DNA of 64,000 bases from NCBI GenBank assembly GCA_973895155.1, contig OZ316895.1:5273181-5337180 (forward strand). Reading direction: 5' to 3'. Both the position numbers and the translations under genes were made by a program. This document shows positions 1-64,000 of this stretch, in pieces; position 1 is the first letter of the stretch; each line of letters starts with the position of its first letter. A model generated the notes under the pieces. The model saw nothing but the letters and a program-made list of their open reading frames with translations, did no database searches and was not told the origin of the DNA. This stretch comes from Marsupella aquatica (taxonomy: Eukaryota > Plantae > Marchantiophyta).

Positions 1-66
1 AATGTGCTTATTGACCAGGACACTCCATCAAGCGGGGCTGCAAGTGTAGTTTCACTGCAACAAAAA
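1..66 (+). pseudogene. N-terminal fragment of SWIM/MULE-type transposase, split by the CACTA insertion
   Basis: Reads HSIKRGCKCSFTATK (21-65) with an in-frame TGA at 12-14. A KRGCxCxF motif followed by ...HQDKHGHICHG after 22571 matches the N-terminal zinc-binding region of plant SWIM/MULE-derived proteins. Confidence 0.65.
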
Positions 67-520
67 CACTAGTACATTTTATCGCCCTTTTCCGACAATG
101 AAAGTATCGGAACCCTTCGGCAACTTGCAACCAGATTTTTGGACCTTCCGATTACCACAACATCAGAACATGCCATTTTCTGCACATCGGATATAGACCA
201 TCGGACAAGTATCGGAACTACCGATATTACCTTCATCGGACTATCCGTAATTTTAAATATCGGATATTTTACTATCCGATGCCGGAAGTGTCGGACCACT
301 ACTTTGTCGCCTGTTCTGTTTAATTTGTGTCCAATTATTGTCCGTTTGTTAAGACATCGAAATATCCGATATTATTAGTTTTGCAAGTTCCGATGCGGTA
401 AGATTCGGAAGATCCGAATGTTCTGGAATGGGGAAGTCCAATACAAAGTGCATCGGAAGGTCATGGTTTTGGTTGGATGGAGTGGGATGATTTAAGTATC
501 GGAATGGCATCGGAAAGAGT
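67..520. repeat. CACTA left TIR plus subterminal TCCGA(T)/(A)TCGGA motif array
   Basis: CACTA terminus followed by many direct and inverted copies of ATCGGA/TCCGAT. Confidence 0.85.
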
Positions 521-835
521 GCTTTGGGAAGCGGGGATGCCACGCTTATTAGCATATTTAGTGGGTTAGGGTTAGGTGTAGGGGTGTTTTGGAGGCATTT
601 TGGAGCTTATTGAAAAAACCATGCAACATAGATCTAATTCGAACCCATGCATGGCCAAAAAGGGTACTCAAGCCCCTAAAATGAATATATACATATAGAC
701 CCCAATATGTACAAGTGTGATCCACTCGGATCAAATAAGAAATAGCAGCGTGCCCCATATGGTCTACACTTTGTGCCCTAACACACTAGGCTTCTACTCT
801 GCATATGCTGGTCAACTATCTGACTTGCTACCAGC

Positions 836-3800
836 TCAAAATGGAGCATGTCGTCCCTTCCTCTTTTTGGAACGAGTCCGTGGAGGTGGGGGTGGAGAAG
901 CCTCGGTGAATGTGGTTTGGTCCATATTGGCTTGGTCCAGGTCGTCTGTCCCAAGTGTAGAGGCAACATGAGGAAGTGGACCAACCCCACCACCACCACC
1001 ATGGGAAGCCCCTGAGCCATGAGAGGGCACACCCTCTTCGCTACCTCGGCAAGTATGAAAGGAAGCTGCGGGACCCCACCCACTGGTCCCATCAGCAGTA
1101 GAACGTCGTGACTCACCACCACCACCACCACTCCCTCCTGACTGGCTAGGGGCACCATGACTAGCTGCTGGAGGACCTGAGTGGTGAGAGACCCCACCAC
1201 CACCGCCTCCACTCCCTCCAGACGTGCCAGAGGCACGTCCACCACCCCCAATGCTGCTTGCATGCTGAGAGACACCACCACCACTGCCTGCACTCCCTCC
1301 AGACTGGCCAGGGGCATGTCGACCACCCCCAGTGCTGCCTGCATGCTGAGAGACACCACCACCACTACCTGCACTCCCTCCAGACTGGCCAGGGGCATGT
1401 CGACCACCCCTAGTGCTGCCTCCATGGTGAGAGACACCACCAACACCGCCTGCACTCCCTCCAGACTGGCCAAGGGCATGTCGACCACTCCCAATGCTGC
1501 CTCCGTGGTGAGAGACTCCACCACCACCGCCTGCACTCCCTCTAGACTGGCCGCCTCCAGTGCGACCAGAGTGCCGAGACCCTCCACCGCCGGCTGCACT
1601 CCCTCCAACCTGGCCACCCCTAGTGCCGCCAGAGTGGCCAGAGCCTCCAGAGCCACTCCCAACTACGCCTAACTGCTGAGAGCCTCTAGAACACCCTTCC
1701 CCGTGGGGCTCTAATCGGCGAGACCCACCAACAGCATGTCGTGCAACAACATGTTGCGGGCCCTGAGTGTCAGCTCTACCACCAACCCCTGATTGGCGTC
1801 GGCCACTAGAACCAACCCCTATGGCTCTCGACTGGTGTGCGCTAGGGGCCCGACTAGCACCACCTCTGCTGGCCCTACTTCGTGATGCTGGAACACCATG
1901 ATCCTCACCCCGTCGAGTCGAGTGGCGAGGACCACTAACACCGTCCCTAACTGCTCCAGACCGGCGAGATGTGGGTGCGGTCACAATTGCCTCCTCTGGG
2001 CCCAACGACTCTACATCTGAATCGTCCGCCCCTGAGCCCTCCTCCGAGTCCTCACCCTCCGACCCCTCCTCCTCTGAGCCCTACATATATCCAAATAGCA
2101 ATCCAATTAGTGTATGCTCCATCTTACCACAAATTTTCATCAACCAATTAAGACATTGCATTTAGAGGATTGTCCATACCGAACCCAACTCCTCCTCCTG
2201 GTGAATTTTGAGAGCTCGCGGTCCGTGCTTCTTAGCCAACTCCCTCTCGTCTGGTAAGATTGGCCGCCCATGCTCACGCTCCTACACCCCACACAAAATG
2301 GCCCCAACATCAAATTGTCCCCCATTAGTCCCTCCCTATCACACCCCAAGTAGTCCCACATCCTCACACCCCCAAATACATGTACAATGGCCTTTGGATC
2401 CTACCAAGAAATCTACCAAGGATTACCGATAAAAATTCAAATTATCCGATTACCCAAGTATCGGACCCCTCGTGCTAAAATATCGGACAGACTGTCCGAA
2501 TGGTTATCCGATACTGATACTATCGGATCATAATCGGACCCCAATTTCAAAAAAAGGTGTAATAACACTTCCGATTATGGGTCCGATACCTACAGAATCG
2601 GACCAGTATCGGAAAGATGGCCCAGGAAAGAAAAAATACAGTGTCGAGAGCAGGCCTGACTTGCAGGTCTCGCCTCGACAATAAGAAGGGACTAGCTTTG
2701 GGTCGGGGCTCTTTAGGCATACACAAGCCTCAGGTGATCAGGCAAATTGAGGTGAGGAGCTTGGAGAGAGGAGGGGGAGTACTTACAAACTCTGCCTTGA
2801 GACGCTGTGACCCACCCTGCCCCATCCAGTGAGTGATTATTGGCCTATTGTCAACTCGAAGCAATGCTTTCAGGATTTGTGAGGGAGGGTCTCCAAGCTG
2901 AACTGATCTTGCTTCCCAATGCTGCAGGTTACTCTGAGCATGGCGGGTGTCAACAGTCTCCCCTGCTTGGGCCTTGATGGCAAGCTCTTCTAATTCGGCC
3001 TGCCAGTACCATCTTGCCTGCCAAGCTCGAACTTGTAGCTCGGTCTCGATCCAAGCTGCCCATACATCTGGTGGTAGATCAACTGGGCACCCCCTCTGCC
3101 TGATCACCTCCTCATTTTCCTTGCATTCACCAAGGTATTTCCTGAGCTTCTCCCTGACATGGTTCCTTCTGTCTGCAAGTGAGAGGCTGATTTTTCGATT
3201 CAAGAACCTGTCATCAAGGAATGATCCATTGGAAAACCTCTCCTTCACCTGCTCACGAACTCTAAATTTCTCCTGTTCATTTTGCTTCCCCCAGTAGTCT
3301 AACACCCCAAAATGGGATCTAAGTACCTGCCCAAGCTGACTCCTGAAGAGATTATAGCTCCTGGCCCTGGGAGCTCCTCCACTATTCAAAAATAGCTTTG
3401 GCCGCTTGCTTCGCTCCTCTGCTTGCTGTTTCTCCTCCTGTGCTCTCTTCCTCTTTGCAGCCCATGCTTCTTTACGCAGGGCTTTCTCTCTCTATCTTGG
3501 TGAGAGGGCCTCCGCAGGGATGCTCCACTTCTCATCCCTTTGCTTCCTCTTCTTTTCTTTCTCCCTCTGCTGCCTTTCCTCGAATGCTTTCTCAGCTTCT
3601 GAAATAATTGTGCCCTTTGAAGAGTCAATCAATCCCTGTGTCAATGCAGCAACCTGCTGCGCAACTTCTATTGAGAGGCCTATTTGCGTTTGAAAAATGG
3701 CTGTCATAATGTCCCCAAAGTTTTGAGATGGCCCGGCTCCATCTCCTGCAGATCCTCCGGCTCCCCCGGCTGCTCCGGCTCCCCCGGCTCCACCTCCTGC

Positions 3801-3839
3801 CCCTCCTGCCCCTCCATTGTTGAACCCCTCCATAGCCAT
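836..3839 (-). pseudogene. CACTA accessory (TnpA/Ptta-like) gene, 3 exons, one premature stop
   Basis: ORFs 3492-3839 and 2730-3389 are in the same frame, separated by a single TAG at 3492-3494. GTAAGT donor near 2786 after ...HWMGQGGSQRLKAEF; exon ~2281-2180 (EREHGRPILPDERELAKK...); exon ~2081-836 (acidic, then Gly/Ser/His-rich). The W..W...H..G pattern resembles Ptta/Transposase_24; family call is inference. Confidence 0.6.
1181..1590. repeat. 81-bp coding tandem repeat (about 5 units, 27 aa each)
   Basis: GAGAGAC anchor recurs at 1186, 1267, 1348, 1429 and 1510. Encodes GVSHHGGS..GGRHAPGQSGGSAGGGG-like units on the minus strand. Confidence 0.9.
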
Positions 3840-4812
3840 AAGCTCCTCCCGGCCTTCAATTCCAGTTCGTGACCACGCACTTCCCCGGCTTTTGCCAAAG
3901 AAAACATCTCCCGACGCTCTTTCGATGCAAAGCCCGACTAAGAAGGAGTGGCACTTTGGTCGGGAAACCTAAAACCTGTCCGACTATGGATCCGATTCTT
4001 ACTACATCGGAACAAGCGATGCTGTAATTATCGGAAATATAGTGGATGTCCGATTCTTATAGCATCGGACCCCTCTTGTTAATTCCTTGTATTACTCATG
4101 TCCGAAGTCTTTTCCGATATAATAACTATGGCAATTAATTTGGTTGTATGTTTGATGACCCTATGTTGGTTCTATGTGTTTAAGCAGGGTTTTAGGGATA
4201 GGGTGGACCGTTGGAGCCGCGGTCCCTTCTCATTGTGTGGTTTGGAGGTGGTTGGTATGTATAGATGTTGCGAGTTATATTTGAGAGTTGTTTGGTATTT
4301 ACATTGTGACATTTTGGGTGAAAAATATGGATTCACCTAGCTAGCTAACCTTATGCATACAGTGACATGCCAAATTTTGCAGTTCTTTTTTGCAGAGGGT
4401 TAAGTCACTCGGTTTTTGCAAAGGGTTAGGTTGCTGAGCTTTTTTTGGGGTCCATTTTTGTAATGCATCATGCACAGCGAGAGCCCGCACGTCTGAAAGG
4501 TATGGTTGGACCACTCTAAAATGTTGGGAGGTGCCCGGCATAGGTCGGCCCCCTAGCCAACTATAATTATGGTCATACAGAGGTTAATTATTGATCTTGT
4601 TACACACTAATTAAGTTGAAGTGTTCTTGTGCAGTAATTTCAGACTTGTCTTAGCATATAGTCTAAGGCCAAGATCCTAGTTGGCACTGCAGAGCGCGGG
4701 TCTCATTAAGGTATTATTGATTTAAACATTTTTTTGTTTTGCCTTAAGACATATATATGTAAATAATTGTCACAATGGTGCAGATTCTAAAATATAGTGA
4801 CATTGTGTATAC

Positions 4813-5559
4813 ATGGATGATGGGCAGATGTCCAATTCTGGGAGTTCTGAGTCGGACTCAGACTCAACCTCGTCATCTTCTGAGGGGGACGTTCCTCCTT
4901 CCCCTCCTCGGACTCAATGTCCTCCTCCTATAGGACCTATTCCATGCTGGTGTGTTAGATGTAAAGGCATGGTTCGTCAAGCCTGGGAAGCCATTGAGCA
5001 CATTGAGAACTATGGCCGACATGAGGGTGATTTACCTGGATATTCTGCTCGCCAGGTATGCATCATTTATTGTGCTTGGAGACATTGATATGCACAAGTT
5101 GTAACATTGCACCCATACATTTATTAATTGTTGGTATTTTTTGTGATTGAATAGGTGCCTCGTAGGACCCCTCCTCCATTGGTCTCTAATGACTTATGGG
5201 TAAACACACTTTTGGCTGGTGCAAGAGAGTTGTTAGCAGCATCATCACATCCCCCTCAATGTAGCCTCCCTTGTGTTGATCCAGAGACTATACCAGTTCC
5301 ATCTAGGGTTGGTCACACCCGAGCACGTTCCCAAAGACAACGGCGTCGTTATGAACCCTTGGGTGTGCATGAGACCGAGGACCAAGTTCTGCACCATACT
5401 CATAGAGTACCGCCAGGAGAGGACTATGTGGAAGTGGAAGGGAGGTTGGGGCTTTCATATGTCACTGGGAAGGCATTGACAGTCTTGAAGGATTTCTCAT
5501 CTGAGAGATTCAAAATACCCCCTGGCCTAACCACTGACACTCGTATCCACATATGGGGT
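4813..5559 (+). pseudogene. CACTA transposase (TnpD) N-terminal exons, truncated at the Gypsy junction
   Basis: ATG at 4813; IPCWCVRC...EHIENYG resembles the transposase-associated Zn domain; GT-AG intron 5056-5154; exon 2 from 5155 runs into the retroelement boundary. Confidence 0.7.
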
Positions 5560-5978
5560 CATTTTTTAATTTTTAGTTAAGCCATTTTTTAATTTTTAGT
5601 TAATTCCGTCATTATAGGTTGATGATGCCCCAGGTGACTTTATATTCTTTCTCTCATAATAGTTCTAAGATTTGCGGCGACCTAAGTGGGCAAATATTTT
5701 GGGACCTTGAAACTAGCCCGGACCAGCCCCATAGGACTTACCGTTTTGCTTCAAGAGCTATTGTTGAGACCCCCATTGCAAAGTCAGGAGAGGGGGGGGT
5801 TTTTTTTTAAATAAATCCCTCCTCAGGAGGGCGAGTCCCATTAGTGGCCGTCCGAGAGAAAGAGGGGCTGCCTCGCGAGCCCATAGGGCTGCGTGCCCGG
5901 GCGATTAATGGGGCTCCGCGAGCTGAAGGGGCTGCCTCGCGAGCCCATAGGGCTGCGTGCCCGGGCAATTAATGAGGT

Positions 5979-6175
5979 CCCGCGAGCTGGGAGGATCACG
6001 CGAGCGGGGGGGAGTTAAAGGGCCTCCCGCGAGCTGGGAGGATCACGCGAGCGGGGGGGAGTTAAAGGGCCTCCCGCGAGCTGGGAGGATCACGCGAGCG
6101 GGGGGGAGTTAAAGGGCCTCCCGCGAGCTGGGAGGATCACGCGAGCGGGGGGGAGTTGAAGGGCCTCCCGCGAGC
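5979..6175. repeat. GC-rich 47-bp tandem repeat, 4 units, in the left direct repeat
   Basis: Unit CCCGCGAGCTGGGAGGATCACGCGAGCGGGGGGGAGTTAAAGGGCCT; preceded by a duplicated GGGGCTGCCTCGCGAGCCCATAGGGCTGCGTGCCCGGGC block at ~5863 and ~5927. Confidence 0.95.
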
Positions 6176-6607
6176 CGGGAGGAATGGCCGCGCGCCCTGC
6201 ATAGGGCCGCGCGCAGGAGGACGCAAGGGTAAGGCCCGAGAAATGGGCCGGGGCGCATGGCGAAGGCGCCAGGAGTTTTTTCGGTTCTATTTTTTTTTTC
6301 CTTCCTTTTTCTTTCCCTCTTCCTTTTGCACGACCCTCTCATTGCCGAAAGCAAAAACGGGGTTCTTCTCTCTCTTGCCGGAAGCTCTCTCCAGATTCTA
6401 ATTATTTTTGAAGCTCTCTCTTTCATGGTGGATTAGTGGGGCTTGCTGGCGTCATTCTTCCAGGCATTAGTGGCGGCCGCACGGAGTAGTGACGGGAAAT
6501 TGAGAGAATTTAAGTGATCGGGCTACGGGGGCTGTTTCGGGCCAGGGAATTGACATTGCCACGGGTGACGGGATTGGTGATTGAGAAATTGATTTCGGGA
6601 TGCATGG

Positions 6608-8464
6608 ATGCTAGATCAACCAGAGTTTAGTGCGTCACGCATTCGGAGATACAAGGCTGCTTACCGTGACTACGTGGAGACTCGGATTACACGGGAAAGG
6701 GAAGAGAGAGAAGTTATGATGAGCACGGGATTGGCAGCGGGTTCCTCACCGGTGGGTAGGAAGATTTTTCGTCGAATTTATCCCAAGACCTCCACCAAGG
6801 TGATGGAGGATTGTCGGAACATTTTCCAAGCCACCGGGCTTACAGAATTCATGAAGGTGGAGATTACCATCCCTTCAGGGAAGAGCTGGGACATTGAGGC
6901 CGGGATGGAGTTCCGAACGGAGGGAATCTACTTTGAATGTCTCAAACGTGTAGTGCCCCATGTGGAGTTGGCTAAGCTATTGTTTCTTGAGAATCAGAAA
7001 TTCTCATTCACACCTCGGAATATCAGGGGAGAACTCACGTTGAAAATGGTGGCCACTTGGGTGACCAATCCTACCTCCACCACCGCCATCCCTCTTTCTG
7101 CTGTCAAGGATGTTGAGTATAAGGGCTTCCTGGCCAAGGTGCATCAACGGGTTCTTGGCAACATGCAATCCGGAGTGCTGAATGAGGAGCATTTCGTGGT
7201 AGCTATGGACATCAAGAACTACCCAGCCCATGTGTACGGATGGTGGTGCTACGGATTGAAGAAGCTATTGGCCGCTGAGCCCGGGAGTGTGAAACCAGGT
7301 GGGGCTGTACATTTGATGGGGTCATTTGTATTGGCCAGGGCAGAAGGGTTGATTGGTTCTCCGGGGCATGAAGACACGGGATCATCTCTCACCACGGAGA
7401 TCCGGAGTATTGCCACTACCGTTTTAGGGAAGCTCACGGAGGAATCATTGTCTGCTGGTGGGGAGGATAATAGAGAAGAAGAGAACCAGGAGGATGATTG
7501 CACATTGGAGTGGCTTGAATCACTCGTGGGAGATCCGAAACAGCCTCTGGAATACAACATTCCGGATGTTTACTTGGCAGAGCTACGGGATTTCAGAGAG
7601 GGAGTCCACGAGGGACTCAAGCTAGTCCACGCATTGAGGGAGTCTCTCAAGCACGCCACAGTCAAAGTAGAGACGTTAGAGCAGAGCATCCTGTCACTGA
7701 AGGAGGTGATCAAGACCAAGGAGCAGACCATTCATGAGAAGGTCAGGCACATCAATGCAGCTCACGTAGAGATCACCAACTTGAAGGGAGCTTTGTCCAC
7801 CAAGGCCAAGGAAGCAGAAGAAGTAGGAGCGTTGAGGCAAGCATTGGCCAAAGAGAAGCAAAATTCTGGAGAAGTGATGGAGTGGAGGAACCAGGTGGGA
7901 GCACTACGGAGTCAGGTGGCAGCCTTTGAGACACGAGCGAAGAGAAGTGAGGCCCTGAGTCTAGGGAAACGGAAGAGTCCCGGCACACCTGGCTCCACAC
8001 TTTCCCCGGATGTGATCTCCCAAGCTATCGAGATGGTGGTGAAGGAGGTTAGTGGGAAGTATGGACCCTTGTTGGATGGAGCCAAGAAGAGTCAGGAGAA
8101 GAGTAAGAGCTTGGAGAAGAAGCTCCGGGAGGTACGGAAATCGTTACGGGAGGCTCAGGTCAGTACGGGGATGCCACCCAGGTCTGTCACCCCCGGGACT
8201 CCCATGGCCACGGGGCAAGTTCTACCGTTGGAGTTGCGGTCCGGAGAAGAGGCTACCCTCTGGAAGGACACAATTGGTGAGGGGTACATCAAGGCGTGGC
8301 AGGCCTTGGCTGCTTTGAGGAAGCGCGGGAGCAGCAGCACTAAGAGTACTCCGTCGAAGAAGAAGAAAAGTACGGTGGCACTCACTCCCGTGAGTGATGA
8401 GGAGGAGGACCACTCACGGGGCACAAGTCCGGGCACCGAGAGCGAAGAAGAAGAGGAGGATTAG
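6608..8464 (+). CDS. 618-aa retroelement accessory protein, copy 1 (globular N-terminus, coiled coil, basic/acidic tail)
   Basis: Intact ATG-to-TAG ORF. Heptad-rich region at ~aa 325-515; KRK and RKR..KKKK basic clusters; acidic C-terminus; no signal peptide or transmembrane stretch visible. Confidence 0.85.
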   Translation: MLDQPEFSASRIRRYKAAYRDYVETRITREREEREVMMSTGLAAGSSPVGRKIFRRIYPKTSTKVMEDCRNIFQATGLTEFMKVEITIPSGKSWDIEAGMEFRTEGIYFECLKRVVPHVELAKLLFLENQKFSFTPRNIRGELTLKMVATWVTNPTSTTAIPLSAVKDVEYKGFLAKVHQRVLGNMQSGVLNEEHFVVAMDIKNYPAHVYGWWCYGLKKLLAAEPGSVKPGGAVHLMGSFVLARAEGLIGSPGHEDTGSSLTTEIRSIATTVLGKLTEESLSAGGEDNREEENQEDDCTLEWLESLVGDPKQPLEYNIPDVYLAELRDFREGVHEGLKLVHALRESLKHATVKVETLEQSILSLKEVIKTKEQTIHEKVRHINAAHVEITNLKGALSTKAKEAEEVGALRQALAKEKQNSGEVMEWRNQVGALRSQVAAFETRAKRSEALSLGKRKSPGTPGSTLSPDVISQAIEMVVKEVSGKYGPLLDGAKKSQEKSKSLEKKLREVRKSLREAQVSTGMPPRSVTPGTPMATGQVLPLELRSGEEATLWKDTIGEGYIKAWQALAALRKRGSSSTKSTPSKKKKSTVALTPVSDEEEDHSRGTSPGTESEEEEED

Positions 8465-9595
8465 ATAGGCGTACGGACGTGGGTGTACGGCCTCCAGATT
8501 TCCAACATTTTAGTGGGGGGTCACTCATGGGCTTGTTGGGATGAGCTCGCGGAGCTGATTCCAACAAGAGGCGGCGCTCCTCAAACGGAGCCAGGATGAG
8601 CAAGTTATGGCCTGGAGAACTTATGTTTTTGCGGTACGGAAACGGCCATAACTCAGGCGTCTGAAGTCCGTTGAGGGAGCGACTTAGTGATTCGGAAGCA
8701 GGAAAAGAAGAGCTATCCAGGGGTGAGCTCAGGTGTGCACTTGGAAGGGCACCTAGTTTCGGCCATTTTGGGGTGCCTCTCACTTTCAGGGTTCACGTGT
8801 ACTGTTGGGGCGCCGTCGAAGGCACCGTCGGCCCCCTTGTTTTGGGTTTAGGGTTTTAGCAGCATGTGTGTGCCGCATGCTCCTCTTCAGTTTAAGGATT
8901 TCTCTTAGTGCAAGGTTTTAGCGGCGCCGCTAGGGTAGCCGCCACCGTTGTGACCCTGTGAGGGGTGCTTTGGTGTGATTTTTCAGTATTTAGGGGGATA
9001 GCCCCGAAGTAGTTAGGGGGACTCAGTGTGAAGTTAGCAAGGAGGGATAGAGTGGAGCCTGAGGAGTTTGAAAGCGTGTTCAGAGTAGTGAGGGGGAGCC
9101 ATACTCATTGTCCGGAGAGGCAGGAGTTGAGTAGACGGCAGGAGGCCGGGTTACTCATGCAATGTGTATCGTTTTTCCCAAGAGATATGGATCTGTACAT
9201 TTGACTTGATGGGCTTTTGTTGTGTGTTCCTTCTCCCTTTTTCGCTTTCCGAATTGTGTTCTCCCGTTCTATGATTTGAAGAAACTTGCTTGGTTTGAGT
9301 CGGCCTTGTGAGTAGGGGTGGTGACAGCACTCTTTGGGTGACTCCGAGTGAAGGTGTAGTGGGGTAGTCGGCAGGACTTGATCAAAAGCTGTGGGGTGAG
9401 GGTAGTCGGTAGACTTGATCAAAACCTACATTTCCGGGAGCGGAAACCAAAATACTCATCCTGGTGTGAAAAGAATCCAAATAGCGTCCCTCCACGACCC
9501 CGTAATACGATACCAACGGTTTAAGCGAAGAAAAGTGCGGTTTGCACGTATTAACCGTTGGAGAGGCAAGTGACATAAGTGTGGTCTTTTGTTTT

Positions 9596-9613
9596 TGGCG
9601 CCGCTGCCGGGGA
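9596..9613 (+). other. Primer-binding site complementary to the tRNA-Asp 3' end
   Basis: TGGCGCCGCTGCCGGGGA has one mismatch to TGGCGCCGTTGCCGGGGA, the Athila-type PBS. Confidence 0.85.
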
Positions 9614-9830
9614 ATCCTTCTTCTTGTTTGACGACACGAAGGAGGGGAGCTACGTCTATTGGGAGTTCAAACCTATCAACCACAACGCAACTTGCGACGG
9701 TTGATACGTGAGAAGTTTGTTGGTTACTTTGTTATTGTACGTCAACCACAACGCATCGTGCGACGGTTGATGTTTACAAATATTGCTTTCTGAGACATTG
9801 GTGTAAGTTTGGAATGCAGGTCTCAATGGG

Positions 9831-12800
9831 ATGCCGAGAGGGAGAAGGGGAGGTAGAGGAAGTCCCCAACACACACGTACCCCAAGATCAGAGCTAGAAG
9901 GGGGGCCCTCTTGGATTGGGACCAGACGACGAGTTGCTGCCGAAGAACGCTTACGGCTTGCAGAAGAGAGGAGGTTGCCACTGGTGCTGGAAGAACAAGT
10001 TGGTGTGCAACAGGAAGAGGCTCAACGTAATGAGGCCATATGCCCAGACGAAGAGCCAGACATAGATCACGAGCGAGAAGAAGGAGAGCCCTTTGTGTTG
10101 GTGCAGTCTGAGTTACAAAATCTGATCCCAGAGCTCACTGCATTGCCACAAATCATCTCACACCTATCATCGGTGCTGTTACCGGTGGCCCAACAAGCGC
10201 CATTACCACCTGTGTTGATACAGGCACCGGCTGCACCGATGGCAGCTGCACAACGTACCCGTGTTCAGTACGTACCCTTCAAGGGGAGACCAAAGGATGA
10301 TCCAGACGAATGGATTGAGGAGTTTGAAGGGATTGCCGAAGCTAATGGGGAGTCTGCACATAAGCTCACTATCATTCCTGGAATGATGAGAGGGGAGGCA
10401 GGTCCATGGTTCATTTCGTTGTTGGCCAACGTGAAAGCTGATTGGGCTCTGTTCAAGCAAGCCTTCTTGAAGGAGTTCAGATCCATAGGAGTGGAGGCCA
10501 CCTCACTATTAAAGGTGGGCCAACTCAGGATGAAGAAGAAGGAGTCATTACGGAGGTTTTTGCAAAGGTTCCAAAAGCTGGTACGTCGGATCCAAGCCCG
10601 TACCGATGATGCTATGCGTCAAGCCTGGTTTGTGGCTGCCCTACCAAGCAAGATGGGGTTCTTTGTACGTCAAGCCAAGCCAACCACATTGGCTGAAGCT
10701 ATTGCAGCAGCGGAGTCATACACCGCAGCTGATGCCACAAGCAAGCGTTGCCGAAGAAAGAAGCTGAAGCCGGTTGACAGTTCCTCCAGTGAGGAGTCGA
10801 GTGGATCTGATTCAGATAGTAGTGATGAATCTGAGGATTCTGAGAGTACTACAGAGTCAGACACTACGGAGTCAGAAGCTGAAAGACGAAGGAGGAAGAA
10901 GAAGAAGTTGTCAAAGAAAGTCAAGAAGTCCTCTCACCGTGAAGTGATACTACCCACGGTGGCCGTTACACCATTGTCTACGGCAAGACGCCTGAAGGAG
11001 CAAGAGGCCAGATATGATGAGCTGACGGAGCAAATGAAAGCGTTGAAAGTACATTTTGCCGGACTCAAACCTGAGAGGAGAAAAGTTCCGGTGGAGAGAG
11101 CCAATGTGTGGTGCACCAAGTGCATGAAGTTTGGTCATGCCCCGAAGGAGTGCCCAGCGGGAGAACCAGCCAAGGTTTTCCAAGTACGGGAGGAGGATGT
11201 TGAGGGGGCAAGCTACTCAAATCCTTCATATGCAGCGGAAGGGCCAATAGAGTACTTCATGGAGGAGCCACCAGAGGCCAACGTGTATAGTGTACAACCT
11301 CTCAACCCGGGACCACGGAGCATTCATGGAGTTTCAACAAACGCCGGAGCACCCGCATACTCCAACTATCCCAACGCTAACCCAGGGAATCGACCACCGT
11401 ACCCTGGAGTGAGGAAGATCCCTATTTGTTACAATTGTAGAGTGGCGGGCCACTACGCTAATGTGTGCCCAGAGCCCACCCGTCAAGGCAATGGAGATTT
11501 TGCCCGGCTGTGTCAACTATGCAAGGGGGAGGGTCATCTTGCACCACACTGCCCAACCTTGGAGGCGTTCAAGGCTCAACCGATTGGGGCACAAGAGAAG
11601 AAGGGGCCGCCACCTCCTCTGAAAGAAGCTAGCGTCAACTTTCTCACCACGGAAGCAGTCGACACCCCTCTAATCACTAGAAGAGAAGAAACCGTAGTGA
11701 ACATTCCCAAGCAAAGGATGACCACCATAACGGAGGAGGTGGTACCGCTAGTCGTTGTAGTATCTCCAGTTGTTGAGATACCGGTGGTTGTTGTTGCAAC
11801 ATCTACGGAAGTTGAAGTTGCTAACCCCTCACCCCCAAGTCATGAGTGGACTCATGCTGAGAATCTACCGGAGGAAGACAGCGACGAGGAGAGAAGGCAT
11901 TACTCTTGTTACCGAGTCTCCACTCGATCCGGCAAAAAGAAGGGCAAGTCCGAGCTCAAGCAGAAGTACAAGGAGGTGCATCAAGCTTCCACATCGGGTA
12001 CCTCACACGAACCGGAGGTGCCACCCATGGAGGATAGTGACTTTGATCGGGACAACCCCAAGTTGTTCTATCCGAAGGTGGGAGAAGAGGTACGTAAGCA
12101 GTTGGAGGAGCTAGAAGCACAAGCCATGCAAGCGGCCATTGACAAAGACATGGAGGAGGCAAAGGCCAGAAAGAAAGCGGAGGAGAGGGTTGTTCGTTGG
12201 AAACCGGGAGAAGAGGTCATCCCACCCATACCTCCTGCAACCGCGTACAACATTGCTCAAGACATTCTGGATTGCCCAGTCAGTGCCACAATTGGTCAAC
12301 TATTACGGGATAGCTCCCTATACCGTCGCCAAGTCAAGGAGATTCTCATGAGGAGGAGACGTAGAAGAAGGTTACCCAAAGTTGGGGCTGACCCCATACA
12401 AGTCAACTGGGTCACGGAGGATTTGGGTGCCCCAGAACTCACGGTGGACATCAATGGATGTGCAATACGGTTTGTACCGGTGGACGGGGGCTCGGGAGTC
12501 AACATCATGACTGAGGAGATGGCAAACCGGTTGGGGTATACAGAGTTAGAACCACCGGCACGTGCCATGAGGTTGGCTGATGGTGCACGGGTGGTGCCGT
12601 TGGGGTGTCTCACCAAGATTCCAACAATGATTGGGGGAAAATCTTTCCCCCTCAACTATTTGGTGATGCGACCCGTTCGGCCGTACGGTTTTCCCATTTT
12701 AATTGGCAGGCCATGGTTGTATGTGGCCAAGGTCACAAGTGATTGGGGCAAACGGCAGTTTCGGTTTGGTATCCCCACTATCACTATTCCATGGTCAGCG

Positions 12801-15800
12801 GAGTCACCTCACGGGGAGACTACGACTATGGAGGAGGAATATGATTCAGAGGTCACCTCAGATGAAGACGAGGATGAAGTATACATGGTGAAACTGATTT
12901 CTCACCTCACGGAGGAAGATGTTTTTGGCCCCGGAGTTGCTACTCAAGAGCATGCAGTAGAGGAATCAGTTAGCCAAGTGCACGCTGTTCTAGAAGAGAT
13001 GGAAGACGAGCGAAGCAAAATTGTGGAGGCTGAACCTCTAGAGATTCATGATAGGGAGGCAGAGGATCACCCCGAGGAGGTGGAAATGCAAGCCCACACG
13101 ATCATGTTTGATGATGAGCAAAGAGAGCAGTTTTTGAATGACATCCTGGATGATGACTTTAGAGAGGAGCTATTGTCACATTACAAAGAATCTGACGTTG
13201 AAGAAATAATGGCCCATGTGACAAAGGATCCACCTCCATCCCGACCAGACCAGGAGGAGAGTGATGCACCGGTGTATGGAGGGATGAGGCTCGCACGGTT
13301 GGAAGAAACCTTTGATGAGGAGACACGCAACAAGTTGGACGTGATCAGGCCGGAGCAGTACACAAAGGTGGAAGTGGGTGAGGGCAAGACACTCAACATT
13401 GGTAGTAAGTTGGATGCTACGGAGCAACGCACGATTCAGGAATTGTTGAAAGAGTACCAAGACGTATTTGCGTGGAGCCACCAAGATTTGAAAGGAGTGC
13501 CACCTGAGTTTGGTGAGCACAGCATTGACCTGATGTCAGGAGCACGACCTGTGAGGCAACGCCAATACCGCCTCAACCCCAAATACTCACTCATGGTGAA
13601 GGAGGAGATTGACCGTTTGTTGGATGCAGGATTCATTTATCCGGTCATGCATAGTGAGTGGGTGTCACCCATCGTAATCGTGCCCAAGAAAAAGGGGCCA
13701 GACGGGAAGGTGAAAATACGGGTGTGCCAAGATTTTCGAAAGTTGAATGATGCGACCAAGAAGGATCACTACCCGCTACCGTTCACGGATATCGTGTTGG
13801 ACATGGTAGCAGGTTGGGAGATATACAGCTTCTTGGATGGCTACTCTGGGTACAACCAAATCTGGATACGGGAGGAGGACCAACTCAAGACGGCTTTCAC
13901 AACAGAGTGGGGGATTTTTGCATTCCGGAGAATGCCTTTTGGGTTGTGCAATGCCCCTGGCATGTTCCAACGGCTCATGATGAATATATTTCATGACTTT
14001 TTACGCAGGTTCTTGGAGATCTTTATTGATGACTTTGCTGTCTACGGCAAACGAGTCAAGCATCCGGAACACTTACGGTTGACTTTTCAGCGGTGCCGGG
14101 AGACTTGCCTGAAGCTGCATCCGGAGAAATGTTTCTTTGGAATTGAGGAGGGAATCCTATTGGGCCACAAAGTGTCTGCACGAGGGATTGAAGTTGATCG
14201 TGAGAAGGTCGCCGTGTGGGTAGCAGTCTCATTTCCCAAGAATGTGAAGGAAGTGAGAGGGTTCTTGGGGTGTGTTGGCTACTACCGACGCTTCATCAAA
14301 GACTTTGCCAAGGTAGCCATGCCACTCACTTCCATGTTGAAAAAAGGAAGTGAGTTTGAACCTACTCCTTCCCGTCAGGCTGCTTTTGATGAATTGAAGA
14401 AACGATTGCTAGAGGCCCCCGTGCTCATTACGCCCAATTGGAATAAGGAATTCCATGTTTACGTAGACGTATCAGGATTTTGCATCGGTGCCGTTTTGAG
14501 TCAGTTAGATGATGATGGAAGAGACCATCCCATCTACTTTGCCAGTAGGCAGTTGGCCCCGGCAGAGAAAAACTACTCACCCACCGATAGGGAGGCACTT
14601 GGTATCATCTACGCTTGTAAGAAGTATCGTCATTATTTGTTGGGGTACAAGGTTGTGTTCCACACGGATCACAACAGCTTGAAATACATGGTCAACAAGC
14701 CAGATCTGTCCGGGAGAATTGCACGTTGGGTTTTGTTGCTACAAGAGTTCAACTATGAGGTGAGAGTAAGATCGGGGAAGAGTCATAGCAATGCAGACTT
14801 CTTCTCCCGTATTGAGGGAGCATCTGACTCCCAGGAGATTGATGATCGGTTCCCGGATGAGGAAGTGTTCAGCGTGAATACAGAGGCCACTACTTGGTAT
14901 GGAGAAATTTTGGAATTTCTCCGCACGGCTAGAGTTCCCTCACGTTTGGGCCCGGAGAGAGCAGCAGTGTTTTTGCGTAAGACAGGTCCCTACTTGCTTG
15001 TGAAGGGAGTACTTCACAAGTACGGCATGGATGGCCGACTTCGTCGTTGTTTGGAGGAAGCGGAGATACGTACAGTCATGGCAGCATTACATGAGGAGGA
15101 AGCTGGTGGCCACTTTGCACGGGAGACCACCGCAAGGAAAATACTAGATGCTGGATATTGGTGGCCAACTCTCTTTCGGGATGTACACCGGTACATCCAG
15201 CGATGTGATCCGTGCCAGCGTCAAGGCAAACCAGGGCCCTCCTCACGACACCCATTGGTGCCCATACTTCCTCTTGCACCCTTTGAGAAGTGGGGGGTGG
15301 ACTTCATTGGCCCTTTCACTCCCATCACACGAAGAGGGAGGAAGCGCTACATCATTCTTGCAACGGACTATGCCACCAAGTGGGTGGAGGCCCGAGCTAC
15401 TGCCAAGGATGATGCCAACACCACGGCACGTTTTTTGTATGAGCAGATTTTTACACGATTTGGTCCACCATTGGAGTTGGTAAGTGACAGGGGTACTCAC
15501 TTCCTCAATCATACGATTGAACGTTTGACGGAGAACTACTTGATCTCACATAGGAAGACCACTCCGTACCACCCTCGAGCCAACGGGCTCACTGAGAGAG
15601 CCAACGGGATCATGGGCAAGATCCTCAACAAAACGGTATCCGCTCACAAGACCGATTGGGATTTGAAGTTGTTGGCTGCCACTTACGCTTACAACCTGGC
15701 TCACAAGACTACCACGGGCCACAGCCCCTATTTCCTTGTGTTTGGACAACACTCTCTTGTGCCGGTGGAATTTGAGGTTCCAACCATTCGAATCCTAACA

Positions 15801-16229
15801 CGGGAAAGGGAAGGGGCAGAAGAAAGTGTCGCTTCACGGATCCAACAGTTGGAGCAACTCACGGAGACACGAGAAGAGGCTTTGACACATACGGAGCAGG
15901 AGCAAGGCAAACGCAAGTCACATTACGATTCCCGTCTCCGTCGTGTGTCCATTGAGGAGGGAGATTTGGTGCTCCTCTACGATAGCCGCTTCATGCATTT
16001 CCCCGGGAAGTTGCATACACGGTGGATGGGACCCTACGTAGTGGATGCCGTCTACTCCAACGGCTCGGTTCAACTCAAGACATTGGAGGGGCAACTACTC
16101 AACACACGGATCAATCAAGAGCGCCTAAAGAAGTACTACACGGAGGAAGAGTATGGTGCTCGCGGGGGCGCTTCGCAATTAAGAGAGGAGCTATGTGACG
16201 GGTACCCCGTCACGGGAAGTCACACATAA
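9831..16229 (+). CDS. gag-pol: Gag-Pol polyprotein (2132 aa)
   Basis: Gag core; three CCHC knuckles (CTKCMKFGHAPKEC, CYNCRVAGHYANVC, CQLCKGEGHLAPHC); protease VDGGSGVNIM; RT with MPFGL and FIDDF; RNase H VYVDVSG; integrase HHCC, DFIGP/SDRG/ERAN and GPY. Confidence 0.97.
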   Translation: MPRGRRGGRGSPQHTRTPRSELEGGPSWIGTRRRVAAEERLRLAEERRLPLVLEEQVGVQQEEAQRNEAICPDEEPDIDHEREEGEPFVLVQSELQNLIPELTALPQIISHLSSVLLPVAQQAPLPPVLIQAPAAPMAAAQRTRVQYVPFKGRPKDDPDEWIEEFEGIAEANGESAHKLTIIPGMMRGEAGPWFISLLANVKADWALFKQAFLKEFRSIGVEATSLLKVGQLRMKKKESLRRFLQRFQKLVRRIQARTDDAMRQAWFVAALPSKMGFFVRQAKPTTLAEAIAAAESYTAADATSKRCRRKKLKPVDSSSSEESSGSDSDSSDESEDSESTTESDTTESEAERRRRKKKKLSKKVKKSSHREVILPTVAVTPLSTARRLKEQEARYDELTEQMKALKVHFAGLKPERRKVPVERANVWCTKCMKFGHAPKECPAGEPAKVFQVREEDVEGASYSNPSYAAEGPIEYFMEEPPEANVYSVQPLNPGPRSIHGVSTNAGAPAYSNYPNANPGNRPPYPGVRKIPICYNCRVAGHYANVCPEPTRQGNGDFARLCQLCKGEGHLAPHCPTLEAFKAQPIGAQEKKGPPPPLKEASVNFLTTEAVDTPLITRREETVVNIPKQRMTTITEEVVPLVVVVSPVVEIPVVVVATSTEVEVANPSPPSHEWTHAENLPEEDSDEERRHYSCYRVSTRSGKKKGKSELKQKYKEVHQASTSGTSHEPEVPPMEDSDFDRDNPKLFYPKVGEEVRKQLEELEAQAMQAAIDKDMEEAKARKKAEERVVRWKPGEEVIPPIPPATAYNIAQDILDCPVSATIGQLLRDSSLYRRQVKEILMRRRRRRRLPKVGADPIQVNWVTEDLGAPELTVDINGCAIRFVPVDGGSGVNIMTEEMANRLGYTELEPPARAMRLADGARVVPLGCLTKIPTMIGGKSFPLNYLVMRPVRPYGFPILIGRPWLYVAKVTSDWGKRQFRFGIPTITIPWSAESPHGETTTMEEEYDSEVTSDEDEDEVYMVKLISHLTEEDVFGPGVATQEHAVEESVSQVHAVLEEMEDERSKIVEAEPLEIHDREAEDHPEEVEMQAHTIMFDDEQREQFLNDILDDDFREELLSHYKESDVEEIMAHVTKDPPPSRPDQEESDAPVYGGMRLARLEETFDEETRNKLDVIRPEQYTKVEVGEGKTLNIGSKLDATEQRTIQELLKEYQDVFAWSHQDLKGVPPEFGEHSIDLMSGARPVRQRQYRLNPKYSLMVKEEIDRLLDAGFIYPVMHSEWVSPIVIVPKKKGPDGKVKIRVCQDFRKLNDATKKDHYPLPFTDIVLDMVAGWEIYSFLDGYSGYNQIWIREEDQLKTAFTTEWGIFAFRRMPFGLCNAPGMFQRLMMNIFHDFLRRFLEIFIDDFAVYGKRVKHPEHLRLTFQRCRETCLKLHPEKCFFGIEEGILLGHKVSARGIEVDREKVAVWVAVSFPKNVKEVRGFLGCVGYYRRFIKDFAKVAMPLTSMLKKGSEFEPTPSRQAAFDELKKRLLEAPVLITPNWNKEFHVYVDVSGFCIGAVLSQLDDDGRDHPIYFASRQLAPAEKNYSPTDREALGIIYACKKYRHYLLGYKVVFHTDHNSLKYMVNKPDLSGRIARWVLLLQEFNYEVRVRSGKSHSNADFFSRIEGASDSQEIDDRFPDEEVFSVNTEATTWYGEILEFLRTARVPSRLGPERAAVFLRKTGPYLLVKGVLHKYGMDGRLRRCLEEAEIRTVMAALHEEEAGGHFARETTARKILDAGYWWPTLFRDVHRYIQRCDPCQRQGKPGPSSRHPLVPILPLAPFEKWGVDFIGPFTPITRRGRKRYIILATDYATKWVEARATAKDDANTTARFLYEQIFTRFGPPLELVSDRGTHFLNHTIERLTENYLISHRKTTPYHPRANGLTERANGIMGKILNKTVSAHKTDWDLKLLAATYAYNLAHKTTTGHSPYFLVFGQHSLVPVEFEVPTIRILTREREGAEESVASRIQQLEQLTETREEALTHTEQEQGKRKSHYDSRLRRVSIEEGDLVLLYDSRFMHFPGKLHTRWMGPYVVDAVYSNGSVQLKTLEGQLLNTRINQERLKKYYTEEEYGARGGASQLREELCDGYPVTGSHT
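16181..16190 (+). other. Candidate polypurine tract
   Basis: AAGAGAGGAG followed 3 nt later by TGTGAC (16194), a near inverted match to the ...GTGACA repeat end. Confidence 0.5.
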
Positions 16230-16671
16230 CTGGTTGCAAAGGCCGATACCTTGTTAATAGTCAATGTAAATAAGCCATTTTTTAATTTTTAGTTAATTCC
16301 GTCATTATAGGTTGATGATGCCCCAGGTGACTTTATATTCTTTCTCTCATAATAGTTCTAAGATTTGCGGCGACCTAAGTGGGCAAATATTTTGGGACCT
16401 TGAAACTAGCCCGGACCAGCCCCATAGGACTTACCGTTTTGCTTCAAGAGCTATTGTTGAGACCCCCATTGCAAAGTCAGGAGAGGGGGGGGTTTTTTTT
16501 TAAATAAATCCCTCCTCAGGAGGGCGAGTCCCATTAGTGGCCGTCCGAGAGAAAGAGGGGCTGCCTCGCGAGCCCATAGGGCTGCGTGCCCGGGCGATTA
16601 ATGGGGCTCCGCGAGCTGAAGGGGCTGCCTCGCGAGCCCATAGGGCTGCGTGCCCGGGCAATTAATGAGGT

Positions 16672-16821
16672 CCCGCGAGCTGGGAGGATCACGCGAGCGG
16701 GGGGGAGTTAAAGGGCCTCCCGCGAGCTGGGAGGATCACGCGAGCGGGGGGGAGTTAAAGGGCCTCCCGCGAGCTGGGAGGATCACGCGAGCGGGGGGGA
16801 GTTGAAGGGCCTCCCACGAGC
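16672..16821. repeat. 47-bp tandem repeat, 3 units, in the right direct repeat
   Basis: Same unit as 5979-6175 with one copy fewer, which explains the 47-bp offset change. Confidence 0.95.
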
Positions 16822-17253
16822 CGGGAGGAATGGCCGCGCGCCCTGCATAGGGCCGCGCGCAGGAGGACGCAAGGGTAAGGCCCGAGAAATGGGCCGGGGC
16901 GCATGGCGAAGGCGCCAGGAGTTTTTTCGGTTCTATTTTTTTTTTCCTTCCTTTTTCTTTCCCTCTTCCTTTTGCACGACCCTCTCATTGCCGAAAGCAA
17001 AAACGGGGTTCTTCTCTCTCTTGCCGGAAGCTCTCTCCAGATTCTAATTATTTTTGAAGCTCTCTCTTTCATGGTGGATTAGTGGGGCTTGCTGGCGTCA
17101 TTCTTCCAGGCATTAGTGGCGGCCGCACGGAGTAGTGACGGGAAATTGAGAGAATTTAAGTGATCGGGCTACGGGGGCTGTTTCGGGCCAGGGAATTGAC
17201 ATTGCCACGGGTGACGGGATTGGTGATTGAGAAATTGATTTCGGGATGCATGG

Positions 17254-19110
17254 ATGCTAGATCAACCAGAGTTTAGTGCGTCACGCATTCGGAGATACAA
17301 GGCTGCTTACCGTGACTACGTGGAGACTCGGATTACACGGGAAAGGGAAGAGAGAGAAGTTATGATGAGCACGGGATTGGCAGCGGGTTCCTCACCGGTG
17401 GGTAGGAAGATTTTTCGTCGAATTTATCCCAAGACCTCCACCAAGGTGATGGAGGATTGTCGGAACATTTTCCAAGCCACCGGGCTTACAGAATTCATGA
17501 AGGTGGAGATTACCATCCCTTCAGGGAAGAGCTGGGACATTGAGGCCGGGATGGAGTTCCGAACGGAGGGAATCTACTTTGAATGTCTCAAACGTGTAGT
17601 GCCCCATGTGGAGTTGGCTAAGCTATTGTTTCTTGAGAATCAGAAATTCTCATTCACACCTCGGAATATCAGGGGAGAACTCACGTTGAAAATGGTGGCC
17701 ACTTGGGTGACCAATCCTACCTCCACCACCGCCATCCCTCTTTCTGCTGTCAAGGATGTTGAGTATAAGGGCTTCCTGGCCAAGGTGCATCAACGGGTTC
17801 TTGGCAACATGCAATCCGGAGTGCTGAATGAGGAGCATTTCGTGGTAGCTATGGACATCAAGAACTACCCAGCCCATGTGTACGGATGGTGGTGCTACGG
17901 ATTGAAGAAGCTATTGGCCGCTGAGCCCGGGAGTGTGAAACCAGGTGGGGCTGTACATTTGATGGGGTCATTTGTATTGGCCAGGGCAGAAGGGTTGATT
18001 GGTTCTCCGGGGCATGAAGACACGGGATCATCTCTCACCACGGAGATCCGGAGTATTGCCACTACCGTTTTAGGGAAGCTCACGGAGGAATCATTGTCTG
18101 CTGGTGGGGAGGATAATAGAGAAGAAGAGAACCAGGAGGATGATTGCACATTGGAGTGGCTTGAATCACTCGTGGGAGATCCGAAACAGCCTCTGGAATA
18201 CAACATTCCGGATGTTTACTTGGCAGAGCTACGGGATTTCAGAGAGGGAGTCCACGAGGGACTCAAGCTAGTCCACGCATTGAGGGAGTCTCTCAAGCAC
18301 GCCACAGTCAAAGTAGAGACGTTAGAGCAGAGCATCCTGTCACTGAAGGAGGTGATCAAGACCAAGGAGCAGACCATTCATGAGAAGGTCAGGCACATCA
18401 ATGCAGCTCACGTAGAGATCACCAACTTGAAGGGAGCTTTGTCCACCAAGGCCAAGGAAGCAGAAGAAGTAGGAGCGTTGAGGCAAGCATTGGCCAAAGA
18501 GAAGCAAAATTCTGGAGAAGTGATGGAGTGGAGGAACCAGGTGGGAGCACTACGGAGTCAGGTGGCAGCCTTTGAGACACGAGCGAAGAGAAGTGAGGCC
18601 CTGAGTCTAGGGAAACGGAAGAGTCCCGGCACACCTGGCTCCACACTTTCCCCGGATGTGATCTCCCAAGCTATCGAGATGGTGGTGAAGGAGGTTAGTG
18701 GGAAGTATGGACCCTTGTTGGATGGAGCCAAGAAGAGTCAGGAGAAGAGTAAGAGCTTGGAGAAGAAGCTCCGGGAGGTACGGAAATCGTTACGGGAGGC
18801 TCAGGTCAGTACGGGGATGCCACCCAGGTCTGTCACCCCCGGGACTCCCATGGCCACGGGGCAAGTTCTACCGTTGGAGTTGCGGTCCGGAGAAGAGGCT
18901 ACCCTCTGGAAGGACACAATTGGTGAGGGGTACATCAAGGCGTGGCAGGCCTTGGCTGCTTTGAGGAAGCGCGGGAGCAGCAGCACTAAGAGTACTCCGT
19001 CGAAGAAGAAGAAAAGTACGGTGGCACTCACTCCCGTGAGTGATGAGGAGGAGGACCACTCACGGGGCACAAGTCCGGGCACCAAGAGCGAAGAAGAAGA
19101 GGAGGATTAG
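17254..19110 (+). CDS. 618-aa retroelement accessory protein, copy 2
   Basis: Same protein as 6608-8464 except E to K near the C-terminus (G8438 vs A19084). Confidence 0.85.
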   Translation: MLDQPEFSASRIRRYKAAYRDYVETRITREREEREVMMSTGLAAGSSPVGRKIFRRIYPKTSTKVMEDCRNIFQATGLTEFMKVEITIPSGKSWDIEAGMEFRTEGIYFECLKRVVPHVELAKLLFLENQKFSFTPRNIRGELTLKMVATWVTNPTSTTAIPLSAVKDVEYKGFLAKVHQRVLGNMQSGVLNEEHFVVAMDIKNYPAHVYGWWCYGLKKLLAAEPGSVKPGGAVHLMGSFVLARAEGLIGSPGHEDTGSSLTTEIRSIATTVLGKLTEESLSAGGEDNREEENQEDDCTLEWLESLVGDPKQPLEYNIPDVYLAELRDFREGVHEGLKLVHALRESLKHATVKVETLEQSILSLKEVIKTKEQTIHEKVRHINAAHVEITNLKGALSTKAKEAEEVGALRQALAKEKQNSGEVMEWRNQVGALRSQVAAFETRAKRSEALSLGKRKSPGTPGSTLSPDVISQAIEMVVKEVSGKYGPLLDGAKKSQEKSKSLEKKLREVRKSLREAQVSTGMPPRSVTPGTPMATGQVLPLELRSGEEATLWKDTIGEGYIKAWQALAALRKRGSSSTKSTPSKKKKSTVALTPVSDEEEDHSRGTSPGTKSEEEEED

Positions 19111-20222
19111 ATAGGCGTACGGACGTGGGTGTACGGCCTCCAGATTTCCAACATTTTAGTGGGGGGTCACTCATGGGCTTGTTGGGATGAGCTCGCGGAG
19201 CTGATTCCAACAAGAGGCGGCGCTCCTCAAACGGAGCCAGGATGAGCAAGTTATGGCCTGGAGAACTTATGTTTTTGCGGTACGGAAACGGCCATAACTC
19301 AGGCGTCTGAAGTCCGTTGAGGGAGCGACTTAGTGATTCGGAAGCAGGAAAAGAAGAGCTATCCAGGGGTGAGCTCAGGTGTGCACTTGGAAGGGCACCT
19401 AGTTTCGGCCATTTTGGGGTGCCTCTCACTTTCAGGGTTCACGTGTACTGTTGGGGCGCCGTCGAAGGCACCGTCGGCCCCCTTGTTTTGGGTTTAGGGT
19501 TTTAGCAGCATGTGTGTGCCGCATGCTCCTCTTCAGTTTAAGGATTTCTCTTAGTGCAAGGTTTTAGCGGCGCCGCTAGGGTAGCCGCCACCGTTGTGAC
19601 CCTGTGAGGGGTGCTTTGGTGTGATTTTTCAGTATTTAGGGGGATAGCCCCGAAGTAGTTAGGGGGACTCAGTGTGAAGTTAGCAAGGAGGGATAGAGTG
19701 GAGCCTGAGGAGTTTGAAAGCGTGTTCAGAGTAGTGAGGGGGAGCCATACTCATTGTCCGGAGAGGCAGGAGTTGAGTAGACGGCAGGAGGCCGGGTTAC
19801 TCATGCAATGTGTATCGTTTTTCCCAAGAGATATGGATCTGTACATTTGACTTGATGGGCTTTTGTTGTGTGTTCCTTCTCCCTTTTTCGCTTTCCGAAT
19901 TGTGTTCTCCCGTTCTATGATTTGAAGAAACTTGCTTGGTTTGAGTCGGCCTTGTGAGTAGGGGTGGTGACAGCACTCTTTGGGTGACTCCGAGTGAAGG
20001 TGTAGTGGGGTAGTCGGCAGGACTTGATCAAAAGCTGTGGGGTGAGGGTAGTCGGTAGACTTGATCAAAACCTACATTTCCGGGAGCGGAAACCAAAATA
20101 CTCATCCTGGTGTGAAAAGAATCCAAATAGCGTCCCTCCACGACCCCGTAATACGATACCAACGGTTTAAGCGAAGAAAAGTGCGGTTTGCACGTATTAA
20201 CCGTTGGAGAGGCAAGTGACAG

Positions 20223-22091
20223 TCTACCACCCTACGGAAGATAGTTTACATTGGTCACACAAAGTATCTCCCCCCAGAGCATGAATGGAGGCGTGATCCA
20301 TTCTTATACGACACAGATGATGGCCAACCAGACACACGCCCTCAACTAGTGCCAAGGGATCCACGTTATTGGAAAGATGTATGGGATAGAGTGACAGACC
20401 CGGATGATCCATTACAGTTGGCCCGGTGTGGCATGACTCGATTGTCTGCATTAATGTCAAAGCTGCCATATTGGGCTGAGATGCCAATTAACCATTTGTT
20501 TGACCCTATGCACATTGAGGGGAATGTTGGGAGGTCATTGATTCGCCATCTATATGGAGAGAAAGACAACAACTGGAGAGAGAGTTGTGAGGAGATGGGG
20601 ATGCATGGCCCTCATGGGTTTTGGCCATCTATGGATCCTCCTAATGCCCCCCTTACTATTCACCCTCCTTGGGTATTGACCAGAGGTGAGCGGACTGAGT
20701 TTCGCAAACATATAGGGTCAATAAGGTTTCCCACAGGTTATGGTGCCAATCTTCGTAAGGCATTTGGGGGTGATGATTCTCCAAAATGGCCATCTTACCT
20801 GAAAACACATGATTTTCATCGGTTACTCGAACATGTCATTCCAGTTGCGATTATTGGATTGGGTAGTGAGGATCTTCGAGATGCCCTGTGGTCATTAGGT
20901 AAGCTCTTGAGGTGGGTGTGTCAGAAAGAGGTGAATGAGGATGAGATTGCAGCGATGGACCTTTTTGGAGTGGAGGTATTGTGCAAGTTGGAGAGGGCAC
21001 TCCCTCCTTCGTTCTTTGATGGTCAAGTTCACTTCCTCCTCCACCTAGTGCGTGAGGTTGCGATTGCAGGGCCGGTACATTGTCGTTGGATGTACTGGGT
21101 AGAGCGGTATATGGGAGTGATGAAGTCATATGTGTCAAATCGTGCGAGAGTGGAAGGTAGCATTACTGAGCGTCATCTTGGAGCAGAGAGCATGTTTTAT
21201 TGTACAAACATTGTAGCTACACTTGATCCCAGAGCTCCAAGGGGCTGGATAGACGAGGCATCAAGGGAAGCAGACTTTGAGGATGACCGTCTCACAGGGG
21301 CAAAGGGAGAACGACTTATGGGCTCAACTGAGCGTCTTCAACTTACTACATTTATGTTGTATAACTCGCCTGAGATTGTGGGAGATTGGACAACTTTTTA
21401 TGAGGAGGAAAAGGCAAATAGTCGTCGGCCACGCAACTTCCCCAAGTTTGTCCCATACATGAGGGCAAAGTTGACAGAGATCGATGCCTTGTTGGAGCAA
21501 GGGGAGAGTGTGTCAGACTTCCCTTTGGTTACAGACAGTCTTCGCACCTTTGTTCATGGACCATTACTTACGGTGACAACTCGGACAGCCATGTGGTCAA
21601 AGGGAAGACATTTCCGTGTGCAACGACTTGATGACAAGAGGGCAGCTACACAAGATTGTGGGGTCATGGGTTGGTTCACCCAAGATTCACAAAGTAGCAT
21701 ATCTGATAGGAATCCAATACGCTCTATGGTGGCCCACTACGGTAAGATTGAAGAGATATTGAGTGTGAAGTACCATGCGCACACCACTTTCGAGGAGGTG
21801 GTGTTGAAGTGCAAATGGTTTCGGATGAACCTTGTTGGCCAAAACCGAACTTACGAAGAAGATGCTTGTGGGTTCACACGGTTGAAGACAGGTGCAAATA
21901 GTGTCATTAGCTCAACTTGGAGAACCTCTGATCCATTTGCATTCCCCCATCATCTTGAGCAGGCTTTCTATCTTCCCTATCCAGATGATCCTGAGTGGTC
22001 CATTGTCATGAGTTATATTCCAAGATCACGATCCATAGTCCAGGAGCGACCCAATGTAGTTGTAGTTGAAGATTTGGACCCCGAGCCTTGA
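20223..22091 (+). pseudogene. CACTA transposase (TnpD) C-terminal portion (end of Transposase_21, DUF4218- and DUF4216-like regions)
   Basis: KIVYIGHTKYLPPEHEWR, FDPMHIEGN, LKTHDFH, PPSFFD..HLV.E...GPV...WMY..ER, YGKIEEI...KCKWF, DPFAFP...QAFY. Open frame from the Gypsy junction to TGA at 22089-22091. Confidence 0.92.
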
Positions 22092-22249
22092 GGTCCTTGC
22101 TAGTGTACCTTGGGACCAATCAGATAGAACCACCTCTGAATGTTTACTTTTACCGGCATTATATATGATTTTTTTATTTCATGTACCCTCTCCTATGAGA
22201 GTGACCACATTTCTTAATAAACTTATGAATGTTGGTTTTCCCACACTCT

Positions 22250-22567
22250 GTCCGATGTAGTGACCAACGGAAAGTACTTGGAAACATAGTGCCTTACAAT
22301 TGTGGCAATATCCGATTCAATCTACATCGGACCCCTCATGAAAGTTATCGGAGACATTTCCGATACTCTCCGCATCAAAACACTTCCGATGCCAAAACTA
22401 ACGGAAATAGGGACCGATGGCTTTTGTATCAGAAAAATAATATGCGATGTACAAAGAATGGCAAATTGCGTAAGGTAAAATATCGGAACCGTGCGACGGT
22501 ATTAGTATCGGAAGAGTGATGAGGCGCGATATCAAAGCATCGGAAAAATGCTGAAAATGTACTAGTG
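22250..22567. repeat. CACTA right subterminal motif array and TIR
   Basis: Repeated TCCGAT/ATCGGA motifs ending in AAAATGTACTAGTG. Confidence 0.85.
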
Positions 22568-25500
22568 AAATTTTGTACTCCGTCCCGACGTAGTTCTCGT
22601 CCGTTGGCTACACCGGGAGCACCAGGACAAACATGGCCATATTTGCCATGGGTTAGAGGACACATCTGCGTATGCCTCAAATTGCCACATTGCTCCTCGC
22701 ATTTCATTGAAACTAAGAGCAAAATTAGAGAGGTACTTGAGAGCTGGCTTGTCTGCGAAGGCTATCATCAGGGCGCATTTTGATGAGGTTTCTATCAAAT
22801 GGCGACAAGATCACCCGGATGAGGACGCCGATGTTATTTTTAGCAGAGACATGCAGCTCACTCCGAAAGATATTTGGACAGTGAGGGAAGCCATGCGTCG
22901 TAGACAACCTTTTTACACAACAGACGATGCAACTTGAGTCCACAATTGGGCCCTCCAAAATAAGCACGAGGTACTATTTTACCAGCCACAAGTCAAAGTG
23001 AATGAGCAACCCTACATCTTGGCGTGGAGCACCGACTGGCAAAAGAAAAAATTGGCTGTGCTAGGACACGAAGGTGCGGTGGGATTCGATGCAATTTGGT
23101 ACTAATCATTGTGGGGTAAATTTATTTGGGTGCCCAAGACCGGAGTCAACTTGGAATTCTTGTGCCAGTCATGTCATGTTTGCAGCAACGGCCATTATCA
23201 GTGCTAAGATATATGTGCTAATTTGCGGGGCTTATCTGAAGTTTGCATTGTTGGAGTGTAAGTTGTTTTACATAGTGCCAATTGTCGTTGTGTCTTGCAT
23301 GCAGTTCCCATTTTACACCGTTGTCGTGTTTGATGAGTTTCAAAATGCAATTCCTGTTGCGTTCGCGGTCCTTCAAAGGTACACAGCAGTGCACGTCACA
23401 AAGGTTTTGACAAAGCTGAAAGAAGCTGCAAATGCCAAGAGAAGCAAAATGGGGCAGCATCGCCCTTGGTTGCCCAATTGCTGGATGATCGACGTTGCAG
23501 ATGAGGAGCAACTCGCCATCACGTAAGATCCTGGAACTCGCATAATCACATCACCTGTTCATGCTGGCATTGCAAATCTAAAGGCTGACATCACCTCTCA
23601 TTGCAATTGATGCAGCAATGTATTCCCTGATGTGCCCATCATGTTCTGTATTTGGCACGTTAGGAGGGCCTGGACGAAGAATATCATCTGGAAGGTGTTC
23701 TGCCCTTTTGCAAAGGCGCAAGTCAATGCTGATCTTGGGGCCTTAATGTACTCCAATGGAACGGGTTAATTGAATGGAGCTTCATCGACCAGCATGTAGC
23801 ATCTGCCCATATTTTAGTCGGCCCTTACGTAAAAACTTATTGAAATCTGCATTGTTCTCATTATATTACACATTTTTATCTCATTATCCAAACCAGAGGT
23901 ATGTGTGTTGACCGTGCACTATTATATTCTCGTGGCATTGGGTCCTGCAGATATCGCAGCAGAGTCGCAAGCATTCATGGATAGATGGAAGGAAACCCAA
24001 CCTACCTTTGTAGCTTCTTACAAGAAGGAGTGGCATGGCAAAATCAGTTGCTGGGCAATAAATTTTAGACAATATAGACACGCAAATCAGAACACCAATG
24101 GTGGCATTGAGCGATGGCACCACACTTTGAAAGTGGAATTGAAGGCTCACAAAAGCACGATCAACGGAAGGACTATTCCCTAGCTCATAGAGAAGCTGAG
24201 AGGAATCGAGAACCATTATTGGTGTATGTCCGCTGACAAATTCCAAGGGAGACTGAGGAATAAGACTGTGGAACATCATGTACACAAATGCATGACTAGA
24301 GTGAATCGGATCCCAGATCATTGCGTGAGTCTTTTTGAATGTGGACAAATGAACTGTGCATCTGTCAAGAGTATGTCGGAAAAATACAATGGATTGAAAG
24401 AACATGTTGTCACCGGCTGGAACTTGGACTCATGTTCGTGTACGTGCGACTATTCAGCAAAGGGCAACGCCTGCAAGCACCAGGTAACAATCTCTGGAAC
24501 AAATTTGCTTCCCCTCCCATGCATATTGTCGTTACTGAATAATTGTGTGGATCATGCACCCTGACAAAGCCAAAATGAAATGTGGATGCAGATCAAGGTC
24601 TTGTTACTGACAAACACCATGACTCAGCTAGATGTACTCACATAGCTTGGTACAAAGATGGGTACATTCTGTGGAGGTCTTGAAGTGCACAGTTTCAAGC
24701 TCAAGAATGGGGACTATGCACCAATTACCCAGGTTGCCGATGTAACATTGCAGTATGATGACGAGGATTTTGGGAGGAAGACTCTACTCAACCCAAATGT
24801 CTCCCAGTGGCCCCCCCACTAGACGAGTTCCATTCTGTACTCCAGAAGGCTTATGACTCAATTGCATACCGTCCATCACTTGCAATTCAAGGTCTGAAAG
24901 AATTGAAGGTGTGGAGTGAGTCCTTGTAGACCAGGGAAGCGCAGCAAAACGTGTCAAGGTTGGAACCAGATCCAGATCCAGATCCAGTACCACTGGAGGC
25001 TTTGGCTCCAAATGCACAGTCTGATGCGAGGTCTGATGTCTCAATTGTGCCCACATCTGGTTGGGTAGACAAACTTATGAAAGGGAGGCAAAAGCGGAAA
25101 GGGACAAAGGAGCAAGGGAAGGCGAAGCACACCACAAATGCCCCTACCACTGGGACCAATATGCTAGAGAAGTTACGTAACAGATCAAGAAGAAAGATAA
25201 AGCCGTGTCCTTCCATGGCAAATTCGACAAGCTGGCAGTTGATGCCCTGCAGGGCATGCTAGACGCTGTCACTGACAAGGATTTATCATCACAAGCTGGA
25301 AAGAGACAGCAAGGTAACTTCCCCTTTCTTCTTGACATTATAACAGCCCTTTAAAAGACAGTCGCCTCAATAGGTTTAATTACTACATAATGCGTTTAAT
25401 TGTTGCCTAATGCTCATCATCGCCTTCGGCAGGTCCCATAGTAAAGGTGTCTAAAAAAGCGAGGGCTGCACCGACAAAAAGCACATCCAGCAAAGGCGTG

Positions 25501-25809
25501 CCGAATGAGGTACTGCACCCCAAGGGTACTGTTGCGGGAGGGTCAAACTTGCAGCGGAAAATTAGAGCTGCTCCACCTTACCCACTACGTGATGTCACAA
25601 ACACTTGCTCGCAATCTGGTGTCTTAAGCCAGCCTCTGACCCCTAAGCAGTCGCAAGTCATTGGCAGTATTAAAATAGGATCCAGCCATACACGGGCCAT
25701 GTCCCCAAATTTCAGTGAGCTTGTATCGGCTTTTTCAGCTGGGGCAAAACCAGCTATGAGTGCTCCCACTATACTGCCAGAGGGAGATGTTGTTTCGATA
25801 TCCGATTAG
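22568..25809 (+). pseudogene. SWIM-zinc-finger MULE-type transposase pseudogene (intron-containing)
   Basis: FGTN..FPFYTVVVFDEFQNAIPVAF, MIDVADEE, C.WHVRRAW, NQNTNGGIERWHHTLK and SWIM CSCTC..AKGNACKH. Several in-frame stops (e.g. 22935-22937, 24181-24183) and GT-AG introns. Confidence 0.8.
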
Positions 25810-26377
25810 CAGCGGAAGTCGCCGTCACCTCATACACTATGTAACATTGAAATTGGTTTTGAATGACAGCACTATGGACTTCTCAATGTGTACATGTAAA
25901 CGCAATACTTGCTCTTTGTTAATCCACTCCTGGATCTGAAATTGGTGAATTCACCCAATACTTTGACACTCTTAATGGCCTGGCTGGACGAATTTACACT
26001 TTTGAATGTGTATGTTCTTGGGTCCATAAGGACTCACACCAACATACAATTGGCAAGATCAGTCGCTATTACATTCGGAGCACGGGTCAACCGAGAAGTG
26101 AACAGTGTTTAGGAATACAGTGGTCTCATAGTCACAAACGTTACAAAGCTGCGTAAAACACACAATTTGTATCCATGAGGCATCGTTGCATGCAAATTTA
26201 CACCACAGGTCTTCACACTTCAACAAAAGATCCACGTCCACTTAAATAAATGAGTCTACGCAGAACCTTGCCTCCAAATTGCGTTAGGGACAATCATTTA
26301 CATTGTGCTCGTCGCATTATAGTATGAAAGGACTTCAAAATTAATGGACCTCTCCATAATCATATTGTTTATGAAGA

Positions 26378-29300
26378 TCAAATATCACTGGGCATCACCG
26401 GATTGTTCGCGGCTGATGCCACGGTTGCGGCAAATTTGGTGCCCAGCTGAAGCACGACATCATCCACAAATGGAAGGGCAGCACTTAAATTGCTACCACG
26501 AGGCACTATATTGGTAGATTCAGTTATCATGGTTGTGCAAACTGGAAATAATTCAAGCGCCGCATTTGGTGGTGGGAGTGAATTTGATGACAGACGACAA
26601 AACTCACTTTCTATCTCATTCAGAATACTGACTATCTTTTTACAATTGGATTCATGTTGCCCAGCACTAGGCAATCGCGGAAATGCTGGCACCCCTTCCA
26701 ATGCTTTGGGCAGGTCTCCGGATTGTAGAATGAAGTTCTGTGGAGCGTCAAAATCAGCAGTCACAGCCCAATCAGAGGCAATATCTGAGCAAAGGCCACC
26801 CCCAACAATGTGAACCGCCAAATTATTGATAGGAACTTCATCATACTCGTCAAGAAGATCCATGTCTGTGTTCTGTGACAAAGAGCACAATCCAAGAACT
26901 GCACTAAACATATCATCATGTGCGACTGCAGTGTGCTCATGGTCAAGCAAAGTAACAGTCGCATGACGCTCAGACAAAGTATCATGAGCATCCATGGAGG
27001 TCAACTGGGGCGGACTACTTTCATGAAGGTCTGGCGGAGTATTTTCATGAACGTCTGGCGCTGTGGACACATAGTCCTGTTGCAGTTGTTCAATGACATC
27101 TTCCTGTGGCAGAGTGGGTTGCTGCTCAACATCCATTCCAGGCAGGTCTGTTATGTGGATTGTACCATTGGGGTGAGCTATCCAAACCAATCCAGTAGGG
27201 ATGACACAGCTCTCAGTGATCTGAGCCACATTTGATGGGGTGTGGTCATCTTCTTCTTCATCCGAAATTGAATCCCATGCTTTGCAATGATTGGGACTAA
27301 CATCCCCCTTTGGTAGTACCACATGCTCCTTTGTGATTTTGTTGTAGATGTCCCGATCCAGCTCAACACGATCAAGTTGCTGCAGCCATTGTTTTGTTGG
27401 TGCATCCTGAGGCAATTCCCACTCGGGAACACATTCATCAAACACCGGAGCACCTACATTTAGGATGGGTGATGGTGGTTCCGAATATGGAATTGGTTCT
27501 TCTTCTGCGTCTCGTGCTTCATGCACAATGTGTGTCTTTTTTCGCGGTGCCAATTTCATTCTTGGCACTGGTTTTCGCTTCCTGTCCTTGGGATGACCAT
27601 TGTCGTCTGAGGTATCAATCCACTTGCTATCCTTTGCAGCCTGCAAGTGCAATGTAGGCATTTTAGTGAACTCCCAGTGGACGAGAACATAACTGCAGGA
27701 ACAATTGAGATGGTAAATTGTGCTCTAAAATGCTATTCAACAAAGGGAAATTCAATTTTACCTATACTCGGGCCTCTGAATCAGTGCACCCCATGAATGC
27801 CTTGTAGGACTTGACAAGATTAGGAAGAGTTGTCGCACAACTCTTCGCTTTTGCTTTTGCTTTCCATTCTTGTACTCTTCGTCGGCCTTCTTCTCATACA
27901 CAGTCCATCCATGCTTGTTTTCCCAACGAAGCGCATCTTTCTTCTTTTGGAGCCAAGCAATTGCATCTTCACAAATGCTCTTTCTATGATGCTCCAAGGC
28001 ATGTGTAAGGTCTGCAGCGTCAGATGTCCCGCCTGGCGTATGAAAAATTGCCCCCAGCACAGCACCTGCTGATTTCAAGGTCTGGAGGTCGTGATGTTCC
28101 AAATCCGAATGTCTCCCATCCTGAATTTCTTTCAATAATGAGGTAGTCCAGGTAGAAACCAAACCACTTGACGGGCAATGAGAAATTAAGTCCACCATGG
28201 AGGAGAAATGTTTGTGGATTAATAGAATTTTCCATACATTGTAACCAAGACTAGGCATGACATACTTCAGCAGAGTAATGAGGAGTCCCTCGTTTAGCAC
28301 AATTGGACAAGGATGTGTGAGTCTGTTCTCTTCAAATTTAGTGACGGTTCTTTTGAATATACTGGCCCTGCACACGATTGAATGGAGGCTTAGGGTGAGA
28401 ATCGACATACTATTACACATTCAGATTGAATTGAATTGTGAAGTGAAGGCAGTGACTGAGATTAAATTGTGCTGATGTACCTCATTCTGTACTTAGCTTG
28501 GCTCCATCTTGCTCGCATGGAACCCCTGGCATCATAGTAAGAATTGCAGACCATTTCACCTGGCTGCTTCCTCCTCCTTGCATTGTAGACCTATCGTCTC
28601 TGTTCTGATTTGCTATCAAGGGCATACAACGATAGAGAAGTGTCGGTTGAAATAAGCCCATGCTTTTTGAAAACATGGTTGCCAAAAGTTCTCTCTGTTT
28701 TGTACACTCGGTTTTGCAAGGAGCAACCTTGCAGACCACAGCGTTGGCAAACAATGTATAATGCTCACCTAGGATTGCAGTGCCATGCTTAGACTTTTGC
28801 CATTCTGCCTGCAATGATGATCATACACACGTAATGCAAAAATGAGCACAGTGGGCATGGGACTGGGCAAATCAGAGGTTGCACAATTGAAATAGGAACT
28901 GAATGTATACCACAATTAAAGGTCGCAAATGCTATGCCCACACCTTCTTGGCATCGAACTTGAATGGGTAAGTTGAGGGGGCTGCTTCCTCTTCCGAATT
29001 GCTATGAGACTCTTCGTCTGAATCTTGTTCTTCTGAACTTGAGTAGATGTCAGTCGAGTTCTGAGAATGATTTGTCGTAGGCTTCCTTGCCTGTGCCCTT
29101 GATACATTGACCCTTGGCGCAATTTGAGTGTTCGTGTCCTTAGACATTGTGTGACATGTAACCCGAGTAGGACGTCTCTTGTGAAAGGCGGAGGATTTCA
29201 AGGGAGGTGTCATCAAATGTAGACGACGTGATTGTTGTTTCGGCTGCAGTGCCTCAGAACTTTCCTCTTCCGATTCCGTGTTGGGGTCCTTTAGTGACAC

Positions 29301-29987
29301 TCCGGGCTTCCTTTGGCGCAAAGTAAGCTTCCGACAAGGTGGCGATGGTTTGGGGTCGGGTTGGGCGTTGGGTCCTGCGACATTGTTGCCAATGTCCCCC
29401 TTTCAAAAGCTTGCTCGGGAACGAAGGATCTGCAAAAGCGATAGGCAGAAATGTGACCGGTGAATAAAACTTATCTTATCATCAAGGACAAAGATCACTG
29501 CAGCAATGCAAACTGTCGAGTGCCATTAACCTAATGTAATTTGCAGGGGATGAATAAAAAAAATAGAACTATGTATCATCATGAAATGAGTGCGCGGAAA
29601 TGGCAATGGCCCTGCGATGCTTTTGCATTACCCTAATTAGTGATTAGATTAGTACCTGGTTCTTAGTCCTGGCCATTGTGATTTGATTACCGTGTTCGCC
29701 AGGTGGGATAAAATACTCTACTCCTGCGCGTGAATTGTAAGTGTCAGTCATGGTCAAAGATGCCTCTTCTACAAAATTAGCTACACCCAAAGACAATAAC
29801 ATGTGTATTTGTTGCCAGTCTTGAACGGACGACAATGCATATTCATGGACAACCTTGAACAAAATACAGTGGACAAAGTATATAGCAACTTTATAAACCG
29901 AGTTTGCGTATATTTGATAATGTGCTCGCGTGAACAGCGGCCTCCATTACAAAAACGATGATCTTCCCAAAAACAGTGATCTTCCAT
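26378..29987 (-). pseudogene. Orphan multi-exon gene, probably transposon cargo, with a few lesions
   Basis: ORFs 29644-29987, 28932-29321, 28482-28814, 27758-28420 and 26378-27661 can be joined by GT-AG boundaries (~29655/29429, 28943/28808, 28480/28367, 27762/27692). One frameshift near 29860 and an in-frame TGA near 29403. No family recognised. Confidence 0.5.
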
Positions 29988-30016
29988 ACTCGGTAGAAAG
30001 GTCGAACGATAGTCTA

Positions 30017-30895
30017 CTATTTTGGCTGACGGGAGGAGTAGATATCTAGTGATGCACTGAATGCATTTGCTAGCCTCTTCACAATGGACAACATGTTCCC
30101 GTTGTCCTCTACTTCCTCGCTTCCCGATTGATCATCTACTGCACTAGAGCATTCGGAGATAGGCGCCGATGACTTGGAACCAATCTTGTATGTAGTCCCA
30201 TGGTTTGAGGACTCCAAACTGTCATGCTTGAAGCTCCTTGACTGCGGAGTGACGGGTAATGGCATTGTGGGCACGTGGACTTGCGGTGGAGTGTTATACA
30301 CAGCAGGAAGTTGCACTTCAGCTGAAATAACCCTTGTTGGAGGGCTCCATTGGGCACCTCGTCGGGGTGTCAGCGAAGGCTGCCACATACGAGTCACGGC
30401 CTCGATGCTGCGATTGGAAACGACTTCGAGCTCCTGAATATGAATTACTCCGTGTTGCACCCTAACTATCACATTGCAGATAGGCAAGCCCTTAGTAGCT
30501 TCGTGCACTAAACAAAATTGGTCAGCATGATCCATTGAAGCCAATTCCAGTGCAGAAGTCTGCAATAGGTTGCTAGCAGCGTCCCAAATGCAAGCATGAA
30601 GTGCAGGTTTCCCAGAATTGGCTTGCAACATCCCGTCTGCCATAAGGAGTTTAAAACGGAACATTTGAATAAACTTTCCTTTCCCAACAGAATCATGCAG
30701 ACACAGCTTATGAGCCGGTCCTTCAATTGACACCTTACATATTCCCATGGGGGTCCTCTCAGTGCATCCCCGGTATGTGAATTTCCTGGGGAACGGATTT
30801 GCTGCTTCAAAATTAAGGATTGTGACGTGCATTGGACCAACAAGACAACTCGATCGATCCATAACAGCACGATTAACATCGCTCAAGGATGCCAT
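30017..30895 (-). CDS. Replication protein A 70-kDa C-terminal-like OB-fold protein (292 aa, intronless)
   Basis: FTYRGC....C.......C.H, MFRFKLLMADG and CIWDAASNLLQTSALEL follow the RPA70 DBD-C pattern (Y.AC..C..KV...C..C...Y.L...V.D.TG...FD..A..LLG.SA.EL); S/P-rich tail. Confidence 0.6.
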   Translation of the reverse strand: MASLSDVNRAVMDRSSCLVGPMHVTILNFEAANPFPRKFTYRGCTERTPMGICKVSIEGPAHKLCLHDSVGKGKFIQMFRFKLLMADGMLQANSGKPALHACIWDAASNLLQTSALELASMDHADQFCLVHEATKGLPICNVIVRVQHGVIHIQELEVVSNRSIEAVTRMWQPSLTPRRGAQWSPPTRVISAEVQLPAVYNTPPQVHVPTMPLPVTPQSRSFKHDSLESSNHGTTYKIGSKSSAPISECSSAVDDQSGSEEVEDNGNMLSIVKRLANAFSASLDIYSSRQPK

Positions 30896-33800
30896 TTGCT
30901 ATCACAAGAAGGTGATGCCTAAGCACTTGCCTGAGATGTCCGATCTGTCTGCGCCTGCGCTGGGTTGAAATGTCGCTCCCCTAAAGCGCTCCTTGCATCG
31001 TCGATAAAGCAGCCCTAACCTAAACAGAGTAGCACCTCCACGTATGGTGAATACGATGAGGATGGGGTGTTCGGGAGCGATGGGCGCAACATGGTCGACG
31101 GGATGGTGGCGACGGGATGGCAGCAACGGGAGGGACGGGTGCTGCGGGAGGGACAGTACTCCTTGGCGCCAGCGCGAGGGGCAGGGCAAAAGCTGGAGGG
31201 ATAGCCTCCATCGTGAAGGCCCGTCCCTTGTCCCTCACTGATTTGTGGCGACGTGTCACCACAAACTGCCCGAATCACCAACCTGCCCGGCTTGGTACGA
31301 TTAGAGGCATTAATCCGCCTCGAGATTGCCTCTCGTGCTTAATGCCAAATAAGTACAAGGAACAACACTCAGTGGATATTTAGTACCAATCAGGTTAACG
31401 ATATAGAAAATCCATTCACCCTGTGGGAGCTTGCCACTTAATACAATGTACTTTATAGTGCTACTTTTTTATGTGCAATTTATTACCAAAAGGCATGCAG
31501 GACAATGGCAACAAACATCATTTTTGTGGAGTCAATGATTTTGAGTCGGTTTGTTGCACATAAAACTAACACTTAGATAGAAGTGTATTTAGGATACCAC
31601 TTGGTCTGTTCATAAAAGACTTCAATTTATCATGGTATGAAGTGACATAATACACCATATTTTGTCACATGTTGATGTGCAATTATGGGGGCATTTCTGT
31701 TTTTATTAACTGTGACTTTAGAGAATTTTGTCACAATTTGATGTGCAATTTGATGTGCATTTTTATGTGCAACAAGAGATACAACATTTTTTTGTTTAAA
31801 CATGACTCCAGAAATATTAGGAGTCAAAATAATGGCACGGCACATCATGTGATTGGAATCAAAATAATGGCAAGAACTTCATGTGCTTCCACAAAAATAA
31901 ATTAGGAGTGAACATAATTCTGCCACCAAAGACCCCTCACCAAGGGTGCCCACAGACTGCAAATTGAAAAGGAGGAATGCAGGTGCACATGAACTCAGTC
32001 ACCCCATCACTCTGCTCCCATTGCCTGTCTCACACACTGCCGGTCTGGCATCTGCGTGTCACCTGGCAGAGCTTCCTAGCACAACTCCGGCCATGTTTAC
32101 TGACTACCATTAAGGGTTGTCTTGCATGTGATGGTAGTCGGAATTCTGGCCCTCTACATTCCCCAACATGCAGGAAAAGGTAGATTTTGTTTGTTCACAA
32201 AATTGCTATAAATGATTGTGTGATTTGTTCTTGTAAAGTAAAGTACTTTGTTTGTTATGAAATGTGAAGGTCTTGAAAGGAAAGGCTGGAAACTTTACAA
32301 CCCTTGCCCTTAGATTTTTTCAAATGCTGCCATCAGGCCTGCCTAGGGAGATGGGTCAGGCATGAAGCACTCACTCAATGATAAGGTGATATGACTGAAT
32401 GAAATGGCTAATTTATAAGGACTGTGCACATGCAAGACAGCCCTAAAGCGTTTCAAACCTCTCCGTTTTGCCTCCGGTAGCTGGCAGTCAAGGTAGTTAT
32501 GGGCAAGGTTGTTTCCCCATAACTAAAGTGACGGACATGGAAAAGCTTGTCATAAACAACCTGCCCTACTGCACAATACTTTCAGACTCCTAATTTTCAA
32601 GGACAAATTTATTTGAGACTCCCTACTATGCCCCACTCCACCCTCACCACGGGCTGCCCGCTCCCCGACAACGAAATTTTGGCGCAACCCGAGGGTTGCA
32701 TGCATCTCTCCTGATAGCAATGCCCGGAGGGAACGTGGCAGAAATCTAGTGAGATACTATTAATCTGAGCCTTTCGATGTGTTGCCTTTTCCAAGGACAC
32801 CCTGCCCGCGGGAAGAACGAAAGATTCCAGTACGCTTTTTCCTATGAGCGGCCTTCCAAGCGACCGTCGAGATTTTCATACGTGTCAACGAATCTCTTTC
32901 GTGGCCCTTGGATCTCTCTACGTTTCGGGATGTGCCGCGTGTTGGTGTGGGCCCACGCAGACGTGGACAGCACCTCCTCCGTAGACTGTACATTCCGTTT
33001 TGATCAATTCTTTTTGTGGCGACAGGTCACTCCTTTAAAGTGATTAATTAATTAATTAAGGCACAGCTTCAGCCGTGTCAATTAATTTTCAACTCTCCCC
33101 GATAAATCACACGTTAGAAATTAATAATGCTGACCAAAGCATACCGATTATGGTTATTGTTACAGATAAGTCAGCGATCTAACTTCTAACTAAACATTTC
33201 TACTTTAGGACATTTCTGTCAGATTCCAGATTCCTCGTACTCAGCCGCTTTCTGCTCGTGTGAATCCTAACTCTACGGTCGGATGGTCAGATATCATCGC
33301 GAGGTGAATCATAGGCCGTTGATTAACCCAGTAGGACATGATTGTACCTTACTGGAACGTAAACAGAACCTTACAGTTAATGTGCTGTCTGAATGTCGGA
33401 AACAATTATCGAACCTTGGCCTATGGAATATTATCGGTCAGACGAAATATCTAAGCACAGGTCTATAGTTGTCAGTGAAATTAGTTCTAAGGTTTTTTCA
33501 TCACTAATGTCACCTTGTAAAATAGTTTTCGTTTCGTTTCATTATATGTATTCTTGAGTGTTAGGTCTCCCTAGATTTATTGATAACCTTGCTAACCATC
33601 AAATTGTAGACATTGGAGCTGTGGTGGATAGGGGATGCTACCGTAGGCATATTTTCGATTAATACTATCAGATCAATTCTTGATATTTAGATCTCTCTAG
33701 ATTCAATATACCCTTAGTATATTATGGTATGTGGCTTGACTAAAGAAGAACTTGACAATTTTTGCCAAAAGCTACAACAACTTTGCATGGGGTGAAATTT

Positions 33801-36800
33801 GATGATTTGTTTTTACTAAAATGGGCTTAGGTTTCTCTAGTTTTGGGTGTTATGTCCTGCTTCCCAGGTTGCGTGCATCTTATATATTTTGAAGGCCCCT
33901 TTGGGTCACCCCTCAGGAGAAGATGGGGCTAACATAGTGTAGTTGCTGATTCCAATTCTGAAGCAAGAAAACGCACTGCTGGATTTTTCATATTTTTGCT
34001 AGTGGCTAATCTTAAATTTTATATATATGTGGCCATTTCAACCGATAACGCTATTTTCCAGGGAATATTGCCTCACATAAAGATTTTACTGTTTAGAATT
34101 TGATTCACTCCAACTCCCTAAAACTGTCCCATCTTTTTTGAGTCTTCCTGTTTTTGGAATGTCACATTTTTATTTACCTCAGTATAGTACAGTAACGTAC
34201 AGGGAAGTCATAAAATGATACTCGAGCTTGGGTCGTACAATAATGGTACTGTACCGTACTGTAAGAGTAGCAGTCTAAGAAAGATGTAATGTAATCTTGG
34301 GTGAGTTTTGGGGACACAATTGACAAACATGAGAGTATGAGACTCTGAGTGGGGACATAAAGACCGTATGTACTTTGACTTGAGGACCGTATTCTTTTGG
34401 AGAAAAAGCACATCGTAGAATACTACTGGTATTTTTTGTTTCTTTTCCATAAAGAGTAAAAGGCTGCGTGTGTTGACGTAAACAATCCTGAAAACAGAGA
34501 ATACTTAGAATACTACATGACAGTGAGTTCCGTTTTGATTTTGGAGGTATTGAAACTGATGATTGAATAGGGCGTCTAAAATGTGCGTGTTTTTGTCAAC
34601 CCTATGAGAAACCTAAATCTCCAAGCCCGGTCGAAACTAAAATTTGGGAAAATTTTATCTAGAATGTTTTGGGTTTGAGTCAGGGGTTTAGCCTGTGGAT
34701 CAACTAGGGCGACCATTTTTAAGTGGGTGCTGACAATTCTTGAAGGGCGCCCACTCATGTAGAGCATACCAATGTTTGGTGTGCACTCCAGTGAATAGCA
34801 CTCTAGTCCGTGACCTGGACTGCAACATTTCATTATGGGGAAACCTCTGGGAATAGGCTGGTTTTTGAGACCCTAATGTTTCAAAATTGTTGTAGTTGAA
34901 CAAAGGACCAATTCACTAAAAGGGCCAAACAATGAAAATGGAGTAAAACCAAAAGAGGTGCAGCATAGAAAACTAACTCCAATTTGAAAGAGGACGGTAA
35001 ATGCAAACTAGAATGAAGAAAAATAAGAAATAAACATCTACAAGACCACTGCAAATTTTGCAATGATACACATCTAGTGTCATAATAGGTCTATGAGTGG
35101 GATACGGATCAGTAGAGCAGGAGAAAACTGAGGTCTCTCTCAAGAAGGAGCAACCTCACATTGGCAGAACACCGCTACAACAGACCCAACACAAAGTGTG
35201 TTGAGAGAAAGATAACAGGGAAACCAGTCCGAGCAGAAATAGAGCCAAAAAACTTATCACCAGACACCATGGCTTTTTTTGTTTTTGCTTTTTATTAGAA
35301 CACCATGAGTTTTTTTCTCCTAGAAAAGGTCAAAAGGTCACACATAAAGCACGCGATGTAACCAACCTCAATGAATGAGTCTTTTGTCTGAGGGAATAAC
35401 GCTTTTGGTCTTCCAATCAAGTTTCTTTTTCACAACAAAATTACAATGCATAAAAACAAAAATTGCAAACAGGATGGACTTTGTAGACAACTTCGCCTTC
35501 CTTTTTGGCTATTGGGTCTCCCAGGATTTCCCCGTGGTTGTCTCTCTTTTATGAAGTCTCTGGCCTATGGCATCCGTTTACGGTTAGACGCTTTTTGTTA
35601 ATTAATGGCATGGTATATCCTTTATTTAATTTATTATTATTACTTCATGTTAGTCTTGGGGCAAGCCGGGTGAAAAGTGGACTGTGAGAAGGCAGGCAAA
35701 CCAGTGAGAAGACAAGTAACCCAAAATCTGAGTAGTCCACTATTGTTTTATTGCCATGTAAGAGAAAATGCGTAACGAGGTCATTCCAGGCAACAGCAAC
35801 AAAAACGAGGGTGAGGAGTAGGGTCTTTTATCCACTTAGGGCACTCGCTTACGTGTCCTCCAAAACTGAAGGAACCGCAACAAAAGTAAATATTATGATT
35901 ACAATGATTGGCATCGTGGGTGTAGTAGTGAAGAAAGCTTTGAAAGTCCTGAGCTGTTGCTTTTAGCTCAGACACACCTTCCATTGTAAAAATGCTCACA
36001 TTGGTTCCAGTCAAAAACATGTGATCCATGGGAATCCTTACGCAGGTTCATATTTGTTAGTGGAAAAAATATTTTACCTATGGGAATCCTTTGATGTGCT
36101 CATAGTGTCAAAAAATGTTTTGAGTCATTGGAATCCTAAGGTAGAACCTTGTGGTCATGATGTGTGACTGCTTGCATGGCTTGTCAAACCTTAGTCAAGT
36201 GATATGCTCTATTCGCTGGAACTGTTTATTTTATAAAGGCAACGGTGCACCCCATGTACTCCAAACATCTGTTGCAGGAAAGACCAGTTAGGCACAGAGA
36301 AAAAATATCCAAGGGGTCAAAGCACACAACTACGATGCATCACAGCACTGGGAAACACCTTGGACCCCAGGAACACCCAAGAAACACCAATTAACAGCTT
36401 TGGGCTGGGGGTGACATGACAGGAATCCAGTAACTCTCCTCAGGCTTGTAGATAGGGTGAATGGACCCATCCTCCCTGACCATTGTATTACCATAGTGAT
36501 ACACTGGAACTTGTTTCCCCTGACAGAGTGTCATTATATCAACAAAACTTAGCCATGCAGGAGGGTTTTCCCCACATGAGATTTTGGGCCACTTCTGTGG
36601 CCCCAATTCTCCAGTGGGATGTCCATCCCCCATTTCTTGTTTAATGAACAAAACCTTAGCCATCAAGCAAATGCTTTTTCAGGGACCATGGATATTTGTT
36701 TGCTGGTTACAACACTGAGAAGAATCAGGGAGATTTGTTTCAAAAAGGTCAGCCCAAGTCAGGAAACCTTTTTCAGGGACCTGGATATTTGTAGTTGGTT

Positions 36801-36813
36801 ACCTTAGGGTTCT

Positions 36814-37394
36814 CAAACTTCAAACTTTTTTATTTTTTTTTTATTTTTTTAAATTTAAAAATAAATTTCATCTTTATTCCGCGTGAACCCCACGGATGAG
36901 GGAACCAGCAGGCCCAAGGCAAAAGGGCCACAAGGCCAAAAAGGACAACAACAGATGCACCTTGCATACCAGAGGGGAACAACACCACAAGACCAATCCC
37001 GAGCCAATTCAGGAGCTAAGCAATAATCTTAATACTCCATGCAACAGTGTTCAGCCAAATCAGCATATGATTAAATCATCATATGAACAACAGAGCATCG
37101 AAGTATCTAAATGGGTCCCTACATTAGGTGAAGATCATTCACCGTCATGATCCTGTCAGATTCACTGGTCATTGGGATGTTAGTTTCTGTACCCTACCCC
37201 TAAGTAGCCTACGTTGCTCTGCCTCCACCATAGTCCTAGCCTGGGAAAGCCGCCCAATCTTAAGGCCAGAGCAAGATGAAGCAGCCACAGCTGACAGGTG
37301 ATCAATAGTCTCCGTGCAGATATTAATCTGATCAAAAACGCGGTGTCTGGTCCGATCAAACGTCTGGCCATTCCTGGCACAAACTTCAAACTTT
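36814..37394 (-). mobile_element. 5'-truncated non-LTR retroinsertion with poly(A) tail and 15-bp TSD
   Basis: TSD CAAACTTCAAACTTT at 36814-36828 and 37380-37394; poly(T) on the plus strand at ~36826-36850; AATAAA on the minus strand just upstream of the tail. Confidence 0.8.
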
Positions 37395-37569
37395 GATGGA
37401 CCTTAATTTAGAAAATTATATGGACTACAAAATTCATAATTCTCAAGTTTTTGTCAAAAACAATTGGTCATATGTCATGATCATAAATAGTTTAGAGGCT
37501 AGTGGACACAAAATTTTAAAAGAATTACATGACCTTGAGAAAAAGCTGCTGCTTTATGGCCAAAAAGCC

Positions 37570-37910
37570 ATCAATGACTACAAAGCTTTCATAAGCCCTA
37601 AATAATAGACCTAACTGCAAAGTCACCTAGAAGGAAAGTTGTGACCGTATTTGTATGTCTCAGTTATTTTATTGCATACCCTGATTCCAATTCAACTGGA
37701 TATTCTTCGAGGAGGTGGTTTTGTCTGTGATCAATAACTATAAAGCTTTCATATGCCCTAAATAATAGACCTAACTGCAAAGTCACCTATCAGGAAAGTT
37801 GTGACTGTATTAGCCGTTTATACAGTATTGGTATGTCTCAGTTATTTTATTGCATACCCTGATTCCAATTCAATGGATATTCTTCGAGGCGGTGGTTTTG
37901 TCTGTGATCC
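37570..37910. repeat. ~160-180-bp imperfect tandem duplication
   Basis: The block AAAGCTTTCATA.GCCCTAAATAATAGACCTAACTGCAAAGTCACC...GGTGGTTTTGTCTGTGATC occurs twice. Confidence 0.85.
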
Positions 37911-40900
37911 CAACTTCCTAAAAGATGTTGACTAATCAGAATCTCTCTTTTCCAGAATTGCGGCAGTTCAATTATTAATCAATTTCTAACTTCATCGTCA
38001 TTATCTTACTAATATCATTACTAATATTAAAACAATTTTGGCAAGAGACAGCACATTAAAAAAACATAAAACACTGCCAAAGGAACAATTCAAACAAAAC
38101 TATTGGTGAAGAGTGGTTCTTGTGAGATGAACTAGAATTTAAGTTATTGCATTCATCTGCACCGACATCCCCATGAGCTGGGATCCTTTTTCCTTGGCTT
38201 GATTCTGACCTCATGTTGGATAAGCAAGAATCTAAACCCCAGTTTTAGTCTGAAGGGGTTCAGTCAAAGTGATATACTAGACTTTTTTTAATTTATTTTC
38301 AAGGATAAACCCATCAGAAACTGTACTATTTTTTGTGGACAGATGGGAATCCCATTTCTTGTCATTGATCACTTGCCAGCATTGCCATGCATGCCCCCCA
38401 CCTACATATAGTTTTTCCCCACCTATTGTATAGATTAGACCCTCTGCTCCAAACGTTCTTCTAGATTCGCATTTCCCACTCACCTGCCCCAAATGTCCAG
38501 CATATAACCTATTGCTTTCTTACCTGGATCCCAAGTCACCCATGACCTAGCTTCTCCACAAAACCATAACTCTCTTCCATCTATCTAATAATATAGCGCC
38601 ATCAAAAGTTATGATAAGAGCCTACTAAAGTGCAGCCTCTAGACCTTGACTGGGGCACAGGTCTGGTTGGGGGTGGAATTATAAATGGGAATTATTGGTA
38701 CTCACCTTAAATTTATGAGTTTTGATCAGGCATTCAGGCTAGTACTTTAATAAATTATTTGGCCCTTGCCCACACTAACAGAATGACGAAAGCCTTACTT
38801 AACATCTAGGGTCCAGAGTGAAGTCTGACTCTGAGTCCACAGGTACATTTGGGGGTGGAATTGGAAGACATAATTGGTACTCACCATCATCTCATTCAAG
38901 CATTCACGCTACTGTAGTACTTTCATAAAATATTTGGCACTAGCCCACACTGACTGTGTGACCACTGTGACATCAGGTAGGCTCCATAGAGCGTGTCCCA
39001 CAATATTGGTCCCCACCCATTGTACCATCGTGTACATATTACTCACCTGTTCATTCATGGAACTGACAAATTGTGCGGAGGCTCCACTTTTTCAATGAAT
39101 CAGAGAATTGCTCTGCGGCAGAGAGGGGTTAGTTTGGACAGCACTTGATTTGTTTTTATTTTACTCACATTATTTGTCGACTGGAAATGAATCATTTTAT
39201 TGTATATAATTTTTTTGACGGGCTTGTAGGGTTCCCTTCATCACTACGTTAAGAGCTTTCTCGGAACTTGTTCATTCTCACAAGTTTCTCATTTTTGTTT
39301 TGAAAACGTTTATTTCTATTGCTTTTTTTTGGAATACATCCTCGACTGACCAATAAATCACAATATAGAAAACAATGAACCCAGAAACTAAGTTAGGAAT
39401 TTCCTCCTTCACGTGTTCATTTCTCAAAATTTACTTATGTCTTGTTTTATTTTTGAAAACATGCCTTAATGACCAATAATTTGCATTCTAGGAAACAATC
39501 AACCCATAAGGGGACAAGCCAGGAAGTTTTACAAGACAAGACTCATCCTGCCTGGAGACCAATGTAACTAATGATTCAGAGTTTAAAGCTACACTTTGGA
39601 ACCTATGGTCTAAAGTGAAGTGGGTGGTGATAAATTTAGAGGTGAGGTGACAGGTGAGGCACAAATCTGCAGTACTGAACAAATCTCGGGAAGTCAGGCA
39701 AACATTGAACCCAGCCTCCTGAACAAACATAAGAAACCACTGATTTCAGAAAAATCTTTAACTAGACTAGAAACTGCCATAAAAAACTCCTGATCTCGGT
39801 AATATTTTGAACTAGAATAGATAACCAGTGCCCGGATTACAACAAGAGAAATAACTCTTGATTTTCTCACAAATATCTGAATCACTAAAATCCACCATTT
39901 TAAGTGAGGCTTCTGAAATTTCCCACCAAATTATTAGGCGCCAAAATGGCAGAGGTCATGTATTTGAGGGAAAGTTAGGTGACAACGTGGGCTTCCTGAA
40001 TTTTGCAACCATATTATTCCTTTCGTTTCAAAACATACCTGGCTTAACTGACGTGAACGTATCGTATGTAGGTCGATTCTGACTGTATAGGACCATTGAT
40101 CGAAGTCTGAAACTCAGGGAAACGACGTGTTCTTCTTTCTGTACTAAGAATCGTGGGTTAATGTTTCCAGGAACTCTAACTAGTAGAGCAAGCTCCGGGA
40201 CAAGTCTATTTAATTGCTGCTAATTTATTGCGTTTGGAGACGAATCTATGCTTATTTCGACTGTTTCCAACATCTTGCTCTACTAGTTTTAGGTTTTCAG
40301 GGACCGATCGGATTCTGGCTACTTGGGTGGAACTTGCTAACTCAGCTGACGGGTTTCAGGGAAAGACGGCATGCACTTGCTAGTTGGAAGAGACTGAACG
40401 GAAACAAGATCTTCCAGTACTTCACAGAGGAACTCCACTGCATTTCGAAACCACAAATGACTTCTAGACATCATCATCATCATGGTTCTGAAAAACGAGA
40501 GATTTGGTGATCTCAAAGGAGCTAAGCACAGACCCATGATGTACTCCTCTCGGACCTTATCTCAAACGTACAACTAGGCTATAGCATCGAAACAAGATGA
40601 CGAAGTATCACTACTAGTCACTCTATCAACACAACCGCCGGTGAATGCAATACAAATAAATACGGAACTCGGGCTGTCTATTGTTTTGCAAACCAAACAA
40701 AGTTCGAATCAATCAGCTTCAAACAGACTGCCCATTCCTCTATTGCATTTCCCCCATATAAGACTGTTGCGTCGAGGCAAATGTCTCAAGATGTCCGAAG
40801 CCTCTCCAAGACAGGAAGCAAGAGTAGGGGAATCAAGCTAGACTTGTACCAGATGGAAGATAGCCCCACATGATCATCATACTAGACAATAAGCCAAAGT

Positions 40901-41615
40901 CCCCTGTAACTTCAGGTTTCAATTAACAGAAGCTAGGGAATCACTTTACACTGGTCTGCAGAGATGTACATCTTCATCTAGAAGAAAAAGCCTCGGCCGT
41001 TGACGGCCAACTTAGAAAGAATTAATCGACAGGCTAGAAAAATCATCCTTCGGATGCTGGCAACAGGCTACAGAATTAAGATACCCTAGACAACGTCTTA
41101 AAAACATTTCAACATGAAGAATGGAACTTCATCTCTAGCACAAACAAAACCATTATGAATGTTGTCCAACACCTTCCGGATGTGCTGAATATGCATGCAC
41201 CTACAGAGCATCTGTTGCCCAAAGTGGATTGAAGCATTTCTGTATACACAAGTCCTTCCTTGCCAAGTAGTGAGGACCTCTTCGCTCTTCCAAGTATGGG
41301 TGAAGTTGGGAAATACAAGCAACTGTGCTAACCTGCATGAGGCTGAAATGAGATCCCAAATTAGAACCATGAGAACTTTTTAAAAGCGGATCTCAGTTTA
41401 CACCGGCTACAGTCGTCCACATATAAGAGCTTAATTTACAACGTAAGTATATTTTCAAAACACGTTCAGCTATAGTTTATGTCAACTAAAGGTACGAAAT
41501 CTCTTGGCGACTGAAAAGATAAACGCGCTTCGTATAGCAAGTACGGTAAAATCTCATAATCAATGGGTCCAGGACCAATCAATGACGGTCTCCAGTAAAA
41601 CTACTCACTTTTCTA

Positions 41616-44600
41616 CTATACTCCAGTTGCATAAAGTCGAGTCCACTCTTTTGCTGCTCCCCATCAAACCCAACTAGGATTAGTCGGAAGCCCAGAAGGC
41701 ACTGATGCATTTGTAAGCAGTGTTGCAGCAAAGACATAAAATATTCCACCAAATAAGGCGTTGGGAACATTAAGTTTCAATATTACGTAGCCCTTCGTTA
41801 TATCGCACATATACTTCGTTTAAAAATACGCGCAATGATATGATCGGATTAAGTGAGGGAATCAAGCAGACATCAAATCATCAAGAATGTGGTGGGTCAA
41901 ACCCTTCCGCTTTTCCGACCACGAGCATGACTGTAATCCATGACGTATACTCTGCAAAGTGTCCTACGACATCATGCAGCAAGATCACGGCGCATTGCAC
42001 TCTTTATGAAACTAACTGGTTTAACGGTGGCTTTGACCATTTTTACTGAGTAAAGCTTATCAAACTAAGCTGAATTAGTTGAGAGTCCTTAACATACTGT
42101 TTACTTGCCCGGCGTACTTCACTGACAACTGCCTATTAACTTGAAGTTATGCTCTCTTGATTCCCAAACTTTCCTCTGAATAACAATAAGACTCCGATCG
42201 TCCTCAGGACAATGTCATCGCAAAAATGTTGCTTAAAACTACAATCCAGATCCCAGGTAGCTTTGTAATCAATCACAAGTTGCCAACACACAACAAAAAG
42301 TATGCAGAATCGCATTAAAATCTCAATCACATGGTGGCTCACAAACCTGTTGCAACGGCTTGGGCTTCATCTGTCTTCCAATGCTTGGCAATATTTTCAG
42401 CAAGAGGATCGTCAGGGTTTGGAGCACTTAAAAGTGCCTGAATGCTGCATACAGAAAAAACGATAACCCTTAACAACCTTCCCTGAACTTTCAATGACTT
42501 ACCTTCACAAGGCCTCTAGACTCTAGCGCCAAGTCTGCTTCGTAAAGTGTAGTTCACTGATATGATAGCATCAAATGAGCACCTCACCTTAGTAGAACCG
42601 TACGAATTTGCAGAGCAGGGCTCCACTTGTCCTTCAAGATGTCCAAACAAATTCGACCCAACTACAACCAGAAAGGAGTTACCTAGTCAATGATATGACT
42701 ACAAAAATATCAGTGTACATGATCCTATCAGTCCACAAAAGAATCACTTAACTTTAAGACTACTTTTGATGGGATACTTTTGACGGTCAGAAGAGTTTTT
42801 CTGACTTCCGTATTTGGTCTACATACAATGTCAGCTAATCACTTCAGCCACTATTTATTACCAGCCGTTTCTGGGTCAGCAAAATTTGGTGAAGGGCTAA
42901 TACCTTATCGATATTTGGATGGTAAATCTTTGTTAAGAATCGCACCTGTTGAAAGACCCATGTCAGCAACTACAAAAATACGGAACAAAATATACCGCTA
43001 TCTCCCGCCAAGAACTCCCACCAAAAGTCTGTGGAATAGATTGCATTCTTTCCAAACCATGTATCCAACAGCCTGTAGACTTTCAAAAGTGCAGTGACCC
43101 TAACATCATTCCTGTAAATTAAGCAGCAGAAAGACGAAGAAACCTCTTTCACAAAGATATCTGCAGATATCTCATGACTGCCACGAATTAGCATGCTCTT
43201 AACATGAGACCAATATCTTGTCTGGATTAAGTTTGAGCAAAGATTCTCCGAAGAGTTGTATTCATCTTTGTATTTCCAAGGAGAGGTTAACACAGGATTT
43301 GCTGTTGCCTGTACTCGAGTATTATCACATCTAAAATCCTACTAACGATGTTCCCAAAAATATTAAACAATAGTACGTCAGAGAGTGCACTACAAGCGTC
43401 TTTTGCGGGCATGTCCCACATCAGGAGACCACCTACCGGGAATCTAATCTGAATCAGGCATCTTGAGTGAAAACAAACTACCAGGAGCATCTTCTATGAG
43501 CAAGATATCTCCTGACTGCCACCTATCACCAAGCTCTAAATGCAGGACCGAAATCTTCTCTGAATTAAAATTTATCACAAATTCTCTAAAGATATTGTAT
43601 TTGTCTTTAGTTCCCGAGAATATGCCCTTCTCCATTCATTATACTACAGTAGTATATTTACAAAGAACTTGGTTGTCAGAAGTATAAAAACTGAAGACAG
43701 TATTCGGATGTTCCAAGCATTTTACCAACCATAAGTCAGACGGTTCGATAGCAGCGACTTACGAAACAGTCTCATACAAGTTAAGAAGCTACCAAGTCCA
43801 TTTGCTAAATTACCAAAAGACATCTCAAAGAAAACGCAGCTTCTAAGTTCATGGGAACAAAAATTGAGAAAACGGGCTCACAGTCTATTTTGAGCAAAAA
43901 TCCTATGTCCAAAAAGGGTAGACTGAGAATGATGGGATTTCTAAATTGAGAAATGAGTCTATACGGACAGTCAATTCTTGATCAAAAAAGCCCATGATCT
44001 CCAAAAACTACGAACAGAAATTACATCACAACCACACTAAACCAACGAGTGACCACGTTGAACCAAGTCTTCCCCACTTTTTGGATGAGGGAGACAGATG
44101 CCATGGGGTGAAATTTTCACCTAGCCTATGCAGAGGACAGTAAGGCCCTCCATCAACTGTTCAGATGGATAATAAAGAAGAACATATTAAGCTTCACCGC
44201 ACCCAATAATCTGTTGCTCGATCTTCATCCCAAACCCAAGTTGCAATATATTTGATGTGGTGTTATGTCAGAATCGGTTATAGAGTTGATCAAATTCATA
44301 TACCAACCTTAGGAGCGGCCATCGGATATTCTTCAGGTAAGAACAGCTCCAACTTGAAGACACCCCCTGCAAAAATAGGGAGGATCCCTTAAATTCGATT
44401 TACGGAAAGAGAGGACTTCAATCATAACATGTCATCACCAGTCACACAGAAGGGGAATCACAATAATTACTCCCTCCGCCCCACCTTAGATACAAAAGGG
44501 ATATCAGCTAACTGGTCCAACGAATAAGAATTTCAAATAACAATCTCTAGTAAGCCAGTACTGATATCATAAGATATCAGTAAAACCAAGCTGACCAAAC

Positions 44601-46040
44601 GAGTCGTGGGATAAATTTGATGACATCATTGTTCTGAATATGTTACTACAATAAGAAAGTTATCAGTAAAACGAAAGCTCTCCAGAAACGGGTTTTCTTA
44701 AACTAGTAAATCGTTGATAACTCGCTTAGTTTTTCGGGAATTTGGACAGTTCTGCATCTCCGGTGGGTCGGAGGTAGTATTTGACAAGTTTCCAGAAAAC
44801 GAGATATTCATTGCCCTGTCACTAACTTCCCTGCGCAACACCATCCACAGAGTACTCTACATTCACGTTGTCGTACAACTATTCCTGAAAACTAATCGCT
44901 CCTAGCCGCCCTCCAATATAGTTATAAAAGTGGAAGTAAACTAACTTCGGAGTAGAGCTGTAGTTTGCAAATCATGCCTAGTACAGGATTTTCTGTTTCT
45001 GAGAAACTTCTAGAATAAATCAGCTCTAGATCAACTTCCGCGGAACCCTAAATCAAACCATGAAAGGTAGAAACACGTGCAAGATCTAACATTCGCAGTA
45101 GACTTCATCCAATAGAATTCTTTTCATGAGGACAACATGCAAAATCTCGTCTGCTTCAAGCAACAGATACGAAACCCTAAGTTTTAGGGTAACTACGTCG
45201 TGAGCGTATCTGAAAATTGTATTTCATAACTCCCTTATCAGAGACGCCCGGGACAACTGGGGTCAGTATGTAAATAGTGACAATTACATACCTTCGAAAG
45301 GCGATTGAGTCGGCCCAAGAATCATGACATTGAAGTACCGCAGATTCTCCTCCGAAGGGGACGCACTGATACCAGGGGCTGATCACAAACGCAGAGACAA
45401 CAGTTAGAAGGGAATCCCCACCTTTCCAGGCATCACTTGGACATGAAAGTCCGTAACCAAAAATCATTTCCATTGAATTTCGAATCGTCTTCGACTGTTA
45501 ACCCATATGCACCCCAAAATAGACCATGGATCCGCTACCCATTGCAGCACCCAGGGCTACGCAGAGACGTATACTAGATTCACGTTGAGTACGCGGCTGG
45601 GTGGAGACCCAACTAGACTTGGCGGATCAGTCACAGACAGTAGCAAACCTCCGCAAAAATGAAATGGAGTGTAGATAGAATATCCACAAGGGAAGCAGAA
45701 GGAGCAGAGATTTACCTGGTTCACTAAGCAACCGTTGCGTTTCCTGAATTTCATCACAACACCACCCAAAACCCCACTTTCTAAGTCAGTCCGCACAAGA
45801 CACAAAAACAAGCTGAGCTAACGAAAATACGAGAGGAAACTTTCAGCTAATAACAGAAACCTGACATCATCCTGGGACACGAAATTGAAACTAACGCGTC
45901 CGCCCGTCCATCCCATAACCCTAATGATTAGCCAAAGCCAGACATTCTGGGAGGAGTAACAAAATCCACATCCGATACGACCCAAATGGCACCTTAATGA
46001 TCCTCCGAGGTAAGTTGCTATTGGCCGTAGCTGCCGACAT
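41616..46040 (-). CDS. UBC13: Ubiquitin-conjugating enzyme E2 UBC13 (UBC35/36-like), 157 aa, 8 coding exons
   Basis: Exons 46040-45993, 45743-45716, 45378-45292, 44366-44308, 42945-42904, 42661-42588, 42444-42347 and 41653-41616, all GT-AG, total 474 nt. Reads [23 protein letters not shown]...[46 protein letters not shown]...AKEWTRLYA. Confidence 0.97.
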
Positions 46041-46376
46041 ATTGCAATATCACGGGGTCTTCCCAGGTCGCCGCCCACCTCCACCCCACGAGTCCGTTTT
46101 CGTCCCTCCTCGCGCCTCTTCTAGATCTCCCTCTCTGCCACCACCCTCCCCCCAGGGCGAGCTCCCGCCACGCCCCCACAACCCTCTCTCCCTCTCTGTC
46201 TCTCTCTGATTGAATCTCAACCTCTCGCACTTCGCTCTCTCGGGGAGAACTCTCTCTCCAGATCCGTTTTCCTCTCCTCCTCTGCACGGAAATAGGACCT
46301 AGTCTCAAATTGTGGGCTACACGAGCGCAGCGAACACTACTAATCCCAGCCACCACCACCACCACCAGGAATCACT

Positions 46377-46800
46377 CGCCTGCCTGCCTGCCTGCCTGCC
46401 TGCCTGCTCGCTCCCTCGTGGATTGAATTGCGAGCGAGGCTGACTGAGCCACCAGAAGCCCAAAACGCATGCAGGTTGGCAGAGCGAAGGAAGGAGGGCG
46501 CGATGGCAGATTCAACTTGCTGCGATTTCTTGCCTCCCTTACGTTGCGTAGCTCCTCTCCTCTCCTCTCCTCGCCTCTCCTTGCTATATGCTACTACGCT
46601 TCCGCTTTGCCTCGCCAGCAAGAAAAAGGAGACAGACCCAGAGAGACTGCGAGAGAGCGAGAGGAAGGGACAGAAGTGTGTCTGCGAGAGAGAGAGAGAG
46701 CGAGAGCGAGGTAAGGGAGGAGTAAACTTTGGGTCGCTTGTTCGTTCGTTCGTTCGAACGTTGGTTCGTTCGTTCGAAAGTTGGTTCGTTCGTTCGTCCG
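46377..46800. repeat. Microsatellites (CCTG)n, (GA)n and (TTCG)n in the UBC13 5' region
   Basis: GCCT runs at ~46378-46406, GA run at ~46686-46700, TTCG runs at ~46740-46797. Confidence 0.85.
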
Positions 46801-47398
46801 TATGAATGTGCGAACGTTCGTTCCTAAACTTATTTACGGTAAAGGGCTGTGTAAGGAAGGAATTAGTGGGGCGTCTCAAAGCTTCATAGTTAGGGGTGAT
46901 AAGGAAGGAATTAGTGGGGCTTCTCAAAGTGAGAAGCTTCGTACTGTTGTTAGGGAGGAGGGCTTTAGGAGGTGCATGTTAGAATTAGTTACTAAGATTT
47001 CTTAAAGCTTCATAATTAAGAATGATGGTTTTTGGAGGACCATGTTAGAATTAGTTAGTAGGACACGCTGCATAGATGTGTATGGTGGTTTTGGGCAGTA
47101 AGCAAATGGCCATAACTTTTTCACATGGTTATGTAAACAATTTGGTTTTCCTTTTCACTTGCCTCTACCGTGACTTATGGTCATAGCATATGACCAATGT
47201 TTGTGACAAATAGTTATGGATCATGAATTTGGTAGTCCGTAACATTTTCTGTCCCTAACCTTAACCTAGTAGTTGAGGTCCATCAAATTTTGAGTTTTGA
47301 GACCCCCTAGTAGTGTATGTTGTTTCCCACAAATGGAAGTATTTGAAGTTCTTGAGGCAACCAAAGAGCCTCATCTAGGCATTCATTATGTACTCTGT

Positions 47399-47760
47399 TT
47401 GGAGAGTGAAGCTCTAGGCCATAATTTCTCTGATAACAGGAGAATAGATATTTACACTATGCTTGTGAGTAGGGATGGACATTGGGAGTCTGGGTACAAG
47501 AAGCCCTTCCTCTGCATGTGCATGGGTCTTGGGGCTAGTTTGTTTGTCCATTCATTTAGGGTCTAATTTGTGATCAAAGTTATTCTTCATGACCTATGCT
47601 GGAGAGTGAAGCTCTAGGCCATAATCTCTCTGATAACAGGGAAATATTGATGTGTAAACTATGCTCACAAGTAGGGATGGGTATGTGGAGTCTGGGTACA
47701 TGAGCCCTTCCTGTGAACACATGTGTCTTGGGGCTAGTTTGTTTGTCCATTCAATTAGGG
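47399..47760. repeat. ~200-bp imperfect tandem duplication
   Basis: TGGAGAGTGAAGCTCTAGGCCATAAT...GGGGCTAGTTTGTTTGTCCATTCA occurs at ~47400 and ~47600. Confidence 0.8.
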
Positions 47761-49819
47761 TAAGGGGCTCTGTAAGGCAGTAACCAGTGAGGGCCCTGTT
47801 ATAATTACTAGTATATTCCATGAGTGGCAGTCTTTGAAGTTTTTTGAACTTTTCAAGCAAAAGAGGGCCTCATTCTATAACTTTAGTCAGGCCCATTCCA
47901 CTGTCCCTGTTGTTACCTTATTCATAGACTAACAAAAGATGCAGATTAGTTTCAGCTTTCAATTATGACTTAAACCACTTTGGAAAATTTGTCCTTGTAT
48001 TTGTTGCATACTTTGTAACTTGGAAACATCCTAGTTGATGTGTCATGGGAGCTCTCAGTACAAAACATTAAAGTGAAAATGTTATTGTGGCTGGAAAAAG
48101 CAATGGTTACGACATGATCTTTAAAATTTCCTTAGTGGTTAAAGTTTGTTAGCACCTAGAACTCTCATCAGGTGTCCTGATTTAGAATCACCTGCATACG
48201 GGTGTTACCAACGAGGGTTTAATCAGTAGTGTAATCTTCTTGGCTACACTTTGGCTAGGTCTCTACCTTGATACCAGCCTCCCCTGCTTGTTGCCCTTCC
48301 CTCCTTGTGGGATCCTTGGAGGCATTGCCTCATATGTATGTCAAAATTAGGGAGTGGAGTGAACTTAACAATCTTTAGCACTTACTTCAAGACAAAACAG
48401 AACCAAGCAGCCAGTCGCCCAACTTAAAACTCTCTTGGGTCACGTGCCTGGTATAGTGTGTGTAGTTCACACAAATTCAGATTTGATCAGTGACACTTAC
48501 ACACATCTGAGTGCAAGAATTGAATAGCTGCTCAGTTTCTTCTCTTTGGTTTCTGCTCAATCATATCTTCAGTGTTAGCTTTATGTGTAGGTACAAGTGC
48601 ATGTGATCATCAGCTCCACTGTCCATTTCAATCAAGCTTCGTCAATTCTTATTAATCCTCAGATGCCATACTCGCAGCACTCTACAGGGCACTTCCAGAA
48701 ATCCGCTCATCTTCTCTTACCATTTTCTCTTGAGTTATTGATTTCAGAACTCTTCCGTCACATCAAGTTTGCATCTTCTCCTTGCTTTATGTTCACATCA
48801 CTGTCTTTCTTAGGCTCATTTCTGGGTTTCCGTGGAACTTTCCAGAGTGAACAAATATTGATAATCCTTCTCGTTCCCCCTGTCAGCAATTTTAAATCAT
48901 TGCAGTGTTTTTGACTTTACTTCGGCTCCAGAATTTCACTGAAAACGTCAGATTGAGTTCCACAAACTTACCATAGCCGCACCTTTTCGCTAAAAATCGC
49001 TTCGCCCAAAACCAAGATCACTGACGGTAGAAATGCCAGATGCGAAACAATTGTACAATTGCACTATGAGCCAAAAGAAGTTCATGTCGTCGCAATAGAT
49101 TCCAAAGAAAACAGAAAGTCCGATCGCAAATGAGACGATTCTACTTGAGCTATGCGATGTGCAGAAGGCCGTATCAGGTAGTAGTCGAGGATCACTGTCA
49201 CCCCCACTTATAAATCACAAGTCACACTTAGCATGCTTGCAGACCTGCAAAAACCTCTATCCTACAAAATGTCTGCTCGTACTGTCAGCACTGACTTGTC
49301 TAAACGGAAACTTTCATCCTGCCCCAGCAATCATATGTACGTCAAAGCTTTACACCTCACCTTACAAGTTTGCGCCGAGCAAATGCTGATAGTACCACGT
49401 GGAGATTCGGAATTGCAAGTATACAAGACGAGAAACCTGCTCGTCTTTCAAAATGTGCACAGTAACGCTCTCTGCTGTACCTTCGCACATATGCATGTGA
49501 GACGGAGCAGCTTTCCATTCTCATATGCAAATCACAAAGAAGAGGAATTCATTGGGACAACAGAAGAGACCCTGGAGGGGAGTCTCTGTAACCCCAAATG
49601 TTCTTCCTTGCACACACTCCACCTACTCCTACCCTGCCCACCCATCTATGAACCGATTCAAGGACGTGCAGAGACAAATCCGACTCCAAAGCCCTTCAAT
49701 GCCTTAGGAGCAGTCGAGAACACAAATAATGGGAGATAGCAACTGTAAAGAAACTAGTCACTCATAAACTGACCATATTCATTGAGCTACGAGAACCGAA
49801 AAATCTAGTCAGGGTCTCT

Positions 49820-50395
49820 TCACAGATCCAGTACTTCAGGGTATGGTTTATAGTTGAATGAATTCTTATAGATCACGAAGTCCTGCTTTATGATGGCATA
49901 ATCGGTGCTGTCGTAGAGATAGAAAGTTGAGTATCCTCTTGCGCCGCGAAAGTCGCCCGTCCCTCCGATGATGGAAATCTCCCGGTCCCCGCTACCGATT
50001 TCCGTGCCTGCGACTTGCAGAGTGCCTTCGTATTTTTCGTGGTTCTCAAAAATGATCGTGAAGAGAAGGTAGAAATTCGTGTTGGCGTGGTTGTTCTTGA
50101 CCGCAACCCCTTGCCGCCGACCGATGAGCTTCGAGGAGCGAGACGGCCCCTCGGTGACGTCGTTGTCGAACACTAGGGTGCTCCCGAAGTTCAGCAGGTT
50201 CAGATCGGGCTGCTCCTTCCCCGGCCCCGCCACAATTTCCACTTCATCTGTACAGTGCACGTAGAACGTGAGCGACTCTGCGCTCCCGTTCGGATCGGTC
50301 GCATCCACGACGCAGCCACACCTCCAAACAATGCAAAGCAGCAGCAGGAGCAGGGCCCCCGCTTCCCACCTCGATCGCCATGAAGACCTTCCCAT
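49820..50395 (-). CDS. DIR: Dirigent protein (191 aa, signal peptide, intronless)
   Basis: Hydrophobic ALLLLLLCIV leader; FYVH, FGSTLVFDNDVTEGP...SKLIGRRQG and REISIIGGTGDFRGARGY dirigent motifs. Start set at the internal ATG 50395. Confidence 0.92.
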   Translation of the reverse strand: MGRSSWRSRWEAGALLLLLLCIVWRCGCVVDATDPNGSAESLTFYVHCTDEVEIVAGPGKEQPDLNLLNFGSTLVFDNDVTEGPSRSSKLIGRRQGVAVKNNHANTNFYLLFTIIFENHEKYEGTLQVAGTEIGSGDREISIIGGTGDFRGARGYSTFYLYDSTDYAIIKQDFVIYKNSFNYKPYPEVLDL

Positions 50396-50749
50396 CCTCT
50401 CTCCTCCTCTCCCTCGAAATCTGCACTCCCAACCGCCTCGGCCAGGAAGTAGTAACTCAATGTCGATGTAAGAAACTACACATCGCCCTTCTCTCTCGTC
50501 TTTCTCCCTCCCTCTCTCTAGCTCTTTGTCTCCTCTCGGAATTCGTACTCGGCCAGCAAAGAAACTCAATGTCGATGTAAGAAACTCAATAACATCGCTC
50601 CGACCTCTGGAGCAGCAGACGAATTGACTGGTCGAGCGAAGATGATTGTCCAGCCCCGAACCCGCTTAGGGTACCCAAAATCGCCGGAGCAGTCAAGCAC
50701 CGCACCAAAGCCCCCCAGAGTCCGAGAATCAGAGTCAATCAACAATCGG

Positions 50750-51146
50750 AACGATTCTCTCAACGATTTCGAGTGACCAAACGATTCTCTCCACGATTTC
50801 GAGCGACCACACGATTCTGTCAACGATTTCGAGTGACCATCAGCTGCGCGCAACTGGTAAGTGGAATCACGGACAACTCCAGTACAATTGGGCACCGATT
50901 TGGTTTGTGCAGACAAAAGACAAATCAACAGTGCAGACGACGATTGAATCAAAACATTGAACCACGGCTTTCAGCTGACGGAGCCACAATTGAAAAGCGA
51001 CGATGAATCAGTAATGGACACTGTGGTGGATTGGGTTTCGGAGAAAGCGACGATGAATCAGGAATGGACACTGTGGTGGATTGGGTTCCGGAGAAAGCGA
51101 CGATGAATCAGGAATGGACACTTTGGTGGATTGGGTTCCGGAGAAA
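50750..51146. repeat. Two minisatellites upstream of the dirigent gene (~30-bp x3 and ~51-bp x3)
   Basis: ACGATTCTCTCAACGATTTCGAGTGACCA units at 50751-50840; AAAGCGACGATGAATCAGGAATGGACACTGTGGTGGATTGGGTTCCGGAG units at ~50994-51146. Confidence 0.85.
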
Positions 51147-51307
51147 TGATTTGCTCGCTTTTCGTTTTTGGAGCGAGGTCAACAGAGGACCCACGAGGTG
51201 GGTGACTGGCGAAGGTGTTTTGTTGGAGTAAACAGTTGTGTTTATCGAAGTGGAGAGGACTCGTTCAATAATGGAAAAGGATATAATTGCTGAGAGCAAA
51301 GGAGGGT

Positions 51308-51338
51308 GGCATTGCGAGAATCGAACTCGCGGCCTCTT
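51308..51338 (-). pseudogene. tRNA-Pro 3'-half fragment within a tandem duplication
   Basis: GGCATTGCGAGAATCGAACTCGCGGCCTCTT is duplicated together with ~90 bp of the tRNA downstream flank. Confidence 0.75.
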
Positions 51339-51431
51339 GGAGTTTTGTTGGAGTACACAACTGTGTTTATCGCAGTGGAGAGGACTCGTTCAATAATGAA
51401 AAAGGAAAAGTTTGTCGAGAGCAAAGGAAAA

Positions 51432-51503
51432 GGGGCATTGCGAGAATCGAACTCGCGGCCTCTTGCACCCAAAGCAAGAATCATACCACTAGACCAAATG
51501 CCC
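51432..51503 (-). tRNA. tRNA-Pro(TGG)
   Basis: GGGCATTTGGTCTAGTGGTATGATTCTTGCTTTGGGTGCAAGAGGCCGCGAGTTCGATTCTCGCAATGCCCC: 72 nt, acceptor, anticodon and T stems pair, anticodon TGG, TTTT terminator immediately downstream. Confidence 0.95.
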
Positions 51504-51966
51504 GGTCTGCCTGATGGGGCAGATTTGTAATCATTTAATTGTTGTGATCATTACTCCACCGGGCTAATTCTAGAAAAGTGACTCTTGCAACTAAAAAAAA
51601 GAATTTCAATTTCGGTAAGGAATGCAGGTTTAGGAATGCAGACGTGTAGCCATTTTTGGAGACAAGGTATTTGCATAATCTTTTGCCCTAAAGTAACCTT
51701 GTTTTGGACACTATATACGTACTATAATGGAGTTATTTATGGGCAGGGGTTCTAGCCTGAACCCTGCTCCAAGATAGCTCCGAAAAGCTACCCGGTTGCC
51801 ACCGGTCAGCTTTTATTCACTTTCTGGTCCATGGTTACACGCTAGAACCCCAGACCTGACCTCCATTATCCTATACATACCACCAGACCAAATGCTTGGT
51901 CTGCCCATTAGAGCCAGGTTTTAGTTATTTATTTGTAGGAAGGTGACTCAACGGGGAAGTGTATGT

Positions 51967-52012
51967 GGCCTCTTGCACCCAAAGCAAGAATCATACCATT
52001 GGACCAAATGCC
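51967..52012 (-). pseudogene. tRNA-Pro 5' two-thirds fragment
   Basis: GGCCTCTTGCACCCAAAGCAAGAATCATACCATTGGACCAAATGCC is near-identical to the tRNA but lacks the T arm and 3' acceptor strand; a shorter fragment lies at ~51876-51896. Confidence 0.75.
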
Positions 52013-53286
52013 GGCTCTGTCCATTGATGTTGGACTTTACTGATTTATTTGGTAAGACCATTAGCTCCAGGTGTGCATTACAAGGGGCACCAAAGGGTAA
52101 ACTTTCAAATGGACCAAATCCTAATTGCATGTATACAACAGGCACAATGTATTCCTATTTCACACTTAGAAAAAATTAGTCACTGGTCTTACAGCTATGC
52201 TTGGCACCAAAGTCAACCCCAATTGACAATTTCAGTTTGTGCAGGAACTGAAAAGTTCTGTTATTTTCTTGATTACGGACCTCCATTAGGGGTCTCTTGC
52301 AAATTCTCTGGCACTAGGATGCGCCACATCAGTGAGGATAGGTGGCAAACAGGACAGAGCAGGTTTTTAGTAAAACAAAAAGGGCTTTGTCGTGTTTGTG
52401 GCAAAAGCAACATAATTTTGGGGGCGCCATGCTGTAACTATTAAGCGTAAAAAAAATAGACAAAGAAAGAGATAACATTTTTTCACTTGTAACTGTATTA
52501 GTTACTGTTTGTTACCATTCGACATTTTAAAATTGTTTACTATGCCTCTAAATGCCTCTAAAATAGAGCAAGTAAGTAACGTAAGTAACGTCACCTGTCA
52601 CATGATCCTCTCTGTATGTGGAAAGCCGTAGGGGGCTCTTGTCTTTTTGGTCTCTCTATATGTGGAAAGCCATAGGGGCCTCTTGTCTTTTTGGTCCGTC
52701 TTGTCTTTGTGGAGGAGAGGAGGACGTTTTCATAGAAACCAAAATAAGGCAATTTTGTGATTCTGTGTGAGGGCGTGACTCCGTTGGTGACTTCATTGCA
52801 GAGCATTTTGGAGGGAATTGGAAGCTCGCTTTTCAAACTAGTGTATGGAAAGCTGAAGCTGTAGCTGTGCGTGTGGTGGGCTCCTCATCAAGGCGAGGAT
52901 CTGGTCAACGATTGGTTGATAGAAATATCTTTTGAGGTTGAAACCAGGTGAGACTGATCGTTATGGAAGTATGTCTGCATGCACTTTACTTAATACAAGC
53001 TCGGTCTTGGTATGTGTATTTTCAATTTTTTACTTCAAAAACAACATAAACGTGAAAATTTTTAGACCTTTTGTTTTAAACATGACATGGGAAGAGGTAT
53101 TCAATACATGCGATGGCCTGTACTCGTTAAACTCAAGGAGTTAGGTTCCTTTTGTTTTGTAAAGTGGTTTGTTAGACTTTCATATCATTACATTATAAAA
53201 TTCTGTCTACACTTTTATACTATCACATTCTTACATTTTTGTCTATCTGACTTGTTGTCTATCTGACTTGCAATATCAAGCTTTTA

Positions 53287-55600
53287 GAGCATCTCCTACG
53301 TAACATTATTGGAAACGGGAACAGAGTTTTTTACTTAACCCGCAAAGGAGTGTAAAAAAGGCACCTCCAACGGGAGACCGGGAACGCTACCACATATTTC
53401 TCTCACGGGTTTTTCTCTTGTGGGAACAGGATTGTGGAGGCCATATACCGCTTTGACCCATCCACAGGGTTCCTTATTGGATTGGAGGAGATGAAGATCG
53501 TACAGTGGACCAATGTCGGTCTTCTGTGTGGAAAGGTGGCCATGCAGACTGTTTCTAGCTTCAATTTCAAGCACAAGGAAGCTCGATAGAAATGGTGCCC
53601 GGTAGTTGAAGCTTGCCAAATTGATTGAGGCTCTTCTTGAGCCGTGCACTCTCAATCTTTGTGAACATTTTGGTCAGGATTTTTCAATAGCTTGGTGTGA
53701 TCTTTTTATTTCCCACCATGGCTCTTGTCAATAATACGGATGCCAAAAAGGGCAAGAAGCAAGCAAATTTCTAGCCAATGTTTACTTCTATGGCTACTCT
53801 CACAGGACTCAATTCTTCTCTCAGGATAACATTCTATCCTCCTCGGGGTCCTCCCTCCCATTCTCTTCCGCCTCCTCCCTTTTGGCGGTCGGGTTGGAGG
53901 TTGCCCTTCATCTTCACTGGGTGTGCTCCTTTTATTGCCCCCTTAATTGCTCTTGTTCTTTCATGCCTTCTCCTCCCATGCAGGTTTTGTTCTTTCTGTT
54001 CTCCATGGAATAAAGTTCATTTTAAAAAAATTAAAAATTTTAATAAAAAAAGGCAAACAAATTTCTCCAGTATCTAAATTGAACAGATTGCAGCATTGTG
54101 CCTAGCATGCAGCTGTAATTCCATCATAGGAGCACAACAGAAATCTGATGTCTATTGGACTAAGATTGAGCAGCATTTTCAGAAATCCATGGCAGAATTT
54201 AGGCAAAAATATCCAGGCATGGTGAAGAACATTCAGAGGTCCATCAGGTCTTTGGGTTCAAAATGGGGTGAGCTCAATTCCGACAGTGCCAATTCTGTGG
54301 AGCAATGTCCACGATAGTTGAATTAAATGAGTCTGGTACAAATAAAGACGAGCAGATGGAGAAGGCCAAAGCTCTCTACCAACAGACACGCAAGGAGGGC
54401 TTGGAAAATTTTGAAGGACTCTCCAAAGTGGCAGATCACAGCAAAATTGCAGGAGAAGCGTTTGGAGAATGTATTAAGGAGAAAGAACGGGAAACAAATT
54501 GTCAATACTCTAGCTGCATAATGATGAAAGCCCACACAAGGATTCTGGAATCCATGATGGAACTCCATAGATGGTCACCAATAGGCCTTTGGGGAACAAA
54601 AAACCAAAGGGGTTTGCAACTATTGAGCAGAAAGCAACCAAGACCAAGAGTGCATTGGCAGAGTCTACATTGTTGATTGAAGGTGCCCTCAATCGAAGGG
54701 CAAAGGCTATGGAACTAGTCTTTAAGACCCAACTATTCCAAGTTAACCTGGGCTCACTAGATGACAGAGCCAGAAACTTTGTGTTGCTCAAACGCGAGGC
54801 AACAGAAGCAGAATTGCAGAAGCAACTCAAGGAAGTCAAACTTTTCAGGAAGGAGGTGGTTGAATTACCACCAGATTTACCTAGGAGTGTGGTTGATCAA
54901 GAGACAATCAAGAGACCCAGGATCCAGAGGCATCGAGAGGCCTAACATTCACCTGACAATGAATCTTGGCAGAAAGAATCAATGAGGAGTCAGAAGAGCT
55001 GGCATTGCATAGATCTGGTCACTCCAACCCCATCAATCTATCAAATACGCCAAAAAGGGAATGTGAAAATGTTGGAGTTTCTTTGGTAGAATTTAGTAAT
55101 CCCACCTTTCAATACCAGGATGTGCAATCTTTCTATCAATTCATGTAGTCAATATGACTTTAGCCACCCAAATAATCAGATTTGCCAGGTTGTAGCTTGT
55201 ACAACAATTTTGTAGAGCAATTTATTCTACAAATTGTAGCCATGCAATGTGTTGTGTGGTGCTGTTGTGAGTTCCAGACAAGAGATTATGCTGCCATTGC
55301 ACCTTGGGCCTATCAAAAAGTTAATAATGTGTCAAATGAGGATCTCCATGGTAGTCCTCAATAATAGTATTATGTAAGATCATTGCAGCTTTCCAAATCA
55401 ATTGCATTTGATTTCTGCTCCACCATTGAGAGGGATCATGAATCTTGGCAAAATGAGCCCGCGACACCCCAAAGCAAAGCTCAACACCTTTCCAAACTGA
55501 TTCCTGCCTTTAGCAAACCACTTTCACTTGGCACCTTGAGGCTTCACTGATCGTCTTCATGAAGATGATGTAGTCTGGGTATATTCCATCCGTTGGGTCT
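53287..55600. mobile_element. Decayed PIF/Harbinger element (Myb/NAM-associated ORF on +, DDE transposase fragment on -)
   Basis: TTA|GAGCATCTCC terminus at 53284-53296. Frameshifted NSIIGAQQK..YWTKI...SLGSKW...ESGTN...RPLG.KK ORF (~53718-54945). Minus-strand DGIYPDY..FMKTIS, QESVWKGVE..FGV...F and AAMILHNTIIED (~55340-55595). Right TIR not found. Confidence 0.8.
53759..54066 (+). mobile_element. Short poly(A) retroinsertion inside the Harbinger ORF
   Basis: Flanked by GCAAGCAAATTTCT (53759-53772) and GCAAACAAATTTCT (54053-54066); ends GGAATAAAG plus an A-rich tail. Confidence 0.65.
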
Positions 55601-58117
55601 TGCTTAAATTTCTTCCTTGACCATTGTTTGGACTCTTGGGGCTCTTGGGCTTTTTGGCTTTTTGGCTCTTTGGCCTTCCCTCTTTTATTGGGTTTCTTGC
55701 CTTTGGAATCATGTTGCCCAGGATTGCACCTTTGTTCTTTGAAGTATTTTATAACTTTGTGCATATTAAGTTTTGCAAACCAGATCATTTGCCAAGGTGC
55801 AGCATGGTGGGCAGGCCAACAACTAACAACTAACAATTGATTATTGTTTGCTTGACACTGCTTTGAGATCTGGAACAGATGGCAGGGAATGCAGTCATAC
55901 AGTAGGAGCAACATGAACTAAAAGCCACTACTGATTGGGTCAAATGGAACTTTTGTGGGTCCACATCAAGAGCACCAGTCCTAAAGGGCATTCCGGAAAA
56001 AAAAGGAAAAAAAGGGGAAAAAAAGGCACTCCAGAAAAAGTCTCAATTCTATCCTGGGGCATCTCAAAGTTTTGTAGTTGTGGATGATGACTTTGGCCAT
56101 AAACAAATGGGCACTGCTATTTCACACGGATGTGTAAAAGTTTTTGTTTCACTAGCTTGTACAATGACCTATGGTCATGACATATGACCAATCTTTATGG
56201 CCAATAGTTATGGATTATGAATTTGGTAGTCCATAACATTTCTGTCAGTAACCTTAAGTACTTTTGAGTTTTAAGAGCCCCTACTATCAAACACTGTCTG
56301 CATACAAACCAAAAAAGATCGTAAGGCCAGCTGCACCATTCTATCAAGTTGCCCCTTGCTTGAGTTGAGGACTTTGGTGACCCGGCTGCACCGTTTTGGT
56401 TGTCCTTACCCTTTGGTATGAAAGACATAATTGCAGTCCTGAATACAGGTACCAGTGTGCAATCATTTTTGGTGGGACTTGCTATTTCCATAATCTCTTG
56501 CCTGGAACTCAAAACAGGTAACCTTTTTCTGGGACTTGCTATTTCCATAATCTCTTGCCTGGAACTCAAAACAGGTAACCTTTCTCTGGACAGAGTAATA
56601 CAAAGGAGGTCTGGGCAGGGATCCTAGCATGGACTCTACTCCCACAATGTTTGGAAAAGGTCCAAGCTACAGTCAATCTCACTTTCTGGTCACAAGGTTG
56701 CAAGCTAGTGACCATAGCCCAGACTGCCATTTATCCTATACAAGGTCACACTTCCACCGTTTTGGTTCTCCCTACATTTTGGTGTGGAAAACAAGATCAC
56801 CAGAAGAGGTAACTCTTACGAAAGTCTACTGTGTCATGCAGAGAGCCGCAGCTGATTATCACAAAAAAGCCACTGTGGTTTGAAGAGCACTTCGGCAGTG
56901 GGACCAAACGAAGAGAATAGTCTGTCGATGTAGGGGCCCTGCAGTACCAATTGGACTTGCTCCAACTGTCTCCATAAGATCTGGAGATATGGTCACAACC
57001 TGCACGTCACTGTGCTGGTCACTTTGTTGAGGTTCACGCATTTCCCTTGAAAGTGACGTCGTGCATGGAAGACCTTTTCTCCCCAAACCATGTATCGCAC
57101 GGTTGCAAGATTCTCGCCATGACTGTTTTGATAGTGAGAAGAGTGAACTTTGATGGTCCGACATATTTGGGCAAGGCATTGTCAATGTGACAAGAAATTG
57201 AAAATCGAAACTTCGAGAAGGTGTCTTTTATAACGGAGAGACTATCATAGTTGTCTGTGGATCGGGCAAGAAGAAAGGTCATCAAGGTGGGTGTGTGAAC
57301 AAGAACTTCTTCCCCCGGTCTTACTCCGGACCACGGACCCCAGCAGCACGGCGACTGCCATCCCAGCGGACGGAGCATTACTTTGGCTTCGAAGTGGCTG
57401 CTTTTTACTGGCACTTTTCACTCTTCAACCAATCGAGGTCCTTAATTCATTCTCTGCTAATCACTAATGAGCAAGTCCCCGGGATTTCACCACGTCGACA
57501 GGCCAGTGAAACAAGCAAGAAGTTGATACGAATAACATGCAAACGACCATTGTTTTGTCCAATTCATCCTGCATAGATTGCCTGGACCTCAAAGTCTCGT
57601 CTAGAGCATCCATCTTCAAGAAAGTTGGTGTTCGAAGAATGTCTGGAAGGAAATCAATCAACTACGATGTGAACATCCTTGCCAGTTTGGTCCGGAAAAC
57701 CCTTCTAACAACACCAAGACGCAGGCAAAATTGCAGAACCTGAGAGCGTCCACGTTTACTTTACATAAAAAGTAACTTGTCTCCAGGCCAACAAACAACA
57801 GGGAAGTTTCAACATACCTACCAGAAGGAATTTGAGAATAATTGTAGCTAGCACAGACATCATGATTGAAGAACCTACTAAGATCGCAAGTAATACCATC
57901 TAGAATTCGACGCACCAGGTTAGCTGCCACATTCTTTTCAGGACAAGCCTTTATTACTGCGCAGGGATGACAAAAAATGCAAGCTCTGGTTTGCCACCGA
58001 TATCCAATCTCGCACTTGTTGTCAGTCCACAATGAATGATTTTTTTAAGGCCAACAAAACTCACACCACTCTGTTCCACTATTTCTCCCCTACATTGGCC
58101 GCCATGTTTTACAATTG

Positions 58118-61100
58118 TCAGAAACCCCCTGATCCTTTCCCTCCTACCCTCACCCCACTACCGCTGCCTCCACCACCGGTAGGAGCCACCATTCCTTGTG
58201 GTGGTTGTAGCCCAGGCATCGATGCAGGAGGCAGCCCTCCAGGAGAAGGTTGGAGAGAGTTATGGAGATGAGATAACTGCTGTTGAGGAAGGTGGTGCTG
58301 GCCGGGTAAGAAAGACGGGGCTCCACCAGGATAGTGCATTTGCTGCATGCCTCCACCTGCAGGAGTAGCAAGCCATGAATCAGTCTCATCATTTGTGTAT
58401 TACCAAGAATTCATCTTGTTGAAACGGGTAATCATTCACTCATTCTGCTTTCGCATTATGCATGGTCCCTGTCATAGATGTGACACCCTAAAGGCACAAG
58501 ACTAGAAGGAACCGCGAGCTGTGGGGAGAAAACACGATTTGTGAAGGAATTTAACACCAACCCCGATGCTTTTGCTGTTGAGATTGCTGCGAAGGTTGGG
58601 GTGGCAATGGACCTTGTGAAGGAGGAGGAACTGGCTGCCCTGGCATCATTCCCTGCAGTCAATATAGGTCAGCATCTTCAAATGTGTTCAATAGTAGAAT
58701 TAGCGAGACCGCACCAAACAGATTCATGGAGCAGTAGGGAATCGGTAAACAGAACAGGAAGGCAAACTTTTGCGCGAAGTGAAAACGCACATTGTCTTGC
58801 ATGTGCTTGATAGCACTACACCGTAAACAATCCAATGACCAATATCCCTCGAAATGCCAGAACCCCATAAATAATAAAGACTATTAGTCTAATATTGATT
58901 TATCAAATTGGTACAGGTGTCAATCAGATTCGAGAATCTCACCTGAGGAAACTGCTGTATATACAGCTGCCCATACATCATCGGTGGAGGGTACTGCAAA
59001 TCCCGTCAGAATGGAAAGCAAATTAGACGTCCATGTCATTTGTGCGACCACAACATCACCTCATGTACATGCAATAAGGAAGGCAAATTTTACCTTCGCG
59101 CAAGCTTTGACAATATATCACAAATAGATATTTCAGTTCAGTTACAAAGGTCTACATCACTAAAAATCATTATTCTTGAAGACCAGGGTTTGCAGGACAA
59201 GGTACCAGCTGCCCTGGATGTAAAAGCTGAGGCTGCATAGGATGACCTTGAGGAGGATACCTCATCGGGGGTTGTTGCCCATAAGGAGCTACCTGCAACG
59301 ACGTCCAGTCAGTACTCAGCTTAAGTCTTGTCATCATTCAGTTTAGAGACTTAATTGAAGCGTATCAGAACCGCACTTACTGACTGATAATGCCCTATGG
59401 CGACGGACATTTTCTCTATAATAGGCTCGTCAGATCAAGCAAACGACATGGCATTCACTTATTTGGACATGAAAGCCAGCACTTCGTCTCTGACCTGTTG
59501 CTGAGAGTGTGGTTGCAATTTCATATTCGGCTGGCCTGCCAAGACGGGCGGAACGCCGGCACCAGGAACATAACCACCAGGAGGCATATATTGGGGAGAG
59601 TTAGCCGCGGCCATATTATATTGAGTGAATTGAGACTGTTGCCCTGATTGCTGCATATATTGGCCAACGTTTACAGGAACCCCTTGCATTTGGCCAACAG
59701 GAGGGTGCATATATACTGGCCCCGGAATCATTGGAGATGCAGACCTTGGCGAACTAAAATTCGGAGTAAAAGCTTTAGCGTTGGGGTTTAACTTAAACTC
59801 CTGCATAAGAAGAAGGAGGACACTATCAAATAGCGCTTAGATAAAACAAATGCTAAAGAACGACGTAGCATTCAAGCCTTTTCCATAAAAATATCTTGCA
59901 AAATTCATTGCCATCAATTAAGTTGTATTTCATTTCTGGCTCATCAGAGAGATTCCTACTAATACATCTTCTTCACCGTCAATGAGTTGAGTAAACGAAG
60001 GATAAACCAATCACGTCTTCATACATGCATATAATAACCATGCATATACGTACCTTTGCGTTTGGATTTAGTGTAGACTTCTTCGAACCAAATGGTGTAC
60101 CCGAAGCCACTGATGATACAGATGACGACGGTGAGACTGTAGGGGAAGTTGGGTGAGAAACGCTCGGAACTGTTCCAGAGGACGGGCCACCAAAATTGGT
60201 GTTGAGAGGAGGAAGAGTCAATCCATTGTGAGTCAAAACCCCACTGGATTGCACAGCAGCAGATGCCACTGAATTACCACTTCCATTCCCAACCTCAGTA
60301 GGTGCTTTTGGAAGAAGAGAGTTTGTGGCTGACGATCCTGTAGGCAACTGAGCTCCAGCAAGGGCCATCGGGATGGGCAAAGCAGACGCTGGTGGAGCAG
60401 ACGCTTGAGCTGCAGTTAGGAGACCAGTTGGTACACTCGATGCTATAGCTGGTTTGCTTTCCACTGTTCCCGATGGTCTGGCCCCTCCCTCTTGGGGAGC
60501 ATGCCTGCTAGAGTTGAATGGCTCAGCCACAGATTTGCCTGCAGTCATACAGGACAAGCAAGCATCAGAATTATGCCTGATAGCATTATCACGGCCAACT
60601 ATGAAAACATGAACATAGAACACATATCAACAGGTTTGGCCTCTACGTTTGAGTGCCTGCCCATCACAACAAGCCACAAGCTCCTCGCTCCCAACACAAA
60701 AAGTGGTTTTACCTATAGCCCTGGGTGAACGAGGCTCCAACTCCTTCTTCTGAAAATTCAAGCATAAAACACGTTAGCAACTGCGAGCACAAATGTCGGG
60801 CGTTCCTAACGAAAGCATTCTCAACCCACATCCTGAATGGTATTCCAAAACGACCATAGCTGATAAACTATATCGTGGACAACTTGCAAGACTGACTTAC
60901 TTTAAGACTTTCACTGAATGATTTGAGCTGATTGACTTCATCTTCTCTCTGCTTCTTGCCTTTCTTTGCTGTCTCCTGTAACTTAAACTCGTGAAACTCC
61001 CTGCAAAAGTCAAGATCAACAAAAAAAGTTCAGAAGCAAAAGTGGCAATCATTCTCTATCTCTGTTATCATTCTCTATCTCTCTCTATGCATAGGTCTCA

Positions 61101-64000
61101 TTGTACTCATGTTCAGTGAATCTCCTGCTGAACTATCCATGTACGACTTTATATAGAAATTTCTCATTCTAGAAACAAAAGTCCAGACATAGAAAAAGTT
61201 TGAAACCAGACCTGTAGACTTCTTCTGGTACTTGTGGACAGCTGGGATCCAGATTGAGAGCTTGAATACTTGCAGCATCACCTACCGGCGGTGACAGAAG
61301 TGGTGAGCCTCTTCCAACAGGGCTGTGATACGGGGACCCTCCCGCCTGTACTCAAATAATGTTGTTTACGATTGTTGGTTAACACAGCAATCAGCGCAAA
61401 AATACGTCAACCCACTGTTAGAAACCTCTCAGCTCGTGCCTCACTTGAATCGGTGGTCATCGAGGAGGATACAAAGCGAAAGTTTTGCTTCTGACAGGAC
61501 TTCCTCTTCAGTATAAGTCGATCAAAGATCAGATAGACTGTAAGGGTAACATATCCATGGCAAGCTCGACCTAGAAACAGGTCAGGCTGTCAAAGAGTGT
61601 TAAAAAAAACCTCGTTGTAAAAGGGCATTGCACTAGACTACAGAATCCCCCAAAAAGAGGCAACTCAGTAAGTTAGCCTCCATATCGCACTCTGTCACTT
61701 AACAAAGTGTGGCCTACCAAATGCCAGCCTTGCCAGCAAAAAAACCTCGCTCTGACATCTTGGACAGAAGGGGGGAAGAAAACAGGGAGATCCGGAAAAC
61801 AGGTAGGGGAGGAGAAAACCAAGCCTCTGCGAAGATGGCTTTTCACTGTCGAAGGCTGGTCAAGCAGCGACTTCCCAGTAACAAGGGCTGGCTACCTTGC
61901 TAGAGCGCTTGCTTTTGTCGCCGACCAGGAGATGTCGTAGTCTCAAATGCTCCCTGTGCGTGTCGGGCAGGCTATCAAGTACCGCCACCTCCCCCTTCTC
62001 TATTGACGATGTCCTCCTTTCTTGCAACAAGAGCAATGGATCCTTTTGCGATGGTCCATCAATCGTCTGCCGAAAAGGAGTACAACATGTACAGCTTTGC
62101 AGTTCTGGACCATGAATACGTGAAGCAGGACGATGACCTTCTATCACATTGCTAGCATACAAGCCAAGCCAAGCTCTTCATTTGCATTGCTAAGAATACT
62201 CAGACCATGAATGCCTTGCCTTCGTACGATAACATTGCTTACACTGACTAGAGAATCATAGAGATGACCAGCACACTCGGGCCCAAGAGGAAATCGGCTA
62301 AGCAGGATGCCCACTCTAACAAGTATCTGTTGTTCTGGATTTGAACCACACTAGCTACGACAACCCCTCCAAAGAGCAGCTTCGATGTCATCAACATTAT
62401 GTACACTCAAGGGATGGATCAAACACCATCTAAGCAGCACTTCCGTGGAAAATATTTAACCGGAAAATACCAGAAGACAGAAAACAACCTTCTTGCACTG
62501 CTAAACCAAATAAGAATCTTACCTGAGTAGAATCTGCTGACGATGGCCGACTTGGTTTGCTCTCAGTTTCCCCCGTCAGGGGTGCACTCACAGTGCTACC
62601 ACTAGGACTGGCTGAACTACCTCCAGCACCTCCGAAGCTGCCAAACGTCTCTTCGTTGCGGTCATCCATGTGCCTATCTTCACCATCCTCCCCGACATCT
62701 TTCTCCCGTCTGATGACTGACGAGAATCTGCTTTCTTCATCCATTGCTTCAAGCTCTGGGGCAAGCCGTAGGCCTCGTTCCTGATTCATATCAACGTTAT
62801 GAGTTCCAAAGTAGAGATCAATTTACGAAATGAACCCCACCGAAATAGTCTTTGACTGGAGTCAACAAGGATGTCTTCCATACCTCTGCTAAATGGAGGT
62901 TTTTAGTTGCCGTCCCTTCGATCTCTCTTGCAATTCTGGAGGCCTCCCGTTCTCGTTCTCTCATCTGGGGTCCCCTCTCCAGCTTTGTGGTGTATATCTC
63001 TTCGTTGAACGTAGTTTCCACACCAAACAAAGCTTTATTGGTTTCGAACTGATCCCAACTCCTACGAGACAAATGTCCAGCAAATGAACACAGGTACAAT
63101 AAGTACAAGACTGTAAGTAGACCTCCCAGAAGCGTGCTCAGAAAGACATTCCACTGACCCAAGTGCCCCTAATCCAGAAACAAGTCAAAAACAAACCCTT
63201 AAGGTTCAAAACTCGAAGGGCCAAGGATCGGCATAGCTACTTGAAAGAGAAACCACATAATTCAACCACAGGTTACCTAACCATCATTTGCGACAGATGT
63301 ACGGCTTCCTTTTCGGCTTGTCTCAGTCTGCTCAGCATACTCTTAGGAGCCAATTCTAAACCGGTGACGAACACTCACTATCGAACGAATGGGTGCATTG
63401 AGGGGAAGTCTTGAGAATTGGAGAGAGGGCAAAGCATGTACAGAAGTATTGAATATGCAGAGTCAAGATTGATGCCGCGGCCCACAGAAACCAGAGGGGA
63501 CTGAGAAGAAACTATAGACGTTTACAAGGCCGTGCGTGTAATCCGTACCTGTTCCACGAACTTTGGAAAGTTGCCTCCAATCCAAGGGCTCTTGGAGCTT
63601 CATCGTCGGGTTTCCAGGGCTTCAGCTCCCGTTCACCGTCACGAAGCCGACCCTGTGATAAGACAGCATCTGTAACAATTTCTGCCCTGTTCTCTCGTGC
63701 CTTTCCGTTTGGCAATGCATCACCACTCAGGGAGACATCCTACAAAAACATACACAATATGGTCAGTCGCTGTCAGCCCATAGAATTCAACAGAACAATC
63801 CTCTTTAAATTTGAAATTCCAAAGTTTAACCTCTTAACATACAAACTGACCTTGGCAATTATTTGTACAAAGTCTTTAGCATGTATGACGAATGTTTTCT
63901 GTGGGGCCTTCCTTGCGGCTTCCTTCACAGCTTCGCTCTTCCCTCCCTTGACAGATCCGTCTCTGGTGAGACGAGCGTACTTTAGTACAACACCTGTGTA
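58118..64000 (-). CDS. CID4: Ataxin-2-like poly(A)-binding-protein interactor (CID3/CID4 family), multi-exon, 5' end beyond the window
   Basis: Lsm-type exon (GVVLKYARL...KDFVQIIAK, ~63850-63997); ERELKPWKPD; LsmAD (WDQFETNKALFGVETTFNEEIYTTKLER...EASRIAREIE...HLAEERG...DEESRFSSV); tandem PAM2 KSTLNPNAK|EFKLNPNAKAFTP split by an intron; P/Q-rich C-terminus ending GGKGSGGF* at 58118. Confidence 0.9.

Follow-up and report, generated by a model that had tools for sequence, protein, structure and literature searches.

The LTRs of plant retrotransposons are customarily regarded as non-coding. A protein gene inside an LTR is described for MMTV, in which sag lies in the U3 region of the betaretroviral LTRs; the same account terms LTRs ordinarily non-coding and finds most sag copies as solo LTRs (PMC4667437). 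Surveys of plant Gypsy elements, as far as their excerpts go, put extra ORFs in the internal region (PMC7264820, PMC6317226), and the sense additional ORFs that they describe include the Athila env-like ORF or ATHILA ORF-1 (PF03078), Transposase_32 (PF20167), the plant mobile domain (PF10536) and Transposase_28 (PF04195) (PMC7264820, PMC6317226, PMC11728184). The rice elements Retrosat2, FRetro3, RIRE3 and RIRE8 have LTRs of ~3 kb or longer, an extra ORF0 and termini of the form TGTCAC...GTGACA (PMC3485330), while lineages of non-seed plants lacking the additional archaeal-type RNase H (aRH) are known as Tat Z1/Z2 (PMC10508981, PMC13468544) and Phygy/Selgy (PMC6317226); the excerpts of these last three accounts carry no mention of a gene inside the LTR. 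Neither extra ORFs nor long LTRs are new in themselves, and the gene-in-LTR layout is already known from MMTV. Our literature search found that layout for retroviruses and found no case in a plant retrotransposon.

The window analysed here, a 64-kb stretch of Marsupella aquatica DNA, contains a young, intact non-chromovirus Ty3/Gypsy retrotransposon of ~14.7 kb whose repeats, each with an intact 618-codon gene, are very likely genuine LTRs of 4,028 bp. We put the probability of this architecture at roughly 0.82. The features on which the description draws are as follows.

5560..5579, + strand: 20-bp duplication of LTR sequence, a copy of 5583-5602 (period 23, 1.9 copies, 100% matches)
5578..9575, + strand: 5' LTR with its first 77 bp missing (self-BLAST, global alignment)
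5863..6183, + strand: GC-rich tandem arrays of the left LTR (64 bp x2, 47 bp x4.4)
6608..8464, + strand: 618-aa ORF of the 5' LTR (ORF list, alignment)
8511..8525, + strand: PPT-like run and GTCACT, the LTR start in a rival reading (right-copy equivalent 19157-19171)
9576..9595, + strand: 20-nt spacer from LTR end to PBS (sequence; run contigs)
9596..9613, + strand: primer-binding site TGGCGCCGCTGCCGGGGA (sequence)
9831..16229, + strand: gag-pol, one ORF of 2132 aa, its last 36 nt overlapping the 3' LTR
16160..16193, + strand: TCGCGGGG motif, polypurine tract (16181-16190) and 3-nt gap, then the LTR (sequence)
16194..20221, + strand: 3' LTR, 4028 bp, TGTGAC...GTGACA (sequence; run contigs)
16556..16829, + strand: GC-rich tandem arrays of the right LTR (64 bp x2, 47 bp x3.4)
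16921..17070, + strand: CT-rich leader of the right LTR (sequence)
17254..19110, + strand: 618-aa ORF of the 3' LTR (sequence, composition)
20222..22091, + strand: host CACTA Tnp2-type transposase segment, the insertion target, outside the element (Pfam profiles)

The first-pass annotation had described two near-identical ~4-kb direct repeats around the PBS and gag-pol, a full sense ORF in each, a GC-rich tandem array and CT-rich leader ahead of each ORF, and GTGACA at both repeat ends with a right-hand start at TGTGAC, and all of this is borne out. In a self-BLAST of the window, 5578-9575 matches 16271-20221 at 98.8% over 3998 columns, and the global alignment of the repeats, each of which encodes a complete 618-aa ORF, holds only two substitutions per 3951 bases (6170/16816 and 8438/19084) and one additional 47-bp tandem unit on the left. 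The second of these substitutions, E611K, falls in the ORF. At the joint between pol and the 3' LTR the order is AAGAGAGGAG (16181-16190), CTA and TGTGAC (16194).

The element is assigned to Ty3/Gypsy by a PBS, a PPT and, between the direct repeats, profile matches in the order gag, zf-CCHC, protease, RT, RNase H and integrase, of which the zf-CCHC and protease matches lie under the Pfam cut-offs. No profile match to a chromodomain or to a second RNase H was found in gag-pol, and the native RNase H keeps its D-E-D-D residues. The PBS is one that we take to be of the tRNA-Asp type. The closest named relatives are liverwort proteins, and in a quick maximum likelihood tree of RT-RH (78 rows, built without curated references) the element stands outside a 25-row angiosperm Athila/Tat clade (support 99) and within a 50-row clade (support 92) together with Marchantia and Riccia rows. 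Its traits include several of the Athila type, namely a non-chromovirus pol, no additional RNase H and a PBS presumably of the Asp type. A tRNA-Asp PBS is given for 72% of Athila in the REXdb lineage table (PMC6317226). Membership in Athila as defined in REXdb was nevertheless rejected, as the RT-RH does not group with Athila rows in the quick tree. The aRH-bearing Tat elements (TatI-III, Ogre, Retand) were rejected on the lack of an additional archaeal-type RNase H and on a native RNase H that is not degenerate, and Phygy on the element's length, its GTCT flank and its extra ORF, set against the tRNA-Trp PBS, 4-bp NCGN target, length of 7.7-10 kb and absence of an extra ORF described for Phygy (PMC6317226).

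Besides the ~4-kb LTR with a gene inside, the first-pass annotation had offered a second architecture, a tandem dimer with its left unit truncated; the units would be elements of the ordinary kind, with a ~1.06-kb LTR (19166-20221) and an internal ORF in the env position. A recombinant of such an element is a variant of the same reading. The second PPT/terminus candidate behind the dimer, at ~8511-8525, does exist, the TAGTGGGGGG-TCACT site being present in both copies (8511-8525 / 19157-19171), and its match to the inverted LTR end runs over 6 contiguous nt (GTCACT), against 5/6 with one mismatch at 16194. The dimer would also agree with the lack of a visible target-site duplication and with the fact that plant Gypsy elements commonly carry a sense ORF after pol and ahead of the 3' LTR (PMC7264820), but it predicts that the ORF and pol are equally deep and that contigs break off near 19166. 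Contigs of four public sequencing runs (X1-X4; 32 of ~4,900 pieces listed, contig depth not being a copy number) speak to both predictions. Among the contigs listed for X1, one of 392 bp begins exactly at 16194 with a depth of 1524 (the listed start in X3 is 16206), and two further repeat contigs, of which one lies on the downstream side of the rival boundary, have depths of 1524 and 1572, against 687-724 in five internal contigs. The ratio of repeat to internal depth in the near-exact contigs listed is 2.18 in X1, 2.17 in X3 and 1.79 in X2, figures that leave out X4 altogether as well as a contig of X2 that has 14 differences and a contig of X3 that has 45; in X4 the internal depths of 18.7-65.5 and repeat depths of 35.3 and 68.8 give no clear ratio. 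The ORF is therefore at about twice the depth of pol in three of the four runs, and its depth equals that downstream of 19166.

Nor is there a break at the rival boundary (8520/19166), which contigs cross in all four runs: one X2 contig spans 16774-19218 unbroken, and a contig with 19084G extends 123-135 nt to either side in every run, beyond 19166. The joint from the LTR end to 9576 is present in three of the four runs, in X1 (20221 to 9576) at a depth of 686, or ~44% of the LTR depth. On the side of the dimer there is also a surplus of summed depth from 18888 on, in X2 (780-1204 vs 180-440) and in X3 (15,800-28,800 vs ~11,000), which may come from relatives with only the 3' part in common. 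Given the contig start at 16194, the doubled repeat depth and the unbroken crossing of the rival boundary, we regard the dimer as improbable, and the ~4-kb LTR with its gene inside is supported over the short-LTR alternative. The boundaries that enclose the ORF are thus drawn indirectly, from run contigs and not from target-site duplications, and the PPT-like site at 8511..8525, which is no boundary in the dominant family, is possibly a relic.

An assembly artefact that duplicated 4 kb would account for near-identical copies and an irregular left junction, but the copies differ at two sites and by one array unit, and both the doubled depth and the joint of LTR end to PBS recur in runs from three studies, one of which is possibly the window's own source; we consider it highly improbable. 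Both window copies have 16412C and 17809A where the run contigs have A and G, which agrees with the copying of both LTRs from one template.

The left LTR lacks its first 77 bp and has a 20-bp duplication at its junction (5560-5579). No target-site duplication can be seen at the window copy, whose left end is deleted. The right flank starts with GTCT, and the host segment beyond the element has profile matches to DUF4218 (E 1e-29), DUF4216 (E 3e-5) and Transposase_21 (positions 164-186, E 0.037). After the element had inserted into a CACTA transposase gene, a deletion probably took 77 bp from the left LTR together with the target-site duplication and adjoining host DNA, the 20-bp duplication being the likely filler of that deletion.

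A scan of metagenomes for related elements, covering 6 of 64 parts, returned 80 loci, mostly distant, among which only one, L039, exceeds 52% identity; no related full element was found at any locus in the viral or prokaryote collections. L039 has 58% pol identity to the window element, the same TCGCGGGG...TGT signal 43 bp past pol and, ~770 bp beyond that signal, a sense ORF of 606 aa, and so resembles it in layout, post-pol signal and ORF size (606 vs 618 aa). The two ORF products align no better than shuffled sequences (z -0.7 and 0.6). The 25% identity of their N-terminal parts in a forced alignment was set aside as a sign of relationship, since 765 (local) and 261 (global) of 1000 shuffles equal it.

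That the 618-codon frame arose by chance is hard to reconcile with shuffling: when the 4028-bp repeat was shuffled 1000 times (dinucleotide type), the longest stop-free frame had a median of 158 and a maximum of 306 codons, and none reached 618. Its base bias by codon position resembles that of gag-pol and differs from that of the non-coding LTR parts, the other five frames of the region hold 16-34 stops each, and one of the 12 indel rows listed falls within the ORF, as an in-frame 3-nt insertion. Word-index searches found no homologue of the 618-aa protein among 7994 candidates and none of residues 40-330 among 804 shorter ones, and none was found in viral contigs, prokaryote genomes, PDB sequences, the 80 metagenome loci or the retrieved proteins. 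In Pfam the protein has no match to ATHILA ORF-1, Transposase_32, the plant mobile domain or Transposase_28. Atlas leads went to plant transposon accessory families or unnamed clusters with scores of 0.76-0.83, under the 0.9 lead threshold; HHalign with a 5-sequence profile gave a probability of 0.1% against five Athila/Transposase_32 ORFs, the comparison being negative for the window and L039 ORFs alike. Models built from single sequences, both for the N-terminal part of the window ORF (pLDDT 39) and for part of the L039 ORF (pLDDT 38.5), were too poor to use, and Foldseek gave no match at E <= 0.001.

The ORF might be a captured host-gene fragment or passenger, intact through the youth of the family and without a role in transposition. 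The LTRs differ at so few bases (2/3951) that intactness is a weak guide to selection, and the lack of a homologue in the collections searched suits such an origin, but a host gene taken up recently would likely match databases, the frame is intron-free with a strong codon-position bias and only an in-frame indel among the rows listed, and L039 has an ORF of similar size in a matching layout at the equivalent place. We think a passenger unlikely and favour a gene of the element itself. An env-like product was rejected, as a simple Kyte-Doolittle scan (not a trained predictor) has a highest 19-residue mean of 1.09 and reveals no transmembrane segment. The predicted layout is a likely helical N-terminal domain, an acidic linker, a likely coiled coil and a low-complexity tail, with KKKK at 584, and, to judge from the sequence, the product is likely a soluble, nuclear, coiled-coil accessory (helper) protein. 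More tentatively, it may act like the Athila-ORF, Transposase_32 and plant-mobile-domain class of accessory proteins, with which it shares no demonstrated homology, by oligomerising and working on chromatin so that the element is kept expressed or unsilenced.

On the standard LTR cycle, the purine tract at 16181-16190, within the end of pol, would prime plus-strand synthesis, so that each round of reverse transcription would place everything downstream of the tract, the gene with it, in both LTRs, and any solo LTR would retain it. Transcription of the gene probably starts from a promoter of its own, located at the GC-rich arrays and the CT-rich leader, and would end at the LTR poly(A) site. 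Among the 12 public runs listed as carrying the sequence, none is an RNA run, which is neutral as to expression. The stretch 16531-16920 has 70% GC and a CpG o/e of 0.94, and the leader at 16921..17070 is a candidate promoter or ORF 5' UTR. A motif scan of the LTR found no TATA[AT]A and AATAAA once, at 16503, and motifs do not settle whether the gene lies in U3 or in R; we judge U3 somewhat the likelier. Were the gene in R, one promoter upstream of the ORF would serve two transcripts: a short mRNA for the ORF, terminated within the 5' LTR, and a genomic RNA made by read-through, from which gag-pol is translated after splicing. The most promoter-like stretch, GC-rich arrays and leader together, does lie upstream of the ORF, and TGCAG directly ahead of the gag ATG is presumably a splice-acceptor-like motif. 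A precedent for a long R is the 2,023 bp proposed for rice Retrosat2 (PMC3485330). Such an arrangement would, however, require ~3-kb minus-strand strong-stop DNA and read-through at the 5' poly(A) site. In addition, TAGGGTTT (19495-19502), which we take to be telo-box-like, lies downstream of the ORF and hints at a second start. Placement in R is thus a possible but less favoured variant, whose likelihood overlaps with that of the main reading, the architecture being common to both. Rfam gave 0 matches in 9400-20400, and the U5-PBS region showed no significant fold (z -1.16).

The first-pass annotation spoke of an accessory gene absorbed into U3; that origin is conjectural, and the post-pol signal of L039 suggests that the layout is possibly older than this family. 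It further held that the gene spreads independently of gag-pol, which is overstated: a solo LTR retains the gene but cannot transpose. In two runs the depth ratio exceeds 2.0 by ~0.17-0.18, a surplus that suggests that solo LTRs are few.

With a 618-aa gene in a 4-kb LTR, a solo LTR is a retained gene and more than a promoter scar, the gene dose per insertion is doubled, and the gene may escape pipelines that seek ORFs only between LTRs. Because the family is young and multi-copy with gag-pol intact, it offers a way to test the role of plant retrotransposon accessory ORFs, a long-open question, in a liverwort or moss model that is haploid and transformable. It is conceivable, if rather doubtful, that a bryophyte-associated non-chromovirus Gypsy lineage, L039 included, keeps a large, fast-evolving accessory gene with its own promoter in the LTR, with two copies per insertion and each solo LTR still complete as a unit that expresses an anti-silencing or chromatin factor acting in trans. 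If true, this would be the plant counterpart of retroviral LTR genes, missed by annotation that treats LTRs as non-coding.

Compared with described systems, the element resembles those with plant Gypsy additional ORFs in having a large sense ORF downstream of pol, a non-chromovirus pol and a fast-evolving product that has basic motifs and probably a coiled coil, but those ORFs lie in the internal region and this one inside the repeat (PMC7264820, PMC6317226). With the rice Retrosat2 group it shares a plant Gypsy identity, long LTRs, an extra ORF and termini of the TGT...GTGACA type; that group, however, belongs to the Tekay chromovirus lineage (PMC6317226), and ORF0 lies upstream of gag-pol, one per element, and is not described as within the LTR in the excerpted account (PMC3485330). 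Like Tat Z1/Z2 and Phygy/Selgy the element has no additional RNase H, and as in Phygy/Selgy its polyprotein occupies nearly the entire internal region, although those elements, 4.4-10 kb long, lack an extra ORF and depend on Trp/Ala primers, in contrast to ~14.7 kb and an Asp-type PBS here (PMC6317226). The closest parallel in layout is MMTV sag, likewise a protein gene in the LTR, doubled at integration and kept in solo LTRs (PMC4667437). MMTV is a vertebrate retrovirus with env present and an immune function for sag, whereas the window element has a plant host, no env and a gene wholly within the LTR whose product has no membrane helix.

Self-comparison of the window yields a single long repeat, 5578-9575 against 16271-20221; two substitutions and one 47-bp tandem-array unit set its copies apart. 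Each copy contains a 618-codon sense ORF, with E611K the sole difference between the two. The self-comparison and ORF calls thus confirm what the first-pass annotation described, namely two near-identical repeats, each with an intact 618-aa ORF, around a PBS and gag-pol. The features are as follows:

4801-5559 (putative) and 20222-22091: host CACTA element, split by the retrotransposon
5578-9575: left repeat, with the 618-codon ORF at 6608-8464
9596-9613: PBS, between the repeats
9831-16229: gag-pol, between the repeats, a single ORF of 2132 aa that encodes, in Ty3/Gypsy order, gag, zinc knuckles, protease, RT, RNase H and integrase
16271-20221: right repeat, with the 618-codon ORF at 17254-19110

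The 618-codon ORF behaves like genuine coding sequence: across 1000 shuffles of the repeat no stop-free frame exceeded 306 codons, its codon-position base use is like that of gag-pol and unlike that of the flanking LTR sequence, and the remaining five frames hold 16-34 stops apiece. The insertion is very young, because only two substitutions separate 3951 LTR bases, or about 20,000 years at a grass rate, which may not suit this host.

The left repeat lacks 77 bp that the right repeat has from 16194, and its junction bears 20 bp duplicated from LTR sequence close by. This is most simply read as a filler-bearing deletion in which the LTR start and the target-site duplication would have been lost along with some host DNA, and the 5' boundary therefore cannot be fixed from the window alone. 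The right flank continues a CACTA Tnp2-type transposase, with Pfam matches to DUF4218 (E 1e-29) and DUF4216 and a weak match to Transposase_21 (E 0.037) that starts five codons past the LTR end at profile position 164 of 213; the host element seems to lack most of this domain. No CACTA Pfam match was found in the left flank, which we tentatively take, from a Cys/His motif, to be the start of the same gene. The host element is multi-copy in the sequencing runs (depth 1300-1800 in run X1 over 20440-21200). Low-complexity ORFs on the minus strand at 778-3968, with an 81-bp tandem array at 1114-1649 and a 253-aa ORF (2730-3491) that has no Pfam match, may be part of it as well. Farther right lie a fragmented Mutator-like transposase (22569-24564; weak ZSWIM RNaseH-like match at 23089-23526, SWIM zinc finger at 24184-24564) and, on the minus strand, three ORFs (427, 220 and 292 aa) without convincing Pfam matches (26378-30895), a dirigent-like gene (49820-50395; PF03018, E 4e-29), which is a land-plant marker, and a tRNA-Pro(TGG) gene (51432-51503) adjoining a 125-bp duplication (51214-51465); a partial copy sits at 51967-52069.

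The LTR boundary was sought in contigs of public sequencing runs. Twelve runs were listed, six with at least half the words, and four from four studies (X1-X4), one possibly the window's own source, were compared over 9576-21200. An LTR of about 4 kb predicts roughly twice the pol depth over the whole repeat and a contig break at 16194; a tandem dimer with an LTR of about 1.06 kb (19166-20221), the alternative raised by the first-pass annotation, predicts pol depth over the ORF and a break close to 19166. Among the contigs listed, 32 of about 4,900 pieces, one in X1 begins precisely at 16194, and three repeat contigs (one at 19562-20044) have depths of 1524-1572 against 687-724 for five internal ones. 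The ratio of repeat to internal depth, which is not copy number and was computed without two contigs bearing 14 and 45 differences, is 2.18 in X1, 2.17 in X3 and 1.79 in X2; X4 is too noisy for a ratio. A listed X2 contig spans 16774-19218. Contigs of 31-mers broken at 19166 would end about 19196, and the contig bearing 19084G reaches at least 123 nt each way, past that end, in every one of the four runs. With no break at 19166 and, in three of the four runs, ORF depth about twice that of pol, the dimer is disfavoured. In X3 a listed contig starts at 16206, not 16194, and in X2 and X3 the summed contig depth rises 2-3-fold over 18888-20439, and loose ends lie near 19481, 20020 and 20139; the rise may come from related families that have just the 3' end region of this LTR in common and that might carry another gene, or none. 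On balance the LTR is 16194-20221 (4028 bp), and we put at roughly four in five the probability that the element has 4028-bp LTRs each enclosing the 618-codon gene, which supports the earlier description of a ~4-kb LTR-like repeat with a gene inside.

Depth at the 20221-to-9576 joint (686, 164, 2564 and 0 in X1 to X4) is roughly as expected if near half of the LTR ends adjoin a PBS. Between the LTR end and the PBS are 20 nt (9576-9595), where the usual gap is a few bases; since the joint is seen in three of the four runs, this spacer is likely a family trait, and would mean either a long overhang trimmed by integrase or a slightly longer LTR.

Under the standard cycle, priming at 16181-16190 would turn all downstream sequence into LTR, so that the gene would be copied into both ends, and it would be retained in solo LTRs. 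Duplication at insertion and persistence in solo LTRs, both proposed in the first-pass annotation, are expected on this scheme; the independent spread it also proposed is not, as a gene in an LTR would be immobile without gag-pol. Solo LTRs are suggested to be few, since the depth excess above 2.0 is just ~0.17. If the genomic RNA starts upstream of the ORF the gene lies in R, and if downstream, in U3; a motif scan of the LTR found no TATA[AT]A and a single AATAAA.

A PPT-like site at 19157-19171 could be the relic of a recent PPT shift. A metagenome relative, L039 (pol 58% identical; segment of interest 2356-4978), has the same broad layout, with a sense 606-aa ORF that starts 845 bp past the pol stop, a TATA and a CT-rich leader. 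The motif TCGCGGGG...TGT that precedes the LTR start has a single occurrence in the window and a single one in the 80 loci, in L039, 43 bp past its pol stop; if it marks the LTR start there, this ORF too is possibly inside its LTR. The L039 contig has no second copy. Layout and shared motif together favour the gene-in-LTR arrangement being an old lineage trait rather than a recent PPT shift. The 606-aa ORF has no Pfam match, and its product aligns with the 618-aa protein no better than shuffles do. Another metagenome contig, L079, carries an exact 2761-bp direct repeat overlapping coding regions (457-8033), likely an assembly overlap.

The N-terminal domain of the 618-aa protein is likely helical; it is followed by an acidic linker, a charged stretch (~331-520) with below-threshold coiled-coil Pfam matches, and a tail that is rich in Ser, Pro and Thr and contains KKKK. 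The protein lacks a membrane helix and is therefore not env-like. No homologue was found by word-index search or among viral contigs, prokaryote genomes, PDB sequences, the 80 loci and fetched proteins. Atlas look-alikes were plant mobile domain (0.77), Transposase_28 (0.76), ATHILA ORF-1 (0.83), Transposase_32 (0.82) and unnamed clusters, all below 0.9, where one third of shuffled proteins attain 0.8; HHalign against a five-sequence Athila/Transposase_32 profile gave no match. PMC13547354 describes the Athila domain and VANC as predicted coiled-coil pentamers, and the anti-silencing protein VANC as structurally akin to the chromatin regulator MAIN. By analogy of layout, a quite tentative best guess is that the 618-aa protein acts in the nucleus as an oligomer and maintains expression of the element or protects it from silencing.

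Among named proteins, those nearest to pol come from liverworts (Riccia sorocarpa 58%, Marchantia polymorpha 47%), and unnamed metagenome proteins reach 74-81%. Taken with the dirigent-like gene, this makes the host a likely bryophyte. In a quick RT-RNase H tree of 78 rows (matches with 50% identity or more, supplemented by selected named rows) the element clusters with Marchantia and Riccia, apart from angiosperm Athila and Tat. It is filed as an unassigned non-chromovirus. A second RNase H is absent and the native one retains D-E-D-D, as in Athila and aRH-less Tat Z1/Z2 (PMC10508981). Size, PBS and flank do not match Phygy or Selgy as outlined in PMC6317226.

The feature is real and made of known parts, in an arrangement that we did not find reported for plants: a full-text literature search, with subscription papers scarcely covered and most matches judged by title and abstract opening, gave no plant case of an ORF in a retrotransposon LTR. 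MMTV sag is a gene within an LTR (PMC4667437), extra ORFs of plant elements are described as following pol, ahead of the 3' LTR, or as preceding gag (PMC7264820, PMC6317226, PMC11728184), and non-chromovirus LTRs reach ~5 kb (PMC6317226). Retrosat2 has a 3.2-kb LTR and an ORF0 described as upstream of gag-pol (PMC3485330), whereas the 618-codon ORF lies within the repeat itself.
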